From Bacteriovoracaceae bacterium (lineage in GTDB: Bacteria > Bdellovibrionota > Bacteriovoracia > Bacteriovoracales > Bacteriovoracaceae): a DNA stretch of 64,000 nucleotides. The notes under the pieces are model-generated. The model saw only the letters and a program-made list of their open reading frames with translations, was not told the origin of the DNA and searched no databases. This document shows, piece after piece, positions 1-64,000 of the stretch. Positions within the stretch are counted from its first letter, which is position 1. Every line of letters starts with the position of its first letter. The translations under genes were made by a program, and so were the position numbers. The DNA lies in assembly GCA_018649885.1 (NCBI GenBank), contig JABIHA010000126.1, forward strand, positions 1 to 64,000, in the 5' to 3' direction.

Positions 1-15
1 TGAAATAGAATTCAT
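1..15 (-). CDS. 5' end of a gene running off the left edge (MNSIS...)
   Basis: Minus-strand ATG at 15 preceded by AAAAGGA SD-like sequence; only 5 codons visible. Confidence 0.3.
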
Positions 16-70
16 AATATTCCTTTTGGATGGATTTTTGTTTGGCGATAAAAATCATATCAAAAGAATT

Positions 71-99
71 AACTACGGCCATTACGCATGGCCGTAGTT
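71..99. terminator. Perfect 12-bp inverted repeat (terminator-like or operator)
   Basis: AACTACGGCCAT-tacgc-ATGGCCGTAGTT followed by T run; lies between apparently divergent genes, so role is uncertain. Confidence 0.45.
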
Positions 100-234
100 T
101 TATGAAATCATTCAACTATTTTCTTAAGTTAGCAGCATTCCCTCATGGCACTTTTCTTCGTGCGAGTAGCCCCGACAGGGATCAATTTGGCTTTGGCTGA
201 AGTTTCTAGTGAATTTAACCGACGATAGTGGTGT

Positions 235-1209
235 ATGAATTTAATAATATCACTAGTAATTATGTTTATGAATCAATCATATTCTAAAGAGGGAGTTATT
301 CAAACTCCTGACCAATACATAGACTTGGTTACAACAAATAAAAAAGGCCTAGACCTAAATAATGATGGCGTTATTGATTTTAAACGAAAATATAATAACA
401 ATAAGCTTATTGAATATAGCTACGACATAAATTTTGATGGAGTTATGGATGTAAACTGGAAGCGTGGAAAAATTTTTGACCAAACTTTATTTGATAAAAA
501 TCTTGATGGGAAAATCGATTACATACAACGTAAATCAACCAAAGTCTCAGGCGATCACAGTTTTTCAAATATCCACTTTCCCATTATCACTCATGCAGAA
601 ATTGACAGCAATTTTGATGGAGTATTTGATAAGTCAACCAGCCATAGCAGCACTGAGTTCTCCATTGGTGGTAGCTGGGCAACATGCGGTGATAGACAAG
701 CACCAGGCTGGTATGATTTTAAAAGTGATTTAGAGGGGCTTTCTGAAATTCCTAGTACCAACCACACAAACTTTGGTTACGTTATTGATAGTAGTTGTGA
801 TGAAACTCAAGTTGCACGACTAAGAAATGTTATATCTACTTCAGTTGATAAGTCATTCAATTGCTTAAAAAATAATCCCTTGCTAAGTAAACTTGCATAT
901 AATTATGCCATAAAATTATTTAGTCATCGACCAAGAATCACTTGTGGTCAAATTAAGCAACCCATAGAAAAATGCGCATCAGGAAGACAGGGAGGATCAC
1001 TCATTACTTTTCACCCTCACAGCTTTACCTCATGCTATGATTTACCACAATTATTGTTCCATGAAACATTGCATAATATTGGTGCAAGACACGAAGAGGT
1101 TTTAGATAAAAGTACAGACCTGATATACTCTTGTGCCCGGTACTGCTTCAGTTCAACCTACCCAGATGATCAAAGTCGTTGTGAGCAACTAAGCCAAAGT
1201 TTATTCTAA
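235..1209 (+). CDS. Secreted protein with DxNxDG Ca-binding-like motifs and a C-terminal metzincin-type Zn-protease motif
   Basis: Signal-like N-terminus; DLNNDG, DINFDG, DKNLDG, DSNFDG; HETLHNIGARH matches HExxHxxGxxH; Cys-rich C-terminal half. Confidence 0.7.
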   Translation: MNLIISLVIMFMNQSYSKEGVIQTPDQYIDLVTTNKKGLDLNNDGVIDFKRKYNNNKLIEYSYDINFDGVMDVNWKRGKIFDQTLFDKNLDGKIDYIQRKSTKVSGDHSFSNIHFPIITHAEIDSNFDGVFDKSTSHSSTEFSIGGSWATCGDRQAPGWYDFKSDLEGLSEIPSTNHTNFGYVIDSSCDETQVARLRNVISTSVDKSFNCLKNNPLLSKLAYNYAIKLFSHRPRITCGQIKQPIEKCASGRQGGSLITFHPHSFTSCYDLPQLLFHETLHNIGARHEEVLDKSTDLIYSCARYCFSSTYPDDQSRCEQLSQSLF

Positions 1210-1384
1210 ACTCTAAAAAAAAATAGAAACCTGAGTGTAGGTCTTTGTCGTCTCTATTTTTTTAGTTTACTTTCTTCAGCTGTGTGAAAATGAAAAGATG
1301 CAATCAACGCCTTGCTCCCGACATGTATATTGGCACGAATGTGATTCAGGAGTATAGTACCAAGTGCGATACATTGAGGATTAA

Positions 1385-1684
1385 ATGAAAATACAAAATG
1401 AAGTTGAAAAAATACTACAAACTAAGCTTGGGCCAACTCACTTAGAGGTGATAAACGAAAGCCATATGCACAATGTAGCTGAAGGTTCTGAATCACACTT
1501 TCGGGTTGTTGTGGTCTCCGAAAAATTTGAAAATCAAATGCTGATCGATCGGCACAGAATGGTCAATGAGGCCTTGGGTGATTTGCTCAAAAATCATATC
1601 CACGCTCTCGCCATTATTTCAAAAACTCCAGCTCAATGGGAAAAAAGTCAAAATAACGGGCAATCGCCAAAGTGCTTGGGTTAA
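1385..1684 (+). CDS. bolA: BolA family protein
   Basis: LEVINESHMH, ESHFRVVVVSEKFE, RHRMVN, IHALAI, SPKCLG motifs; SD GAGGA. Confidence 0.95.
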   Translation: MKIQNEVEKILQTKLGPTHLEVINESHMHNVAEGSESHFRVVVVSEKFENQMLIDRHRMVNEALGDLLKNHIHALAIISKTPAQWEKSQNNGQSPKCLG

Positions 1685-1844
1685 TAAAAGTCAACAAGTA
1701 GAGACTATGTCATTATGATTGCACAGAATTTAACTGACAAGAATTTATAGTTTTTGAATTTAGAACCTCTATAATGATGCAACTAGCGCTACCCGTGTAA
1801 CTGAAAATATTAAAAATAGAGGCCAAATAAGGATGACGAAATAT

Positions 1845-2099
1845 CGCTAGCTGCCCACCTCTGTAGCAAGTGGCGGCCGTTGAAGTTTAGTGATTATTCC
1901 TATAGTGACGTGCCAATCTCGTCTTTTGCAGCCTTACGCTATGAAATGAAAAATGATGACCTTTCGGCGGCCCACGCTGGGTCCGAAAGCTAGCGCTTTC
2001 AGTCTGGCCTTCTCGTTAAGCTCCTGAGATCGTTATTATGCGCCCCTTCTTTTGAGCACGATGTCCACACAGTGTTTATAGAGGTTTTGTTAGCTAGCG
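1845..2099. other. About 255-bp imperfect long palindrome (attC-like, MITE-like or structured RNA)
   Basis: Ends CGCTAGCT..ACCTCT / AGAGGT..AGCTAGCG; inner ATAGTGACG..ATCTC / GAGAT-CGTTATTAT; central CTTTCGG..CCGAAAG; all share an axis near 1972-1975; more GC-rich than flanks. Confidence 0.5.
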
Positions 2100-2128
2100 T
2101 CAGTGTTGGTCTTTGCTTTACCTTGCTC

Positions 2129-3874
2129 CTATGGGGCATACTCTACAGCACCGATGTCACAAATTTCAACACCATTTCCATCACCATCAGCCTTCCTATC
2201 TAAAAATTTGTTATCCTTACTCAGTACAAATCCAGTCTCAGTCGTGCAATCAGACGCTACGAAGTCAACTAATGGGGATGTCGCATCCATGGGAGAATAG
2301 GAGATAAATGAACCTACCGTACCATACCGATAGTCATTATTGGGTGAACCTAAAACTGGATCTAACACCCCAACAGATGGATCTGTAGAATCTCCAATGT
2401 AATTGTAGCTAATAAATGTAGAAAGAGAGCAATCTTTCCGATCACCCAGAAAATTGTAATAATACATTTTTACATTGGCACTACTAAAGCAATCAGGACC
2501 TAGGCCAGTAGGAGCGACATTAATATTTTTAGCGATAAGTGATGCATAAAAAACTAGTGCGCCTGAGCAAGTTTGATCAGCATAGAAACCACCACCATCA
2601 TATAGTGCTTCATTTTTAACGATTGTAACCATCCTTAAATTAATAAATGGGTATGAGCTCGCTGAACAAGCAAGTCCACCACCACTTCCAGCTATATTAG
2701 AAGAAATAGTTGTATTATAAGCCTTGAAGTTAAAGCCACCTCTGGCCTTCAAGAAAATTCCTCCTCCGGAATTTCCCGCAATATTAAAATTTACAGAATT
2801 TCTCATGAAAATATGACTCTTTCGTGATTCATCAAAATACACCCCCCCTCCATCTCTCGAGGAAGTATTTTGTGAAAATGGAGAATCATAAATTTCGGAG
2901 CTGACATCATCAAGATAGAGGCCTCCTCCTAAAATAGAGCCAGTGGTAGAAGAGTTATATGTAATGGCATCGTTTCTCCAAAATCTCAAACCTTTTGCAT
3001 GCAACTTAGAAGTGGTTTCACCATCACTTGTCGCATACATACCTCCCCCAATAGCAGACCCACTATCTCCAGTAGTTAGTACTTCATTGTATCCAACATA
3101 GGATTCTTCAAATTTTATCAAATTGTTATTCTCGGAGTAAATACCACCTCCAAACGCATTAAAGACTGAGCTTAAGAAATTAATATGTACTTTTGAGTCT
3201 TTGAATATGACTGTTTGATTATCCTCAAAGTAGGCTCCTGCTCCAAAACCTTCAATATGATAATCCCCAATTATTTTATTATAGAAAATTTCAGTGTTCT
3301 CGAAAGAAACATTTTCTGAATCTTTTACAAATACTCCAGCCCCTTTGAGAACCTGTCCATCGTCGCTAGAGGTTAATTCACAATAAAAAATCTGCGTTTC
3401 TTTAATTCTAAAATCTAAAATGTTCTCAGCATAAATACAAGCGCCTTCCCCACTACCAACTAGGCTTCCTTGACCAATATAAAGTGTATCTAAATTTATC
3501 TCAGGTATAGCTTGAGTATTGTTGTTAATATAAAGCACTCTATTTTGACCACCACCTCTGATTTCTGTAGTAGAGGCGCCACTATTGTAAACCAAACCGA
3601 TTATATCCATAGGCGATGTAATTTGAAGCTCAGAATTTACGATGTAAAAGGTTCCTGCAAGAGAAACTGTATCATGGCTGGAAAAATCAAAATTTGCTTC
3701 TTCTACAGCAGCACGAAGAGTACAGTTCCCGTTGTAGTCTGCGCAAATACCATCTCCTACATTTGAATCACTATTGTCGAGGTTAGAGCTAACGGTGTAA
3801 GTCGCACTATAAACAGAAAGAGAAAGAGAAAGAGAAAGAGAAAAGAAAAAACATACTAAATAAAAACTCTTCAT
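2129..3874 (-). CDS. Secreted CSLREA-domain beta-helix repeat protein with choice-of-anchor Q-like C-terminus
   Basis: Signal peptide; DGICAD..GNCTLRAAVEEAN; repeated GGGIY/GGGLY and N-x-A motifs; terminal DGDGNG..CDIGAVE. Confidence 0.85.
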   Translation of the reverse strand: MKSFYLVCFFFSLSLSLSLSVYSATYTVSSNLDNSDSNVGDGICADYNGNCTLRAAVEEANFDFSSHDTVSLAGTFYIVNSELQITSPMDIIGLVYNSGASTTEIRGGGQNRVLYINNNTQAIPEINLDTLYIGQGSLVGSGEGACIYAENILDFRIKETQIFYCELTSSDDGQVLKGAGVFVKDSENVSFENTEIFYNKIIGDYHIEGFGAGAYFEDNQTVIFKDSKVHINFLSSVFNAFGGGIYSENNNLIKFEESYVGYNEVLTTGDSGSAIGGGMYATSDGETTSKLHAKGLRFWRNDAITYNSSTTGSILGGGLYLDDVSSEIYDSPFSQNTSSRDGGGVYFDESRKSHIFMRNSVNFNIAGNSGGGIFLKARGGFNFKAYNTTISSNIAGSGGGLACSASSYPFINLRMVTIVKNEALYDGGGFYADQTCSGALVFYASLIAKNINVAPTGLGPDCFSSANVKMYYYNFLGDRKDCSLSTFISYNYIGDSTDPSVGVLDPVLGSPNNDYRYGTVGSFISYSPMDATSPLVDFVASDCTTETGFVLSKDNKFLDRKADGDGNGVEICDIGAVEYAP

Positions 3875-3938
3875 ATATTCCTTTTGATTTCTAGGTTAAA
3901 AGAAGTGTTGGTCTCATTTCATTAAACTCGGTTAGGAG

Positions 3939-4177
3939 TTAGAAATAATTAATCATAAGTGAACAATTTTTAAAAAAATCACGAAAAGAATAAATAGAAA
4001 AAGGTTGTCTACTAACAAATCCAATTGAGCCAAAAATGCTAATATCAGTTTCGGCAATTCCAGAAACTCCTTGTGCCATTATTTCAACATAATTTGTAAA
4101 CTCTGATGGTAGTATCTCTACCTGTCCATAGGAGGTGTTTAAAGTAATTAAAAAAGTAATGCTACTGTACGTCTCAT
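3939..4177 (-). pseudogene. Possible frameshifted remnant of a small secreted-protein gene
   Basis: SD AGGAGA + ATG at 4177 gives MRRTVALLF*; one extra T in the T6 run would give signal-like MRRTVALLFLITLNTSYG-QVEILPSE... open to 3939. Confidence 0.35.
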
Positions 4178-4556
4178 ATTTATCTCCTATAGGATAAAAT
4201 GTTTTTCAGTTATTAATGATTTTAATTTGAAAAAGGCATAAAAAATATTAAGAAATTTGTTATAAATTAAATATATTGGAAAGGAAAATAGTTCAAGAGT
4301 ACCAAACAAAGTGTTCCATTAAGGAACTCTAGCAAGTTTCAAAAATAAGATAATTCGAAAATAATACCATTCTTATCGTTCCAAAAATATCTCAAAAGTT
4401 GTTCGCAATTTATATGTGTTTTTTAAATACAGTTTTTATCATTTGGCAAGGTGGAGTGAGAGACGGACATGTAATGTTTATAGATGTGAGGGAGGCCACT
4501 TTCCAAATTTCGACTTTCGTATTATTTTCCAGAAAAATATTATCTAAGGAAAAAAT

Positions 4557-4991
4557 ATGCAGCTTCTAAAATATCTTATTCTTCTAACCTTTTCATTTTC
4601 TGCAATCGCTTCAAGCACTACAGTAGAATGTTCCTTAAAGTTGGGGACCCTTAATCAAGAAGCAGCGCCGGTTAAAGTGCAGCTTAAATTTCCTGCCAAG
4701 TACAGTGGGACGTTGAATTTTGAATCTTGGGTATTTGATGGCATAAGTGAAAATGAGTCCTGGTTATTGAATCTTACCACAAAAAGAGTTTTAGAATCTG
4801 ATACTGGTTACAAAACTTCGGCAGCATTTGATATTTACTTGTCAGCTGTAGAGGGAAACGTATCGCCTGAAAAAGCTCAATCATTGGGGTGGCTTGACCA
4901 AGATAGTGTCAAGGGTGATTTTTTTCAGCAAGGTGGTTTTTCAGTTCCTAATACAGATTATTTAATTAAATGTGGCATAATTTACTTATAA
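4557..4991 (+). CDS. Secreted hypothetical protein
   Basis: SD AAGGA, signal peptide ending SAIA, two Cys. Confidence 0.75.
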   Translation: MQLLKYLILLTFSFSAIASSTTVECSLKLGTLNQEAAPVKVQLKFPAKYSGTLNFESWVFDGISENESWLLNLTTKRVLESDTGYKTSAAFDIYLSAVEGNVSPEKAQSLGWLDQDSVKGDFFQQGGFSVPNTDYLIKCGIIYL

Positions 4992-5049
4992 TTCTGAATG
5001 TTATAAATCCTTTGCCCCTGGTTTTTTATTGGCATCATTACAGTGAATA

Positions 5050-5514
5050 CTATTTAAGCCACTCAAATAGATGGTAGTGCTCTTTATTCATTTCCAGAAA
5101 ATGATAGGTATCAATGGCCACTTGATTGCTTTTGTCTACATAGAGTCTAAGACCTGCAAGCTCATCTGATCCATCAACTATTTCTTGAAGGTGCTGGTAC
5201 ATAGATTTAAAAATACCTGTTCTTCTGAATTCTGAGTCAACGTAAACAGAGTGAATCCACAAAACATTTCGGGCCCTCCAGTCACTCCACTCTTTTAAGG
5301 TCAGGAGCGAGGCCACTACTTTTTCATTTTTAAGAGCAACATAATAAGTTCCCACATGAGGGTTTTTGAAAACGTGTTCAACTCCCACTTCAACTGTCTT
5401 TGAATTTAGCTTCAGATCCTCACTTTCAAAGGCCAGCTTGAGTTGAAAGTCAGTAATGACAGAGGCATCTCTTTTTAAATTTGCTTGCTCTACCACAAAA
5501 GTATTATTCTCCAT
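5050..5514 (-). CDS. GNAT family N-acetyltransferase
   Basis: EWSDWR..LWIHSVYV..FRRTGIF, GLRLYVDKSN; overlaps lysA stop. Confidence 0.9.
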   Translation of the reverse strand: MENNTFVVEQANLKRDASVITDFQLKLAFESEDLKLNSKTVEVGVEHVFKNPHVGTYYVALKNEKVVASLLTLKEWSDWRARNVLWIHSVYVDSEFRRTGIFKSMYQHLQEIVDGSDELAGLRLYVDKSNQVAIDTYHFLEMNKEHYHLFEWLK

Positions 5515-6802
5515 TTATCAAATCCTCGAAACTTTCTTTTTCTCTAATAATAATGCTGTCACTGCCATCTACTAATATCTCAGCAATTTTTGGCCGAGAA
5601 TTAAAGTGTGAGCTCATGCTAAAGCCGTAAGCCCCTGTGGACATAATGCTTAAAAACTCTCCATTTTTTATTTCTGTTGAAAACATCCTATCACTGGCAA
5701 AAAAATCAGAGCTTTCACAAACTGGGCCTACTATCTCAGAATTTTTTAAATTGGATTCAAGGTAGTTTTGATTTACTGGGAGGATGTGATGGTAACTTCC
5801 GTATAAACACGGCCTTATTAGATCACTCATGGAGGCATCCACCACCAAAAAATCCTTAGTCTCCCTGGGCTTTCTATAAAGTAGCTTGGTCAATAAAATC
5901 CCAGAGTTGCCCATAATGATTCTACCGGGCTCTAAAAGTATCTGGTAATTGCACTGACTAAAGTGCTTTTGAATGGTGGCAGTATAGTCTGCAATAGGGA
6001 TTGGCGTTTCATCGTGATATTTAATACCAAGTCCACCGCCCAAATCGAGACATTTAATAGTCCCTGGATAACTTTGATTGATGTCAGCCGCCAAATCTTT
6101 AAGATCCACAAAGGCCTCTTCAATTGGTCCGAGATCTAATAGCTGGCTTCCAATATGGATAGAGAGACCATGAAGGTCTATGTGAGAGAGCTTCATTATG
6201 GTAGGAAGGATCTGCTCAATTTCTTCTCGGTTTATGCCAAACTTATTTTTATGAAGGCCTGTTGAAATATAAGGATGAGTTTTTGCATCAATGTCTGGAT
6301 TAAATCTAAGAGATATTGAGGCCTTAACTCCAAGGGTTTTGGAAATCTCTTCGATCTCCAAAATCTCTTCCAGTGACTCAACGTGCAGAGATTTAACCAT
6401 GCCAGCAGCCCCATCGAGGGCCATTTCGATTTCTTCGCGAGTTTTCCCCACTCCAGAGAAAACTATTTTTTCCGGGTCTAGTTCCGCACGCCTAGCGCGG
6501 TAAAGCTCACCGCCCGAAACAATATCTACCCCTAGGCCCAATTCGTTCATCAGCCTGAGAACACTTAAATTGGAATTACTTTTAACGGCGAAGCAGATTA
6601 AAAAATCTAGTCCATCAAGGCCTTTTTTTAACTCACTCACCTGAGTTTTGATGGCCGTCTTTGAATATATATAAAGAGGACTTCCATGCTCTTTTGCTAA
6701 AGCACCAAGGGCCATGTCCTCTATATGAAGCTCATCATTAATATAGTTAAACTGTGGAAACCCAGTATCCAATGCTCTGCCTTTTGTTATTTTTGTCTTC
6801 AT
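5504..6802 (-). CDS. lysA: Diaminopimelate decarboxylase
   Basis: FAVKSN (PLP Lys), DIVSGGEL, HIGSQ, LDLGGG, EPGR, GPVCESSD, GAYG; start moved to ATG 6802 with SD AGAGG. Confidence 0.95.
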   Translation of the reverse strand: MKTKITKGRALDTGFPQFNYINDELHIEDMALGALAKEHGSPLYIYSKTAIKTQVSELKKGLDGLDFLICFAVKSNSNLSVLRLMNELGLGVDIVSGGELYRARRAELDPEKIVFSGVGKTREEIEMALDGAAGMVKSLHVESLEEILEIEEISKTLGVKASISLRFNPDIDAKTHPYISTGLHKNKFGINREEIEQILPTIMKLSHIDLHGLSIHIGSQLLDLGPIEEAFVDLKDLAADINQSYPGTIKCLDLGGGLGIKYHDETPIPIADYTATIQKHFSQCNYQILLEPGRIIMGNSGILLTKLLYRKPRETKDFLVVDASMSDLIRPCLYGSYHHILPVNQNYLESNLKNSEIVGPVCESSDFFASDRMFSTEIKNGEFLSIMSTGAYGFSMSSHFNSRPKIAEILVDGSDSIIIREKESFEDLINGE

Positions 6803-7103
6803 AGCACCTCTACTATAAAGAAAAAAGATGGTTGATAATAACAACAGGGGTTTTGGAACAAATGTTCCAAAAATAACATTACCTGCGATCAATTCGGCAC
6901 CGCTACCGGTCAATGTGGTCGAAATGAAACCGAAAATTCTTTTGATGACTTGAAATTTAAAGAGCTTCTAAAAAAAATTCAAGTAAATACTCCATACATT
7001 AAAGAGACAAACCTAAGACTGGGCGCATCATTCGAGAATAAAATACTGGCCTTCACCTATTTATAATAAAAAATAATGAAAATTGGCCCCCCGCATCTTT
7101 CAT

Positions 7104-7119
7104 TGGCCCACACTTTGCA
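7104..7119 (+). promoter_or_regulatory. Sigma-54 (-24/-12) promoter
   Basis: TGGCCC-ACACT-TTGCA vs consensus TGGCAC-N5-TTGCW, about 115 bp upstream of the large secreted-protein gene. Confidence 0.6.
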
Positions 7120-7234
7120 TTTTAACCCATCAAAACCAAATCCAGGATGGAATTGAGGACACATTGGCACTTAGATGCCGTCGTCCCACTAAGTATTAGA
7201 GATGAGAATTTTAAAAAGTTATGAGGAGAATTTC

Positions 7235-10200
7235 ATGTTACGTCGCCAATTCCGCGGGACCCTGTCCTACACAGTTATGCTTACTACACTTTTATCAATA
7301 CTTTCATTCAACCAAGCTCTCTTTGCCCAACATGGTAATGGGAATCACGGTGGTGGAAACCATGGTAATGGAAACCATGGCAATGGAAACCACAATGGTG
7401 GATCCGGAGATACCTTCACCATTGGTGGCCAAAACCAAAACTGGGAAGATAGCTATAAAGGGAGAATCAACTTTAAGCTAAGTGATGACTCAAAACTTTT
7501 CGAGGCCAAGAAGATGGTTAGGCGAATGGAGAGAGAGCTAGAAGTTAAAAGCTCACAATTTGAGACTATTAAGTCAGCACTAAAAGCCCTTGAATCGAAA
7601 AAAAGTGCACAGGTGAGTAAAAGAGATAAAGCTGTTGCAAAAATAGATAGTGCTAAAGCAGAAAAAACGGCACTTACAACTCAGAAGCAAACACTAGCTT
7701 CACAAATGGCCACCTTAAAAACGCAAATCGCGTCGCTAACCACTAAAATTAATCAGCTGGCACCACAAGTTGAAGCCCTTAGACAAACAGTGGCCACGGA
7801 AAAAGAAAATGTTTCAAACTTGTTAGGCGCCCATCGTGAAGCAAAAAGAATTTTGAAGCTTCAAATGGATCAGTGTCTTGCAACTGAAACGCAAGTGGCC
7901 TGTAATCAAAAACCGGCCATCAAGCAATTAAAAATGGCAGTAAGAGAAACAAAAGAATTATACACTCAGGCCAATCTTGCTCTTGCAGCAATGAAAACTG
8001 CTTTGAAAGAAATGGATACTAAGCTTGCAAGACTTAATTCACAAAAAGATCAAAAGGTTGCAAGTAAGGCCCAGAAGAAGACCAAGCACGATGCAATCCC
8101 TGCAAAGATTGCACAACTTAATACAAATATTCGAACCTATAAGGCCCAAAAAGAGGCTGCCAAGACACAAATTCTCAGACTTAATCCTCAGATTTCATCA
8201 AAGAGGAGAAGTAAGCAACAGGCCAAAGTAGCAGTTGAAATGGCCGCATCTAACGTAGCTATGGCCCAGCAAGCAAAGCGTGCTATTAAAGATCAATTGA
8301 TATCAAGAATACTCGAGGAAAATGAAAGAGGGTTTTCCATGGGGAGAGGTGCAGGAAGAAGTGAAGGAGAAGAGCTCGCTTCTAGAAGAGGAAATCAATA
8401 CGGAGAAGCTCACGGTTTACAAGAGGGTCGTGCAGCCGGAGAAGATTTTGGGAAGCAGAGAGATTACAATATTGGAGAAAGACAAGGTGAAGAAAAAGCA
8501 AAAACTGATGCGAATGTAAACGGAAAAGCTGATGGCACAAGAATTGGTCGCTCTCAGGGAAACAAAAGAGCAGGCCAGCTACAGGGAAATAGTGACGGTA
8601 TTGCAAATGCCATTGCATCAGATGCTGCTAGAAAGGGAGCTGCTGAAGGGGCAACAAAGGGAATGGATGAGGCCATTAGTTACGGAATGAGAGAGGGTTA
8701 TAGAATTGGGGAAGCTCAGGCCATAAGTAATGAGGAATCTAAGCCACTAACAGGTAGAACAGTTAATGGACCATTTGCAGGGACATTCGCCCATTACGTT
8801 CCCGGCTATCCTGAAAATGGATCACCTCATTTATTTTATGATTCATCATATGCCACAAGGATTAGAAGAAGACTTCCTAAAACGGCATTTTTAGATGGAT
8901 ACCGTGCTGGCTACCATAGGGCCTCACAAAGAGCTTATGAAAGACTCATCGATGGAATTTACACTCAGGCAAAAGACTACTACTACGAAGAAGCTTATAC
9001 TAGAGCGCTTGAAGTTGAGTACACTGCAAGTTTTGATCGTGGCCATAGATATGGTTACGGCAGGCTATATTCTCCCAACTATGAAAGGGTTAAAGAGTAT
9101 TACAGAGGCCGTGCCTACAGTCAGTACTTATCAAGTCCAGATTTGGGTTCGAGAGATTACAAGGACTCCTATGCAAGTGCCAAGTCCTCTGCCTATAGAC
9201 AGAAGTATGCTCAGATTAAAGCTGCCTCACTTGAGGCAAAAAGAAGTGAAGTTTTTAATAGTAATAAAGCAGGACAAACAGAAATTTACAGAAAGAAAAG
9301 ATATGCTAGTGCAACAAAAACCTACAAGAACTACCCTGTCTTATCATTTGTAAAATCAACTCTTAGTGACCACGGAATCACGAAAGTTGGCGCAGCTGAT
9401 GCAAAATACCAACCAGGGGAAAATGTCTCAGTTGATATTATCATTAAAAATACAGGGCATAAGACAGCAAGCGGAGTAAGTGTAACTCTTGCAAGCGGAG
9501 AGAGAGCAACACTTCCAGCAATTGCGGGGAAAAGTACAGTCACAGTTAAAGGTGCAATTGCTACGGCCATTAGTGGTGGACAACAGGTTGGATCAACATT
9601 TCAGACAAGCTTAAGTTTAAAGTACCTACTCAAATCAAATGATTCAATTCAAGGTGCTTTTTATGATCAATCAGGCCAAAGCCTAGTTGCTTCTGGAAGA
9701 AAAAATAGTAAGTCGGTAAGTTATCCATTTAACTTGTCGATGGTAAGCATAAGGGGAGAGATCATTCTTGGGGGAGAAAATGATCTAAGTGTAAGTGTGA
9801 AAAACCAATCAGCAAGATCGTATGACGGTGATTTACAAGTAGAGCTGAATAGTTCTATAGGCGATATCACAAGCGAGTTGTCTCAACTCAGTCATTATGC
9901 AAAGGGTACGAGCTCTCTTACGGGTGCAAAAATTCTTGTTGATGGTGAAAGAAACCTTTTCTCGAAAGTTTATGTGAGTGCCACTATTAGTAAAAATGGT
10001 GTCTTACTTGGCAGCACAACTACTGATGCTGTCAAGTTAGTCAAAACTCTTTTTAAGAATAAAAAAGGCGTTCCCACTATAGTGGCCGATAGTGAGAGTG
10101 CTTATTCTGAGCTAAAAGATTTGATGGCCGAATTAGGTGGGATGGATAGCTTTGCAGTTCTAGATTTAAGTCTTGGAAGTGCCAATAAAAAAATCTTAGA

Positions 10201-10999
10201 TGCAGGTCTTTCTGGAAAAGTTGCTCTTGTCATTGATTCAAGAAACTCATCTAGTTCAATTGCACCTAAGATATCAGGGTTATTTAAAGCAAGTAACTCA
10301 TCAGTAGTCTTTGTAGATACAGATGATATAGGACTTTCTAGGGCCAAATCAAAAACACCTGGGTTTAAATCTTCTGTTAATTTTAGAGCAAAATTAGCCA
10401 AATTTGGAACTGTAAACCTTTACGCTTCAAATCCACTTAGTGGAAATGGCATCAAAAGAGTTAACGCCTTCCAGGGTTCATTAAAAGAAATTGAAAAGTC
10501 CTTGTCCCTTGCAAGACTTCTTGCAAAGTCAGATTCGGCATTACTAGAGTTCCTTGCTACAAATTTAAAAGGCTCAGCTCTTGTGAGTCCACAGCAAACT
10601 CTTCTTGCCAACACTCAGCTGGCGATGACTAGAGCTTTACAAGACATCTTGATGGCAGACAAATTGTACAACCGTAGTGCCTCGCAAGGCTTAAGAGCTG
10701 CAAGCTCATCAACTGCTATGATTATGAAAATTGCTTCAGCTGCTAAGTCTTTCGCTGGAAGTAAAAAGACAGGGGCTAATATACTTCTTCAAATAAGTGA
10801 TGAAGTACTTGATGAAGCTTTTTCTCATCATGACCCAATTGAAGATGTGGTTAGCTCAAAAATTGAGAGTGCTGTTAAAAAAGCACTTAAAAAACCACTT
10901 AAAAATTCAGACAAATATTTCAAAAAGATCATCAAGAAAAAAGATCTTTTGAAATCGGCAGAAAAGCAAGCTTACCGTTTTGCTCCCTTTGCCATCTAG
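7235..10999 (+). CDS. Large secreted protein: His/Gly/Asn repeat, long coiled coil, GxxxG helical repeats, Ig-like beta domains
   Basis: SD GAGGAG before ATG 7235; signal ending ALFA; HGNGN repeats; K/A/Q heptads; G-x3-G runs; QPGENVSVDIIIKNTG (CARDB/Ig-like). Confidence 0.85.
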   Translation: MLRRQFRGTLSYTVMLTTLLSILSFNQALFAQHGNGNHGGGNHGNGNHGNGNHNGGSGDTFTIGGQNQNWEDSYKGRINFKLSDDSKLFEAKKMVRRMERELEVKSSQFETIKSALKALESKKSAQVSKRDKAVAKIDSAKAEKTALTTQKQTLASQMATLKTQIASLTTKINQLAPQVEALRQTVATEKENVSNLLGAHREAKRILKLQMDQCLATETQVACNQKPAIKQLKMAVRETKELYTQANLALAAMKTALKEMDTKLARLNSQKDQKVASKAQKKTKHDAIPAKIAQLNTNIRTYKAQKEAAKTQILRLNPQISSKRRSKQQAKVAVEMAASNVAMAQQAKRAIKDQLISRILEENERGFSMGRGAGRSEGEELASRRGNQYGEAHGLQEGRAAGEDFGKQRDYNIGERQGEEKAKTDANVNGKADGTRIGRSQGNKRAGQLQGNSDGIANAIASDAARKGAAEGATKGMDEAISYGMREGYRIGEAQAISNEESKPLTGRTVNGPFAGTFAHYVPGYPENGSPHLFYDSSYATRIRRRLPKTAFLDGYRAGYHRASQRAYERLIDGIYTQAKDYYYEEAYTRALEVEYTASFDRGHRYGYGRLYSPNYERVKEYYRGRAYSQYLSSPDLGSRDYKDSYASAKSSAYRQKYAQIKAASLEAKRSEVFNSNKAGQTEIYRKKRYASATKTYKNYPVLSFVKSTLSDHGITKVGAADAKYQPGENVSVDIIIKNTGHKTASGVSVTLASGERATLPAIAGKSTVTVKGAIATAISGGQQVGSTFQTSLSLKYLLKSNDSIQGAFYDQSGQSLVASGRKNSKSVSYPFNLSMVSIRGEIILGGENDLSVSVKNQSARSYDGDLQVELNSSIGDITSELSQLSHYAKGTSSLTGAKILVDGERNLFSKVYVSATISKNGVLLGSTTTDAVKLVKTLFKNKKGVPTIVADSESAYSELKDLMAELGGMDSFAVLDLSLGSANKKILDAGLSGKVALVIDSRNSSSSIAPKISGLFKASNSSVVFVDTDDIGLSRAKSKTPGFKSSVNFRAKLAKFGTVNLYASNPLSGNGIKRVNAFQGSLKEIEKSLSLARLLAKSDSALLEFLATNLKGSALVSPQQTLLANTQLAMTRALQDILMADKLYNRSASQGLRAASSSTAMIMKIASAAKSFAGSKKTGANILLQISDEVLDEAFSHHDPIEDVVSSKIESAVKKALKKPLKNSDKYFKKIIKKKDLLKSAEKQAYRFAPFAI

Positions 11000-11023
11000 T
11001 AAATTGAAAAATACCACAATGAT

Positions 11024-11060
11024 AAAAGGAAGCTCCTATTTGGAGCTTCCTTTTTTTTTT
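11024..11060. terminator. Bidirectional intrinsic terminator
   Basis: AAAAGGAAGCTCC-tattt-GGAGCTTCCTTTTTTTTTT between convergent genes. Confidence 0.9.
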
Positions 11061-11074
11061 GTTTTTACTATCTA

Positions 11075-13387
11075 CTATTTAGCCGGCTTAAGCTTCTTAG
11101 ATTCAGAGATTTTTTCCGTCCAAATAAGAATTGCAGGTAAAAACACTAAATCGATAAGAAGCGCACTACCTAGGACAAATGAGCTGAGGATTCCAAAGTA
11201 GAAGTTAGGCATAAAATCACCAAAAATGAAGCAACCAAAACCAAAGATAAGAATAATTGTTGTCCAAACGAGGGCCGGTCCAGTATTGGTTAAAACTTCT
11301 TTGATGGCATTAGTTGGTGACATACCTGCCTTTGTTTTCTCCACGTAATTTACTAAAAAGTGGATTGTGTCATCAACCGCAATACCAAGGGCCACAGAGG
11401 CAACAATAGAGCACCCTACATCAAAGTCTTTTCCTATGAGCCATAGAAATCCTCCACCAAAAATGAGAGGTATTACATTGGGAAGCATAGAAATCATCGC
11501 CATGGGAATTGATCTAAAGATTAAGAGCATCACAATTGAAACTAGAAGGATCGCCATCCCAATGGAAGTCACAAAAGTTTCCACAATATGCCCGTTCATT
11601 TCCTTATAGAGAGGAATCTTACCCGTGATATAACCATTAAGTCCCAGCTCACTGATCTTACTTTTAATTTTATCCATATATTCCAGTGAGATTTTACTCT
11701 CTTGGAATTTCCACAAGACAGAAACTCTAAGTCCCGACTTATCGATCGTCACCCTATCTGTTAATCCCATCCCTTGAGGAAGACCGAGATTATAAAGAAA
11801 AATCTCTTGAGCAATTTTCTTTCTATCTTTTGGAAGTCGATAGAAACTTGCATCTCCCCCGTGAAGGTGCTGATTCATCTCTTTGATAGTTTGGATAATA
11901 GAAAGTGTTCTATTAACAAAGGGGATTTCTTCAAGCCATAACTGTAACTTCTCAACCTTTTGGAGAAATTCTGGGTCCATGGCCCCTTCACTTACTCCTG
12001 TATCAAGATAAATTTCCGGTCCTGTATTGCCACCCAAATTGTCTTTTAAAAAACGATTCGCTTTTCTTACTGGAACCCTTTTAGAAAAATAGCTAAATGG
12101 ATCTGAATTCACTTCACCAAGGGAGCCTAGATAGAAAAAGCCAATAGTAAGGGCCACAAATCCTAAAATTATAGATTTTGTATATTTTGATAAATAAAAA
12201 ATGAATTTATCAACATATCTTCCATCCCATCTTCTACTATTACTGGCACTTCCTTTAATGGGAAGCATAAGTAGAAGTGGAATAATAAGAAATATTGTGA
12301 GAACCCAAGCAAAGAGCGTTCCAAGACTGGCCAGAAGCCCTAAGTTAGATATTGGTGTAAGCGGAGAAGTCATTAGACTTAAAAAACCCAAACTAGTAGT
12401 GAAACTAGTTAGAAAAGTTGGCCAAAGATTTTTGGTGATACTCTCCCTGGTCGCTTCTTTTCTATTTTTACCACTTCCCAGTGCTTGAAAATAAGTGACC
12501 AATATATGAACTGTATCTGCAATAGATATGGCCACCAAGATTCCAGGCAGTGATGAGACTAAATTATTCAACTTAATATCTAGCCAACCAGATAGGCCAA
12601 AACACATAGCGATTGAAGACCCAATGATAATGAAGGGAAGAAAAATTCCAAGAACACTTCTGAAGCTTAAAAATAGAAAAAATAGAAGAAGAAAAGTCAT
12701 CGCCGGCATAAAGACAGCGAGGTCAGCTTCCATCACCTCTAAAAATTGGAAGTTAATTATCGGACCACCAGTTAGATAGAAATTAATGTCTGGAAACTTC
12801 TTTTGATATTCTCTTTGAATCTTTCTAGCACCCTTTGCTATGGCCACGTAATCACTCTCACCTTTAAATGTCGGTTTCATGCGAGCAAATACGAGAGCAA
12901 TATTAGCAGCCTTATTGACTAAAAATCCTGGTATCACCTTATGAGAAAGAGCAATCTTTTTTCTCTCGACCAAAAAGCGACTGTCTAGCTGTGCACCTTC
13001 GGGAAATAGTGCTTCGATTTCAATATCATCCATGGTGCTTTTGGCAAAATGAAAATTTGAAAGAGAATCCACTCTAATCACTTCAGGAACCAGCCACATT
13101 TTTTCAGTAACTTCTTTAATTATCTGAATTGTCTCTGGATTAAAAACACCCTTGGGATTATGGATTGCAAATACAGCACTTTCATCAGATCCAAATTGTT
13201 TTTCAAATTGTTCGAGTTTAATAATGAGTGGGTCATCACTTCGAAACCAATTCTTAACGCCAAAATCAGTTTCTATATTTACTAATCCAGCACTCAAAGA
13301 GAGACAAAATAGCAGAGAAAATAAAATACATCGTTTTGGGTTTTCTAATACAAATTTAATGATTTTTTGTTTAAACAATTCTTGCAT
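11075..13387 (-). CDS. MMPL/RND family transporter
   Basis: Two TM bundles with ISIADTVH and GIAVDDTIHF motifs and two periplasmic loops. Confidence 0.9.
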   Translation of the reverse strand: MQELFKQKIIKFVLENPKRCILFSLLFCLSLSAGLVNIETDFGVKNWFRSDDPLIIKLEQFEKQFGSDESAVFAIHNPKGVFNPETIQIIKEVTEKMWLVPEVIRVDSLSNFHFAKSTMDDIEIEALFPEGAQLDSRFLVERKKIALSHKVIPGFLVNKAANIALVFARMKPTFKGESDYVAIAKGARKIQREYQKKFPDINFYLTGGPIINFQFLEVMEADLAVFMPAMTFLLLFFLFLSFRSVLGIFLPFIIIGSSIAMCFGLSGWLDIKLNNLVSSLPGILVAISIADTVHILVTYFQALGSGKNRKEATRESITKNLWPTFLTSFTTSLGFLSLMTSPLTPISNLGLLASLGTLFAWVLTIFLIIPLLLMLPIKGSASNSRRWDGRYVDKFIFYLSKYTKSIILGFVALTIGFFYLGSLGEVNSDPFSYFSKRVPVRKANRFLKDNLGGNTGPEIYLDTGVSEGAMDPEFLQKVEKLQLWLEEIPFVNRTLSIIQTIKEMNQHLHGGDASFYRLPKDRKKIAQEIFLYNLGLPQGMGLTDRVTIDKSGLRVSVLWKFQESKISLEYMDKIKSKISELGLNGYITGKIPLYKEMNGHIVETFVTSIGMAILLVSIVMLLIFRSIPMAMISMLPNVIPLIFGGGFLWLIGKDFDVGCSIVASVALGIAVDDTIHFLVNYVEKTKAGMSPTNAIKEVLTNTGPALVWTTIILIFGFGCFIFGDFMPNFYFGILSSFVLGSALLIDLVFLPAILIWTEKISESKKLKPAK

Positions 13388-13455
13388 GGGATTCTATCTC
13401 ACATTTTTTTTCATGGAGTATAGCAAGTAGATCGGAAAATTCCCAATGCTAGAAT

Positions 13456-14241
13456 CTAATTTGAGTTTAAGTCATCTCTAAACCTATTGATTAAATCCTC
13501 GAATTGGCCAGTTTTTGACACCTTTTCAATAAATTCAAGATTCTTCTTCTCAAATTTCCACTTATTGTGTCTGTAATACTCGTATTGAGCAGGATTCAGC
13601 TCAACTTTTTGGCCGCTTTTTGGAATAGTCACCAATTTTTTATCGCCGTGAACCCAATCACCACCTTGAATGTATCGCAAAGCGAGAGATATCATCCCAG
13701 TAGCATTTTGACCGTTGAAATCGTGAATCAGTACCGGCTGCCTTGCCGTGTCGAGAACCACATCTAGTATATTGAAAAAACTTACAACTCCCCCATCCTT
13801 ACCCTTATCTGGAAATACGGGAATTGACTCCGACGCCTTCTTCCCAAAATACTTTTGTTGATCGATATCAATTGAAGGGTGATAGGGATCAATCGGATCT
13901 AGATAAGTCCTGGCCCCCACAACAAAGGGGTGAATAAATTCAAAATGATACTTCTCTTGTTGATCGAATTCCTCAAGTGCTAGGCCTGATGAGTATTCCC
14001 CATGTCCTTTTAGCCCTCGGTGATCAAGATGAAGTATTGTCTTCGGGAATGGGAGCCGTTTATAGGCGAGTCCTTCTCTCAAGATTTCAAGACCCTTCTT
14101 CCCCAAGATTTTTGATCTGTAAATCTTGTAGAAAGGATTGATCTTAACCACGCTAAATTTTATCAATGAAATTTTTTGATAAATACTAAATACGCTTATC
14201 GGAAACACCAATAGCGCTACAATCACAGGAATTCGTTTCAT
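13456..14241 (-). CDS. Exported protein-tyrosine-phosphatase-fold protein with degenerate active site
   Basis: Hydrophobic N-terminus; IYRS motif; QPVLIHDFNGQNATG aligns to PVLxHCxxGxDRTG. Confidence 0.6.
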   Translation of the reverse strand: MKRIPVIVALLVFPISVFSIYQKISLIKFSVVKINPFYKIYRSKILGKKGLEILREGLAYKRLPFPKTILHLDHRGLKGHGEYSSGLALEEFDQQEKYHFEFIHPFVVGARTYLDPIDPYHPSIDIDQQKYFGKKASESIPVFPDKGKDGGVVSFFNILDVVLDTARQPVLIHDFNGQNATGMISLALRYIQGGDWVHGDKKLVTIPKSGQKVELNPAQYEYYRHNKWKFEKKNLEFIEKVSKTGQFEDLINRFRDDLNSN

Positions 14242-14559
14242 TCTTACACCTCTCACTAATTCATCGGAAAAGAGAGACTTTGATTTAGGTTTAACAATTT
14301 ATAGGTGGGGTTTTCTGAAGTTGTTTGAGTAGCAAAACAGAGTGGGATAGGCGGTTTTATTTTCTCTAAATATCTACAATCTAAGGGCCAAAAATATAGT
14401 TTGATAAAGAAATGGTGAAGACAGGGTGAAGTTTGATTATTGCCCCACAATAACGAGTGATTCCACTAGTTCCCTTGTGCCCATTTTCCCGTATAGGATT
14501 TATACTATTAGAGGGAAAGTTTACTTCGACAGTTGGATCAGAAATTGTTTAGCGAGAAA

Positions 14560-15909
14560 ATGATAGGCGGAAATTTAGATATATTGGGTTATGTTTTCAT
14601 AGCACTTTTGGGTCTATTATTTTTTCTACGTGAGAAGTATGGACGAAAAAAAACGGAAACGGATCTAAAAAATAGTATCAAGAAAAAGCAAGTTGAACCC
14701 TACACTCTTCACCCCCTAATTAAAACAGAGTTATGCTTTGGCTGTGCCGCCTGTGTCATGGAATGCCCAGAAGAAGGCGTTATGGGACTTCTTTCGGGAA
14801 AAGCAATTCTGGTAAAACCAAATAAATGTGTTGGTCACGGAGTTTGCAAAGATATCTGTCCAAATGAGGCCATTGAATTAGTTATCGGAACAAAGAATTT
14901 GCCAATTGAGATACCCAACTTAACACCACACTTTGAAACTAATGTGGATGGACTCTATATTGTTGGAGAACTGGGAGGGATGGGTCTTATAAGAAATGCT
15001 GTCAAGCAAGGGATGCTGGCCATAGAGCACGCAAAAGCACAGCTTAAAAGTCGCAATATTGATTTTGTTACGGACCATGATGTCGTGATCGTTGGAGCGG
15101 GTCCTTCTGGATTTTCTGCTACCCTTGCTTGTAAAAAAGAAGAGCTTAACTATCTTTGCCTTGAACAAGAAGAATTTGGTGGGGCCATAAGACACTACCC
15201 TAGACAAAAAATTGTCATGAGCTTTCCTCTTGAATTTCCGATTGTCGGGAAAATGACTTTTCGAAAAAACATTGTTGAAAAAGAAGAAATTCTCGAAAGA
15301 TGGAATCAAGTAAGAGAAAAAGAAAACTTAAATATTTTAGAGAATCATCGTTTTGATAGCCTCGAGAAAAAAGGTAATCACTTTATCATTCACACACCGA
15401 ATAAATCATATACTACCAAAGTAGCAGTTATTGCAATGGGCGTAGGCGGTACACCCAGAAAGCTTGGTGTAGAAGGTGAAAACTTAGAAAAAATATCTTA
15501 CCGTTTAATCGATGCGAAAAATTACACTAATCAAAATATAGTTGTTGTTGGCGGGGGGAACTCGGCAGCAGAAGCTGCTGCAAGTTTGAGTCAACCTGAG
15601 TTAGGCAACAAAGTAGTCCTTGTCTGTCGAAAGGACAACCTTAATAAGTGTAATGAAACAAATATCGATATTGCTTCCAGGAAATCAAAAGCAGGAGATC
15701 TAGAAATTAAATACGAAAGTATTGTAGAAAGTATTGATGAAGATACAATCACGCTAAATTGTGATGGAACAATAGAAAAGATTGAAAACCATTTTATATT
15801 CGTTTTTGCAGGATCTGAAAAACCATTTCCTTTTCTACGAAGCCTCGGTGTCGAGATTGAAAAAATGTATGGGACACCACTTAAGGAAAAGTCTGATGTT
15901 GCAGTATAA
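14560..15909 (+). CDS. Membrane-anchored 2x[4Fe-4S] ferredoxin fused to thioredoxin-reductase-like FAD/NAD(P)H oxidoreductase
   Basis: N-terminal TM; CFGCAACVMECP and CVGHGVCKDICP; IVGAGPSG; VVGGGNSA; alternative TTG start at 14533. Confidence 0.9.
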   Translation: MIGGNLDILGYVFIALLGLLFFLREKYGRKKTETDLKNSIKKKQVEPYTLHPLIKTELCFGCAACVMECPEEGVMGLLSGKAILVKPNKCVGHGVCKDICPNEAIELVIGTKNLPIEIPNLTPHFETNVDGLYIVGELGGMGLIRNAVKQGMLAIEHAKAQLKSRNIDFVTDHDVVIVGAGPSGFSATLACKKEELNYLCLEQEEFGGAIRHYPRQKIVMSFPLEFPIVGKMTFRKNIVEKEEILERWNQVREKENLNILENHRFDSLEKKGNHFIIHTPNKSYTTKVAVIAMGVGGTPRKLGVEGENLEKISYRLIDAKNYTNQNIVVVGGGNSAAEAAASLSQPELGNKVVLVCRKDNLNKCNETNIDIASRKSKAGDLEIKYESIVESIDEDTITLNCDGTIEKIENHFIFVFAGSEKPFPFLRSLGVEIEKMYGTPLKEKSDVAV

Positions 15910-16999
15910 ATATATATCACTATCAATTTTTGCATTGGTATTTCTAACAGTAGTGGGGTGTCAACCACAGCAACCTGAAGCAACCTCAGGGACTGCCCCT
16001 CTTACAAGTTTTGACCATCTTGGTATTACTGGAAATTGTAGTACTTGCCATGAAAAAGACCTGCCTGAAAAAGACCATGGTGGGAAACTAGACTGTGAAT
16101 ACTGCCACCAAGTCGATAGCTGGAAAGGAAATGTAGATTACTCACATGTCCCTTCCCCGCATTCGTGTAATCTTTGTCACGAAGTTGAAAGACCAAGGCC
16201 TGATCACGGTGACAAAAATGATTGCATTCTTTGCCACAAAACCAAATCATGGGGAAAAGAAGTTTTCTTTGAACATACCCCCAAGCCTACAAGTTGTTCC
16301 ACCTGTCATACAATTGATAGACCCGACAAAAATCACGGTGCTCAAAATGATTGCGTTCTTTGTCATCAAACAAAAAAAGGGGAAAAAGAAATCGACTTCG
16401 AGCACAATCCCAAACCTGCAAGCTGTACGGCATGCCATGAAGCAGAAAGACCCGACAAAGATCATGGCAATAAACTTGGATGTGTAGATTGTCATCAAAC
16501 GGCCTCATGGGAGAAAGATGCCATATACCACCACACTCCACGACCTAGTAGCTGCAGTCAATGTCACGTAAAAGACAGACCGGCTGCAAATCACGGTCTT
16601 GCAATGGATTGCACAAGCTGTCATAAAACCGATAACTGGGGTAAAGAGCAATTCTACGCCCACGCACCGATTCCAAATAGCTGTACTGAATGTCATGAAG
16701 GACAAAGGCCTAGTAGAACGACCTATCCAGGGCCAAGCAAAGGAAAGCAAGAAGGTCATTATAATAATACAGATTGTCTAGGTTGCCATAAGACTGAAGC
16801 AAAAGATGATAAGTGGATTTTTGATCATGGTGGTGCAAAAGACAAAAATATTAAGTACTGCCTTCCATGTCACTATGATGGCGGCTGGAAAAAACATGGA
16901 ATATTTGGAAGTATCGGAGGCTTCTATAAAGATAGTGGTAAATGTTATGACTGCCACAACATAAGAAAGAGTTGGGAAGAAGGTCCGAAAAAGAAATAA
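15896..16999 (+). CDS. 14-heme c-type cytochrome lipoprotein
   Basis: ATG 15896 with SD AAGGA overlapping upstream gene; lipobox VVG-C; 14 CxxCH counted. Confidence 0.92.
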   Translation: MLQYKYISLSIFALVFLTVVGCQPQQPEATSGTAPLTSFDHLGITGNCSTCHEKDLPEKDHGGKLDCEYCHQVDSWKGNVDYSHVPSPHSCNLCHEVERPRPDHGDKNDCILCHKTKSWGKEVFFEHTPKPTSCSTCHTIDRPDKNHGAQNDCVLCHQTKKGEKEIDFEHNPKPASCTACHEAERPDKDHGNKLGCVDCHQTASWEKDAIYHHTPRPSSCSQCHVKDRPAANHGLAMDCTSCHKTDNWGKEQFYAHAPIPNSCTECHEGQRPSRTTYPGPSKGKQEGHYNNTDCLGCHKTEAKDDKWIFDHGGAKDKNIKYCLPCHYDGGWKKHGIFGSIGGFYKDSGKCYDCHNIRKSWEEGPKKK

Positions 17000-17136
17000 A
17001 GAAGTTTATTCAAAAGTAAATTGAGTGATTAGCCTAATTTAATTTATGCATGCGTATTATTTTGTAAAAAGTTCTATTGAAATTATTTTCAATGGGGTTT
17101 TGATATTTTTATTTTTAAAAAAGAATTGGAAAAAAC

Positions 17137-17180
17137 GTGAACAAAGTCACCGTTGCCAAAGAGTTCAAAAACGATACTCT
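17137..17180 (+). promoter_or_regulatory. Possible Crp/Fnr-family site abutting a sigma-70-like promoter
   Basis: GTGA-ACAAAG-TCAC (17137-17150), then TTGCCA-16 nt-TACTCT upstream of ATG 17199. Confidence 0.3.
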
Positions 17181-17198
17181 ATTGTGGGAAAAAAATAG

Positions 17199-19316
17199 AT
17201 GAATCTATTTAAAATATATTTCACAATTCTATTTACCTTACTGGTAACTATCAGCTGCCAGCCAGAGCAACCTGAAGCAACAACTGGTACTGCCCCTCGT
17301 ACAAATTTTGATCACGCAGGCCTCTCAACAAATTGTACAATTTGTCACACCAAAGATATTCCCGAAAAAGGACACGGAGAAAACCTAGGTTGTGAAAACT
17401 GCCACAACATAAAAAGCTGGACTCAAAACACAACTTTCTCTCACGTTCCCTATCCTAAAACCTGCAGCCAATGTCATGACTATGAAAGGCCAAGCCCAGA
17501 GCATGGTGAAAAAAATGATTGCATTCTTTGCCACAAAACAAGCTCCTGGAAAAGACAAACCTTCTATTCCCATGAACCAAGACCCGCAAGCTGCGTGGGT
17601 TGCCATGACACAAAAAGGCCAAACCCCGACCACGGAGGCAAACTCGATTGTGCCAGCTGCCACCAAGTGGTTTCATGGGAGAAAGAAATTTCCTTTGGCC
17701 ATGACCCCAAACCTACAAGCTGCCTGACCTGCCATGAACAGAGCAGACCAGATGCTGAGCACGGTGGAAAGCTTGGTTGTGTAAATTGCCATCAAACTGA
17801 TTCATGGGAAAAAGATATATCCTTTGCTCACGAGCCCAAACCTACCAGTTGCCTTGTATGCCATGAAACAAAAAGACCTGATCCTGACCACGGTCAAAAA
17901 CTCGGCTGTGTCAGTTGTCACCAAACAAACTCCTGGAAAAAAGAGATCTCCTACAACCATGATCCCAAACCCACTAGTTGTCTTGCCTGCCACGAAAGTA
18001 AAAGGCCTGTGCCAGACCATGGAAATAAACTCGGCTGTGTCAGTTGTCATCAGACAACTTCATGGGAAAAAGACATCGCCTTCTCACACGTACCTAAACC
18101 TACAAGTTGTCTCGCCTGTCATGAGACGAAACGTCCGGATCCTGATCACGGAAATAAACTCGGCTGTGTCAGCTGTCACCAAACAAGCTCATGGGATAAA
18201 GAAATTTCCTACGCTCACGACCCCAAGCCCGCAAGTTGCCTTGCCTGTCACGAGACGAAACGTCCAGACCCTGATCACGGAGAAAAACTTGGTTGTGTGA
18301 ATTGCCATCAAACAAGTTCATGGGAAAAAGAGATTTCTTACAATCACGATCCCAAACCGACATCATGCTTGAGTTGTCATGAAACTAAACGTCCCGACCC
18401 AGATCACGGTCAAAAGCTTGGTTGTGTTAATTGTCACCAAACAAGTTCATGGGAAAAAGAGATTTCTTACAACCACGATCCCAAACCGACATCATGCTTG
18501 AGTTGTCACGAAACTAAACGTCCCAACCCAGACCACGGTCAAAAACTTGGATGTGTTAACTGCCACCAAACTTCGTCTTGGAACGAGGACATCACTTACA
18601 GTCATGACCCCAAGCCCACAAGTTGCCTTACCTGCCACGAGACAAAAAGACCTGATCCAGACCATGGAGACAAACTTGGTTGTATTAGCTGTCATCAAAC
18701 AAGCTCATGGACGGAGGGTGTCTCATACAATCACGATCCCGCACCTACTAGCTGCCTTACATGTCATGAAAGCAATAGACCAGATCCTAATCACGGAGAT
18801 AAATTAGGCTGTATCAATTGCCATCAAACTTCATCATGGACTAAAAATATCAATTACAACCACAAACCAAAACCTACGAGCTGCACCAATTGTCATGAAG
18901 CTGAACGCCCCGATAGTGACCATGGAAACAAGCTAGGATGTGTCAGTTGCCATTCAACGAGTAGCTGGGGAAGTGATTTATCTTATGCCCACAACCCCAC
19001 TCCAAATAGCTGCACTGACTGCCATGAGGGCCAAAGACCAAGTGATACCACCTACCCAAAACCAAGTAAGGGAACTCAAGAAGGCCACTACATCGGTACA
19101 GATTGTTTTGATTGCCATAAAACTAAGACCAATAAAGGTAAATGGAACTTTGATCACGTCGATGCCAAAAATAATAAAATAAAATACTGCCTTCCATGTC
19201 ACTACGACGGAGGCTATAAAAAACATGGTGTTTGGGGATCAATTGGGGGATATTATAAGGGGCAAGGAAAGTGCTATGATTGCCATACTAAAAAGAAAAG
19301 CTGGGACGCTAAATAA
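17199..19316 (+). CDS. 30-heme c-type cytochrome lipoprotein
   Basis: Lipobox TIS-C; 30 CxxCH counted; paralog of 15896..16999. Confidence 0.95.
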   Translation: MNLFKIYFTILFTLLVTISCQPEQPEATTGTAPRTNFDHAGLSTNCTICHTKDIPEKGHGENLGCENCHNIKSWTQNTTFSHVPYPKTCSQCHDYERPSPEHGEKNDCILCHKTSSWKRQTFYSHEPRPASCVGCHDTKRPNPDHGGKLDCASCHQVVSWEKEISFGHDPKPTSCLTCHEQSRPDAEHGGKLGCVNCHQTDSWEKDISFAHEPKPTSCLVCHETKRPDPDHGQKLGCVSCHQTNSWKKEISYNHDPKPTSCLACHESKRPVPDHGNKLGCVSCHQTTSWEKDIAFSHVPKPTSCLACHETKRPDPDHGNKLGCVSCHQTSSWDKEISYAHDPKPASCLACHETKRPDPDHGEKLGCVNCHQTSSWEKEISYNHDPKPTSCLSCHETKRPDPDHGQKLGCVNCHQTSSWEKEISYNHDPKPTSCLSCHETKRPNPDHGQKLGCVNCHQTSSWNEDITYSHDPKPTSCLTCHETKRPDPDHGDKLGCISCHQTSSWTEGVSYNHDPAPTSCLTCHESNRPDPNHGDKLGCINCHQTSSWTKNINYNHKPKPTSCTNCHEAERPDSDHGNKLGCVSCHSTSSWGSDLSYAHNPTPNSCTDCHEGQRPSDTTYPKPSKGTQEGHYIGTDCFDCHKTKTNKGKWNFDHVDAKNNKIKYCLPCHYDGGYKKHGVWGSIGGYYKGQGKCYDCHTKKKSWDAK
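17334..19010 (+). repeat. Intragenic tandem repeat, 129 bp / 43 aa, 13 copies
   Basis: Unit CxxCH-ETKRPDPDHGxKLG-CxxCH-QTSSWEKEISYxHDPKPTS; near-identical DNA units start at 18311 and 18440. Confidence 0.9.
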
Positions 19317-19319
19317 AAA

Positions 19320-20642
19320 ATGAAGAAAACCGCCCTTCTCTTATTTTTTCTAATAATAGCTGGACAGGCGTTGGGGAAATCCACTATTGGAAGAGTTACC
19401 TTTGGAAGTTATTTTTCAGATGAAAACTTTAAAAGAAATACTGCTGAGGGCAAAAGTAATGACTTTCTGATTTTTTCTTCCAGGTTTTATTTGAAAGGTG
19501 ATAAAGCTGCTCCCTATAATCATGATTTCGCACTAGATCTAAGGGGCAAGTACGATTTTTACGGAAAACTCGATAAAGACAAACAAACACTCCACGATGA
19601 ATATGATGCTCACCCCAGACAGGCTTATATAAAAAAATCAAGAAGATCACATGGGCTAGAATACCAACTTGGGCGATTTAGTGTTGATGGAGTTGGAATT
19701 AACTACGTAGATGGTTTGCAGACAAATTATAAATTAAATTCGACATTCAAACTTGGAGCTTACGGTGGACTCATTCCCAAACTCACAGGTGAGCAAAAAT
19801 ATTCGTTTAACTCAAAATCTAAGCAGTCAGGAGTTCTACTTTTCTTTCGCCCTAGAAGACTAGGGTTCCGCAAATATTTTTTCTCCTCTCACGGTTTTTC
19901 TATCCAAGGCTACGGCTCTCAAACAGACCGCTCATTTTTGCATTCACACAATTCATATATCTGGGGTCGCAGAGGAAGGTTCTATTCCAATATAGTGCTC
20001 GATTTTGTGCCAAGAACATTTCTTCAAAAAGGTGACTTTAGCATCTCATCTGATTTGAGCAAAAAAGTATCAGCTGAACTTGGCTGGGGGACCCATGATA
20101 ATTTGGCCATTTCTAGAAGCAAGACCAAAAGAGAGGTAAAATACTCCAATCGCTACGGTGAAGTTACCACAAAACTCAGCTATGATTTCTGGGAGTACAA
20201 TGGGATATTCATTGAAGGCAAAATCCAAAGAAGAAAGTCTGATTCTTCATACTCAAACCAAAGTACTGTGGGCCTAGACTTCCCTCGATTTCTCAAAAAA
20301 GAATTTTCCCTTTATAGTTATTTTAGCTTTAGAAATGATTACGAAAAAAAGGAATACAAGGCCAACCTCGCCCTTTCCTACTTTGCAAGACTTTGGGAGT
20401 TGTTTATTGATCAGTCTATTTCGCAACAAAACTATGACAACAATCAAGTGCTAAGACCTATTGTAGCAGAACTGGGTTGGGCCTATTTCTGGGCAAGAGG
20501 TCTCATGACCACCTTCTCTTATCAATATTCAACAAATGCCAATGTAGATATATACCAAGTCCTTTTTAAATTATCTTATCGCTTTGGCAGTAAACCAAGC
20601 GCTCCTCTAAGAGAAGGCGCACCAAAGAAGGGGCATCTATGA
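19320..20642 (+). CDS. Probable outer-membrane beta-barrel (porin of a porin-cytochrome complex)
   Basis: Sec signal; aromatic-rich alternating beta-strand pattern; last strand LFKLSYRF plus a short tail; lies between multiheme genes with an ATGA overlap. Confidence 0.7.
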   Translation: MKKTALLLFFLIIAGQALGKSTIGRVTFGSYFSDENFKRNTAEGKSNDFLIFSSRFYLKGDKAAPYNHDFALDLRGKYDFYGKLDKDKQTLHDEYDAHPRQAYIKKSRRSHGLEYQLGRFSVDGVGINYVDGLQTNYKLNSTFKLGAYGGLIPKLTGEQKYSFNSKSKQSGVLLFFRPRRLGFRKYFFSSHGFSIQGYGSQTDRSFLHSHNSYIWGRRGRFYSNIVLDFVPRTFLQKGDFSISSDLSKKVSAELGWGTHDNLAISRSKTKREVKYSNRYGEVTTKLSYDFWEYNGIFIEGKIQRRKSDSSYSNQSTVGLDFPRFLKKEFSLYSYFSFRNDYEKKEYKANLALSYFARLWELFIDQSISQQNYDNNQVLRPIVAELGWAYFWARGLMTTFSYQYSTNANVDIYQVLFKLSYRFGSKPSAPLREGAPKKGHL

Positions 20643-22579
20643 TTTCTAGACTTCTTCTTTTACTCTTAGCGCTACTTTGTACTGGACCCAATGCATGGGC
20701 CGATAAAGAAGAGGGCCTATTCAATAAATTATTGGCACCAGGGCCACTATCACTTCCTCACCACGATCTAGAAGCAATGGATTGTCTTAAGTGTCACTCA
20801 GCAGGAGAAGGGGTTCCCAACGAAAAATGCTTGGCCTGCCATAAAGAAATTAAAGAACATGTAAAACTCAAAAAATCGTTTCATGGCAATAATGTAAAGG
20901 GAAGATGTCTTAAATGCCACACTGAACACTTAGGCCGAAAAAATGACACCACAAAAGTGAAACAGAGAACTTTTGAACACAAATTAACGGGCCATATATT
21001 AAAGGGCAAGCACAAGAAAACGAAGTGTATAGAATGCCACACGACTAAAAGGACCAAAAAGGCCTTTCGAAAAAATGAACCTCACTACCTAGGAACTACA
21101 ACGAGCTGTAAGGGATGCCACAAAAAAGATGACTCTCATAAATTTAAAGGAAAATGGGAAAAACTAGAGTGCTCAAAATGCCATGGTGAAAAGAAGTGGA
21201 AAGAAGACAACCACGATTTCACTCACAATAAAGATACCAAGCACAAAATTCTAGGCGCTCACAAGAAGCTTAAGTGTATTAAGTGCCACTTACCTAAGGG
21301 TAAGAAAGAAGATTCGATCTATAAATTTGAAGGCCTAAAAGAGAAACAATGCCTGACTTGTCATCAAAGTCGCCACAAAGAAAATTTTGGCCCTAAATTT
21401 GTCAAGAAATCGTGTAATACCTGTCACAACCAAAAAAGCTTTAAGATGGAAAAGTTTGATCACTCCATCACAGGATTTAAGCTTACTGATAAACATGCCA
21501 AATTGGATTGCATCAAGTGCCACAAGCAAAGTGATAAAAAGATGGAGATCAAATCAGAGCATTTTGTGTGGAAAGGCACAAAAGCAGATTGTCGAAGTTG
21601 CCACAAGCCAACTCACCACCAAAAATTCACCAAGAAATTTGAAAAACTCAAATGTACAACTTGTCATACAACCAAATCCTATAAAGATGAGGCCCATGCC
21701 AAAGCTAACTTTGATCACGGAACCACAAAATTTAAGCTGACGGGAAAACATAAGAAAAATTCATGTAGGAAATGCCACCTGGTAAATAAGAAATCTACTT
21801 ATGAATTTAAAAATGAGAAGTCAGGATACTGTTTAAGCTGTCACAAAACACCGCATACTGAACAGTTTCGTGACGATTTTTCTGAGCAGTCGTGTAACTC
21901 TTGTCACAGGACAGAAAGTTTCAAAGATGTCCACAGAAAGGAATTTGACCACAACGAAACTGAGTTTGAATTACTTGGTAAACATCAAAAAGTTAAGTGT
22001 CAAAAGTGTCACGTTCCAACTAACAAGACATTTAAAGAATCCCATAGTTTCAAAGGAAAATTTATATTTGATGAACTGGGTGAAAAAAGTTGTTTAACCT
22101 GCCACAAAGATCACCACAAATCGGAGATGGGACCAAACTGCAGAACCTGCCACACTGAAAGGGGCTGGAAAGTCCAAAGAGATTTCCACAAAGACATGCC
22201 TTTAACAGGTGTTCACTACACCCTTAGTTGTACTGAGTGCCATTTTGAAGAGAGAAAGCTCAAAGGTCTAGGTGACCAATGCATTGTGTGTCACACCAAA
22301 GATGATATACACCTTGGTAGCCTTCCTAAATGCGGAGCTTGCCACCACCAGGAAGTGTGGGAAGTGACAAGATTCAAGCACTCCATGACAAGATTCCCAC
22401 TAAGAGGAGTCCACAGGACACTCGATTGCAATTCATGTCATGGAAGTGGTAATTATCAAGGCACCCAGTCAAGCTGTATCAGCTGTCACACCTCTGATGC
22501 TCTTTCAGTGGCCAACCCTGTACATATCATGCCGCAATTTAATGATTGTAGTAGGTGCCATAATCAATTTAGTTTTTGA
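20639..22579 (+). CDS. 24-heme exported c-type cytochrome (three-heme FxH..F.L.G.H repeat type)
   Basis: Signal ending AWA; APGPLS..H; 24 CxxCH counted; recurring FDHxxTxFxLxGKH; Lys-rich. Confidence 0.93.
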   Translation: MISRLLLLLLALLCTGPNAWADKEEGLFNKLLAPGPLSLPHHDLEAMDCLKCHSAGEGVPNEKCLACHKEIKEHVKLKKSFHGNNVKGRCLKCHTEHLGRKNDTTKVKQRTFEHKLTGHILKGKHKKTKCIECHTTKRTKKAFRKNEPHYLGTTTSCKGCHKKDDSHKFKGKWEKLECSKCHGEKKWKEDNHDFTHNKDTKHKILGAHKKLKCIKCHLPKGKKEDSIYKFEGLKEKQCLTCHQSRHKENFGPKFVKKSCNTCHNQKSFKMEKFDHSITGFKLTDKHAKLDCIKCHKQSDKKMEIKSEHFVWKGTKADCRSCHKPTHHQKFTKKFEKLKCTTCHTTKSYKDEAHAKANFDHGTTKFKLTGKHKKNSCRKCHLVNKKSTYEFKNEKSGYCLSCHKTPHTEQFRDDFSEQSCNSCHRTESFKDVHRKEFDHNETEFELLGKHQKVKCQKCHVPTNKTFKESHSFKGKFIFDELGEKSCLTCHKDHHKSEMGPNCRTCHTERGWKVQRDFHKDMPLTGVHYTLSCTECHFEERKLKGLGDQCIVCHTKDDIHLGSLPKCGACHHQEVWEVTRFKHSMTRFPLRGVHRTLDCNSCHGSGNYQGTQSSCISCHTSDALSVANPVHIMPQFNDCSRCHNQFSF

Positions 22580-23211
22580 TGAACTATAGGCATTAAAACT
22601 GCATTTATTTTGTGTATTTTTGATTCGTTAATCATTCAGTGTCCATAATTTTGGGACTAAATGTAACAAATTAACTAACTAAGTCGCATCGATGTGCGAT
22701 GAAAAAAATAAAAATTTTACTAAAATTATCTTCAAACATTTCCAACTCAAAGATTTCGAAGAAAAGAGATAGGTAGTTCACGGGCCAGCAGAAGATTGAG
22801 TTTAAGGTTTAGTCAGGTGGCGGCCCTTTTATCACGGCATAGTTTAGAGTTGCTTTGATGGTGTTTGTGATGTGGTCGCTGTGTAGTTGATATATATTTT
22901 AGAGGATTGCTTTTACAATGGTAGGGTTAGGGGAGGAATTTCATCTCAGGAATTGCTAGCTTTGATGATAGGTTTTATTAGAAAAAAGTGCTTGGGAGAT
23001 GACTTTCCATTCTATTTTAAAAAGGAGGTATGGAAATGAGATTATTTTTTAGTGGTTGTGATACTCTTTAAAACTGGCCATGTGATACTTCTTTAATATC
23101 ATTCAACGTCCATAATCAAACTTTTATTTGAGTGCCCCTAGCAGTACTTTTTGAAGCCAGTATTTGGACGGAAAAACCGTGATAAGCTGCTGGAGCACTT
23201 GGAGGTTAAGG

Positions 23212-24081
23212 GTGAATATTGAGAAAATGAGTGATGATAAATTATTGAAAAGTGTTCTACTAGAAGTGAAAAAAGAAAAGGATCAACTCCATATTGTACT
23301 ACTTCACTTGAAAGAAATTTATAGAAGGAGATTATTTACTGAATACAACTGCCGAACACTTAATGAGTACTGTGTAAAAGAGCTGGGTTATACTCGTGGA
23401 GAAGCCTATTACCGGGTCACAGCGATGAAGTTAATGGCAAATTCTTCTCTCATTGAAAAGGCAATCCAAAAAGGAGAACTCTCTCTAACTGCTGCGGTTG
23501 TGGCCAGTGATTATCTCACAAAACACCCCGACAAATCCGTGATCAAAAAGGAGGAAGTTATTTCAAAAATTGCGAGAATGCCCATATCAAAAGTAAAAGA
23601 GATTTTGTCTAGACCGCCATCAGGGCCTAAGTACCCTCCGAAAAATGAAGTCTTCCCTAAGTTAAAGGTCTCTAAAAGAGTCTTGGAACTTTTGAGTCAG
23701 CTGCAAGATCTCACAGGAGAGGATCAGACCAAATTACTTGAAGTGTCCCTTGAGAATAAATTAAAGCAAGTTAAGAAATGTGAATCAAAAGCAATTCAAA
23801 AGCCTTCTCCAACACAAAGTGCAAGATCACGGTACATTCCCCAAGTGATAAAAAGAAAAATTCGAAGCAGGGCAAACTACACCTGCGAACATGTTAGCAT
23901 GCGCAGAGGAAGGTGCACTGAATCCAAAAACCTGGAGTTTGATCACCACATCATCCCCTATTCAAAGGGAGGGAAGAATACATTGGAAAATTTAAGACTT
24001 GTATGCAAAAATCACAATACAAGACAATTTGTTTTAGACTTTGGCCCAAAATCTTTAGAAAAAATCACGCGGAAAAGTTAA
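23212..24081 (+). CDS. HNH endonuclease with helical N-terminal domain
   Basis: GTG 23212 after SD GGAGGT; CEH..RC..LEFDHHIIPYSKGGKNTLENLRLVCKNHN. Confidence 0.85.
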   Translation: MNIEKMSDDKLLKSVLLEVKKEKDQLHIVLLHLKEIYRRRLFTEYNCRTLNEYCVKELGYTRGEAYYRVTAMKLMANSSLIEKAIQKGELSLTAAVVASDYLTKHPDKSVIKKEEVISKIARMPISKVKEILSRPPSGPKYPPKNEVFPKLKVSKRVLELLSQLQDLTGEDQTKLLEVSLENKLKQVKKCESKAIQKPSPTQSARSRYIPQVIKRKIRSRANYTCEHVSMRRGRCTESKNLEFDHHIIPYSKGGKNTLENLRLVCKNHNTRQFVLDFGPKSLEKITRKS

Positions 24082-24205
24082 CTCACTAAATTTCATTTTT
24101 GGGCTTGTTAAAAGCAAAAACTCTGTTTTGAAAATTTAAAATGCCAAATATAGTTACAGAGAAACTTTAGTCAGATAAGTTATTGAAGCGAGTTATTTCA
24201 AATAA

Positions 24206-25747
24206 TCAATTATAGTTTTTAATTTTCTGCCAAATTACAGGAATGGGGGCTTTTGGATATTTCACCAAATAAATTGAAATCTCACTTTGATAAGGCATTG
24301 CATATTTATTTTTTGCAGATTTGGCAATCATTCTAACGGACTCAAAATACTTTCTATAAAATGTTTCTTTTCCACCAACTGCTAACCACTGTAATTTATT
24401 CTTGTGGCCCCAAAGAAAATAGTTATTATGACTACTGATTGGAGCAGGGAGTAGTTCTTTATCCCGAAATAAATCAATGGCACTTGCCTCACCATAATTA
24501 CTTGCAAAAATAGCAGTATTTTTTTTATCCTGCTCAGGTAAGTTTGAAAATGCTGTACTTGCAGCTAAAACAATCTCTTCCCATCCAAACTGGTCTGAAA
24601 TATGTTGAGGGAGGAGATTATACTGCTTTTCCTCAGTTCTTTGCGGCTCAATACCTAAAAACTTTTGATAAGAAATTAATTTATCTATTGGGAGTATTGG
24701 TATCGTCAGAGGTAAAAGTATGCTTCCACTAATTAACATTAGAGTAAAAATACTTATTTTTCCAAACATATTGTTTTCAAACAAATGATTAAATGAAATC
24801 GATCCGGCAACAAACAAAAGAGGATAAATGGGAGCAAGGTAATACGGTTTTGCTTTCAAAAAGACCATTAAAAAAAAGAACAAAATAAATACCAAGCCAA
24901 AAAATCGGTACTCTTTTAGCGGGCGATCAAGAAAAAAGGCGAATAGCCCTATTAATGAAATAAGAAAATTAAGAGGATGATTTTCTAAAACTTGTCCACT
25001 CACAAATTTCAGAAAATCAAATTCAACATTTTTATTTGCTTGCCCATTTTTTAGTAATTCTAACATTGGGAAATTATTATCTATTTGCCAATATAAATGT
25101 GGCATTACGATTACACTAGAAATACAAATCGCAATTAATATCCATTTTAATTTTAGAAGTAGACGGTATTTGGAAATAGCTAATGAAAAAACTAAAGGTA
25201 ATATAAAAAATACAGTTGAGTGCTTATTTATAATTGCCAAGCCGGTAATAACTCCAAGAGTAATAGATATAATCAAACTAGGTCTTTGGATAAGCAAGAC
25301 GATCAAAATTGAAATTGTAGTCCAGAACAATGGCTCAAAAGCATTCATTGTTAGCAGGCTACCATTTACAAGAAATAGAGGCGAAATAAGTACGGCCACC
25401 CCTGCCATTAATGCTGAGCTTCGATTTGCACCTAATAACATTGCAAGATACCCTGTAAGCAAAATTAATACAGCATGTGCCATGGACGCTGGCACTCTAA
25501 AAAGTAGAAGAGAACCATTCGATAAAAAGTTAGATATAGCAGCAACAAATGGCACAAAAGGGGGCTGGTCTACATATCCCCATGCCAACCTCTTACCGCA
25601 TGAAATAAAATACAGTTCATCTCGGAAATATCCATAATTCCCACTTGTCATTACATGAAGTAACAATGCAAAGGCACTCAATGCCAAAATCTCACCAGGA
25701 ATTAGTTTTGAATTATATAATTTATATTTCACGATTTTCAATATCAC
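24206..25747 (-). CDS. GT-C membrane glycosyltransferase (family 39 / ArnT-PMT-like)
   Basis: YGYFRDELYF..LAWGYVDQPP, many TM helices, NYGEA. Confidence 0.88.
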   Translation of the reverse strand: MILKIVKYKLYNSKLIPGEILALSAFALLLHVMTSGNYGYFRDELYFISCGKRLAWGYVDQPPFVPFVAAISNFLSNGSLLLFRVPASMAHAVLILLTGYLAMLLGANRSSALMAGVAVLISPLFLVNGSLLTMNAFEPLFWTTISILIVLLIQRPSLIISITLGVITGLAIINKHSTVFFILPLVFSLAISKYRLLLKLKWILIAICISSVIVMPHLYWQIDNNFPMLELLKNGQANKNVEFDFLKFVSGQVLENHPLNFLISLIGLFAFFLDRPLKEYRFFGLVFILFFFLMVFLKAKPYYLAPIYPLLFVAGSISFNHLFENNMFGKISIFTLMLISGSILLPLTIPILPIDKLISYQKFLGIEPQRTEEKQYNLLPQHISDQFGWEEIVLAASTAFSNLPEQDKKNTAIFASNYGEASAIDLFRDKELLPAPISSHNNYFLWGHKNKLQWLAVGGKETFYRKYFESVRMIAKSAKNKYAMPYQSEISIYLVKYPKAPIPVIWQKIKNYN

Positions 25748-25949
25748 TTCAGATTCATTTTTACTTGAAAGAACGTCGCAAACCTGACAATTGTCTCATC
25801 TATTCACTAAGTCCCAACTAATTTACACGATTGCTCAAGTCAAACTAGATCGAAGCGAGGTGGAAACAATGAATAGATCTAATGAGTAATTCATTAAGTT
25901 TTAGGTTTTTCGGTTTCTGTAAGTAAACATCAGCTGTGAATTAAAAAAT

Positions 25950-27026
25950 CTAGAGAGACTTTGCCACTCCTGAATCAAACTCAATCCCGTGGTCAACCTG
26001 GTCTTTAGTGACCATATAGAAGTCCCAAAGATTACCAAGCCCTCTTAACTTGAACATCGCCTCGACTAAGATTAAAGCACTATCAGGGTCTAATGAATGT
26101 CCCATTTCAGTTAGTTTTGAAAAGCCAGACATTGTGTAGTCGAGCGCCAAGCACATAGCTTCACAAGTGCTCATAGGAAAGAGCTTATGAACTTCATCAA
26201 GCTCTTTTTCAGACAGCTTGGATAAATCACTATCAGTGGTTTTCACTGAGTCGGAATTTCCGTGAATGATAATAGAGCGAAGGATATTGTGATTTCTTCT
26301 TGTTATATCTTCTTTAAAATCACAAACATCATCTAGTATTTGAAGACCCATGCCAATTCGGTAAACTCCATCTGTGGCCAGTTTCATTTTTTCAGATTTT
26401 TCAGTTTCAACGACCTCTGGAGCTGCGAATGCAAGAAGAAGTAACCCTCCTCCTCGATGGTTGTGAATTTCATTGAGTATCCCTACCGGGGTTAGTGCGT
26501 CTTCAATATTTTTCTCTTCAGTACTCTCTTCCTCACCAATGGCGTAGAGAGAGTCAAAAATGGCACCCCAAGCGCGGTGTTTTTGATTTGGGTTTTCAGA
26601 AATTTTATCGAGAGAATCAAAGATAACTCCCGTTTGCATTAAAACTGATATGATATTTGATAGAACTTGGCCCCCTGGCAAATGAACTTTTAAGGCCCCT
26701 TTGTCTTCGGAATCAAGTATATTATCTGTGGCCGTAACAACTCCTCTGATGGAGTGAAGAATTTTAGTGTAGTGCCACAATCGTTTCTGATCGAGATCCA
26801 TTGCTTGATAAATTGAAACGAAGAGAATGCTGAAAAAATTTCTTTGCCAATAGTCTTTAGCTGAAAGTGCAAGGTGAGGAAAACTCAACTTCTTATTCTT
26901 GCTCCCCAGGGATTCAAGCTCTGATCTTATTTCCCCTTCAACTTTTTGCAAGAGTACTTGAGCCTTAAAAAAATCATAGGCAACTTTTGGTCTTTTAAAA
27001 AGTGACAGTAAAAATTTCGGCTCCAC
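25950..27026 (-). CDS. Class I isoprenoid-synthase-fold protein
   Basis: Asp-rich motifs TDNILDSED and GLQILDDVCDFKED; GTG start with SD GAGGAG. Confidence 0.65.
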   Translation of the reverse strand: MEPKFLLSLFKRPKVAYDFFKAQVLLQKVEGEIRSELESLGSKNKKLSFPHLALSAKDYWQRNFFSILFVSIYQAMDLDQKRLWHYTKILHSIRGVVTATDNILDSEDKGALKVHLPGGQVLSNIISVLMQTGVIFDSLDKISENPNQKHRAWGAIFDSLYAIGEEESTEEKNIEDALTPVGILNEIHNHRGGGLLLLAFAAPEVVETEKSEKMKLATDGVYRIGMGLQILDDVCDFKEDITRRNHNILRSIIIHGNSDSVKTTDSDLSKLSEKELDEVHKLFPMSTCEAMCLALDYTMSGFSKLTEMGHSLDPDSALILVEAMFKLRGLGNLWDFYMVTKDQVDHGIEFDSGVAKSL

Positions 27027-27270
27027 TTCAGCTCCTCATTTATATATTGCTGGAAGCCCATCCTTTCAAAAAAAATACACTTAGAAAACACCCAAAATTA
27101 AAATCATCAAAAAGCTTGAGCTAATGTATTAATAGGATATTACAGCATGATGCTAAGTGTAACACCACAAGATAACGCACGAGCTCCCTAATCGTAATTC
27201 GCTGCAGTGTTGTCAAAGTGGTTTTCTCATTCTAAATACAATTATCGTAAACACAAAATGAGGATCAAAG

Positions 27271-27639
27271 ATGAAAATAATTAGCGCCTTATTGGCCTTG
27301 ATGCTTGCACAAAACCTGTACGCTGCTTGTGGGAAAAATGCTTTCAACACTCTGAATGACAGCGAGACCATCCACATTGATGTTCTTGGAAAATACCCAG
27401 TTCAACTTAACCTAAAAGTCCCTGCTGGAGTAGAGCCTGAAACCAAAATTGTTGGCGAAGATGTAGGTTTTGAGTGCGAAGTTAAACAGTCACGATTTCT
27501 TGCCGTTGATGGTGAAAATGATCAAAGGTGTTACCAAGTGGATATCAATTGGGAGCCAGGTGCGGACCTTTCTGGCTGTATGGTTGAGGTAACAGCAGGT
27601 AAGCAAAAATCACGCGCATATCTGTTCATGATGTACTAA
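27271..27639 (+). CDS. Secreted hypothetical protein
   Basis: SD GAGGA, signal peptide, four Cys. Confidence 0.75.
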   Translation: MKIISALLALMLAQNLYAACGKNAFNTLNDSETIHIDVLGKYPVQLNLKVPAGVEPETKIVGEDVGFECEVKQSRFLAVDGENDQRCYQVDINWEPGADLSGCMVEVTAGKQKSRAYLFMMY

Positions 27640-27692
27640 AAAACTACTCAGGTATTCCTTTTTTTTGTAGGGGTACCTGATATAATTCCCCC

Positions 27693-28697
27693 ATGTCTAA
27701 AACTCTACTCATTATCAGGTTCTCAAGCTTTGGTGATATCCTCCAAACCATGTCAGTTCTGCGTCCTTTAAAAGAATCTAACCCTGATTTAAAAATACAT
27801 TGGCTTACAAAAAGTGAGTACCGTGAACTGGTAGAGCTTAGTCCACTAGTCGATAAAGTTTGGCCCTTTGAGAAAGGCCAGGGGGCATTTGGTCTTATCA
27901 AACTAGCATTTCGAATAAGATCAATGAAGTTTGACTATATCTATGATGCACACAATAACCTTAGATCTAAAATTGCGGTGACTATCTTAAATCCATTTTC
28001 ATTAAAGGATGGGTTTTTTAAAAGACCAAAAAATCGAATAAAAAGGTTCTTACTTTTTAGTTTTGGGATTAATAAATTTGAAAATCCTTTTCGCGGGATG
28101 ATTTCATACACAAGACCAATTGATAAAATCACAGAGCAAAAGAACCTCGATTGCAGGCACAAATTTAATTTTGCAGAAAGTATCACCTGCAGTGTCGATG
28201 AAATTACTCAAGGTGAGCAGGACTTCATCACCATGGCCCCCTCGGCGGCTTGGGAGATGAAAAGATGGCCTACAGAGCACTGGATAGAGCTAATATCCAA
28301 GCTACCTGAAAAGAAGATTTTTCTTTTAGGTGGTCCTTCAGATCAATTTATTGAAGAGCTGAGAAAGAAGTGTAGTACTCAAAATGTTGTCAACCTGTCA
28401 GGTAAGCTCTCACTCACCCAAAGTGTCTACCTTGTCTCCAAGTCTAGTTGTCTTATTAGTGCAGATACAGGTCTTATTCATGCAGCTGAAATAATGGGAA
28501 TAAACGGAATTTCCTTAATTGGGCCAACAGCATTTGGATTTCCCACTCACGAAAATATCAAAACCTTAGAAGTAGAGATGGAGTGCAGACCTTGCACTAA
28601 AGATGGAAGGGGCAAATGCTCACAAGATGTTTGGAGACAATGTATGGTAGATATCACACCAACAAAAGTTTCTGAAGTATGCAAGGAACTGATCTAA
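27693..28697 (+). CDS. Glycosyltransferase family 9 (LPS heptosyltransferase-like)
   Basis: LIIRFSSFGDI, KRWP, NLSGKLSL, DTGLIHAA, GPT. Confidence 0.9.
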   Translation: MSKTLLIIRFSSFGDILQTMSVLRPLKESNPDLKIHWLTKSEYRELVELSPLVDKVWPFEKGQGAFGLIKLAFRIRSMKFDYIYDAHNNLRSKIAVTILNPFSLKDGFFKRPKNRIKRFLLFSFGINKFENPFRGMISYTRPIDKITEQKNLDCRHKFNFAESITCSVDEITQGEQDFITMAPSAAWEMKRWPTEHWIELISKLPEKKIFLLGGPSDQFIEELRKKCSTQNVVNLSGKLSLTQSVYLVSKSSCLISADTGLIHAAEIMGINGISLIGPTAFGFPTHENIKTLEVEMECRPCTKDGRGKCSQDVWRQCMVDITPTKVSEVCKELI

Positions 28698-28707
28698 AAT
28701 CGGGTGA

Positions 28708-30447
28708 TTAAACCAGTCCCAACTTCTGTCTAACATAATCAATTTTCCCCTTCATAATATTAGAAAATACTTTCAAAGGGATATATTCTTTCTTGTACTT
28801 TAAGTGACCTGCTTCGAATAAGTTCTTGGCCTGATTTCGTCTAATTTTCCCAGACGAAGTTCTTGGGAGTGTCGAAGGAGGAAGAAGGACAACTTGCGAC
28901 AAATCAATCGAGAATTCACTTGCTACAACTTCTTTCATCCTCTGCTGATACATGGGATTGTCTTCACCCTTTAGCTCAGCCGCTAATATTGCTTTTTCAG
29001 TGCCACTTTTATCGTCATAGACTCCAAATAAAGCGACACATCCTGAACGTATAAAACCAAATTCACTTACCACTTGCTCTATAGGAGCTGGATCTAGATT
29101 TTTACCTCTAATGATAAGAATATCTTTAGATCTTCCGCAAAGGTATAGCTGATCTTCAAACAAGAAACCGAGGTCCCCTGTATTTATCCAATTGGAATTT
29201 GTTTCACAGTCACCATTGTCATTAAAGCCTCTAGCAATTGAGTCCCCTTTGATCCAAAGCTCCCCAACCTTACCTTCTCCTAAAACAGCGCTGTCTTCGT
29301 TTCGAATTTCTAAGCTAATGCCAGGTAGGGCCTTTCCTACGCTTGCCAGCTGAACGCCTCCTGAATTTACAAGCACAGCTTTTTTCCAAGTATGCAGAAG
29401 TTCCTTATCAAAGCTCTTCCAAATAGGAGTGCTATCCATATCAGAAAATGTTACAGCAAGAGTTGCTTCGGCCAGACCATAGACAGGTGTAATTGCCTCT
29501 CTTTTTAAATTGGCCTTCGAAAATTTTTCAAAAAACCTTTCCATTGTATCGGGATGCACGGGTTCAGCACCACTCATCACAACCTTTAAGCTTGAAAGGT
29601 CTAAGTCTTGAATTTCTTCGTCTTTTATTTTTTCTTGGCTAAGGCCAAAGGAAAAATTTGGTGCCACTGTAATAGTGGCCTTCATATCACTGATGGCCTC
29701 AAACCAAGTAAGTGGTCTTGCCACAAAAATTTCTGGTGGAATAAGAACTAAGTTACCGCCTGAGTAAATGGCACCGTGAAAAGCACCTACAAGTCCCATA
29801 TCATGATAGAGAGGAAGCCAACTTACCCCAATCATCTCTTCAACACTTTTTGATAAAGTTGAGATAATAGCATCAAGGTTGCATATCAAATTACGATGTG
29901 TCACACATTGTGCTTTGGGTTTTCCAGTAGAGCCAGAAGAAAACTGAATAAAGGCAACGTCATTAGGAAAAAGAGTGGGAGACACGATTTCTGGTACCTC
30001 GCTTCCAAATTTAGTACTCGCTGCTTCGACTGTGATACAACCAAAATCAACCCTTGCATTTAAAACTGGAGTGCCCAAAAATGGGTGAATTCTTTTTTCA
30101 GTTAAAACTATTTTTGAATTAACACTTTTTAACATATAGCTGGTTCTACTAACCCACTCATCAAGTTTTCCCAACCGTAGAGGTGGGTATATAGCACAAG
30201 GAACTGCTCCCATTAAAAGAGCTCCAAAATAAGCGTGATAAAATTCTGCGCCGGTAGGAAGGCAAAGCGTGACTGTTTCGCCCTTTTTAACGCCCGTTTT
30301 CACAAGATACGATGCAACTTTTTTAGCACCATTCAAAAGATCGGAGTAAGAGTGCTCCTCTTTTTGATTTAAATTCCTAAAGAAGGTAACTGTCGCTATA
30401 CCGTCTTCAGCTCTTTTAATAAATAAATCTAATATCGTATCTTTCAT
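28708..30447 (-). CDS. Fatty acyl-AMP ligase
   Basis: FIQFSSGSTGKPK, SWLPLYHDMGL, PVYGLAEATL, TGDLGF, LPRTSSGKIRR. Confidence 0.92.
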   Translation of the reverse strand: MKDTILDLFIKRAEDGIATVTFFRNLNQKEEHSYSDLLNGAKKVASYLVKTGVKKGETVTLCLPTGAEFYHAYFGALLMGAVPCAIYPPLRLGKLDEWVSRTSYMLKSVNSKIVLTEKRIHPFLGTPVLNARVDFGCITVEAASTKFGSEVPEIVSPTLFPNDVAFIQFSSGSTGKPKAQCVTHRNLICNLDAIISTLSKSVEEMIGVSWLPLYHDMGLVGAFHGAIYSGGNLVLIPPEIFVARPLTWFEAISDMKATITVAPNFSFGLSQEKIKDEEIQDLDLSSLKVVMSGAEPVHPDTMERFFEKFSKANLKREAITPVYGLAEATLAVTFSDMDSTPIWKSFDKELLHTWKKAVLVNSGGVQLASVGKALPGISLEIRNEDSAVLGEGKVGELWIKGDSIARGFNDNGDCETNSNWINTGDLGFLFEDQLYLCGRSKDILIIRGKNLDPAPIEQVVSEFGFIRSGCVALFGVYDDKSGTEKAILAAELKGEDNPMYQQRMKEVVASEFSIDLSQVVLLPPSTLPRTSSGKIRRNQAKNLFEAGHLKYKKEYIPLKVFSNIMKGKIDYVRQKLGLV

Positions 30448-30455
30448 CCAAAGTC

Positions 30456-30719
30456 CTATTGAATCTTCTTTGTTTCACGCTCAATGACCTCGATTACCTC
30501 ACCAACGGTTTCGGGGACAAAATTTGCATCACCTAGATATATTTTATAAAAATTTTCTACTTCCACAGAAAGCGTTAAAAGCCCGAGGCTATCAAGACCT
30601 AGATCCTTTGTTAGGTGCGTATTTGCTCCCAGGATCACAGTATTTTGATCGTTCTCGCTCAAGCATTTCTCTCGAATGACTTCATAAACTTTTGTCTCAA
30701 TTTCTTTTTTTGTTAGCAA
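30456..30719 (-). CDS. Acyl carrier protein
   Basis: DLGLDSL phosphopantetheine site; 87 aa acidic; TTG start with SD AGGAG. Confidence 0.9.
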   Translation of the reverse strand: MLTKKEIETKVYEVIREKCLSENDQNTVILGANTHLTKDLGLDSLGLLTLSVEVENFYKIYLGDANFVPETVGEVIEVIERETKKIQ

Positions 30720-31288
30720 GCCTTACTCCTATCAACAAATGTAATCTGAGGTCTTCCCTCATAGCTTGGGTCAAAACCTGAAAGGGCCTGTTCCTCTACC
30801 TTCACTCTCCTTTTAAGAAGAAAAAGATTCAAAATAGTTCCTACTATGGAGGTGACATATGCCCCGCCCATAAAGGGAAGCCAAAAAATCTCTAAAACGA
30901 CCCCAAGATAATTGGGATGTTTCATATATTTATAAATCCCATCTTTTACTGATGGCACTCCAGGAAGGGCAATGACTTTAATAGTCCACCTCTCCCTTAG
31001 AGCTTTAACAGATAAAAAACGCAAAAATTGTCCAATAACCAAAAAAGGCAGAGAAATTAGTATATATTGTGGCCTTACTACTTTGCTTAGTAAGACACTC
31101 TCACCTATCAGCCCCACAAACCACAGTGTGTGAAATAACTTCATGTAAATAAGACTTCCACTATCATATTCAACACCCCCTTTTGCCAGGAGCGCCCTTT
31201 CATTTTTCCTCGAGCAGGCCAACTCGACCAATCTCTGGCCAATGAAAATAGCTACTACAAAATAGAAAAAATAATTTGTCATCATCAA
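30713..31288 (-). CDS. ICMT-family membrane methyltransferase (BpsB/SrsB-like)
   Basis: QRLVEL..SRKNE, GIYKYMKHPNY.GV.LE, R..EE.AL. Confidence 0.9.
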   Translation of the reverse strand: MMMTNYFFYFVVAIFIGQRLVELACSRKNERALLAKGGVEYDSGSLIYMKLFHTLWFVGLIGESVLLSKVVRPQYILISLPFLVIGQFLRFLSVKALRERWTIKVIALPGVPSVKDGIYKYMKHPNYLGVVLEIFWLPFMGGAYVTSIVGTILNLFLLKRRVKVEEQALSGFDPSYEGRPQITFVDRSKAC

Positions 31289-32340
31289 ACAACCTCAACT
31301 AATGAAAACTCAGCACAAAAGGCTGGCCCCATAGCACTTATAAGACCAAGGCCCGATATATCTCTTTTCAAAGTTTCTTCCAACACATGTAAAACAGAGA
31401 CAGAGCTCATATTCCCTCTCTCCTTTAAACCTGTCCAGCTGAGCTCAAGTGCATCCGGTGAAAGGCCAAGTGCCGACTCCATTGCAGTAAGAACTTTCGG
31501 TCCACCTGGGTGTGAAATATAGAAATCAATATTTCTATCACTTACCTGTCCAAGATCTTTAATTCTCTTAACTGCTCCGGGGAGCTCTCTTTCAACTAAA
31601 TCTGGAACACTTGAACTTAAAACAACCTTAAAACCTGTATCAATAACATCCCAGCCCATCATTCTTTCAGTGTCTGGAAAGAAAACAGACATTTCTTTAA
31701 TTCTTCTTAACTTAGATTTTTTGGCAAGTGGATGTTCATCTCCAACCATTAAAACAGCAGCACATCCGTCCCCAAAAAGGCCAGATGAAACAAGATTGGC
31801 AATACTCATATCTTGAAGTTGAACTGTTAAAGAGCAAAGCTCTACAGCAACTAAAATTGCAGCTTCTTTTGGATGGCCTTCAAGGTAATCACAAACTCTA
31901 TTGATACCTGCAGCTCCTGCAAGACAGCCCAAACCAAAAAGAGGAACCCTTTTTAAATCATGTTTAAATTCAATACGGTTCATAAGCCTTGCATCTAAGC
32001 TAGGTACAGCAAGCCCTGTAACAGTTGTACTTGTTAACATAGATATTTCACTGGGATCTATCTCAGCGCTCTCAAGAAGGCCTTTTACGGCCTTATCTGC
32101 TAAATTCACGGCCACTTCGATCCATGCATCATTTTTTTGACCGAAAGTTTCCTTTTTTGGATAGTCCTCAAGAGGCAATGCTAAGTGCCTGCCACCAACG
32201 AGAACATTTTTGTGGAAATTTTCTATCCTTTCAAAATTATGAAATTTCTCTTTCCATATCTTTCTAAATTGATCAATAAGTTGATCTTGGCTATAGAAAT
32301 TATCTGGAAAACTTGTTTTAGCGCTATGTATAAATGGCAA
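31285..32340 (-). CDS. Type III polyketide synthase (BpsA/SrsA/FtpA-like)
   Basis: Catalytic triad GLGC, HPGG, GNMSS; LFGDG; MGPAF; TTG 32340 with SD GAGGAG. Confidence 0.93.
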   Translation of the reverse strand: MPFIHSAKTSFPDNFYSQDQLIDQFRKIWKEKFHNFERIENFHKNVLVGGRHLALPLEDYPKKETFGQKNDAWIEVAVNLADKAVKGLLESAEIDPSEISMLTSTTVTGLAVPSLDARLMNRIEFKHDLKRVPLFGLGCLAGAAGINRVCDYLEGHPKEAAILVAVELCSLTVQLQDMSIANLVSSGLFGDGCAAVLMVGDEHPLAKKSKLRRIKEMSVFFPDTERMMGWDVIDTGFKVVLSSSVPDLVERELPGAVKRIKDLGQVSDRNIDFYISHPGGPKVLTAMESALGLSPDALELSWTGLKERGNMSSVSVLHVLEETLKRDISGLGLISAMGPAFCAEFSLVEVV

Positions 32341-32518
32341 AAAAACTCCTCGATTCCTGTTGATCACGGCAGCCATTGCCGGTCATTTGGCCCATTTTCA
32401 TTATCTCAAAAAATGGCCATTTGGTCTCTATCTGCAGGGACACTTTCATATTGTATTCATCAAAAACTCATGTCAGGAAATATCCAAACAATCCTCACTT
32501 ATCCATGTGAAATTGTGC

Positions 32519-34576
32519 CTAACTATTCTCACTACTTAAAAAGCTTGGCAAGACGAAAAGGTCGAAAAACAGACCAATTAAAATGGTAGAGCCAAGTATC
32601 AGGCCAAATTGCTTAATAGGTAAAAACCCATGTATCGAAAACCCAAAAAAACATATAGATAGCATAATAGTCCCTAAGAAAATGGGTCTAACAGTGGTCT
32701 CGAAAAAGTCCGCAAAACTCAATTTGGGGTATGTATGAATTACATGAATAGTCCCATCAACGACTAATCCAAGAGAGATTGAGTAAGTCATAACCGTGGC
32801 AATATTAATAGACATACCCGTCAAATACACCATGACAAGTGAAATCATCACTGGAAATATATTGATAATAAGAAAAGCAAAAAGATAGTGTATCCCCCTG
32901 AAATAGAGGCTAACTAGGATTGTGATAATAATTAGAGAAAGTAGAAAACTTTGGGCGAGTACAATAATCAAAGAATCTTGGGCCAACATCAAGTTGTAAT
33001 AAATCCCACTTAATTGAAGGTCGTAATCATAGGGTGATAAAAGTTTTTTAATTTTATCAATTTCTACAAAGTAATCGGAGGAATTCATGGCCGTACCAAG
33101 AATCGTCATTCGATAGATATGATCATCGGGGTTGAATCTCTGTAGATCTTTTTGAACCTTTGATTTAAGTGCTAAAAAAGAAATTTTAAAATCGGGTAGG
33201 GCCAAGTTTGAAGAGTATAGATAGTTTGCATCTTTTATAATTCTGCCAGGGCTGATCGTCTTTTTCCCCGCCAAAGATAGTTTTTCTTCAATACTACTGA
33301 GTATTTGGAAATCCTCAAAACTGAAGCTCTCTCCATTTTTTTTCTTTAATAGGATTTCACAAATAGGGCTTCCCAAAACTTCTTTTTGCACTGAAATAAT
33401 ACTCTTTCTAATCCCAGAGGATACTGGGAAATACCTTGTTGCATCTGTGACAACGGGAAGTTTAGGCAAAATGTAAAATAACGCCAAACCAAAGATAGGG
33501 AGCAGTATGATTGTTGTGCGTTTTCTTAAAGGCCTTTCTTTGACCAAAGTTTCGAGAATCTCTAAATTTATTTTTTTAGCTGGTGCTTTTAAAATGAGAT
33601 AATCTAAAAATCGTGACATCCACAGATAGCTTGCACATGAACAAAAGACAATCGAAATACAAGATAGAACAGCGAATTGCCCAATTACTTTTATGGGACT
33701 TATAACAAGAGATCCAAAACCTATGCCAGTCGTCACAACCATTAGAATCGTAGGCATAAGCTTTAATGACTTTGCTTGACGAGCACTTCCATACAAGAGA
33801 GCTGGAAAATAAAGATGCAAGACAACAGCGAGCGAGATGACAAAGCTAACAAGCGGGACAATTGATGTAACCATATTCATATGAATATAGAAGGTTTTAA
33901 TCAATGCTAACGAGAAAAGGGCCGAAAAAAGCGGAGGACAAAAAATAATATATGCTGCCAAAAGATTTCTAACTAGTATTAAAATGAAAATAAATGCTAG
34001 TACAAATACACCTGGAAAAAGATATTTTTTAATATCACTTGAATACTTGTTGAGATGATAATTTGTGTAAGGAAGACCAGCTGATTTAAAGTTAAACCCC
34101 TCTTTCACTATATCCATTTGCAATTCATGTAGAATGCTAGATGTATATAAGGATGAAATATGAGGGGCAAAAGAAACAAAGAAAGAGATACTATCTTCTT
34201 TCATGAAATTAAAAAGAACCTTAGGGTATTTTTTGGCGAATTCAATTTCCTGATGATAACCTTTCTTCCCCTTCAAGCTTTTCGAATATAAATCATGATA
34301 GGTAAGGATTTCAATATTCTTTCCCAAGCCATATTTTTCTTTTAAAGAATCAATGAATTGGTAAACCTCTTGGCCATTGCCTTCAGGTGTTTTGATATAT
34401 AACGCAGATATTTTTCTCTCGTGGACTATCTCTTTAAATTCTTGATATGAGGAAACTCCGTCTCTTGTTAAAAAGAGCTCTTCTTGATTTTCTTGCTGTA
34501 AATCATCAGTAAAAAACTTGAAGCTAATAATGATGATCGTTGCGATAATAAGTAGTAAAACATTAGACTTTCTAAT
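32519..34576 (-). CDS. Divergent MMPL/RND family transporter
   Basis: SISLGLVVDGTIH; two TM bundles; frame is open to 34594 and includes an N-terminal TM helix; start placed at ATT 34576 (inferred). Confidence 0.8.
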   Translation of the reverse strand: MRKSNVLLLIIATIIIISFKFFTDDLQQENQEELFLTRDGVSSYQEFKEIVHERKISALYIKTPEGNGQEVYQFIDSLKEKYGLGKNIEILTYHDLYSKSLKGKKGYHQEIEFAKKYPKVLFNFMKEDSISFFVSFAPHISSLYTSSILHELQMDIVKEGFNFKSAGLPYTNYHLNKYSSDIKKYLFPGVFVLAFIFILILVRNLLAAYIIFCPPLFSALFSLALIKTFYIHMNMVTSIVPLVSFVISLAVVLHLYFPALLYGSARQAKSLKLMPTILMVVTTGIGFGSLVISPIKVIGQFAVLSCISIVFCSCASYLWMSRFLDYLILKAPAKKINLEILETLVKERPLRKRTTIILLPIFGLALFYILPKLPVVTDATRYFPVSSGIRKSIISVQKEVLGSPICEILLKKKNGESFSFEDFQILSSIEEKLSLAGKKTISPGRIIKDANYLYSSNLALPDFKISFLALKSKVQKDLQRFNPDDHIYRMTILGTAMNSSDYFVEIDKIKKLLSPYDYDLQLSGIYYNLMLAQDSLIIVLAQSFLLSLIIITILVSLYFRGIHYLFAFLIINIFPVMISLVMVYLTGMSINIATVMTYSISLGLVVDGTIHVIHTYPKLSFADFFETTVRPIFLGTIMLSICFFGFSIHGFLPIKQFGLILGSTILIGLFFDLFVLPSFLSSENS

Positions 34577-34589
34577 GATGCTTCCCTTT

Positions 34590-36353
34590 CTAGCCTACTT
34601 CAATTTTTGGGAGTCTAAACGTAAATACACTTCCCTCATCTATTTTGCTGGTGACTGTGACCTCTCCCTTGTGAGCCGCTGCTATTTTCTGGCAAATACT
34701 AAGGCCTAGTCCCACACCTGAAACCATTGTGGTTCTGGATTTATCTGCACGATAAAAGCGGTCAAAAATACGCTCTAACTCTTCTTTGCTTATTCCAATC
34801 CCGTTATCTCTAACTTCTAAGTAATTATTTTTTGAATCTTCCAAATTTGTTATGCGAACAATCCCTCCTGATTCTTTTGAATATTTGATTGCATTAGTGA
34901 CAAGGTTTAACACCAATTTAAATAACTTCTCCTCATCTCCAAATACCAAGACTCCTGGACTAATTAAATTTTGAATGGCAATATCTTTTCTTTTCTCGCT
35001 ATCGTTTGCTGTAGTTATCACTTCATCTACTAATATTTTCATATTTATTTTTTTATACTGCAAACTGAACTCTGCATTGGGCCTTGATAGCTCTAAAAGA
35101 GATTGAATAATATTTTGCAGACCATCAGTTCTCACCAAAATATCAGATAGAATTTCTATATATTCCGAAGCATCCCTTTTCTTTTTTAATGCAACTTCAG
35201 TCATCCCACGAATCACTCCCACTGGAGATCTAAGTTCATGTGAAGCATCTGAAGTAAATTGCTTTAATCTCTCCTCTGACTCTGTCCTTCTATTAACTTC
35301 TTCTTTGAGGCTTCTATTTAACTTACTAACTTCATCTGCCCTTGTTGCAATAAAAATATTGGCCATAACCAGTAGTGCTAGAAAAAAGCCACCAATTCGA
35401 AGACTTAAATTTGTTAATTTGGCCTCTTTTAACTCTGAGTTGCTCTCCCAGATCCTTTTGGGGAGTGCTGTGGACAAAAACCACTCACTCTCATCGTAAA
35501 CCTTCACTTTTTCAGAATAACTAAAAGGGAAGCTCTTACTAGGTTTTCCTAGTCTTAGACTTGATACCTGCTGCCCTAATTCAGATTCTATGTGTTCATT
35601 TTCGATATAAAAATTAAATTTCGGTTTGCTCAGAACATAAAATGGAGAAGTGAAAATATTCTTTATTACATCCTCTCTAAGAATGGCCGCAACAACTCCC
35701 ATATATTCACCATTTTCATTATAAAAAGGCACACTGTAGACAACTCCCATTCTTCTTTTTAATTCAGAAGAAGACAGATGCTTTGATTCACTTAGCCTAG
35801 TATCACAAGTAATAAGCTTGTTACTAATATAAGCAGGGTATGCAATACCACTAACTGAATCTGCTGTCGGATACTTTCTCTGAAAGTGTTGAATTTGCTT
35901 ATAGATTTCCAAGTGTTCAAACTTTTCATCTTCGCGACTTTCTTCTTCCTCTTTATTTTCTTTATGCAGGTAATGGGCAAATTCAATAATATGCTTGTTA
36001 TGACCAACACTTTTAGGGACAAAATTCTTAGAGACAACATAAATTTCGGAAACGTTAATTTCTGAAACAATATTTCGATAAATTTGATCAATGACTTTCT
36101 CTTGTTTTTCGACATATTTAAAAGTCCTTGAATCGAGAACAATTGTCGAGGGAAGGGTCGCTATGGATCTAATGGTAATATAGGCCAAAAAGAGTTTCTT
36201 TTCGACCTCAGATCTATTGAGGGAGAATTCCTGAACCAGTCCTTCTTTTGTTTTCTGAGTTAGGTTCAAAAAATCTTTATCAGCAAAATTCCAGCTAACA
36301 ATTACCACTATTAATGAAACAAAGATTCCTAGAATCCAGGTAAGTCTATTCAT
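34590..36353 (-). CDS. Sensor histidine kinase
   Basis: Two TMs flanking a large periplasmic domain; FTSDASHELRSP, NLVTNAIKY, DNGIG, GLGL. Confidence 0.95.
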   Translation of the reverse strand: MNRLTWILGIFVSLIVVIVSWNFADKDFLNLTQKTKEGLVQEFSLNRSEVEKKLFLAYITIRSIATLPSTIVLDSRTFKYVEKQEKVIDQIYRNIVSEINVSEIYVVSKNFVPKSVGHNKHIIEFAHYLHKENKEEEESREDEKFEHLEIYKQIQHFQRKYPTADSVSGIAYPAYISNKLITCDTRLSESKHLSSSELKRRMGVVYSVPFYNENGEYMGVVAAILREDVIKNIFTSPFYVLSKPKFNFYIENEHIESELGQQVSSLRLGKPSKSFPFSYSEKVKVYDESEWFLSTALPKRIWESNSELKEAKLTNLSLRIGGFFLALLVMANIFIATRADEVSKLNRSLKEEVNRRTESEERLKQFTSDASHELRSPVGVIRGMTEVALKKKRDASEYIEILSDILVRTDGLQNIIQSLLELSRPNAEFSLQYKKINMKILVDEVITTANDSEKRKDIAIQNLISPGVLVFGDEEKLFKLVLNLVTNAIKYSKESGGIVRITNLEDSKNNYLEVRDNGIGISKEELERIFDRFYRADKSRTTMVSGVGLGLSICQKIAAAHKGEVTVTSKIDEGSVFTFRLPKIEVG

Positions 36354-36358
36354 TCAAT

Positions 36359-37045
36359 CTAAGCTTTTTGACCTTCGAGCATATAGCCCATCCCTCTAAC
36401 TGTTTTTATTAACTCTTGTCCGCCCTTCTTATCAATTTTAGCGCGTAAACTCTTAATGTGCACGTCTACAACATTGGTATTTGGCTGAAAATTATATCCC
36501 CAAACATGTTGCAAGAGTTGAGACCTCGAAAGAACGCAGTTGACGTTTTTCATAAGGTATTCAAGGATTGAGTATTCTTTTTTAGTTAGATTTACTTCAA
36601 CGCCACCTTTATAAACACGAGAGGCCCTCTGGTCTAAAATTAAATCACCAATTTCTAGTGTTGAACCAAATTGATCAGTTCCTCTTTTTAAAAGCGCCCT
36701 CATTCTTGCTAAGAGCTCTTCAAAAGAAAATGGTTTGGTCATATAATCATCACAACCCACATCAAAACTCTTCAGTTTAGTGGAAAGATCATCTCTTGCT
36801 GTTAAAAATATTATGGGTAGCCTGCAATTGAAACTACGAATTCTTCTAACAAGCTCGATTCCATCAAGCTTTGGCATCATAACGTCTAAAATGGCCAAGT
36901 CGTACTCGTGGGCCCTAATGAGGTTTTCACCTTCCTCTCCATTGAGAGCGGTATCAACGCTGTGACCTTCTTCTTCAAGACCTTTCTTCAAAAATTTTAT
37001 AAACCCCTCGTCATCTTCACAAATTAGGATTCTCATGGTTATCAC
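36359..37045 (-). CDS. OmpR-family response regulator
   Basis: EDD, LDVMMP, FLTARD, KPF, TNVVDVHI..LR, TVRGMGY; alternative ATG at 37036. Confidence 0.95.
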   Translation of the reverse strand: MITMRILICEDDEGFIKFLKKGLEEEGHSVDTALNGEEGENLIRAHEYDLAILDVMMPKLDGIELVRRIRSFNCRLPIIFLTARDDLSTKLKSFDVGCDDYMTKPFSFEELLARMRALLKRGTDQFGSTLEIGDLILDQRASRVYKGGVEVNLTKKEYSILEYLMKNVNCVLSRSQLLQHVWGYNFQPNTNVVDVHIKSLRAKIDKKGGQELIKTVRGMGYMLEGQKA

Positions 37046-37195
37046 CTTAGACTGATTTAGCTTGCAGTGATTATAACACAGAGGGAAATCAGTGGTTTAG
37101 GCCAAACCATAATTCATCATTTCCTCATAAAAGCTATTTTAGAATTTCATAAAAATCGACTATCATGAAATAGTTACATACAAGGAGATCTCAAA

Positions 37196-37810
37196 GTGTC
37201 TAAATTCTATGCAATTCTTCTACTGACTTGCTCACTTTTACTGTCCTGGCAACTTCCGGCACAGTCACTTTCCAAGTCGTTTTCACACAAAGATTTTGAA
37301 AGCGCTGAGAAATCCTCTGACTATATTAAGTTTGAAGGAAAGAGTACAAAGTTTGGACTTGTAACGACTTCTTTTGGTGGAATTGTGAAAGATTTTTCAG
37401 TGAGTGCTGAAAAAAGAGGTCAGGCCATAGGAAATATTATTGTCAAATTTCCCATTGAAAAAATGGATACTGACAGTGAAAGCCGAGATGAAAAAATGCA
37501 TGGCCTATGCTTTGATTCAAAAAAGTACAAAGAATTAAAAATTGAGTTTAAACGACCCATATTTGCAGGTGATAAAGAAAAGACAGTCGACGCTGAGATG
37601 ACAATTAGAGGAAAAAAGAAAAAAATCAAAATTAAAATATCTGCTGTGATCGAAGCAGGAAAACTTGTTGCCAAAGGTGGAACGACACTCGACTTTGAGT
37701 ACCTAGAAATTCCAGACCCATCAATTGCCATTGCTTCTGTAGATAAGAACTTTAATATCAATTTTAATGTGGCCATCGAATTACCTAAAGAAGCACCTAA
37801 AAAAAAGTAA
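37196..37810 (+). CDS. YceI-family lipid/isoprenoid-binding protein
   Basis: Signal peptide; MDTDSESRDEKM, MTIRG; GTG start with SD AGGAG. Confidence 0.85.
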   Translation: MSKFYAILLLTCSLLLSWQLPAQSLSKSFSHKDFESAEKSSDYIKFEGKSTKFGLVTTSFGGIVKDFSVSAEKRGQAIGNIIVKFPIEKMDTDSESRDEKMHGLCFDSKKYKELKIEFKRPIFAGDKEKTVDAEMTIRGKKKKIKIKISAVIEAGKLVAKGGTTLDFEYLEIPDPSIAIASVDKNFNINFNVAIELPKEAPKKK

Positions 37811-37814
37811 AACT

Positions 37815-38225
37815 ATGAATGACTTTTCAGATCAGCAACTTGCAGCTCTTGAACAGTGGAGTTTTGGCGACAACGCGGAAATGGCCGACTCACTACTTGC
37901 TCTTGTTTTAGAGGGCAAAAAAACTGCAACCTCAGGCCTTTTAAAAGAATTCCAAGAGGAGAACGAACTTACCCTTCAGCCTGGTGATAGATCTATTATC
38001 AAAGACTCAAAAAACCAAGCTGTATGCGTTGTAGAGACAGTGAAAACGATGACCATGCCCTTTAGTGATATGAGTGAGGACTTGGCTCGCCTTGAGGGTG
38101 AAGGGGATCTTTCATTAGAGTATTGGAGAAATGCTCATATTGAATTTTTCTCAAAGTATTGCGAGTTTGATGAGTCAGTAGAAATTGTATTTGAAATTTT
38201 TAAAGTCGTTCATATATTTTCTTAA
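37815..38225 (+). CDS. ASCH domain protein
   Basis: WSFGD..MADSLLALVLEGKKTATS, EGEGDLSLEYWR. Confidence 0.92.
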   Translation: MNDFSDQQLAALEQWSFGDNAEMADSLLALVLEGKKTATSGLLKEFQEENELTLQPGDRSIIKDSKNQAVCVVETVKTMTMPFSDMSEDLARLEGEGDLSLEYWRNAHIEFFSKYCEFDESVEIVFEIFKVVHIFS

Positions 38226-38233
38226 TTTATCCT

Positions 38234-38261
38234 AAAAAAAGGGACCCTTTAAAAGGGTCCC
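38234..38261 (-). terminator. Intrinsic terminator
   Basis: GGGACCCTT/AAGGGTCCC stem with A7 on the left (U7 on minus strand), between convergent genes. Confidence 0.85.
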
Positions 38262-38288
38262 CACTATAAAGAAACTTAATGTAAAGTC

Positions 38289-40004
38289 TTATAGTCCTAG
38301 AAATTTCTTTCTTCTAGCAACCAGATCAGCAGTCTCTTTTGGATCGAGCTCAAATGGATTCATTCTTCTTTGAATCATATGAGAATACTCTCCACTCCAA
38401 TCCTCTCCGGTACCAGCACGTGTCCTAGCATAGGCCATGAACCTGGACTCTTCTTTTTGCCCATCTTCAATAATGTCATTTACAAAGTAGTCGAATAAAA
38501 ATCCAAGAACTGTATCAACAAATTGAACAGGAAAAGGGATATACTTAATAGCAAGGTCTATAACTTGAGCAGCATGTCTCCAAACAAGCTCAATTTTAGG
38601 GCTCTTGTAATTCATACCAATAAGAGGCTTTTTAGAAAAACGATAGTGCTCATTTAACATGAAAAGCTTTTTCTTGCTATCTTTCACAGCTGTAGCATAC
38701 CAATCGGTAAGATTTGTTGCAGTCCAACCCTTTTTAGAGAGCCATTCCATACCTTTAGCATTTCGATCCGCTTGATCAACTAAGTGCTCATCGTAATCAT
38801 CTTTGGAAGCTTTTTTGAAAATTGACTTCCACCAAGCAGTATCTTGAGCAATAAGATAGATTCCAAGCTGAGATTTTGCATCAGTTGAAAGCTTATAAAA
38901 TGGAGAATTAACGTCACCCGTATTTGCCAAGTCAAGATTTTCAAGAGCTGCAAAATGGTGGGCCTCTTCTTGTTGCTCCATTAAATTAAACCAACGGCTC
39001 ACAACAACATCTAAAATATCACCAACCACAGGAACTGGGAGATAACCAATTATTTGACCAATGGCAAACTTAACAACAATTAAGCCAATGCTTCTTTTAA
39101 AAGATTTATAAGGATTTACAAAATCACCAATTTTCTTAGGCTTAAGATTTCTATTTCCTGCTGCTTTTAAATGAGATCCGTCATTAACAAAGAAGATGTC
39201 ATAACCAGGTCCCTTCTTTCTTTTAACTAGTTCAAAGTGATCAAAGAGATTACTTGAAACGTTTAGATCCAAATGCTTAAGAATCTTCTTATTTATTTTC
39301 TTATTCTTCTTTCTCCATTTCTTAGGCTTCTTGGCCATTGACTCTAAGTCCATGTCAGAAAGCTTAAAACTAACAGGCTCTGTATCTGCAAGGGCCAGGG
39401 ATTCTTTTTTCCACTTAATTCCCTTCCACCACTTGTTTGGAAGAACATTTTTCATTTTTCCATATTTCTTTTCAATTTTCCTAAGTCTTTTATTGACCTT
39501 CTTTTCATCTTCTTCGGCCATTGCAAGACCTGATTCTTTTCTCTTCTTCATGGCATCTTTAATCATTTTAATGGCCTGAAAGACATTCATATTGCCAATG
39601 CCAATACTCCCTAAAATTGTTCTTTTGAAATGCTCAGAAGAAAAAACCCGAGGCCATGAAAGATCGTAAAGAGCAATTGCCTTACCTTTATCATTGTGGC
39701 CAAGTGCATATCTACTACCCACTGAACTCCAGTGTTTTACATCATCGTACTTAACTCTTTTTGGTCTCTTTTTAAAAATTCCACCAAATAATTCTTCCTG
39801 AACTTTTTCATCGTCTTGATTAAGATAGTCTTCCATCTCATCAATATCTTTTTTAGTAAATTCACTTACTCCTAACTCAGATTTGAGATCAGATAAAAAT
39901 TGTGAATCTTCTTCGGAAATTTCAGAGCCCATAACTGGCAGTGAAAACAATAAGGTGAGAAAGAGTGTGAATATTCCTTTCTTCCATGAATTTATAAACG
40001 ACAT
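38289..40004 (-). CDS. Secreted hypothetical protein
   Basis: SD GGAGGGG; signal peptide; Lys-rich segments; two hydrophobic ..IPxPV.. hairpins. Confidence 0.8.
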   Translation of the reverse strand: MSFINSWKKGIFTLFLTLLFSLPVMGSEISEEDSQFLSDLKSELGVSEFTKKDIDEMEDYLNQDDEKVQEELFGGIFKKRPKRVKYDDVKHWSSVGSRYALGHNDKGKAIALYDLSWPRVFSSEHFKRTILGSIGIGNMNVFQAIKMIKDAMKKRKESGLAMAEEDEKKVNKRLRKIEKKYGKMKNVLPNKWWKGIKWKKESLALADTEPVSFKLSDMDLESMAKKPKKWRKKNKKINKKILKHLDLNVSSNLFDHFELVKRKKGPGYDIFFVNDGSHLKAAGNRNLKPKKIGDFVNPYKSFKRSIGLIVVKFAIGQIIGYLPVPVVGDILDVVVSRWFNLMEQQEEAHHFAALENLDLANTGDVNSPFYKLSTDAKSQLGIYLIAQDTAWWKSIFKKASKDDYDEHLVDQADRNAKGMEWLSKKGWTATNLTDWYATAVKDSKKKLFMLNEHYRFSKKPLIGMNYKSPKIELVWRHAAQVIDLAIKYIPFPVQFVDTVLGFLFDYFVNDIIEDGQKEESRFMAYARTRAGTGEDWSGEYSHMIQRRMNPFELDPKETADLVARRKKFLGL

Positions 40005-40204
40005 TAACCCCTCCTTTGGATTTTATTTTGAATGTCTTTAAACTTTAGCTTAGATCCACATTTGACGCGAAGCCTAATTGGTAAAAATAAGATTCCCTCA
40101 TTTTATGGCCCAGTGTCTTTAGTGGGAAGTAATAAAATCTATCTTAACCTGAACTTCAGCGGGATTTCATAATGCCCCAGAGATTTTGTCCCTATATGCC
40201 CCAG

Positions 40205-41173
40205 TTAGTGTCCCTTTCTCTTCTTCCAAGAAGGGTCTCTTTCAAGCTCTTCTTTAATACGGAGATAGCTTTCAAGCCGAGACAGGGCTATTTCAGAATC
40301 TGTTTCGCTATCTAGGTCTGGTCGGTAAAAAAAACATTCCCTGGCCTTTTGGTCATGGGAGCAATCTTTGAACTGGCAGTGCGTTGCCCACTCGGCCACA
40401 TCCGGAAAAAATTGATCGATATCCTCTGACATAACATCGTCCATAGAAAATGAGCGAATCCCCGGTGAATCAATAATAGTAAAATCTTTAAACTCCAAAA
40501 TTTCTGACCAAGTGGTGGTGTGGGCCCCCTTGCCAACTTTAGCAAGCTCCTTTGATAGCAAACTAATCTCACCTCCAGAAAGAGCTGACACTATTTTGCT
40601 TTTTCCTGCACCTGACTGTCCCAGAAAGATTGCTGTTTTTCCCGACAGTACCTCCTCAAACTCTACCATTCCATTGTCTAAGACTTTTGGAGTATAAGAA
40701 ATATCTTTTGCCGTAATTTCGTAGGTATCTACATCGAGGTGGGCCACCCTTCTTGACTCAAACTCAAGATCAAATTTTCCTGGATCATACTGATCCATTT
40801 TATTAAAAACCACTATGGTAGGCACCTTCCACTGAAATGCCCTCATTAGGTAGCGATCTAAAAGTCCTCTTTTGTAATCAGGCTTAGAAACAGTCACAAC
40901 CACAACAATTAAATCAACATTAGCTGCAATAGATTTTTTCTTGCGCTCCCTGGGAAAGTTTCTAAAAATTAAACTCTCTCTGGGCTCGATGCTAGCAATA
41001 AGGTACTCGAACCCTGTACCCACATCAACTTTTTCAAGTTGAACATAGTCACCCACTACAATCGATGACTTTTTTAAAATACTTCCTTTGGCAGTGGCAG
41101 TTACAATTTCACCGCTATCCACTATTTTGCATTGAAGTTCTCTTTGGGAGGATCTGTAAATTCTGGCCTTCAT
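40205..41173 (-). CDS. rsgA: Ribosome small subunit-dependent GTPase A
   Basis: VVGDYV OB motif; permuted NKMD, GQSGAGKS, HTTT, DSPG; CQFKDCSH..C zinc finger. Confidence 0.93.
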   Translation of the reverse strand: MKARIYRSSQRELQCKIVDSGEIVTATAKGSILKKSSIVVGDYVQLEKVDVGTGFEYLIASIEPRESLIFRNFPRERKKKSIAANVDLIVVVVTVSKPDYKRGLLDRYLMRAFQWKVPTIVVFNKMDQYDPGKFDLEFESRRVAHLDVDTYEITAKDISYTPKVLDNGMVEFEEVLSGKTAIFLGQSGAGKSKIVSALSGGEISLLSKELAKVGKGAHTTTWSEILEFKDFTIIDSPGIRSFSMDDVMSEDIDQFFPDVAEWATHCQFKDCSHDQKARECFFYRPDLDSETDSEIALSRLESYLRIKEELERDPSWKKRKGH

Positions 41174-42495
41174 GAGTTCATAAACCCTTGAGGAAAAAAT
41201 ATTGAACTCGGGTCGTGTTCAGCTTTTAAAACTTTGAATAAAGCTATTTGAGCACTGCCATAATATTCTTTGATATAGGGTTTTTTGAGCAGCCCTATTC
41301 CGTGCTCAGCAAAAGGTGATCCATTAGAATCTTTTATAAATGAATAAAATTGATCCATATATTTATAGACTGGTTCAAGTTGCTCAGTGGTAGGCATAAA
41401 ATTAAAATGCAGATGACAATCACCTATGTGACCAAAAAGTCCATAGGGGACACCCTGCTTTGTCGCCTGCCTGTAACTTTCAAAAAGATCTCCTAGCTGA
41501 TCAACTCGCACCTGAGCATCAGTTCCTTGTTTTACTACTGCCCTTTTTGAATTATCTTCAAAAATGGCCCTGGGAACTCCCACTCTCACCTGATGAAATT
41601 TTTTCTCTGAGATTTCAAAAAAATCTTCTTCATTACAATATTCAAGCTTTAGTAAAAACTGCTCGTAAACATTTTCAAATTCACGAGTCAGTATTTCCAA
41701 AAAAATCACATCTTTATTATTCGCTGGTCTAATTTCTGGATCGAGGTAACCAAGGCAGCTTGAGTCTAAAAGTTCACAGCTTAATACCTGGCCTCTAAAG
41801 CTCTGCACCTTTTCAACGATTTCCACATGGGCCTTAAAGTCATCTTCCCAACGATCCACCGCCACAAAAAGATAGCTAACCGGGTCCAGGGGAGCTGTTT
41901 TAATTTTAGCAGATATAATTACTCCCATTTGCCCTTCAGTTCCCACTAGCAGATCTGAGGCCTTCGAAAATCTAGGGCAAGGAGCATTTTTAAAACCCTT
42001 ATAACGCTCATAGTCTTTCTGATATGTCGAAAGACACTCAGCATCACTGGTCAAAAAAGGAGAACTACATTTTTTTGTCGATAAGTTTGCCTGGTGATCC
42101 AAATAACTCACGGAAATAACTTGGTCCCTCAAAGTCCCAAATCCAAAACAACGCTCACCAGTAGCAGAGGTGGCAATCCCTGATAGAATGAGGGCCAAAT
42201 TTTCGGTGGGATATGTCATCAGTGCCCGACCCTTTGATCTGACAAATTGATTGGCTTCATCCCAGCTGACCGCCCCTTCCACAAAGAGAGCGCCATCATC
42301 GTCCATTTCCATTTTTGATGGCATTTGAGACAGATCCACCACACTAAAAGGGCCCGTGGAACCTAGATGCTCTTCCAATTTATCGTAAGGCATAACCGTT
42401 GAAGTCCTCGAGCCAACATAGACAGATGGCTCCCCTTTAAGAATATGGGCCTTTAGCTCATCAACTGATTTTACATACCTAGTATCGATACTCAT
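41170..42495 (-). CDS. FAD-binding oxidoreductase (GlcD / D-lactate dehydrogenase family)
   Basis: VGTEGQMGVI, FGHIGDCHLHFN, AEHGIG..K. Confidence 0.88.
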   Translation of the reverse strand: MSIDTRYVKSVDELKAHILKGEPSVYVGSRTSTVMPYDKLEEHLGSTGPFSVVDLSQMPSKMEMDDDGALFVEGAVSWDEANQFVRSKGRALMTYPTENLALILSGIATSATGERCFGFGTLRDQVISVSYLDHQANLSTKKCSSPFLTSDAECLSTYQKDYERYKGFKNAPCPRFSKASDLLVGTEGQMGVIISAKIKTAPLDPVSYLFVAVDRWEDDFKAHVEIVEKVQSFRGQVLSCELLDSSCLGYLDPEIRPANNKDVIFLEILTREFENVYEQFLLKLEYCNEEDFFEISEKKFHQVRVGVPRAIFEDNSKRAVVKQGTDAQVRVDQLGDLFESYRQATKQGVPYGLFGHIGDCHLHFNFMPTTEQLEPVYKYMDQFYSFIKDSNGSPFAEHGIGLLKKPYIKEYYGSAQIALFKVLKAEHDPSSIFFPQGFMNS

Positions 42496-42582
42496 TTTCC
42501 ACCTAATTTTGTAGCCTTCCTTATACACCAAAGCATTGACGGAAGCCAAAAAAAGTCTTAAATTCCATGGACTTCACTTAGC

Positions 42583-42659
42583 GCACTCGTAGCTCAGCTG
42601 GATAGAGCAACGGATTTCTAATCCGTAGGTCGCAGGTTCGAGCCCTGCCGAGTGTGCCA
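42583..42659 (+). tRNA. tRNA-Arg(TCT)
   Basis: Cloverleaf: acceptor GCACTCG/CGAGTGT, D arm AGCTCAGCTGGATAGAGC, anticodon arm ACGGA-TTTCTAA-TCCGT, T loop GGTTCGAG, encoded CCA. Confidence 0.97.
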
Positions 42660-42719
42660 TTTTAATTTCCAAAGCCATTAACCATTTGAAAAACTAGCAA
42701 TTTGAATTGCTCTAGCCGA

Positions 42720-42918
42720 GCAGGGCCTGAACCTACAGTTCGCGCCACCGAACTCGGTTCTATGAAATGCTGTGTCCCAGTGCTTGTCGACAAGTGAAAA
42801 TAGTCCACTGGACTGTTTTCTCGCTGGCGTGCCGAGTGTATTTATTCAAAGTACTAAAATCAATTATGTTTCTTACGTGTGACTGACCCGAGATGGCAGG
42901 CCTCGAACCTACAGTTCG
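42720..42918. repeat. tRNA-associated repeat: two inverted T-arm copies flanking a REP-like palindrome
   Basis: GCAGGGCCT(C)GAACCTACAGTTCG twice; GAAAATAGTCCA-C-TGGACTGTTTTC; TGCCGAGTGT at 42830-42839 equals the tRNA 3' end. Confidence 0.7.
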
Positions 42919-43054
42919 TGGTGAAAAGCATAGAATATTTTTACCAATGATATTCAACTAAAACTTTACGTTTATCGAGGAATAATCATTGATAATCAAT
43001 CAAAATTTCGATATAAGCTAAGCAGGTAATTCAATTTTGGGGAGGTGGTGCCTT

Positions 43055-43645
43055 ATGAATGGTCAAGATAGTGGTCTTTTCTTTAAGTTGGTGAAGGTTT
43101 CGAAATGGGGCTACCTTTTCGTGCCTTTTCTAGCATCCGGATACGTGACTAAAGTAACGATGTTAATGGCTCAAGCTGCTCCTAATTATACTGAGGGAAC
43201 TGATTTTGACTACATCCTTTGGGGAGCAGTACTGTTTCTCAATCTGATTATTATTGCTTCATCCTTACCAGGCTTTTTCTTCTTTCATTATTTTTATAAA
43301 TTGATTACAACTTTTAAGAAAAAGGACCTTATTGAATCTAAAAAATTAATGAAGAAGATAAATATTGCCTTGGTCATCCAAATTCCAATAAATGTTTACA
43401 CCTATTTTGTAGGTTTTATGAGTTTAGATAGTATAAATAAATTTATGGAGGGATTTGACCCTTTGGATAAGAAAAAAGTATATGACGAAATTGACAATTT
43501 TTATGTTTACATGGATATTTCAGAATGGATTTTGCCGAGCCTAGAAAACTCAATGCCTTTAATTATTATGATTGCTCTTCACTTTATATATAAAAACATC
43601 TCTGAGAAAATTGAGATTGAACAAGAACTCTCCACGGTAGTGTGA
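43055..43645 (+). CDS. DUF2975-like membrane protein
   Basis: Four TM segments, C-terminal IEQELSTVV, coupled to a YozG-like HTH gene; SD GGAGGT. Confidence 0.7.
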   Translation: MNGQDSGLFFKLVKVSKWGYLFVPFLASGYVTKVTMLMAQAAPNYTEGTDFDYILWGAVLFLNLIIIASSLPGFFFFHYFYKLITTFKKKDLIESKKLMKKINIALVIQIPINVYTYFVGFMSLDSINKFMEGFDPLDKKKVYDEIDNFYVYMDISEWILPSLENSMPLIIMIALHFIYKNISEKIEIEQELSTVV

Positions 43646-43851
43646 CTATGATTAAGTGTAATCTTTCTGTTCTTCTAGCAAAAAAAGAAATGAAACTGAA
43701 GACTCTTTCAAGTTTAGTAGGGATATCTGAAACGAACCTTTCCCTATTAAAAAATAATAAGGCAAAAGCAATTCGTTTCAGCACCTTAATGGCAATCTGT
43801 AAGGCCCTTGAATGTCAGCCTGGAGATCTTCTTGAATTTATTAACACTTAA
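43642..43851 (+). CDS. YozG-like XRE/Cro-C1 transcriptional regulator
   Basis: VGISETNLSLLKNNKAKAIRFSTL.AICKALECQPGDLLEF. Confidence 0.93.
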   Translation: MTMIKCNLSVLLAKKEMKLKTLSSLVGISETNLSLLKNNKAKAIRFSTLMAICKALECQPGDLLEFINT

Positions 43852-43878
43852 ATAATGCGTTCCTCCTTTTCCCTGCCC

Positions 43879-43907
43879 CTTTGAGGTGCCAAAATGGTAC
43901 CTCAAAG
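43879..43907. terminator. Stem-loop between convergent genes
   Basis: CTTTGAGGTGCCA-aaa-TGGTACCTCAAAG; a second stem GCCAGC/GCTGGC preceded by A6 lies near 43951-43976. Confidence 0.6.
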
Positions 43908-43999
43908 AAATGTAGTTATTTAATGCTAAGGTTTTGATTGAAGAGGAATTAAAAAAGCCAGCTATAGATTGCTGGCCCTAGTGAACGAATATTTGTAAT

Positions 44000-44320
44000 T
44001 TATCTTGATTCTATATCACAAGATGTAACACCACGACCAGACCGGATAGACCCTCTGTCTTGTAAGGTTACATCATAAAGTCCATCATCCCTTTTAACCA
44101 TTTCTACAGAGCTAAGAAACGCAGTTCCTGAAGTTTGCATTGATAATCTTGGGTGAATTTCATAATGTTCAGTTTGGTCGTTTGCATTCGCATGTTTAAC
44201 ACGAACTCTAACGGCTTTAGATTGAGGATAAAAGCAAGTAATCGAAGTTACCCTGTTTAGTGTTTCCGCGAAAGATGAACTTGAAATGATAATGGCACCC
44301 AATAAAATCAACTTCTTCAT
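44000..44320 (-). CDS. Small secreted hypothetical protein
   Basis: MKKLILL..SSFA signal, SD AGGGAG, two Cys. Confidence 0.75.
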   Translation of the reverse strand: MKKLILLGAIIISSSSFAETLNRVTSITCFYPQSKAVRVRVKHANANDQTEHYEIHPRLSMQTSGTAFLSSVEMVKRDDGLYDVTLQDRGSIRSGRGVTSCDIESR

Positions 44321-44484
44321 AAAAGACTCCCTGTAAAATTGTTGTTAGAATAAGTTTAGCGATTCTTTCGGTGTAAAAGAGGGAGATATTGTTAATGATG
44401 TTTTTCATGCATTTTTTTCATTGTACACTTGATAGTGTCAAAAGATTGATCATTTTAAGCAAAGAATCGCTGAAGACACTAACT

Positions 44485-45195
44485 TTACTTTACCTCAGAA
44501 AATAGATAGCCATGTGAGCGAATACTTTTAAAGTATATAGGGGTTTTTGGATCTGGTTCAAAATATTTCCTCAGTCTCATGACAAAATTATCCACTGTCC
44601 GAGAATTTGTTCCCCTCTTATAACCCCAGCCTACTGAGAGTAATTGGTCGCGTGAAACAGCAATGCCGCTATTTTGAATCAAAATCTTTAAGATTTTTAA
44701 CTCTTGGTCAGTCAGTTGTATTTCACCGAGTTGGGTGTGGGCCTTGGCATTTTGAAAATTGATAGTATTCTCGCCAAACTGGTAGTTTTTTTGTACCAGC
44801 TGATTTTTGTCGTCTACAGTGCATCTTAGGAAAAGTTTTTCCACCCTTAAAAGAAGCTCATTCAAATCAAAGGGTTTACTTAGATAGTCATCACTTCCCA
44901 TGCGCAGACCTTTCACACGGTCATAGTTTTTATTTTTTGCAGAGAGAATGAGTACAGGAATATTTGCATCAATGCTTCTCATTCGTTTTAGCACTGAGAG
45001 CCCATCAAGGCCGGGTAACATCAAGTCCAAGATAATGAGCTCTGGTTTCCACTCCTGCCACGTCATAAGACCTGAAATACCATCAGAGGCCACCTTAACT
45101 TCATAGTTTTGAAGTTCCAAATTGAGCCTGAGCCCCTCGGCCAGATGATTTTCATCTTCAATGACTAGTATTTTACGTTTCTCTAAGCTTTGCAT
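44485..45195 (-). CDS. OmpR-family response regulator
   Basis: IEDE, LDLMLPGLDG, KPF, SRTVDNFV.RLRKYFEPDP. Confidence 0.95.
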   Translation of the reverse strand: MQSLEKRKILVIEDENHLAEGLRLNLELQNYEVKVASDGISGLMTWQEWKPELIILDLMLPGLDGLSVLKRMRSIDANIPVLILSAKNKNYDRVKGLRMGSDDYLSKPFDLNELLLRVEKLFLRCTVDDKNQLVQKNYQFGENTINFQNAKAHTQLGEIQLTDQELKILKILIQNSGIAVSRDQLLSVGWGYKRGTNSRTVDNFVMRLRKYFEPDPKTPIYFKSIRSHGYLFSEVK

Positions 45196-46156
45196 TGCGA
45201 CTCCGTTTTTTTGGATCTAAACAGATGGTAAATACTGTTCCCAAGCCTTTGTCAGTCCCTTGAATGGAAATACTCCCACCATGTAATTGAAGAATACATT
45301 TGACCATGTAAAGACCAAGACCACTGCCTTTGGCCGTCATATCGTCTGACTTTCCCACTTGGTAAAACTTTTTAAATACTTTCTTGGCATCTTTTTTTTC
45401 AATGCCAATGCCATTGTCTGAAAAATGTATGATAGTTTTTCTCTGTACTTTTCTAAAATCGATAGAGATTTGTGGTACTTCTGAATTATTATATTTCACA
45501 GAATTTGATAATAAATTAATCAACACACTTTCAAAAAGAGTTTCATCGATTTTATATAAAAATTTCCCACTGGAATCACTATGGAAGTTCATTTTACAGT
45601 TGGAAAAGAGATGGGCATTTTTTTTGAGAAAATTGCGGGTAAACTCATAAAGATCTACTGTTTTAAACTCATAGCTTTTTTTCCCAGATTCAATCTCTGC
45701 AAGTTTCAAAATTCTGTTAACATTTTGATCAAGGCGATCAGTGTCTTTAAGCATGAATTCAATATATTTTAACTGATTCTCTCTAGGTAATTCATATTTT
45801 ACAAAAGTATCTAAAAATAATTTGATGGATGCTAAAGGAGATTTTAACTCGTGGGTGAAATTGTTAATAAAATTTTGCTGGAGTCTATAGAGTTGTCCAC
45901 TTTTTTGATAGAACACGTAAATTGTAAAGAGTCCAAAGAGGATAATGCAAACAAGTATTGATAGGGTGAGTATGATCACCCAGGTTTCAGAGCTAAGAAG
46001 CTCACCAGAGCTGACACCATATTTTTTCACAAAATGGCCCAAGTTATCCTTCATTTCAAGATACCAATGGATATACAAAAATAGCGAAAGCACTAATGCC
46101 ATTGTTGAGCAGATAAAGATAAACAGAGGGTGGTAGAACCACTTTGAGCGAGTCAT
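45173..46156 (-). CDS. Small intramembrane-type sensor histidine kinase
   Basis: Two closely spaced TMs; NFTHELKSP, NLLSNSVKY, DNGIG, GSGLGL. Confidence 0.93.
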   Translation of the reverse strand: MTRSKWFYHPLFIFICSTMALVLSLFLYIHWYLEMKDNLGHFVKKYGVSSGELLSSETWVIILTLSILVCIILFGLFTIYVFYQKSGQLYRLQQNFINNFTHELKSPLASIKLFLDTFVKYELPRENQLKYIEFMLKDTDRLDQNVNRILKLAEIESGKKSYEFKTVDLYEFTRNFLKKNAHLFSNCKMNFHSDSSGKFLYKIDETLFESVLINLLSNSVKYNNSEVPQISIDFRKVQRKTIIHFSDNGIGIEKKDAKKVFKKFYQVGKSDDMTAKGSGLGLYMVKCILQLHGGSISIQGTDKGLGTVFTICLDPKKRSRNAKLRET

Positions 46157-46224
46157 GGCCGCCAGGCTATCATGGAAGCCTGAGCAAAAACCACTATTTC
46201 TAATCCCTCACAGTGCGAAAGAAC

Positions 46225-46244
46225 TGTAAAACTTTTGTAAAACT
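46225..46244 (+). promoter_or_regulatory. OmpR/PhoB-type tandem binding site
   Basis: TGTAAAACT repeated exactly with 11-bp period between the divergent kinase and radical SAM genes. Confidence 0.55.
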
Positions 46245-46317
46245 CTTTTAGATCCATTGTTGTTTTCCAACAGTTATCCCAACATTTATGGGCAAACTTC
46301 ATAAAACGGGAAATAAC

Positions 46318-47982
46318 ATGATTAAAAACAAGTTATTATTTAGCTCTGTATGCAAACCAATAGGTCCAAGTGTTGGGGACGGGGAATCTGTTGGCTATGA
46401 GCTTCTCCATGGGCAAGTGACACGCTCACAACATATTTATTCGCCTCGTGTGGTACATAAACAATTTTCTCTCGACTATATTGCAGAAAATCTAGACTGC
46501 CCTTCCACTGTTCTTCACTATCCCTCAAAGCGTACTTTCATTAGTGAGCTCAAAAAAGGATATGAGGTACTGGGGATTTCCTTTGTTCTATCAACTTTTC
46601 ACCACGCAAAAATCATGTGTGAGCTTGCCAGGAAATACTCTCCTCAAACAAAAATTATTCTTGGGGGGTACGGTACAGTTGTTTCTGATGAAGAATTAAC
46701 TCCCATATGCGACGCCATTTGCAAGGAAGAGGGAGTGGGCTTTATGCGAAGATACCTAGGTCAGCCCACTTTGGCCGTCGAGGATTATATTCATCCCACT
46801 ATTCGCAGTCGATTGAGAATTTTTGGTATTCCAGTTTCTCATACTGCAATGATTTTTGCAGGTCTTGGATGTCCCAATGGTTGCGATTTTTGTAGCACCT
46901 CTCATTTTTTTAAAAGAGAGCATATTAAATTGCTTCCTACCGGTGATAATATTTTTGAAGTGATGAAGAAACATCGTGAGATTGATCCAAATATGGATCA
47001 TACAATTTTAGATGAAGATTTCTTACTCAATAAAAAGAGGGGACTCTCTTTTCTCCATCGCTGCCGAAAAGAAAAAATGAATTTTTCAACTTTTGCCTTT
47101 GCTTCAGTAAAGGCCCTCTCTCAATATACTATGGATGAGCTCACTGAGATGGGCATAGATGGTGTTTGGGTTGGGTATGAGGGAAAAAAATCGGGTTATG
47201 AAAAGCATGATGGGGTTGATATTGATAAATTAATCGCCAAGCTTCAAGATCATGGCATAACGGTTTTATCTTCAATGATTTTGGGCATCCCCTATCAAAG
47301 TGAGGACATTGCCAGAAAAGAATTTAAGGGTCTTCTGCAAAATAGTCCATGCCTTACTCAGTATCTCATTTATGGCCCAACGCCAGGTACTCCTTTTTAT
47401 GAAAATGTCATGAAAGATCAGCTCTTAGACCCTGAACTTGTTAGTGATCGAATAAAGTATTACAAAAAGTGTACTGGGTTTTATGCAATGGTAAAGCATC
47501 CCTCAATGGAAAAAGAGAAAATAGAAAAACTTCAAAGAGAATTTTATCAAAAAGATTTTGAGACCCTAGGCCCTTCAATCTTTAGGATTGCTGAAGTTAA
47601 GCTCAGTGGTTATCACAAATACCACAATCATGTTAACCCACTTCTAAGATCAAAGGCATTGGTGTTCCGACAAAAACTTATAACTTTCCTTGCCATTCTT
47701 CCAATCGGTATTTTTGGACCCAAGATAAGTATGTATAATCGTAGAAAATATCTAAAATTATTTTTTCATATTTTCAAGATGGCCAACTGGAAAGAGCGAG
47801 CGTTTTTATTTGCACTCCCTATCATGGCAACTGGCGCTATAGTTAGTTGGATTAATAGAATTATGGGACAAATGGAGCATCCAATTACAAGGGTTCATAA
47901 GCATTTTGGTCGAAAAAAATCCAAACGCTCATTCAAAAAGTATAGAGGATTTCTCAGACCACTGCCTGCTAGGTCACTATAG
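46318..47982 (+). CDS. B12-binding-like radical SAM protein
   Basis: KIILGGYG, GCPNGCDFC (CxxxCxxC), GYE, PGTP; alternative start 46288. Confidence 0.88.
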   Translation: MIKNKLLFSSVCKPIGPSVGDGESVGYELLHGQVTRSQHIYSPRVVHKQFSLDYIAENLDCPSTVLHYPSKRTFISELKKGYEVLGISFVLSTFHHAKIMCELARKYSPQTKIILGGYGTVVSDEELTPICDAICKEEGVGFMRRYLGQPTLAVEDYIHPTIRSRLRIFGIPVSHTAMIFAGLGCPNGCDFCSTSHFFKREHIKLLPTGDNIFEVMKKHREIDPNMDHTILDEDFLLNKKRGLSFLHRCRKEKMNFSTFAFASVKALSQYTMDELTEMGIDGVWVGYEGKKSGYEKHDGVDIDKLIAKLQDHGITVLSSMILGIPYQSEDIARKEFKGLLQNSPCLTQYLIYGPTPGTPFYENVMKDQLLDPELVSDRIKYYKKCTGFYAMVKHPSMEKEKIEKLQREFYQKDFETLGPSIFRIAEVKLSGYHKYHNHVNPLLRSKALVFRQKLITFLAILPIGIFGPKISMYNRRKYLKLFFHIFKMANWKERAFLFALPIMATGAIVSWINRIMGQMEHPITRVHKHFGRKKSKRSFKKYRGFLRPLPARSL

Positions 47983-47997
47983 TATTTAAAAAATCTT

Positions 47998-49206
47998 TCA
48001 GACAAGACCAATACTGACAAGAAAATCTTCGATTTCTATTTTAAGGCCTTTAGCCTTTTCTTTAAGTTGGCCTACAGCTTTTGATATGGAATCTGTTGAG
48101 TTTTTTGCCTTTGTAGCAATTCCCATCATCTCTTCAGCGTGGGTTGATACATTTTTTGACTCTTCAAATACATCCGTTGCACTCACGGCAATATCATTCA
48201 TGGTGGCCGATTGCTCCTCAGCAGAGGTCGCAATTGTGGTGGCTATCTCATCAAGATTTCCAATTATTTTCAGGGAGCCTTCCACTGATTCTACTGAGTC
48301 CTTTGAAAGTGTTTGTATCTCTACAACCATTTTTTCAATATTCTCAGTTGCTCTTCTTGTTTGTGATGACAATTCTTTGACTTCGCCAGCAACAACAGCA
48401 AAACCTTTACCAGCCTCTCCCGCCCTTGCTGCTTCAATAGTAGCATTGAGGGCCAAAAGATTTGTTTGATCTGCAATCTCAGTGATTAACTTAACAACTT
48501 CACCAATATTTTTACTTGCCTTTAAAAGCTCTTCCATAATTTTACTGGTTTCAAGTGTTTTATCTTTTGCACTTTGAGCAAGATTCGCGGCTTGGGTTAT
48601 TTGCTTTCCGATATCTCCAATCGTTGTATGCATTTCCTCTGTTGCAGTTGCTACAGAGGAAATATTTTGGGACATATTAGTAATGGCCTGAACTGTTTCC
48701 TCAGACCGACTTAATGTCCCTTGCACACCTTTTACAACAGTATGATTGCTAAAATCGACTTGCATTGATGCAGCATTAACAACTTCTACTACAGAGTTTA
48801 ACTTTCTTGCGAGCTCTAACTGTTCACCGATAACATCCCAAGTCACCATGTAGTTATCAATTCCCTCAATACTATTAAAGGAAACCTCCCAAACCTGATC
48901 ACTAATTGTCACTCGTGTTTTAAATGGAAGGCTTGAAACTCCTTCATTTATACTCTCACAAGTTTGTTCATCAAAAATTTCATTCAAAGATATACCTTGA
49001 ATTTGCTCTTTCGATTTCGATGAGAGGGACCCAGTGCTGGCAAGAAAATTTAATCCATGATGGTTCACAAAGGTAATTTTAAAACTGTGATCAACAACTA
49101 ACAGATTAATAGGAGCCAATTCAATTAACTTTTGAAAATACTCGTGAGATAAGGCCTGTGCCTCTGATTCAGCAATTTTTAATTTTTTTGTATCAAGGGA
49201 GCTCAC
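47998..49206 (-). CDS. Soluble methyl-accepting chemotaxis protein with N-terminal PAS domain
   Basis: [30 protein letters not shown]; no TM; PAS-like [17 protein letters not shown] start overlaps upstream stop. Confidence 0.92.
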
Positions 49207-49610
49207 TGAACTCCCTTTTCAGTTAAAAAAGCACTATATTTCATATCAGTACCCTGAATATGATCAGTCAGCCAGTCTCTTAAAAACTCCATAATATCAC
49301 TGGAAAGTGTTGCTTTTCCTTGAGCAAAATCTTCTTTAAAGGCAACCACTTTTGCCACAAGAGCTGCATGCTCAGCTTTATGTGCTTCGGCATCGTCATA
49401 ACCGTGTGTGAGAAAGAGCATTTCTTCATACTTAAAGTGCTTAGCAGTGTAATCTACAAGACCTTCAAGGATTGTACTAAGTACATCATTGCCTTTCCCT
49501 TCCATCATTCCATCATGAAGCTGATTTATATATTCTATTAGCTTTTTATGTTGGGTATCTATTGAATTTACTTTTACACTTAAATCGTTACTCCATTCGA
49601 TAATGGCCAT
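49203..49610 (-). CDS. Bacteriohemerythrin
   Basis: [36 protein letters not shown] 49610 with SD GGAGGA. Confidence 0.95.
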
Positions 49611-49650
49611 AACACTTCCTCCAAATTTAGTTTTGTTTACAATGGTCTTA

Positions 49651-49751
49651 TCGATTTTAATCAATAAAACTATAATAAAAGTCATTACTTAATCTAGATA
49701 TTTTGCGCTTAGTTAATACTAGTTTCAAGAGGATTTTTTGATTAAAATCAG
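49651..49751. promoter_or_regulatory. Two FNR-like boxes
   Basis: TCGAT-TTTA-ATCAA (49651-49664) and TTGAT-TAAA-ATCAG (49738-49751), each one mismatch from TTGAT-N4-ATCAA. Confidence 0.45.
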
Positions 49752-49937
49752 GGATTATGATGCCAATCATAGTTATGTGAAAAAAATATAAAGTGGACCT
49801 TAATAAACCAGCAACTAACAGTCCAAATCTATCAAATACTTGTTAATTACCTAATATAAAAGGTGGGTCTTTATTAAGACCACATTTTCACATAAAAACT
49901 GCAATGCCCTGAAAAAAAAATCTGGTGGGTTCATTCT

Positions 49938-50483
49938 ATGTTAATTATTAACTCGCAAATACACAGGATAAAAACCATGACAACAGTTTTTTCATCTAAG
50001 AATGGAGTGAAATTATATTCCCAAGTTGGACAGCTTGGAGCTACTACTTGCTTTGATAATGTGAAATGGAAAAGCCTTGGCGGTGATTACTATCAATTCC
50101 ATTATCCAGATGATTTTAATATTTCATTTCCAGACAATAAAAAGGACTATGTAAGAAAACTAAAAGATTGTTTTCCCCAAGAAAAAGACCAAATCTCTCG
50201 GTATTTTTCACTATTAGATAGCGCGGTTAAGAGTGCTCAAAGTTATTTTGCCTTCAAGCTATTGCCTATTAACCTAGATAAATTCTTAACAAAAATCCTT
50301 AACACGGCCTCTACAAAATGGTGGACCCAAACCACTGAAGAAGTTCTTGATCACTTAGGAATTTCCAATCGACTGAAGAGTGTTTTGACTGCGCAGTGGG
50401 GCTACTATGGCAGCACCCCCCTTGAATCCTCCTTTGCACTACACGCCATGGTAGCTCCACATTTTTCTCATGGAGCATATTAG
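49938..50483 (+). pseudogene. Internal fragment of a phytoene-desaturase / retinol-saturase-like FAD oxidoreductase
   Basis: FP.EK..I..YF, LKSVLTAQWGYYG..P..SSF..HA.V..HF..GAY then TAGTAG; no GxGxxG N-terminus; C-terminal half missing. Confidence 0.7.
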
Positions 50484-50649
50484 TAGGGGCGATGTAAGCG
50501 GAATTTTAACAGCTTCTGTAATAGACAGGCGAATAACACGATATTTAATTTAGATATCAAGTGCTTAGAAAATGTAAATATTTCAACAGAGGACATCCTT
50601 GAAGCAAGACAATATACAATATGAAAAACGCAAATACGGGCGCGGGACA

Positions 50650-51474
50650 ATGAATTTAGATATCTTCACATATACATCTGTGAGACCTTTTCTCAATGAC
50701 TACTTCAATGAAAGTAAGTTGATTAAATCTCTTTCTCTCAGAAGATGGTCTCAAACCATGGGCTTTAGATCCCATTCAACACTCCATGATCTACTCAAGG
50801 GTAAGAAAAAAATAACCTTGTCCCATCTATTCTATCTTACAAATGGACTCGAATTATCTGATAAAGAAAAGCAGTATTTAAGCCTATTAATACAGTATGA
50901 GAATGCTAAAGACAGCACAGAAAAAAGGCCTATCGAAAAAGCTATTATTGAAATTAGACCTGAAGAAAGTACCGTTGTTCTTCAGGAGCAAACATTTAAA
51001 ATGATATCTGAATGGTTCCACATGGCGATACTGGAGTTTTGCAAACAAAGTAATGTATCGCCCTCTGTTAGTGAGATCAAAAGTGGTCTTTCAAAAATTG
51101 TATCTGCTCAGCAAGTAGATAGCGGAATAAGAAGGCTCGTGACACTAGGTCTGCTTGAAGAAGAGTATCACGCCGAAAACTATACATATAAACCAAGACA
51201 AAATAGGTTAACCACAACAGATGGAGTTAGTAGTGAGGCGATTAGAAACCACCACGGACAGGTTCTCGAAGTGGCAAAAGTTGCACTGAAAAGTCAAGGC
51301 CCTGAAGAGAGAATATCTAATAGTTGTGCCATGGCCATTGATAGCTCAAAGCTCCTAATGGCCCAAGACCTCATAACAGAATTTAGATCTAAACTTTACA
51401 ATATGCTGGGAACAGGACCTGTGAAGGATAAAACATACCAGCTCACCATACAGCTATTTAACCTGACAAATTAA
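50650..51474 (+). CDS. TIGR02147 / DUF4423 family HTH protein
   Basis: IFTY..RPFL.DYF, SLRRWS..MGF.S, ISEWFHMAILE, AIRNHH.Q, YQLTIQLF. Confidence 0.88.
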   Translation: MNLDIFTYTSVRPFLNDYFNESKLIKSLSLRRWSQTMGFRSHSTLHDLLKGKKKITLSHLFYLTNGLELSDKEKQYLSLLIQYENAKDSTEKRPIEKAIIEIRPEESTVVLQEQTFKMISEWFHMAILEFCKQSNVSPSVSEIKSGLSKIVSAQQVDSGIRRLVTLGLLEEEYHAENYTYKPRQNRLTTTDGVSSEAIRNHHGQVLEVAKVALKSQGPEERISNSCAMAIDSSKLLMAQDLITEFRSKLYNMLGTGPVKDKTYQLTIQLFNLTN

Positions 51475-51483
51475 GAGGATAAA

Positions 51484-52203
51484 ATGAAAAAGATTTTCGC
51501 ACTATTTGGAATTCTAGCTATACTCAGCTCAGCGGATGCTAAAGAATCTGGTCCGGGAAATGGAGGAATCGTTAACGTCTGTGCCGATTTTGATAAAGAT
51601 GAAATTCAACATATCTATAAAATTGAACCACTCGATGTATATGATACCCAAAAAAGGGGAATAGACCTTCTAACAAGCGAAGAACTATATACTAAGCAAA
51701 TTGAAAGTTTTTTAAAGAGAGTTAAAATTATCACCAATGTTTTTCATGCTGATCTTGAAAAGATAAGCCGCATATTACCCGGAAATTTAATTCCCCACCC
51801 TGCCCACCAGTTGAAAGTAACAGATGTTCTAGAATCTGATCTTCCTCATGCAAAAGAATACTGTGGCACAAATGGAAGCTATAAGGCGCTGCCTGTTTTC
51901 CAATATATGGATGACGTAACAGCTTTTAGCAAAGGTGAAAGGCTAGATCTAACAGACCTTGTAAACGACAAGCTTCTGTTTAACTCTGAGTTATTTGAGG
52001 CCTTGAGCGAATTCAATAAAGCGGTGATTACCGCTCATGAGTTGGTCTACACAGCGATTAGATTTAGGCTCAATCGGAATTACCAGCAGGCCAAACCTGA
52101 AACATCTAGACTTGCGAGGAAATTAGTAGGGTTTTTCTTTGCTCGCGAGTTAAGTGAAGCGCAGAAAAAAGAGATTCGCTTGAAAATTAGTACAATCTAT
52201 TAA
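51484..52203 (+). CDS. Secreted GNGG-motif hypothetical protein
   Basis: Signal, SGPGNGG..C, EPLDVY, KAVITAHELVY, SRLARKLVG. Confidence 0.8.
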   Translation: MKKIFALFGILAILSSADAKESGPGNGGIVNVCADFDKDEIQHIYKIEPLDVYDTQKRGIDLLTSEELYTKQIESFLKRVKIITNVFHADLEKISRILPGNLIPHPAHQLKVTDVLESDLPHAKEYCGTNGSYKALPVFQYMDDVTAFSKGERLDLTDLVNDKLLFNSELFEALSEFNKAVITAHELVYTAIRFRLNRNYQQAKPETSRLARKLVGFFFARELSEAQKKEIRLKISTIY

Positions 52204-52311
52204 ACTACTCAAGCTTTGCTAGGTGGGTTGACACACTTTTTCGCACCCACTCTTCCACTAATCTCAATATTTTGAAATAATGGCACGGTACATTTTATTC
52301 AAGGATGAATT

Positions 52312-52701
52312 ATGAAAACTCTTGCCCTCTGCCTGACCCTACTATTTTCTCTAAGTGCTTTCAGTGAAATCATAGATGTTGAATTTGATATCAAATATAA
52401 TTCTGGTAAAACTATGAGACAGCAAAAGGGAAAAATAGCCGCTAAAATTGGCCATGCCTTCTCCCTTGAAACTGATGCCTTTAAGGCCGAATTTACCCCC
52501 ACGCTGGAAAGAAAGAAAGGTGTATCCAATCCTTCTGTGCACTTAGAGGGATTTATCTATAGAAAGGATGGCAAAAAATTAATTCAGCTGAGCAATCCAA
52601 CAGTCATTGTTCAGCTTGGCAAAAGTGCTGTAATTACTAGCGAAGGCGAAAATGGGCTAAATATTTCATTTAGTATCACTCCCAAGAACCTAATTAAGTA
52701 A
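52312..52701 (+). CDS. Secreted hypothetical protein
   Basis: SD AAGGA, signal ending SAFS, beta-rich. Confidence 0.75.
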   Translation: MKTLALCLTLLFSLSAFSEIIDVEFDIKYNSGKTMRQQKGKIAAKIGHAFSLETDAFKAEFTPTLERKKGVSNPSVHLEGFIYRKDGKKLIQLSNPTVIVQLGKSAVITSEGENGLNISFSITPKNLIK

Positions 52702-52781
52702 AAAGTTTGATAGGTCAAACTTTTGTTTGACCCTACTACAAAGCTGTGATATAGAGACTACTTAGAAAGAGGTATCTCTAT

Positions 52782-53027
52782 ATGGAAAAATGCTTAATTG
52801 AAGCTCAAATTGGTGTTGAAAGCACAATCTCATCAGTAGTTAGCTATCCAGGTGAAGAGGATTTTGCTCTACGTCTGGCCCATTTGGGATTCATCCAAGG
52901 TCAAAAAATCACTATTTTAAAAGTCGCTCCTATTTTTGGAGAACCTATTCTAATCTCCCTCAGAGGAGGCCAGTTGGCGCTCACCAAAAAAGAGGCCAGC
53001 TGTATTATGGTTGAAAGGAAACAATAA
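52782..53027 (+). CDS. feoA: Ferrous iron transport protein A
   Basis: RLAHLGF..G, APIFGEPI..LRG..LAL.K.EA. Confidence 0.9.
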   Translation: MEKCLIEAQIGVESTISSVVSYPGEEDFALRLAHLGFIQGQKITILKVAPIFGEPILISLRGGQLALTKKEASCIMVERKQ

Positions 53028-53028
53028 A

Positions 53029-54909
53029 ATGAGAGGAGAAGCAAAATATTTCACACCCCTAGTGGCGTTAGCGGGAACTCCTAATTGCGGAAAATCCTCA
53101 CTCTTTAATATTTTGACAGGCAAAAATCAAAGAACTGGAAATTTTCCTGGCATCACTGTTGAAAAGAAAATGGGAGATGTGAAATGGGCAAACTCATTAT
53201 ATAGACTGATTGATCTTCCTGGTACCTACAGCCTCGACACCAGAACACTAGATGAAAAAGTGGCCAAAGACGTCTTATTTGGTCTTGATAAAAATGTAGC
53301 AAAACCACACCTCATCGTGGTTGTTGTGGACTCTACTAACCTTGGTAAAAGTCTCTACCTTCCACTTGAAATTAAAAAGCTTGGCATCCCCATGATCGTG
53401 GCCTTGAATCTATATGACCTAGCGACTGAGCGTGGGCAAGTAATCGATATTGCCAAATTCGAAAGAGAGTTAGGCATACCCGTAGTAACAAGTGTGGCCA
53501 CCAATAAAAACGGAGCTAAAGAGCTAAGTTTGAAAATTGAAAAAATGCTAGAGTCACTAACTGATCTTAATGCAAGTGTTGATCCGAATACCATAAAAGT
53601 ATTTCGAGATATGAGTTTTATCAATAAAACCTTTAAAGAAGTTGATGATATTCTGGAAAGCTCTGTTCAATCAAAAATTAAGCCCGACAACATCACCCAA
53701 AGAATTGATCGCTGGGCACTTCATCCCGTAATTGGACCCACCTTTCTTGTTTTTGCCTTTTTAATTATGTTCCAAGCTATTTTTTCTTGGTCTGGTCCCT
53801 TGATGGATGTTGTTGATTCAGCTGTAGGAATGCTTAGCCAGTACGCTTCCGGTGCTCTTGGAAAAGGTCTACTTGGAAGCTTTGTAGTAGATGGAATTAT
53901 TGGCGGAGTGGGAAATGTTATTATCTTTTTACCACAAATTCTTATTCTCTTTTTATTTGTATTGATCCTTGAAGATGTTGGATATATGGGAAGGGCCGCT
54001 TTTATTCTAGACAATATAATGAGAAGACTCGGACTACCTGGAAAAGCAGTTGTACCACTCTTATCTTCCCATGCTTGCGCTATACCTGGAATTATGGCCG
54101 CCAGAACTCTGGCCGATGATAAAGACCGTCTGACAACTATGATGATTGCACCTCTCACTCAATGCTCAGCAAGACTTCCCGTTTTTGCCTTACTAATTGG
54201 TGCCTTCTTTGCCGCCGATACAACTCTTTGGGGAGTGCTTAATCTATCGGGACTGATAATGTTTGGTCTCTACATGGTTGGAATTGTCAGTGCTTTTATT
54301 ATGGCCGCAGTTTTTAAAAGAACAGTACTTTCAGGATCTCCCTCACATCTATTGATGGAGCTTCCTCCTTACCGCTTACCCGATATAAAACAAGTTTTAA
54401 AAGGTCTTTGGAATAGGGCCAAAATTTTTATAAAAAGAGCTGGTACTATCATCTTAGCTCTTTCCATGCTGATATGGGTTCTTGTGAGTTTTCCAAAAGA
54501 TCAAAATGGCGAAACCCAAATTGGTGAGAGTTACGCAGCAACTGTGGGAAAGGCCATTGAGCCAATATTTAGACCACTGGGATTTGACTGGAGAATAACC
54601 ACCGCTCTCATTCCCAGCTTTGGGGCCAGAGAAATTGTGGTCTCGTCTCTTGGAACTGTTCTATCTATTGAAGGTGACCCTGACTCAGATGAATTTTCAA
54701 GCTCACTTGGCACAAAAATATCTAAAACCTTTTCCGTTGCCACTCTACTATCACTACTTGTGTGGTTTATATTTGCCCCTCAATGTGTTTCAACCTTTGC
54801 CATTATGAGAAGGGAAACCGGTGGATGGAAGTGGCCTGCGGTCATGGGACTTTACACGCTTGCACTGGCCTATTTTTTCTCCTTTATCACCTATCAAATC
54901 ATGGCATAG
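53029..54909 (+). CDS. feoB: Ferrous iron transporter B
   Basis: GTPNCGKS, NFPGITVEK, DLPGTYSL, LEDVGYM.RAAF, CSARLP, MELPPYR. Confidence 0.96.
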   Translation: MRGEAKYFTPLVALAGTPNCGKSSLFNILTGKNQRTGNFPGITVEKKMGDVKWANSLYRLIDLPGTYSLDTRTLDEKVAKDVLFGLDKNVAKPHLIVVVVDSTNLGKSLYLPLEIKKLGIPMIVALNLYDLATERGQVIDIAKFERELGIPVVTSVATNKNGAKELSLKIEKMLESLTDLNASVDPNTIKVFRDMSFINKTFKEVDDILESSVQSKIKPDNITQRIDRWALHPVIGPTFLVFAFLIMFQAIFSWSGPLMDVVDSAVGMLSQYASGALGKGLLGSFVVDGIIGGVGNVIIFLPQILILFLFVLILEDVGYMGRAAFILDNIMRRLGLPGKAVVPLLSSHACAIPGIMAARTLADDKDRLTTMMIAPLTQCSARLPVFALLIGAFFAADTTLWGVLNLSGLIMFGLYMVGIVSAFIMAAVFKRTVLSGSPSHLLMELPPYRLPDIKQVLKGLWNRAKIFIKRAGTIILALSMLIWVLVSFPKDQNGETQIGESYAATVGKAIEPIFRPLGFDWRITTALIPSFGAREIVVSSLGTVLSIEGDPDSDEFSSSLGTKISKTFSVATLLSLLVWFIFAPQCVSTFAIMRRETGGWKWPAVMGLYTLALAYFFSFITYQIMA

Positions 54910-55059
54910 TAAAGAAAAGTGAATAAGGAACAGCTGAAAGCTGCTCCATGAAACACTTTTAGACACTCTTAATCTAAGAATCATTAATTATTTTTGCAGT
55001 GAACCCGAGTTATAATCCTCAGGCCATATAATTGTGGTCACTATTTCTGGGGGGAAAGA

Positions 55060-55635
55060 ATGAGTAAGTACTTCATTTTAGTTGGAATATTCATTTTTCT
55101 ACAAAATAGCAACCTAGTAGCAGAAAGAATTATAGATGTGGGAGATTTACCTGATGACTTAGTCAATTACAGTGACTACCTCGTCTGCGTAAAAAATAAG
55201 GTCGAATCTATTATTGATGTAGGCGATCTTCCTGATGGAATTATCGATGTGGGTGACCTCCCCGATGGAATTATCGATGTGGGTGACCTCCCTGATGGAA
55301 TTATCGATGTCGGTGACCTCCCTGATGGAATTATCGATGTCGGTGACCTCCCCGATGGAATTATCGATGTCGGTGACCTCCCCGATGGAATTATCGATGT
55401 AGGTGATCTTCCCGATGGTTTTTTACCTGCTAAGCTATTAGGTCATTGTATTATTGATGTAGGCGATTTACCGGGCGGAATAATAGATGTTGGTGATCTT
55501 CCTGATGGGGTTATTGATACTCAGAAGTTCCTTGTATGTGTTGGTAATGCGCTCCAAGTTTCAATAGATTCCGCTAAAGTAGCAAAGCTTCAAAGAGCTT
55601 ACCCAATAAGTGAGTTTGTACATTGTGTGCCCTAA
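55060..55635 (+). CDS. Secreted protein with ten IIDVGDLPDG-type decapeptide repeats
   Basis: Signal-like N-terminus; synonymous third-position variation among repeats supports this frame; four Cys outside the repeats. Confidence 0.8.
   Translation: MSKYFILVGIFIFLQNSNLVAERIIDVGDLPDDLVNYSDYLVCVKNKVESIIDVGDLPDGIIDVGDLPDGIIDVGDLPDGIIDVGDLPDGIIDVGDLPDGIIDVGDLPDGIIDVGDLPDGFLPAKLLGHCIIDVGDLPGGIIDVGDLPDGVIDTQKFLVCVGNALQVSIDSAKVAKLQRAYPISEFVHCVP
55210..55509 (+). repeat. 30-bp coding tandem repeat (7 + 2 copies separated by one 30-bp non-repeat unit)
   Basis: ATTATCGATGTNGGTGACCTCCCYGATGGA-type units at 55210-55419 and 55450-55509; one more copy near 55129. Confidence 0.92.
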
Positions 55636-55644
55636 TGAAAGTTT

Positions 55645-56427
55645 TTAATCAAAAGTTGGATAGTATTCATACATGGTGTTTCCACCGCCTACGATGTCTT
55701 GCTCACCAAGAAAACGAAAGTCTAATAGGATTTTGGCCAAGTCTTCGACTTTCACACCTGTTTCATTTTTTAGCAGATGTCCAAGAACAATTCGAGTACT
55801 CCGGCTATCAGCTCCACCCAACTTTCGGGCAAGTAGATAAAAGTATTCGTGCATGAAAAGAACCGCTTTTCCCATTACCGAATGCTTTGGATGAAAAAAG
55901 AGCCTGTGATCAATATTGAGAAAATTTCTTCCCTCTTCTTTAAATTGAATCGCCATGGTTGTGACCGTGCATAATTTAGTGTTGTAATGTGCAACACTTT
56001 TTTCGTCGAATATTGGGATCAATCCAAGATCGTGCCAAATTGTATTGTCGCCAGAAAATTCTTTTTGAGTACTGCGAATTTTTTCACCAAGAGGTGGAAT
56101 ACTGACTTCGATTCTCTGCACCAATCTTTCTAGGTATTGTAAAAATGATTCTGATTGATAAGGAGTAGCAAGCTTTGGTGCTCTATGATCTATCCCTCGT
56201 CTTTGTTTTGCATAATAAAGATCAATGGGTTCGATGAATGTAATTTCTGTTAATTGAGAGTCGTTAATATAGCCCAGATTATCTCTGACCTTGTCTGCAA
56301 CTTCTTTTGTTTGGAAACACACGAGACCTCTTCCGCCACCCGAGTCCATTCCACCAGAGAACGCTCGCGCACTTGCAAGAAGAGCAAAAACTAATACTAC
56401 TAATCTAATTCTTTCCGTCATGGTCAT
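55645..56427 (-). CDS. Secreted GGxxSGGG-motif hypothetical protein
   Basis: Signal ending RAFS, GGMDSGGG..LVC, EPIDLY, KAVLFMHEYFY, SRSTRIVLG; start 56427 or 56421. Confidence 0.8.
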   Translation of the reverse strand: MTMTERIRLVVLVFALLASARAFSGGMDSGGGRGLVCFQTKEVADKVRDNLGYINDSQLTEITFIEPIDLYYAKQRRGIDHRAPKLATPYQSESFLQYLERLVQRIEVSIPPLGEKIRSTQKEFSGDNTIWHDLGLIPIFDEKSVAHYNTKLCTVTTMAIQFKEEGRNFLNIDHRLFFHPKHSVMGKAVLFMHEYFYLLARKLGGADSRSTRIVLGHLLKNETGVKVEDLAKILLDFRFLGEQDIVGGGNTMYEYYPTFD

Positions 56428-56543
56428 ATACCTTAGGTTAATCCGTTTACCTAGAATCTCACAAGGAGATTTTTTCAATGTAAGTTTTTAACTAAATGAG
56501 CCTCTTTGGAAAATTTTCCCCAAAGAGCCGCATTTAATTTACC

Positions 56544-57368
56544 TTAGATTATTGGCGAATACCAGCACGCTGGTCTTACACCTAATCTATCACCCTTATT
56601 CCTCGAACAGTATCCTTGATCTGGATCAAGGTCACTGACTTCTTCATCACTAGAAACTTTACACAAAGCACCTTGAAAGTATGTGTCTAAGCGGCATTGA
56701 GGAGATATATTTTTAATACCTTGCTCGCCAAAATCTTCAAGAGAACTTGTGTGAAAATCTGCATTGGGGACCACCCCTCGTAGGATTTGTAAAAACCAGG
56801 CCAAGCTTCTCCCTGCGTGAGAGGAGCGAATGCACTTGGCCTGGTTTTCTAACTCTTTAAAGGTCGATTTGCAGAGGGCAGAAACATACGGATGTATGTC
56901 AATTTGTTTTAATTCATTTACGTGATCATCTCCGTCCAGATATCTCTTCATACACTTAGAAGTGGCGAAGTAATCTGCTTGCGGAGAGATACTATACTTT
57001 GGCTTTGATTTGCTCACGATGGACGCGCCACCGATAAGTCTTCCAATTGAATAACAATAGACCAAAGCCAAAGAATCTTTTGTCATATAAGCACCGCGTG
57101 CCATCCCGCCCATAACAGTCACGATGTAGCGACTTCCCATGGTTCTTGAATAGGCTTGAGGTGCTGCATCTTCCCAACGGTCCTCAATAATTAGTTTTAG
57201 ACCCTTGGCGGCAAAGTGTGGCACGTATAGGGCAGACATTTTCTTGCGGACGCTCTCATAATCTTTATTGCTAAGCTGAGATGCTGCATTAACTTGACCA
57301 CCAAAAAAAAAGGCCATCCCTATTAAGAGAAATTGAATGTTTTTAAGGGAAATTAACTTAAAAAACAT
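56544..57368 (-). CDS. Secreted M48-like zincin homolog with lost Zn ligands
   Basis: W...QAYS, GGMAR..MTKD.LALVYC-YSIGR-LIGG, QADYFATSKC, QCRLDTYFQGALC, RPACWY. Confidence 0.7.
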   Translation of the reverse strand: MFFKLISLKNIQFLLIGMAFFFGGQVNAASQLSNKDYESVRKKMSALYVPHFAAKGLKLIIEDRWEDAAPQAYSRTMGSRYIVTVMGGMARGAYMTKDSLALVYCYSIGRLIGGASIVSKSKPKYSISPQADYFATSKCMKRYLDGDDHVNELKQIDIHPYVSALCKSTFKELENQAKCIRSSHAGRSLAWFLQILRGVVPNADFHTSSLEDFGEQGIKNISPQCRLDTYFQGALCKVSSDEEVSDLDPDQGYCSRNKGDRLGVRPACWYSPII

Positions 57369-57490
57369 AGGTCCCCCGCCTCCGTTGAAGAGAAACTAAT
57401 TTGCGATGTATTAAGCCTAGGGGGCTATATTTGAAAAAAACATATTTTTTTAGTAAATAATATATGAATAACTTTACCAAATGGTAATCA

Positions 57491-58297
57491 ATGGAACTAT
57501 ACAAATACCGTAACTATAAGAAATTCTTGAATAATTACATAGAAAACCTACCTAAAAAAGGAAGGGGGCAGTACTTAAAAATATCTGAATTTTTGGGTGT
57601 ACATCCCACAATGGTCTCTCAAGTCTTAAAAGGGCCTAAAAATTTCTCGGAAGAGCAGGCCTATAAAGTCTGCGAATATCTGGGCCTCAACTTATCTGAG
57701 ACTGATTACTTTATGAACCTTTTACACCTTGAAAAGGCCGGCACCATGGCCTTAGAAGATTTTTATGTGAGAAAGCTCGATATTCTCAAATCAAAGGCGC
57801 TAAAGGTATCGTCGAGAATCAAGGCCTCAAAGGGATTAACAGAAAAGGATTCTTCAATTTTTTACTCCGATTGGAAATATTCTGCCATTAGACTTTTGAC
57901 ATCATTAGAACAGCTTAACACCCCTGAGGAAATCGCAGAGCGCACAAAGCTACCTTTAAGAGATGTAAAAAAAGTTTTAGATTTTCTGCTGCAAGTAGGA
58001 CTAGTCAAATCAGAAGACAAGTCCCTCGATATCGGTGTTACAAAAACACACCTAAAGGCGGGCTCGCCTTTTGTTAAGGCCCATCATACAAACTGGAGAT
58101 TAAAGGCCATTGAAAAAAGCTCTAGCTTAAGCTCTGAAGAACTCCAATTTACTGGGCCACTCACAATTTCCAAAAAAGATTTTGAGACGATCAAAATTAA
58201 AATTCTCGATTTGATAGAAGAAATTGGAGAAATTGTTGAAGATAGTCCTGCTGAACAGCTCAGTTGCCTCAATATTGATTTTATAAATATTACCTAA
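57491..58297 (+). CDS. TIGR02147 / DUF4423 family HTH protein
   Basis: Y.NYK.FL, KKGRGQ, VSQVLKG, FYSDWKYSAIR, HHTNWR.KA, CLNIDF. Confidence 0.88.
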   Translation: MELYKYRNYKKFLNNYIENLPKKGRGQYLKISEFLGVHPTMVSQVLKGPKNFSEEQAYKVCEYLGLNLSETDYFMNLLHLEKAGTMALEDFYVRKLDILKSKALKVSSRIKASKGLTEKDSSIFYSDWKYSAIRLLTSLEQLNTPEEIAERTKLPLRDVKKVLDFLLQVGLVKSEDKSLDIGVTKTHLKAGSPFVKAHHTNWRLKAIEKSSSLSSEELQFTGPLTISKKDFETIKIKILDLIEEIGEIVEDSPAEQLSCLNIDFINIT

Positions 58298-58304
58298 AAT
58301 GAGA

Positions 58305-58332
58305 AGAGGCGGAAGTTTACACTTCCACCTCT
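58305..58332. terminator. Stem-loop between convergent genes
   Basis: AGAGGCGGAAGT-ttac-ACTTCCACCTCT. Confidence 0.6.
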
Positions 58333-58362
58333 AGGGTCATTTGGGGTTTAAACGCTACTCTC

Positions 58363-59229
58363 TTAACGAGTGAAGCGATTAAGCTTAGGCTTTCTAGGTT
58401 TTATAGGTCTTGAACTTGGACGTCTTCTCGGTGGTGTACGTGGGTTATGTGGTTTAGCATGTGGCCTACGAGGCTTAACATGTGGGTTTCTAGGTTTTTT
58501 GTGCTGACATTTTTCCCACATTAGGTGGTAAGTAATGTCTTCACTTGATTGGCCATCAATAGAATCCATCGTGGCCATTGTATCGTCTTGATTCATATTA
58601 GTTCTGGCCATAAGTCTTGTTTGTATATTGAGTACTGTATTTGATCCACACTTTGACCAGTTAAGCCTGCCTTTAAGGCTGGCAGTCAAAACATATTCAC
58701 CATCTACAGGTCCTACAAACTCTTCTTTTCTAACAACTTCATTCGAAATCTGTTTTCCATGTGAGTCTGTAAAAAAGTATCTGGCACTTAGCTTACCCAT
58801 GGCCCCTGCAGGAATATAAGTAAAGCCTCTATAGTCTATATTAACAACGGCAACTCTGTGACCTGGAGGAATTGATACAGGAATTTTTATGCGACAATTC
58901 TTCTTATCAGAGTTTTTTCCATTCATAGCACCGGCTTCAACCATGTACTCATCAAATAAAATGGCCAAGGTTCTCTTGTCATCAGTAAGTGACACATCAG
59001 TTGTTCCGCTTGGGCAGCCTGTGCCACTAACTTGCGGCCTGGAAACTCGCATATCTCTATGTTTTATTGATCGGTGGTTACCGATTTGGATTTTTGTTCT
59101 TCTATGAAGATCTCTTCTTTTCATTTTTTTAAACTTAGCTTCGTGTGTGCTGAAGTTTTGTGCAAATGCAGTTGAAGTTATCAGTGCAGCTATCGTAATT
59201 TTGATTGAATTTTTGATTGAATTTTTCAT
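58363..59229 (-). CDS. DUF4360 domain secreted protein with basic Pro/Arg tail
   Basis: SGTGCPSGT, ILFDEY, KKNC, IDYRGF, WSKCG, MDSID, WEKC. Confidence 0.88.
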   Translation of the reverse strand: MKNSIKNSIKITIAALITSTAFAQNFSTHEAKFKKMKRRDLHRRTKIQIGNHRSIKHRDMRVSRPQVSGTGCPSGTTDVSLTDDKRTLAILFDEYMVEAGAMNGKNSDKKNCRIKIPVSIPPGHRVAVVNIDYRGFTYIPAGAMGKLSARYFFTDSHGKQISNEVVRKEEFVGPVDGEYVLTASLKGRLNWSKCGSNTVLNIQTRLMARTNMNQDDTMATMDSIDGQSSEDITYHLMWEKCQHKKPRNPHVKPRRPHAKPHNPRTPPRRRPSSRPIKPRKPKLNRFTR

Positions 59230-59310
59230 TTTTCTTTCCCCAAAGACCTTAAAAAAGTTTTTTAGTGAAGTGGGGAAGCATGTGCCACCCCACTATCAGT
59301 GATTATTGTA

Positions 59311-59931
59311 TTATCTACGACATCTTTTCCATTGTAGTTTGTAGATGATGCCAGCTTGAACATCGATTGAATCAACAGTACCAATGGCCTCAACATTTCT
59401 GTTGCGGTTTTTAACCATTAGTGATGTTTTAGCTCTAAGGATTACGTCAGCACCACATCTTGACCAAGCAAGTGCTCCAACAATAAGCCTCGGTGACATA
59501 ACATACTCATCTTCAAATCCACCTCTAAACATTTTGTTTTTTGATGGTCCTCTTTGTCCGGCAAAGAAGTATGAAGTAGAAAGTCTTGCGTATGCTCCTC
59601 TAGGAAGAGATATAAAACCTCTATAATCAACATCGATTAAAGATACAGAAAAACCTTGTGGTACGTGAACTGGAACGGCCACGTTACAACCTTTACGTGT
59701 AATAGTTCTTCCTGTAGATCCACCAGCTTCAGCTACGTAGTCATCAAATAGGATAGAAAGAGTTTTGGCGTCATCACTAAGAACAGCGTCTGCAGTTCCA
59801 GCACGACAACCACTACCAGCTAACCGTGGATTACCAAGTTGAATGTCATTTGGATCGAAAGCATGAGCCGCTGAAAGTGTCCCAAGTGCAAGTACGCCTA
59901 ATCCAAAAAGTTTTTTTAAAGATAATTTCAT
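59311..59931 (-). CDS. DUF4360 domain secreted protein
   Basis: GSGCRAGT, LSILFDDY, RKGC, VDYRGF, WSRCG, VDSID, LQWKRC; SD GGGAGA. Confidence 0.9.
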   Translation of the reverse strand: MKLSLKKLFGLGVLALGTLSAAHAFDPNDIQLGNPRLAGSGCRAGTADAVLSDDAKTLSILFDDYVAEAGGSTGRTITRKGCNVAVPVHVPQGFSVSLIDVDYRGFISLPRGAYARLSTSYFFAGQRGPSKNKMFRGGFEDEYVMSPRLIVGALAWSRCGADVILRAKTSLMVKNRNRNVEAIGTVDSIDVQAGIIYKLQWKRCRR

Positions 59932-60050
59932 TTACTCTCCCTTTGTAAATTCTAGGTTAGGACTCTCACTCCTACCCCATCATTGTTATTAGTTGATGCG
60001 AAAAACTGAAGGCCATTCAATTGGCCCATGTTTTATTTGAGAACTGTAAA

Positions 60051-60066
60051 AGCAATAAAAGTGCCA
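60051..60066 (-). promoter_or_regulatory. Sigma-54 (-24/-12) promoter
   Basis: Minus strand TGGCAC-TTTTA-TTGCT, exact consensus, about 120 bp upstream of the DUF4360 pair. Confidence 0.75.
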
Positions 60067-60312
60067 GGATGAATTTCACAAAAAAATGGGGCTGATGAAA
60101 TTTTTTGATCAAAAGTGGTGAAACTTTGCCACCGAAAATGGGGAAATAGTTGAAAGCACTTTGACACAAGTGCCGATTTTGGGGTCAAAATGTCGCAATT
60201 GTAAGCGATTGTGAGGAATACGTGCCATGCCAAGAGTATTTTGGATGGTTTTTAATGGTTAAAAGTTTTCCGATTCGTGAAATGGTGGATAAAAATTATC
60301 CATTTGAGCCTG

Positions 60313-61779
60313 TTAATTAGAATATTCATCAATATAAGGAGTTAGCCAATTGCCTGATTCAAGGGCCTTTGGATCTAGAGCGTCTCCAAAAAAAAGAAAA
60401 TACGCACTGACCATCTCACTGTAACCCTTATCACCCAGACCCATACCACTTTGATGAAGAACCGCAGAAGCAAGATCTCTGTGAACACTAACTTCACCAA
60501 ACTGGGCCACTCTAGATTTAAAAACCTTATCTGAAAAAAGAGCTTCAAGATCAATATCTAAGTTTAAATCACTTATAAATGCCGATCCATAAGCCTCGAT
60601 AAGCCCAGCTCCCATTTCAGAAGTAGGATCTAAAAATTGAGGAGCTTTGCCATACTCTAGCTCTTCATAAATACCAGTCACAAGTAAACAATTATTGGGA
60701 AGAATGCTCTCTGTACGGGAATTGCTAGTTGCGCTACCACTTTTAAAAGAATCAATTTTCTTAATTTTAGTAATAAGTTCATCACAAGTATTAACAATAT
60801 TGTCAGTAGGAGATCCTAAAGCACCACTAAGTTCAATTTCATCATCGATTGGAGATTTACAGGACTTAAAGTCAAAGTCATTTTTATCACCACGCATTTT
60901 TTGGAATTCATCTATAATAGTCTTCTTTTGATTTAAATTACACTGTTCTAATCTTTTGCATTGATCAGGACTAATCTCCCTACCTGAGTCATCGCTATCA
61001 ACTTTCACCATTCCTGGCATAGCTTCACAACTCACATCAATATACTCTTGATAATCTTTCAATAATTGATTGTAGGTAACTACAGTTTGAGAAGGTAGAA
61101 CTTCATTGGCCTGTAGCTCACCTATATCTTTTGATGAGACCTCTATCGTACTAGTATCACTACCCATAAAATAAGCATTTTCGTTATAGTCTTCACAACT
61201 TTCTGTTTCACTTTCTAAGTCAGTCCAATACTCGTGATAACTTTCACTGGACTCCATTATTAGATCCATCATTTTTTTATTTCCAGATTTTTTAAGCCAG
61301 GCTGAAAATTGCTCTTTCGAGATCCCCAAGGGTATCTCTATATATAGAGGAATAGCTGAGTCTTCACTAACACTGGCTTGCTGACCATCAAGGCCCTCCT
61401 GGTAATGAATAATAGGAGTTGTAATTTCGGGATTGACAACAATTGCTCTAAGATTACTAGATATGATTAATTCCATGAGACCTGAATTAAAAAGCTTTTT
61501 AGAGCTACTTTGAAAATTGGATAGCTGAGTAGCACTTGTAAATCTTAGGTCCCTCGGTACACAGTACCAATACCCAGCACTTGTCTGATAGCAGGGGCTA
61601 TCGTTCACTGTAATGGTTTTTGAAGGATTTGATTTAACTTCAACATAGCTTAATTCGAGGTCTTCTCTAAAGTAGGGTCCTGGACTTATGAGCGTGCCTA
61701 TCTCATAGCCTTCAAATTCAGAGGCGTATCCGCTCAAAATAAAAAGATTGAATCCTATTAATAAGGCCACAAGCCTCAT
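60313..61779 (-). CDS. Secreted acidic Cys-containing hypothetical protein
   Basis: SD GGGGAG, signal ending GYA, D/E-rich. Confidence 0.8.
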   Translation of the reverse strand: MRLVALLIGFNLFILSGYASEFEGYEIGTLISPGPYFREDLELSYVEVKSNPSKTITVNDSPCYQTSAGYWYCVPRDLRFTSATQLSNFQSSSKKLFNSGLMELIISSNLRAIVVNPEITTPIIHYQEGLDGQQASVSEDSAIPLYIEIPLGISKEQFSAWLKKSGNKKMMDLIMESSESYHEYWTDLESETESCEDYNENAYFMGSDTSTIEVSSKDIGELQANEVLPSQTVVTYNQLLKDYQEYIDVSCEAMPGMVKVDSDDSGREISPDQCKRLEQCNLNQKKTIIDEFQKMRGDKNDFDFKSCKSPIDDEIELSGALGSPTDNIVNTCDELITKIKKIDSFKSGSATSNSRTESILPNNCLLVTGIYEELEYGKAPQFLDPTSEMGAGLIEAYGSAFISDLNLDIDLEALFSDKVFKSRVAQFGEVSVHRDLASAVLHQSGMGLGDKGYSEMVSAYFLFFGDALDPKALESGNWLTPYIDEYSN

Positions 61780-62061
61780 ACTCCCCCCAAAGGATATTTA
61801 TTGAATTAATAGGGATAAAAGTGCAAAAGGGCTGCCAAGGTAGCACCCTAAATTAAGGGGGTTAGGGCTTCAATTTTCTAGAAATTGATTACTTATTATT
61901 CATCTGAAGAAATAGGTACAAGAGTACTTATTTAACGACCTACTTTTCACTCAATTAGATTCCTCAACAAATTTTGTAGATTATCCTTAATTATTTCTCC
62001 CACCAAATGATCTCCTACTTCCTTTAAGATTATTAGAGAGAGAAAAAACATCGGAGAAATT

Positions 62062-62550
62062 ATGAACTTTAAACTACTACTGTCTATTTCACTTACTTCA
62101 TTAATACTAACAACCGCAAATGCCAAGGAGCTATCATTTGATCTCGAGAGCCTCTCTGACAAGGTACTAGAGACACAAAATGTGATTAGCACAACTAGTG
62201 ACGAAGAAGTTACTAGTTACGCAGAAGATTCTGAGTACGGAGAAGGTCAATTCCAAGTTAGTGGAGTAACAATAATTTCCATGCGTAAATACCACAAATA
62301 TTCCACACTAAGTCATGAAGTTGAAAACTCAGGAGTCTTTGTTTTTTCAGATGCTAACGGTGAAGCCTATGGAGCCTACTACGGAAAGACTTACTGTCCC
62401 CAAATCAATATTTCAGAACACGATTTAGAATTGTACCGAGATTACTTTTTAAACAAACGTACAATATCGGCCGTCTACCTAATAAAGCCAACAGATAGTT
62501 CCACAAGGAATTGCCTTGCTGGTCATTTTCAATATGCAAGAGATAATTAA
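62062..62550 (+). CDS. Secreted hypothetical protein
   Basis: SD GGAG, signal ending ANA. Confidence 0.75.
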   Translation: MNFKLLLSISLTSLILTTANAKELSFDLESLSDKVLETQNVISTTSDEEVTSYAEDSEYGEGQFQVSGVTIISMRKYHKYSTLSHEVENSGVFVFSDANGEAYGAYYGKTYCPQINISEHDLELYRDYFLNKRTISAVYLIKPTDSSTRNCLAGHFQYARDN

Positions 62551-62633
62551 AATCACTTTATGTGAGCGGCCGGTCAAATAAATTTGGCTGGATAAGAAAA
62601 TGATATTTAAAACACTTAAATAAGGGCAGGGTC

Positions 62634-63254
62634 ATGAAACTTTTCAATCAGTTTGCTATCTTCTTTCTTTTTATTTCTTTTTCTGCATTTGGATTTTCTA
62701 AAGAACAGCAGCTAGCAGACTCTGCAAGTAAATTATCAGAGATTTGGGAAACTAAGAAGAAGGAAGTAGTGACATTGCATGATATTGCCAATGCTGTTCA
62801 ATACTCTCTTTTTGGGGGTAATCAAGAAGAAATGGTTTCAAGGCAAAGAGAGGTCTTAGGTGAACAATACATGGTACTAGTTGAGGATTGGTGGGAAGAT
62901 ATGCATAAGGGAATTTTAAACCGAGAACTCGCAAGTACTTACTATTATCAATGCAGGGAGAATCGGTCGGATTTTAGCAGTATTCAAAAATTTGTAGGCA
63001 AAAAGAATGTTGAGATCTATCACAACAATGAGTATAAAAATCTCCCTCTCCCTTGTAAGAGATATATTACTCATGCAGGGAGAAGCAAGTTGGCATATCA
63101 AAATGCTAGTATTACACATAAGTTAATAAAACAAAGAGAATCCGGCATGGATAAGCTTGATACAATATATTTCTTACAAACTGGTGAGAAAAGAGAGGTG
63201 TCTCTATTTACCGAAGCCAGTAATCGCAGGTTGGATACCTCAAGAACTGAGTAG
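62634..63254 (+). CDS. Secreted hypothetical protein
   Basis: Signal ending SAFG, 206-aa ORF. Confidence 0.72.
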   Translation: MKLFNQFAIFFLFISFSAFGFSKEQQLADSASKLSEIWETKKKEVVTLHDIANAVQYSLFGGNQEEMVSRQREVLGEQYMVLVEDWWEDMHKGILNRELASTYYYQCRENRSDFSSIQKFVGKKNVEIYHNNEYKNLPLPCKRYITHAGRSKLAYQNASITHKLIKQRESGMDKLDTIYFLQTGEKREVSLFTEASNRRLDTSRTE

Positions 63255-63292
63255 GTCAAAAAATGACCTGTGCTAGACTCTAAATCCTGCTC

Positions 63293-63967
63293 CTATTTAG
63301 TCGCAAAGAATTTCGCATAGGTCGGGTCTGTCTGATAGCCATCTTCGGTGGCAATATCTCTGATTCCCGCAATTGTATTTGAAGGCCAAATACTTTGGAA
63401 GATATTGACGATCCACTTGGGAACGGCGCCTTTTGGGTCGGCGTTTATTTCGACCATTATTTCTGTTTTTGTGCCATTTTCTATGGATTTTAGGATGTAT
63501 TCGCTTTCTTTTAAATCCCCACGAACTACACCTTTTGTTACTGGTGCGCTTGGATCAGTGGCCGGTCCCATTTTAATTTTAAAGGTTTTTTTATCAGCTG
63601 ATACCCACCACTTTACGTAATAAACAAAATCTCTATTTTTAAGTGGCCACGGTGTGCTTGTAAGATTGTATTCAATTCGATGGGTTTCAGAGATTTGCTT
63701 TACAATTCTGGTCTCTTTTAAATCGGACATCCACTCTTTAATTCTTTTTTGGTCATTGATAACAGTTAAAACTTTTGCCATTGATGCGTCTATAATTCCA
63801 ATTCCTCTAAAGGCGACAATTTTTGAATTGGGAACATCACCTCTGTAAACTGTGACTTTATTTCTGACCTTGGTTTTCTTCCAAACAGTGCCTGGCATTA
63901 CGGCGTGAGCAGAAGCTAGCCAAGTAGATATTAAAATAGTTGCAAGAATTAAATGTTTCAAAGTCAC
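63293..63967 (-). CDS. Secreted START-domain lipid-binding protein
   Basis: W....V.VY, PWPLKNRDFV, ADPKGAVPKWIVN; start GTG 63967 or TTG 63961. Confidence 0.88.
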   Translation of the reverse strand: MTLKHLILATILISTWLASAHAVMPGTVWKKTKVRNKVTVYRGDVPNSKIVAFRGIGIIDASMAKVLTVINDQKRIKEWMSDLKETRIVKQISETHRIEYNLTSTPWPLKNRDFVYYVKWWVSADKKTFKIKMGPATDPSAPVTKGVVRGDLKESEYILKSIENGTKTEIMVEINADPKGAVPKWIVNIFQSIWPSNTIAGIRDIATEDGYQTDPTYAKFFATK

Positions 63968-64000
63968 CTCACCAATTTAAATTTTCAGCAAAAGCTGTGT

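Follow-up and report, generated by a model that had tools for sequence, protein, structure and literature searches.

Porin-cytochrome conduits of the class PCC3 are the closest described systems to the locus analysed here. Their layout was published in 2017 for Proteobacteria and combines a many-heme lipoprotein cytochrome, a porin, a periplasmic cytochrome with 21-27 hemes, and a membrane protein of five helices that carries a pair of HX13H motifs (He et al. 2017, PMC5566968; Hoover et al. 2023, PMC10734462). Examples are Slit_0867-0870 and Slit_1446-1449 (PMC8788666), and the hosts named in these reports are Alpha-, Beta-, and Gammaproteobacteria. The class was first found in bacteria that oxidise Fe(II), where it was modelled as taking up electrons, and the inner-membrane protein (IMP) of PCC3 and PCC4 was described as ~300 aa long, with five helices, two copies of WX3HX13H, and SGXXG (PMC5566968). 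In Sideroxydans lithotrophicus ES-1 on Fe(II), both PCC3 clusters were reported to be down (PMC8788666). No longer heme chains are known from genome sequences than those predicted for clusters of this class. Another design is ptdABCDEFG, an operon found in marine bacteria and presented as a putative porin-cytochrome system (bioRxiv 10.1101/2023.11.21.568154).

Gene layout and assembly support

We analyzed a stretch of 64,000 nucleotides from a Bdellovibrionota genome (hereafter the window; contig JABIHA010000126.1, positions 1 to 64,000), in which five adjacent genes, all on the + strand, occupy positions 14560-22579.

14560-15909, + strand: A, 449-aa inner-membrane-anchored FeS flavoprotein (Pfam and motifs); ATG start, with a TTG at 14533 also open
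15896-16999, + strand: B, 367-aa lipoprotein cytochrome, 14 CxxCH (motifs, repeats, Pfam)
17199-19316, + strand: C, 705-aa lipoprotein cytochrome, 30 CxxCH (motifs, repeats, Pfam)
19320-20642, + strand: D, 440-aa secreted, Cys-free, predicted plug-less outer-membrane barrel, 0 CxxCH (AlphaFold2, Foldseek, VIA-align)
20639-22579, + strand: E, 646-aa secreted non-lipoprotein cytochrome, 24 CxxCH (motifs, Pfam, alignment)

Re-deriving the open reading frames and counting CxxCH motifs reproduced the five co-oriented genes, each at these positions, and the total of 68 hemes given by the original prediction (A 0, B 14, C 30, D 0, E 24), while the same motif count found no CxxxCH, CxxxxCH, or CxxCK sites in the five proteins. 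The genes had also been called mostly overlapping or abutting, which fits A/B (overlap of 14 nt), C/D (gap of 3 nt), and D/E (overlap of 4 nt) but not B/C, which are 199 nt apart. Because a six-frame scan of the 5.45-Mb genome yielded only 20 open reading frames of at least 80 aa with at least three CxxCH motifs, with C, E, and B ranking as the top three, the heme-motif density of the cluster is far beyond chance.

The stretch was recovered at ≥99% identity in four independent marine metagenome runs. One metagenome contig joins A, B, and the start of C (14757-18169), and a second joins D and E (19544-21827). Only short metagenome pieces cover the most repetitive segment of C (~18170-18730), so the count of 13 repeats in C rests on the window's own assembly.

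Features of the encoded proteins

The N-terminus of A consists of a hydrophobic helix followed by a Lys/Arg-rich stretch, giving the anchor a positive-inside pattern. Its ferredoxin domain contains CxxCxxCxxxCP and CxxHxxCxxxCP, and Rossmann motifs for both FAD and NAD(P)H are present. Pfam matches included Pyr_redox_3 (2.2e-37), Pyr_redox_2, and Fer4_10, among others, the ferredoxin being of the 4Fe-4S type, and scores for YpdA and TrxR fell under the NCBIfam cut-offs. All six aligned homologues share C59, C62, C65, and C69-P70 as well as C90, H93, C96, and C100-P101.

B is built from five 43-aa two-heme repeats and a four-heme C-terminal cap, with heme spacings of 19/24, repeated, and then 31/28/28. 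C comprises thirteen 43-aa two-heme repeats followed by a cap as in B, at 23.5 aa per heme and with 30 His outside the motifs; its DNA forms a tandem repeat with a 129-nt unit (17587-18829). The two are 55% identical between B and the C-terminal 332 aa of C. Pfam matches of B were cytochrome c3/c7 and Paired_CXXCH_1, and C also had Pfam matches. Both signal peptides are lipobox-like (..TVVGC in B, ..VTISC in C) with Gln at +2. In lipoproteins, a Gln at this position argues only against inner-membrane retention of the E. coli type, a rule that may not hold in Bdellovibrionota. In the proposed arrangement, B and C would be anchored in the outer membrane and may face the surface.

D has a plain signal peptide without a lipobox, a conserved 17-aa C-terminal tail, and no Pfam or NCBIfam family match. 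Its AlphaFold2 model (pLDDT 83.8) is all-beta over residues 21-423 with ~22 strands (23 strand elements by DSSP). Every match listed by Foldseek for this model was an outer-membrane barrel, and the best VIA-align matches were 22-strand TonB-dependent transporter barrels (5t3r_D, Z 18.9, rmsd 4.1, 370 aligned). The fold and these matches support the original view of D as a beta-barrel. An assignment as a TonB-dependent transporter was rejected: the barrel aligns (Z 16-19), but only the signal peptide precedes strand 1, and there was no match to Pfam Plug or TonB_dep_Rec. Since native matches of this size are filled by a plug, the lumen of the plug-less D would need another occupant. A profile of 18 D sequences found no match at E <= 1 among PDB chains. 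MtrB, with 26 strands compared to ~22 in the D model, was not among the listed fold matches of Foldseek and VIA-align, although the two may still share an origin. The D family comprises 182 representatives, the best 150 of which are all ≤496 aa, and the records found for it are all labelled Bdellovibrionota except for one labelled Deltaproteobacteria.

E carries a plain signal peptide, and its start overlaps the stop codon of D. Conservation covers ~250 aa at the N-terminus and ~160 aa at the C-terminus, between which the sequence varies by three-heme modules. An E-like gene directly follows D in 15 of the 15 related loci with downstream DNA, encoding 24, 27, 29, 30, or 33 CxxCH motifs. By this arrangement, D and E are a conserved and translationally coupled pair.

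Conserved neighborhood in related genomes

A strong match to the design was present in 22 of 401 Bdellovibrionota genomes, including the present one, corresponding to ~1 in 20 sampled species. We counted neighboring genes over 16 D-family loci, two of which (L006 and L008) are near-identical. Beside D were an A-like gene in 11 loci, IMP in 10, CcsB in 11, CcsA in 9, and a B/C-type cap in 7, and the loci without these neighbors mostly stop at contig ends. Two more D-family loci, L023 and L024, contain all five. In L009 and L013, the genes form a tight operon in the order A - lipoprotein cytochrome - IMP - D - E, and in L005 and L006, the stop of A overlaps the start of IMP.

IMP is a membrane protein of 282 aa that bears SGXXG and two HX13H motifs, the features given by He et al. 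for the IMP of PCC3 and PCC4 (PMC5566968). Its H97/H111, H257/H271, and S133-G134-x-x-G137 were invariant in all nine sequences; a low-confidence model places five long hydrophobic helices in it. The copy of the present genome lies on another contig (C132:27337-28185), and its first WX3HX13H has H in place of W. Cytochrome c maturation, which the original prediction presupposed, is encoded as System II by adjacent open reading frames on contig C10 (20020-21666 and 21659-23176), with matches above the cut-offs to PF05140 (ResB/CcsB, 37.9 bits) and PF01578 (CcsA, 112.3 bits). Because IMP and CcsBA are located outside the cluster in the present genome, the inner-membrane link of the cluster rests on its relatives.

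Comparison with described conduits

The cluster is likely of PCC3 type, an assignment by gene content, gene order, heme counts, and aa-to-heme ratios to a class that is itself only predicted. The locus had been proposed as a module of a different sequence type, but it is not of an undescribed type, this layout having been published as PCC3 in 2017 (PMC5566968; PMC10734462). Given the match to the layout of this predicted class, the cluster is a variant of the published PCC3 design and not a new kind of system. The absence of a described function other than extracellular electron transfer for the same gene arrangement agrees with the original prediction.

As in PCC3 according to these sources, there are four types of component, and the gene for the putative extracellular cytochrome precedes that for the porin, which in turn precedes that for the periplasmic cytochrome. 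The sources report 21, 24, or 27 hemes for the periplasmic cytochrome, compared with 24 here and 24-33 in relatives (steps of three); 10-35 or more hemes for the repeat-built extracellular cytochrome, compared with 14 and 30 in the putative counterparts here; and 22-39 aa per heme, compared with 23.5-26.9 here, the values for B and C being 23.5-26.2. The IMP features of the PCC3 type are found within the clusters of relatives and, unlinked, elsewhere in the present genome. In contrast to the described proteobacterial PCC3, the host is a member of Bdellovibrionota, the putative extracellular cytochrome is represented by two paralogues (B and C), and the barrel belongs to the lineage-specific D family, with ~22 strands against up to 42 predicted transmembrane regions in PCC3 porins. 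The neighborhood here also includes an FeS flavoprotein and, in relatives, CcsBA, neither of which is mentioned in the PCC3 descriptions consulted.

Among other designs, PCC4 subgroup II (He et al. 2017) resembles the cluster in the motif type of IMP and in having an Fe-S protein gene upstream of the IMP gene. However, as described, that Fe-S protein is pfam13247 rather than a ferredoxin-flavoprotein fusion like A, and the subgroup has three smaller periplasmic cytochromes and no extracellular one. By its description, ptdABCDEFG shares an FAD/NAD(P) oxidoreductase, a 2x[4Fe-4S] protein, a ferric-reductase-like membrane protein, a porin, multiheme cytochromes, and marine hosts (Alpha- and Gammaproteobacteria, Nitrospirales, and Planctomycetes), but its flavoprotein and FeS protein are separate genes, which are fused in A, and its cytochromes are penta-, tetra-, and decaheme proteins instead of chains of 14, 24, and 30 hemes.

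The likeness to Shewanella MtrCAB is one of principle, a barrel-sheathed periplasmic multiheme protein with an outside lipoprotein cytochrome; heme numbers here are 2.4-3 times higher, and the input is not of the CymA quinol dehydrogenase type. Membership in the MtrA/DmsE decaheme family TIGR03508 failed, in line with the original prediction, which saw no MtrA decaheme pattern: B, C, and E scored 38.4, 75.6, and 52.2 bits (38-76) against a curated cut-off of 192.2. With the Geobacter OmbB-OmaB-OmcB and Ext systems, the cluster shares a porin followed by a periplasmic cytochrome and a lipoprotein cytochrome partner, whereas the Geobacter cytochromes have 8-12 hemes compared to 14-30 here. Scores against the GSU2203 (OmaB/OmaC-like) decaheme family NF041028 (cut-off 325 bits) were 32 for B, 59.5 for C, and 32 for E.

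Proposed electron path and alternatives

From the observed genes and motifs, the barrel prediction, the conserved neighborhood, and the heme-attachment genes, we infer with a probability of roughly 0.6 that A-E form a PCC3-type trans-envelope porin-cytochrome conduit that probably exports electrons from NAD(P)H, the protein contacts, direction, surface exposure, and substrate being part of that inference. Seated at the inner membrane on its cytoplasmic side, A would oxidize NAD(P)H and pass electrons from FAD to two 4Fe-4S clusters, one with the invariant His as a ligand. IMP, encoded on contig C132 in the present genome, would bind two b hemes through its two HX13H pairs and carry electrons across the inner membrane. 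The 24-heme chain of E would then span the periplasm with one end inside the lumen of barrel D, and B and C, held in the outer membrane by their lipid anchors, would receive the electrons at the cell surface for transfer to an acceptor outside. The outward direction is supported by the two Rossmann motifs and the positive-inside anchor of A; flow from NAD(P)H to the outside is thermodynamically downhill by established redox potentials. Against this reading weighs the decrease of both PCC3 clusters of ES-1 on Fe(II) (PMC8788666), which makes even the function of the class a prediction. With three heme-copper oxidase subunit I genes in the host genome, and with host DNA coming from runs labelled marine or seawater metagenome, the need of the host for an external acceptor is in doubt.

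The same oxidases could serve as an electron sink if the conduit instead took up electrons from Fe(II), Mn(II), reduced humics, or a partner cell and delivered them through IMP to the quinone pool or A. Such uptake would accord with the inward model drawn for PCC3 from Fe(II) oxidisers (PMC5566968) and with the reported reversibility of Mto/Mtr multiheme conduits (PMC10734462). However, the conserved partner is a cytoplasmic flavoprotein of the NAD(P)H type, and electrons from donors at the Fe(II) level would have to go uphill to reduce NAD(P)+; together with the decrease of PCC3 on Fe(II) in ES-1 (PMC8788666), this makes inward flow unlikely. A storage function, in which B and C face the periplasm and, with E, store electrons like a capacitor or buffer the redox state of an aerobe when oxygen fluctuates, with D as an accessory porin that sheathes no cytochrome, would exploit the large charge capacity of 68 heme sites of the bis-His type, one per 23-27 aa. 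For PCC3, as for other giant cytochromes, a role as capacitor has been considered (PMC10734462; PMC11495043), and the surface location of B and C is only predicted. We nevertheless consider storage quite improbable, as on its own it explains neither the strict coupled pairing of D and E in 15 of 15 loci nor a wide plug-less barrel.

A and IMP also resemble a split NADPH-oxidase or ferric-reductase design, with two HX13H pairs and a flavoprotein donor, an analogy that He et al. drew for IMP (PMC5566968). In an aerobic, marine host, the cluster might act as a NOX-like extracellular reductase that passes electrons from NAD(P)H to O2 or onto the surface of prey or particles, producing reactive oxygen species or damaging prey rather than conserving energy. 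Bdellovibrionota is a phylum known for predators. Yet O2 reduction does not require long heme chains, and this function, suggested by analogy of design, is highly improbable. A broader version, very unlikely, sees in the cluster the outward portion of a bacterial equivalent of NADPH oxidase: NAD(P)H electrons would skip the quinone pool via A and the two-heme membrane protein, run through 68 c-type hemes and the lineage-specific barrel, and leave the aerobic marine Bdellovibrionota cell at its surface, with O2, particles, or prey receiving them. If true, the cell would use extracellular electron transfer in oxic seawater as a weapon or a redox valve, rather than for anaerobic respiration.

Under the preferred reading of a PCC3-type export conduit, the design extends to Bdellovibrionota with a barrel family of its own, and the relatives, in which it is linked to a flavoprotein of the NAD(P)H type and to dedicated heme-attachment genes, suggest a concrete path from cytoplasm to surface without need of the quinone pool. 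Electron export by aerobes in marine communities is little understood, and the carrier is a recurrent member of such communities, since a near-identical stretch occurs in marine metagenome runs from at least five studies. B and C, with five and thirteen copies of one two-heme unit and common caps, provide a natural length series for conduction along heme wires.

The five-gene cluster and its sequence support

Five plus-strand ORFs, designated A to E, occupy positions 14560-22579 of the window, exactly where the original prediction had described them:

14560-15909, + strand: A, FeS flavoprotein, 449 aa, adding 0 CxxCH motifs to the sum of 68
15896-16999, + strand: B, lipoprotein cytochrome, 14 CxxCH, lipoprotein-type signal peptide ending ..VVGC
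17199-19316, + strand: C, lipoprotein cytochrome, 30 CxxCH, lipoprotein-type signal peptide ending ..TISC
19320-20642, + strand: D, predicted barrel protein, 0 CxxCH, no cysteine, plain signal peptide
20639-22579, + strand: E, secreted cytochrome, 24 CxxCH, plain signal peptide

The 68 predicted heme sites were recovered as CxxCH motifs (14 in B, 30 in C and 24 in E). A overlaps B by 14 nt and D overlaps E by 4 nt, while gaps of 199 nt and 3 nt separate B from C and C from D, respectively. Scanning the whole genome (5.45 Mb, 151 contigs) in six frames found only 20 ORFs with at least three CxxCH motifs, and C, E and B were the top three of these.

The A-E region was present in four marine metagenome runs at an identity of at least 99%. 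Single metagenome contigs spanned A, B and the start of C, as well as D-E, and the most repetitive stretch of C was covered by short pieces only. With the possible source run left out, seven runs contained 65% or more of the words sampled; all were labelled marine metagenome and represented five named studies and one row without a named study. No RNA run was listed among the runs holding the region. Neither predicted promoters (22 vs 19.3 +/- 4.5) nor predicted terminators (11 vs 8.7 +/- 3.5) exceeded the numbers obtained from shuffles.

Multiheme cytochromes B, C and E

B and C are paralogues (55% identity over 332 aa) that share a linker after the lipid-anchor cysteine and a terminal four-heme cap. 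Between linker and cap, a 43-aa unit with two CxxCH motifs and two further histidines occurs in five copies in B and thirteen in C, which suggests bis-histidine heme ligation in both proteins. Their heme density is 23.5-26.2 aa per heme, and that of E is 26.9. Aligning 13 E-like proteins showed conserved ends (~250 residues at the N-terminus, ~160 at the C-terminus) around a middle that differs by blocks, giving 24, 27, 30 or 33 CxxCH motifs per protein and 29 in one member. All three cytochromes fell under the cut-offs of the MtrA/DmsE, GSU2203 and HmcA families, in agreement with the earlier observation of no MtrA decaheme pattern. Querying PDB sequences with C and E (phmmer) gave no match at E <= 0.01.

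Predicted barrel protein D and its pairing with E

D had no match to any Pfam or NCBIfam family. A word-indexed search returned two relatives, and an exhaustive profile search yielded 182 representatives (E <= 0.001), of which 137 reached 1e-30 or better. The best 150 of the 182 were all at most 496 aa long, and the entries of 89-350 aa among these matched the profile partly. A tblastn search of plasmids with D gave no match.

The AlphaFold2 model of D, built from an 18-sequence alignment (pLDDT 83.8, pTM 0.74), consisted of a signal helix, exclusively 23 strand elements over residues 21-423 and a 17-residue tail. Every match listed by Foldseek was an outer-membrane barrel (TM 0.3-0.5). An independent search (VIA) placed 22-strand TonB-dependent transporter barrels at the top, with 5t3r_D at Z 18.9 (rmsd 4.1, 370 aligned residues) and FyuA, Cir and FptA near Z 17; the FimD usher scored Z 16.4. 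Fold prediction and structure searches thus bore out the earlier description of this 440-aa protein as barrel-like and predict an outer-membrane barrel of ~22 strands. Because D has no plug domain, the barrel is predicted to be wide and empty.

Among species-representative genomes, 16 loci contained D relatives, and in all 15 with downstream DNA an E-like gene began at or overlapped the D stop codon. A general diffusion porin and a TonB-dependent receptor were both rejected as identities of D, given the strict pairing with E and the missing plug. A complex predicted from D (20-440) and two pieces of E (22-250 and 440-646) scored 0.44; two controls with D replaced scored 0.00 each, and a control with the N-terminal piece of E replaced scored 0.45. 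The result speaks neither for nor against a D-E complex.

Two D segments are conserved across the family: a loop motif, DLRDKHDFF.KLD.E, and the tail, ..YRFGSKxxPPLRDGAPPRGxL (residues 423-440, window 20586-20639), in which G423 and R431 are invariant in 18/18 sequences. The tail may serve as a periplasmic docking peptide.

Distribution and gene order in relatives

By their titles, the 16 loci come from Bdellovibrionota-type MAGs, with one exception labelled Deltaproteobacteria. These labels, together with the sample of the phylum of the window's genome, which holds the D family, uphold the earlier attribution to a probable Bdellovibrionota host. A strong D match was found in 22 of 401 sampled phylum genomes (own genome counted) and a weak partial match in five; within the window's own family, 4 of 100 genomes had D, and two new loci there, L023 and L024, carry the full gene set. 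The system is therefore patchy and occurs in a minority of species. Among 20 distant D- and E-family proteins, the one record with an organism name was that of an Oligoflexus sp. MAG.

The five weak matches (G043, G051, G108, G019 and G027) all belong to one family of the phylum. They cover about 120-220 profile positions (E 7e-14 to 6e-5) within ORFs of 543-599 aa, which may be distant, larger relatives of the D barrel.

In relatives, D often lies beside a gene for an inner-membrane protein (IMP) with two HX13H motifs and SGXXG. By tblastn, the 16 loci contained A-like genes (11), IMP (10), CcsB (11), CcsA (9) and a B/C-type cap (7); most loci without a partner gene are cut off where the contig stops, and two of the 16, L006 and L008, hardly differ from each other. 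The lipoprotein cytochromes of these relatives carry 8-42 CxxCH sites. L009 and L013 are compactly arranged, with A first, then a lipoprotein cytochrome, IMP, D and E. In other loci, Pfam-confirmed ResB and CcsA genes lie between the IMP gene and D on the opposite strand, and this System II heme attachment pair (CcsBA) falls inside the conduit neighbourhood in L004-L008, L012 and L014-L016.

Flavoprotein A, IMP and heme maturation

A begins with a hydrophobic helix, after which comes a stretch rich in Lys and Arg. Pfam gave matches to ferredoxin-type 4Fe-4S domains, Pyr_redox_3 (2.2e-37) and Pyr_redox_2, and the protein bears two cluster motifs as well as Rossmann motifs for FAD and NAD(P)H. 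Its scores lay far under the NCBIfam cut-offs for YpdA and thioredoxin reductase. The second ferredoxin motif, CxxHxxCxxxCP (residues 90-101, window 14827-14865), has a histidine that is invariant in 6/6 homologues, suggesting a His-ligated 4Fe-4S cluster. Such clusters are typical electron exit sites, by analogy with hydrogenase distal clusters.

The 282-aa IMP has a single homologue in the present genome (37% identity), encoded on another contig (C132:27337-28185) without cytochrome neighbours. Nine aligned IMPs shared invariant H97/H111 and H257/H271 (each HX13H), W253 and S133-G134-x-x-G137. A Pfam search gave non-significant matches only (Ferric_reduct, E 0.59; DUF4405, E 0.42). The AlphaFold2 model was poor (pLDDT 65.9, pTM 0.43), and a VIA search with it gave generic helical matches only, with Z under 9.

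A check of the genome for cytochrome c maturation genes found ResB and CcsA adjacent on contig C10, each as the sole copy. Three genes for heme-copper oxidase subunit I are also present.

Comparison with PCC3 and other systems

PCC3, a porin-cytochrome cluster class predicted by He et al. 2017 (PMC5566968), is defined there by four parts including a porin. The extracellular multiheme cytochrome has a median of 34 hemes, repeats and 22-39 aa per heme, the periplasmic cytochrome a median of 21 hemes, and the ~300-aa inner-membrane protein five helices, SGXXG and two WX3HX13H motifs (PMC5566968). Later work gives 21, 24 or 27 hemes for periplasmic and 10-35 for extracellular subunits (Hoover et al. 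2023, PMC10734462), and in Sideroxydans sp. CL21 the heme counts are 24+14 and 24+12 (10.1101/2025.02.27.639646). The class has been called "functionally unverified" in the literature, and in ES-1 PCC3 was down-regulated on Fe(II) (PMC8788666).

Because the A-E cluster agrees with PCC3 in each of the four component types and in how these are ordered and numbered, we read it as a PCC3-type system. It differs from PCC3 in its host phylum, in its ~22-strand barrel, whose family was seen only in Bdellovibrionota-type records bar the one Deltaproteobacteria label, and in its flavoprotein and the CcsBA embedded in its relatives. For subgroup II of PCC4, a gene for an Fe-S protein ahead of the IMP gene is mentioned (PMC5566968). 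In a literature search, the sole paper found to combine porin-cytochrome, ferric reductase, 4Fe-4S and multiheme components was that on the ptd operon of marine bacteria (10.1101/2023.11.21.568154), whose design of flavoprotein, 2x[4Fe-4S], ferric-reductase-like protein, porin and cytochrome is similar, and which looks unrelated to the present cluster.

The literature found on Bdellovibrio multiheme cytochromes and on extracellular electron transfer (EET) in lake plankton (10.1101/2022.03.26.485925) says only that some Bdellovibrionia and Bacteriovoracia MAGs bear genes resembling those for EET. No paper naming Bdellovibrionota together with PCC3 was found in a search of article texts. The original prediction proposed a trans-envelope EET module of a different sequence type. 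Its reading as an EET conduit is plausible and was strengthened by this analysis, but the layout matches that of the predicted PCC3 class, so that the novelty shrinks to a lineage-specific variant of that class.

Proposed electron path

The genes, motifs, predicted barrel, conserved linkage and maturation genes are present in the data, and from them we infer a chain running from A through IMP and E/D to B and C. A would be tethered at the cytoplasmic face of the inner membrane and pass electrons to the two b hemes of IMP. From there E would span the periplasm and reach into D, and B and C would take up the electrons outside. Outward flow is favoured because the donor is of NAD(P)H type; the hardware could run in reverse.

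Neighbouring genes and a second multiheme cluster

Directly 3' of the cluster lies a gene (23164-24081, +) whose 305-aa product has an HNH endonuclease domain at its C-terminus; in the sampled relatives' loci, the ORFs 3' of E are unrelated. Upstream on the opposite strand, a 770-aa RND/MMPL (HAE3-type) transporter (11075-13387, -) appears unrelated to the cluster. A 1265-aa ORF (7202-10999, +) falls in no Pfam family, and its NCBIfam matches, to SMC-like coiled coils, are all weak.

Elsewhere in the genome, contig C40 carries a second, smaller multiheme cluster on a single strand (C40:43037-52158; L020:3038-12159), encoding proteins with 5, 4, 7, 4, 11, 6 and 8 CxxCH motifs. At its start, the 7-heme gene overlaps the gene for a family-less 404-aa secreted protein, possibly a porin; kinship of this protein with D was not accepted (hhalign probability 18.5%, 63 columns). 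The 11-heme protein matches MtrC/MtrF domains II/IV, and the 6-heme protein is NrfH/NapC-like.

What the first reader, a model, noticed from the sequence alone, without database searches (positions are those of the whole stretch)
15896..19316. Two paralogous heme wires that differ essentially only in repeat number (5 vs 13 two-heme units)
Seen: both share the N-terminus CQPxQPEATxGTAPxTxFDH and a four-heme C-terminal cap (EGQRPSxTTYPxPSKGxQEGHY...IKYCLPCHYDGGxKKHG...GKCYDCH). Between them lie 5 or 13 copies of a 43-aa unit with two CxxCH plus two extra His (xHG and xHxP). Established: one spare His per CxxCH is what bis-His low-potential heme chains require. Inference: these are single-polypeptide modular nanowires whose reach is set by repeat count, with a common anchor and a common terminal docking head.
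Basis: partly seen in the sequence, partly recalled or inferred. Interest (0 to 1): 0.85.

Follow-up and report, generated by a model that had tools for sequence, protein, structure and literature searches.

The report
Adjustable-length heme wires in Bdellovibrionota
Two neighbouring genes encode the same heme-binding protein at two lengths (14 and at least 30 hemes), built by repeating one two-heme module; they likely act as electron wires in a cell-envelope conduit resembling a predicted but untested system (PCC3), which makes them a clean natural series for testing how wire length sets reach.

Summary
Observation confirmed. Genes A (15896-16999, 14 CxxCH) and B (17199-19316, 30 CxxCH) are lipoprotein paralogs with a shared N-terminus, 5 or 13 exact 43-aa two-heme units and a 70%-identical four-heme end; a spare His precedes every motif and none follows the last. 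One correction: public contigs from 5 of 7 runs hold an extra 129-nt unit, so B likely has 14 units (32 hemes). A third, 8-heme paralog lies elsewhere in the genome, and relatives span 4 to 44 hemes. The genes sit between a ferredoxin-FAD/NAD(P) oxidoreductase and a beta-barrel plus 24-heme cytochrome. Relatives add a membrane protein with the PCC3/PCC4 two-heme-b motifs; about 5% of 401 Bdellovibrionota genomes carry these parts. Best reading: bis-His wires of a PCC3-like porin-cytochrome conduit, likely fed by NAD(P)H. Variable-length repeat wires are already proposed for PCC3, so this is a new variant, not a new kind. The end block is not universal and recurs internally, so 'docking head' is unproven. 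Rod shape, location and direction of flow were not shown.

The parts
14533..15909 (+). Oxidoreductase: N-terminal transmembrane helix, 2x[4Fe-4S] ferredoxin domain, FAD/NAD(P)-binding domain (YpdA/TrxR-like); its end overlaps the start of gene A by 14 nt
   Evidence: Pfam Fer4_10, Pyr_redox_3; TIGR04018 below cut-off; hydrophobic window 14-32; present in 13 of 15 porin loci
15896..16999 (+). Gene A: 14-heme repeat lipoprotein (5 units plus four-heme end block)
   Evidence: the only non-motif Cys is C22, in a lipobox-like context after a hydrophobic stretch
16037..16681 (+). Five 43-aa two-heme units of A
   Evidence: spacing 19/24; AF2 places a 7-residue helix at each 43-aa period
16682..16999 (+). 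Four-heme end block of A (two divergent two-heme modules)
   Evidence: 71/101 identical to that of B, 49/101 to the C149 paralog
17199..19316 (+). Gene B: 30-heme (likely 32) repeat lipoprotein
   Evidence: lipobox-like C20; exactly one spare His per motif
17334..19010 (+). Thirteen assembled 43-aa units of B; the middle units are the most alike
   Evidence: units 5, 7, 8, 9 are 86-95% identical in amino acids; longest exact DNA repeat 35 nt
18099..18220 (+). Place where public contigs show one more 129-nt unit than the window
   Evidence: joint 18220 to 18099 plus 7 letters in 5 of 7 runs
19011..19316 (+). Four-heme end block of B
19320..20642 (+). Predicted outer-membrane beta-barrel (porin) of no named family, 3 nt after B
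   Evidence: Atlas feature neighbours are beta-barrel clusters, top hit commonest in Bdellovibrionota; no Pfam, NCBIfam or PDB match
20639..22579 (+). Gene C: 24-heme cytochrome with a signal-like N-terminus, likely periplasmic; orthologs carry 21-33 hemes in steps of three

Best explanation
A and B are paralogous lipoproteins made of tandem two-heme modules, and they likely fold into bis-His heme wires of different length that serve as the outer segment of a PCC3-like porin-cytochrome conduit, probably carrying electrons outward from NAD(P)H. Shown: module structure, His budget, paralogy, operon, co-occurring partners. Inferred path: NAD(P)H to FAD to 2x[4Fe-4S] (membrane-anchored oxidoreductase), to the two b hemes of the inner-membrane protein (encoded on contig C132 here), to periplasmic cytochrome C, through the beta-barrel, to A or B anchored by its lipidated Cys, to an outside acceptor (metal oxide, humic quinone or another cell). 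Inferred ligation: each module runs His-CxxCH-His-CxxCH and closes on itself, the first His binding the second heme and the second His the first heme, so modules can be added or lost without breaking the chain. At a recalled 0.8-1.0 nm per heme, A would reach about 11-14 nm, B about 24-32 nm and the 8-heme paralog 6-8 nm.
For: One spare His before every motif and none after the last in A, B and the C149 paralog; 431 of 431 inner intervals in 37 capped proteins hold a spare His. 30 of 33 capped proteins that start with Met have an even heme count. 23.5-26 residues per heme, inside the 22-39 range quoted for PCC3 wires. Of 15 porin loci, 15 have the periplasmic cytochrome, 13 the oxidoreductase, 12 a repeat protein and 11 the membrane protein within the DNA fetched; two loci are cut by contig ends. 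Oxidoreductase in 21 and membrane protein in 22 of the same 401 genomes, 20 shared. 7 of 7 membrane proteins have two WX3HX13H motifs and SGXXG, the PCC3/PCC4 signature. Partner C has 21-33 hemes in steps of three, like PCC3 periplasmic cytochromes (21, 24, 27). Several relatives carry ccsA/resB in the cluster.
Against: No holo structure: AF2 pTM 0.47 and no fold match. Surface location is not shown, and the closest relatives of A/B are fused in frame to the cytoplasmic oxidoreductase (P0010, P0273), which points to the inner membrane. In this genome the membrane protein is unlinked and its first motif has His in place of Trp. Direction of flow is inferred only from the NAD(P)-binding domain. 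The ligation scheme rests on His positions alone. Homology of the porin and membrane protein to PCC3 reference sequences could not be tested.
Confidence: 0.55

Rival explanations
1. The wires face the periplasm and are tied to the inner membrane. They take electrons from the oxidoreductase and membrane protein and hand them, via the end block, to cytochrome C or the porin; length then matches periplasm width.
For: In-frame oxidoreductase-wire fusions in two 59%-identical proteins from different sources, and these wires are the closest relatives of A/B (41-48%). The window's oxidoreductase groups with the fused ones (96/93, long branches). The oxidoreductase gene adjoins the wire gene in most loci.
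Against: The fusions keep a lipobox-like Cys and could be cleaved. No fusion was found in 401 genomes; three long 'open frames' had stop codons. Lengths from 4 to 83 hemes are hard to fit to one periplasm width, and C already has periplasm-spanning size. The residue after the Cys is Gln, not the Asp that retains E. coli lipoproteins (recalled rule, may not apply here).
Confidence: 0.25
2. Same conduit, opposite direction: the wires collect electrons from outside donors (Fe(II), reduced humics, prey or partner cells) and feed the quinone pool or NAD(P)+.
For: PCC3 was defined in Fe(II) oxidisers; EET genes in predatory classes were noted and electron extraction suggested.
Against: Bis-His hemes usually lie above NAD(P)H in potential (own knowledge), which favours outward flow. 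PCC3 function itself is untested. The cluster is patchy (about 5% of genomes), so it is not a core predation tool.
Confidence: 0.12
3. The repeats set storage capacity, not reach: the proteins are tethered electron buffers that are charged when oxygen is short and discharged later.
For: Capacitor roles are proposed in print for very large multiheme proteins; any chain of hemes stores charge.
Against: A conserved distinct end block and a dedicated porin are not needed for storage; strict head-to-tail periodicity fits a chain.
Confidence: 0.06
4. The two genes or their length difference are assembly artefacts.
For: The B array does break de Bruijn assemblies, and one unit is probably collapsed.
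Against: Single contigs in two runs span A and six units of B; synonymous divergence between A and B; units differ from each other.
Confidence: 0.02

Closest known systems
PCC3 porin-cytochrome cluster (PMC5566968; PMC10734462)
   Same: Porin, periplasmic multiheme protein of 21/24/27 hemes, repeat-built second multiheme protein of variable size (10-35 or more hemes, modelled as long and mostly linear), about 300-aa membrane protein with two WX3HX13H and SGXXG.
   Different: Reported from Proteobacteria; four genes only. Here: Bdellovibrionota, lipid-anchored charged wires with a strict two-heme unit and a conserved end block, an added FAD/NAD(P)-FeS oxidoreductase, two or three paralogs of different length, and an unlinked membrane protein in this genome.
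PCC4 / ptdABCDEFG cluster (PMC5566968; bioRxiv 10.1101/2023.11.21.568154)
   Same: Porin, FAD/NAD(P)-binding oxidoreductase, two 4Fe-4S clusters, ferric-reductase-like membrane protein, multiheme cytochromes.
   Different: Fixed 4-, 5- and 10-heme cytochromes and no repeat wire; flavin and FeS domains on separate genes there, one polypeptide here.
GSU1996 dodecaheme single-chain wire (PDB 3OV0)
   Same: Single polypeptide wire built by concatenating heme modules.
   Different: Three-heme c7 modules (PMC11492766); only motif-level sequence similarity and no structural match.
OmcS/OmcE/OmcZ polymer nanowires (recalled; mentioned in PMC11492766)
   Same: Linear chains of closely spaced hemes.
   Different: Length comes from polymerising subunits; here it is encoded as repeats in one chain, and the His budget closes within the chain.
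Emticicia oligotrophica plasmid pEMTOL02 cluster (NC_018749.1, EMTOL_RS21085-21110; unstudied as far as my search showed)
   Same: ccsA, motif-bearing membrane protein (29%), oxidoreductase (37%), C-like cytochrome (32%) and a 40-heme repeat protein in one run.
   Different: Its long cytochrome uses a three-heme repeat and lacks the end block; its last gene matches the porin only weakly (E 0.02).

Membership tests
PCC3 | Outer-membrane beta-barrel gene in the cluster | tested here: met
   Atlas neighbours of 19320-20642 are beta-barrel clusters; strands not counted
PCC3 | Periplasmic multiheme cytochrome with about 21-27 hemes | tested here: met
   Gene C has 24 motifs, orthologs 21-33; location predicted from the N-terminus only
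PCC3 | Second multiheme protein made of repeats, 22-39 residues per heme, variable heme number | tested here: met
   A 26.2 and B 23.5 residues per heme; family range
PCC3 | That protein is extracellular | not testable with these tools
   Lipobox-like Cys present; fusions in relatives argue for another location
PCC3 | Extracellular cytochrome rich in Thr/Ser/Ala/Gly | tested here: inconclusive
   Only charge was counted: 95 of 367 residues in A and 163 of 705 in B are K/R/D/E, unlike the description
PCC3 | Inner-membrane protein with two WX3HX13H and SGXXG | tested here: met
   7 of 7 relatives; own-genome homolog has SGIIG and one full motif, the other with His for Trp
PCC3 | Membrane-protein gene in the same cluster | tested here: not met
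   In this genome it is on C132:27337-28179; linked in 11 of 15 related loci
PCC3 | Five transmembrane helices in the membrane protein | tested here: inconclusive
   A crude hydropathy scan found 2-4 windows in 3 of the 7 sequences scanned
PCC3 | Sequence homology of porin and membrane protein to PCC3 references | not tested
   Reference sequences are images or absent in the supplements read
PCC4 / Ptd | FAD/NAD(P) oxidoreductase and two 4Fe-4S clusters in the cluster | tested here: met
   Pfam hits on 14533-15909; description
PCC4 / Ptd | Three cytochromes of 4, 5 and 10 hemes, no long repeat cytochrome | tested here: not met
   14, 30 and 24 hemes
GSU1996-type c7 wire | Three-heme c7 modules and the c7 fold | tested here: not met
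   Two-heme period; no match at Z 2 or more among 48,161 chains, from an apo model of moderate confidence
OmcS-type polymer nanowire | Subunits polymerise, with a His from one subunit binding a heme of the next | not testable with these tools
   His count closes within one chain, which argues against it but does not exclude it

The most novel reading that the evidence does not exclude
One porin conduit, fed straight from NAD(P)H and bypassing the quinone pool, takes interchangeable wire adapters of 8, 14 and 30-32 hemes, so the cell chooses its electron reach by which paralog it makes; the long one is still gaining and losing units within the population, and in this predator-related lineage it could reach into prey or partner cells.
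Probability: 0.15. Interest if true: 0.85.

Novelty: new variant of a known kind. Interest (0 to 1): 0.55.

Why it matters
No solved structure matched this two-heme repeat, and PCC3-type giant cytochromes are untested. A family with a fixed anchor, a fixed end and a variable number of exact modules (0, 1, 2, 3, 4, 5, 6, 8 and more units) is a ready-made ruler for asking how single-chain wire length sets distance, rate and potential, and a simple part for engineered bioelectronic wires. The cluster also joins a PCC3-like outer arm to a PCC4-like NAD(P)H input in a lineage known for predation, where electron exchange with the outside has only been suggested.

Tried and rejected
Fold searches: the 8-heme paralog model was poor (pLDDT 55) and matched nothing; the model of A matched nothing in PDB or among viral models. 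This shows neither a new fold nor a different one. PDB profile hits (HmcA, GSU1996, MtrA, MtrC) reflect CxxCH density, not alignment in register. The complex prediction of porin with end block was not available, so docking is untested. No RNA holder listed. Search for oxidoreductase-wire fusions: none in 401 genomes; the three long frames checked had stops; the last protein search returned only P0010 and P0143 as fusions among 17 hits. The end block alone matched 0 of 60 nearest relatives. No S/T-P-S/T hematite-binding motif in A, B or the C149 paralog. Promoter and terminator counts were at chance level; no credible Rfam match in 13000-24500; GC shows no island; no phage match. Atlas features for A gave only generic c7/c3 clusters at 0.90 or less. 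The unit tree is mostly unresolved. Pfam Phage_G on B is below cut-off and rejected. Earlier-findings searches by sequence and words were empty. Scripts stopped working.
Full report
Observation. The window has two co-directional ORFs, A (15896-16999, 367 aa) and B (17199-19316, 705 aa). A has 14 CxxCH and B 30, spaced 19/24 for 5 and 13 units, then 31/28/28; shuffles give at most 3. Each has one non-motif Cys, after a hydrophobic stretch (C22, C20), read as a lipoprotein anchor (inference). End blocks are 71/101 identical, mature N-termini 18/26, and half of the identical codons in the end block differ silently (35 of 71), so the duplication is old. In the unit tree the two first units stand apart (99), A2 pairs with B2 (98) and B9 with B10 (98); the rest is unresolved. 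B's middle units are the most alike, so B likely grew by internal duplication.

Assembly. Runs holding this DNA are marine or seawater metagenomes. One contig in X1 and one in X2 span 15700-18169. Five of seven runs laid hold a 138-nt contig that adds one 129-nt unit between 18220 and 18099; depths were 8.6, 4.8, 3.3, 3.9 and 3.7 against flanks of about 4-8, and the shared repeat node in X6 had about double depth (9.1) while in X2 it did not (7.5). B likely has 14 units; a second paralog elsewhere or a mixed population is not excluded. Three runs also read T at 16379, which turns the one Gly in the otherwise invariant Trp column of A into Trp.

Heme ligation. A spare His lies before every motif and none after the last, in A, B and a third paralog. 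In 37 capped proteins (chosen from the 155 then held by a score of 35 or more to the end block at the C-terminus), 431 of 431 inner intervals have a spare His, 35 have one before the first motif and 30 none after the last. 30 of the 33 that start with Met have even heme counts. The chain thus parses as His-CxxCH-His-CxxCH-Trp modules from the first FDH to the last SW, the end block being two divergent modules. A His 6-7 residues before a motif is unlikely to bind that same heme (own knowledge), so cross-ligation within each module is the simplest closed scheme. This is inference. AF2 with 111 sequences gave pLDDT 73, pTM 0.47 and a short helix every 43 residues; I could not measure its shape, and it matched no solved fold.

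Family. A finds 645 representatives at E 0.001 or better, including a 129-motif protein. Complete capped proteins have 6 to 44 hemes; a 4-heme lipoprotein that is only the end block lies beside the membrane-protein and porin genes in G385. This genome has an 8-heme paralog on C149 and an end-block fragment on C21, both seen on other public contigs. The last module is terminal in 69 of 73 strong matches (redundant set), but CLPCH recurs internally at four-heme steps in long relatives, and only 6 of 13 repeat proteins in the 15 porin loci end with it. Two paralogs in one cluster also occur in G255 (19 and 21 hemes) and G329 (14 and 9).

Context. Upstream is a membrane-anchored ferredoxin-FAD/NAD(P) oxidoreductase; downstream a beta-barrel-like protein and a 24-heme cytochrome. 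Nine of ten named genome loci with a relative are Bdellovibrionales, Pseudobdellovibrionaceae, Bdellovibrionaceae or Oligoflexia, and two of them recur as same-phylum genomes, which places the window in Bdellovibrionota. The porin occurs in 14 of 300 other genomes; of its 15 loci, 15 have C, 13 the oxidoreductase, 12 a repeat protein and 11 a 280-aa membrane protein. In 401 genomes the oxidoreductase occurs in 21 and the membrane protein in 22, 20 shared; these are related genomes, so no test is claimed. Seven of seven membrane proteins carry two WX3HX13H and SGXXG; Pfam Ferric_reduct matches only one weakly (E 0.11). Here the homolog is on C132 and ccsA/resB on C10. A cultured Bacteroidota carries the same core on a plasmid, with a different, three-heme repeat protein.

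A complication. P0010 and P0273 (59% identical; Logan and ENA) have the oxidoreductase fused in frame to a capped 10-heme wire through a hydrophobic stretch that keeps the lipobox-like Cys; their oxidoreductases group with the window's (96/93, long branches). This ties wire and oxidoreductase functionally and raises the option that these wires face the periplasm. I could not see their DNA, and found no fusion in 401 genomes.

Mechanism. Most likely (0.55) NAD(P)H feeds FAD, FeS and the membrane b hemes, then C, the porin and the lipid-anchored wire, with reach set by unit number. Shown: parts, repeats, His budget, linkage. Inferred: ligation, shape, location, direction, acceptor. Rivals: inner-membrane periplasmic wire (0.25), inward flow (0.12), capacitor (0.06), artefact (0.02).

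Comparison. PMC5566968 (passages, sections 15-17, supplements 1, 5, 7) defines PCC3 and PCC4, notes repeat-built cytochromes as likely wires and gives the membrane-protein motifs; the sequences in its Figure S1 and the body of Table S4 were not readable and bear on membership. PMC10734462 (passages) gives 21/24/27 and 10-35 hemes for PCC3, linear models and length varying with heme number. bioRxiv 10.1101/2023.11.21.568154 (passages) describes a porin cluster with the same flavin, FeS and ferric-reductase-like input. PMC11492766 (passages, section 11) covers predicted single-chain wires. bioRxiv 10.1101/2022.03.26.485925 (passages) notes EET genes in Bacteriovoracia and Bdellovibrionia. bioRxiv 10.1101/2025.02.27.639646 (passages) states PCC3 is untested. 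Passages of PMC9386147, PMC12133095, PMC7399161, PMC8258643 and PMC11495043 did not describe this cluster. Nine searches showed no paper on this repeat family or cluster in Bdellovibrionota; the library lacks most subscription papers. It works like PCC3; formal membership is open, with one feature (linked membrane protein) unmet in this genome and reference homology untested.

Verdict. Real, well conserved in anatomy, a new variant of a predicted kind of system.

Noticed in passing
window 16379: Three public runs read T here, giving Trp at A residue 162; the window's Gly is the only exception in that column among 18 units.
   Followed up: partly
G000:C149:236-958 and C21:108857-109324: Third paralog with 8 hemes, unlinked to the cluster, and an end-block-only fragment about 90% identical to it that lacks the anchor; both occur on other public contigs.
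   Followed up: partly
G000:C132:27337-28179: Orphan copy of the cluster's membrane protein, away from any multiheme gene.
   Followed up: yes
P0010, P0143, P0273: In-frame fusion of the oxidoreductase to the capped wire in the closest relatives of A/B.
   Followed up: partly
P0029 (3274 aa): 129 CxxCH motifs, more than the 113 quoted as the record in PMC11492766.
   Followed up: no
L097:13-10278 (G336:C33) and L093:9074-11968 (G367:C27): An 83-heme, 3422-aa lipoprotein in the same cluster position, and a 37-heme one with a long run of 23-residue spacings.
   Followed up: no
NC_018749.1:78197-89995 (L057): Cultured Emticicia oligotrophica carries the shared core on a plasmid with a 40-heme three-heme-repeat protein; a tractable model.
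   Followed up: partly
G000:C40:43034-52155: A second cluster of multiheme genes (2-11 motifs each) unrelated in repeat type.
   Followed up: no
window 7202-10999: 1265-aa ORF with no Pfam match, a His/Gly/Asn-rich N-terminal repeat and a long coiled-coil-like stretch.
   Followed up: no
window 23164-24081, 42583-42656, 53011-54909: HNH-domain gene just after the operon, a tRNA, and feoB about 30 kb away.
   Followed up: no
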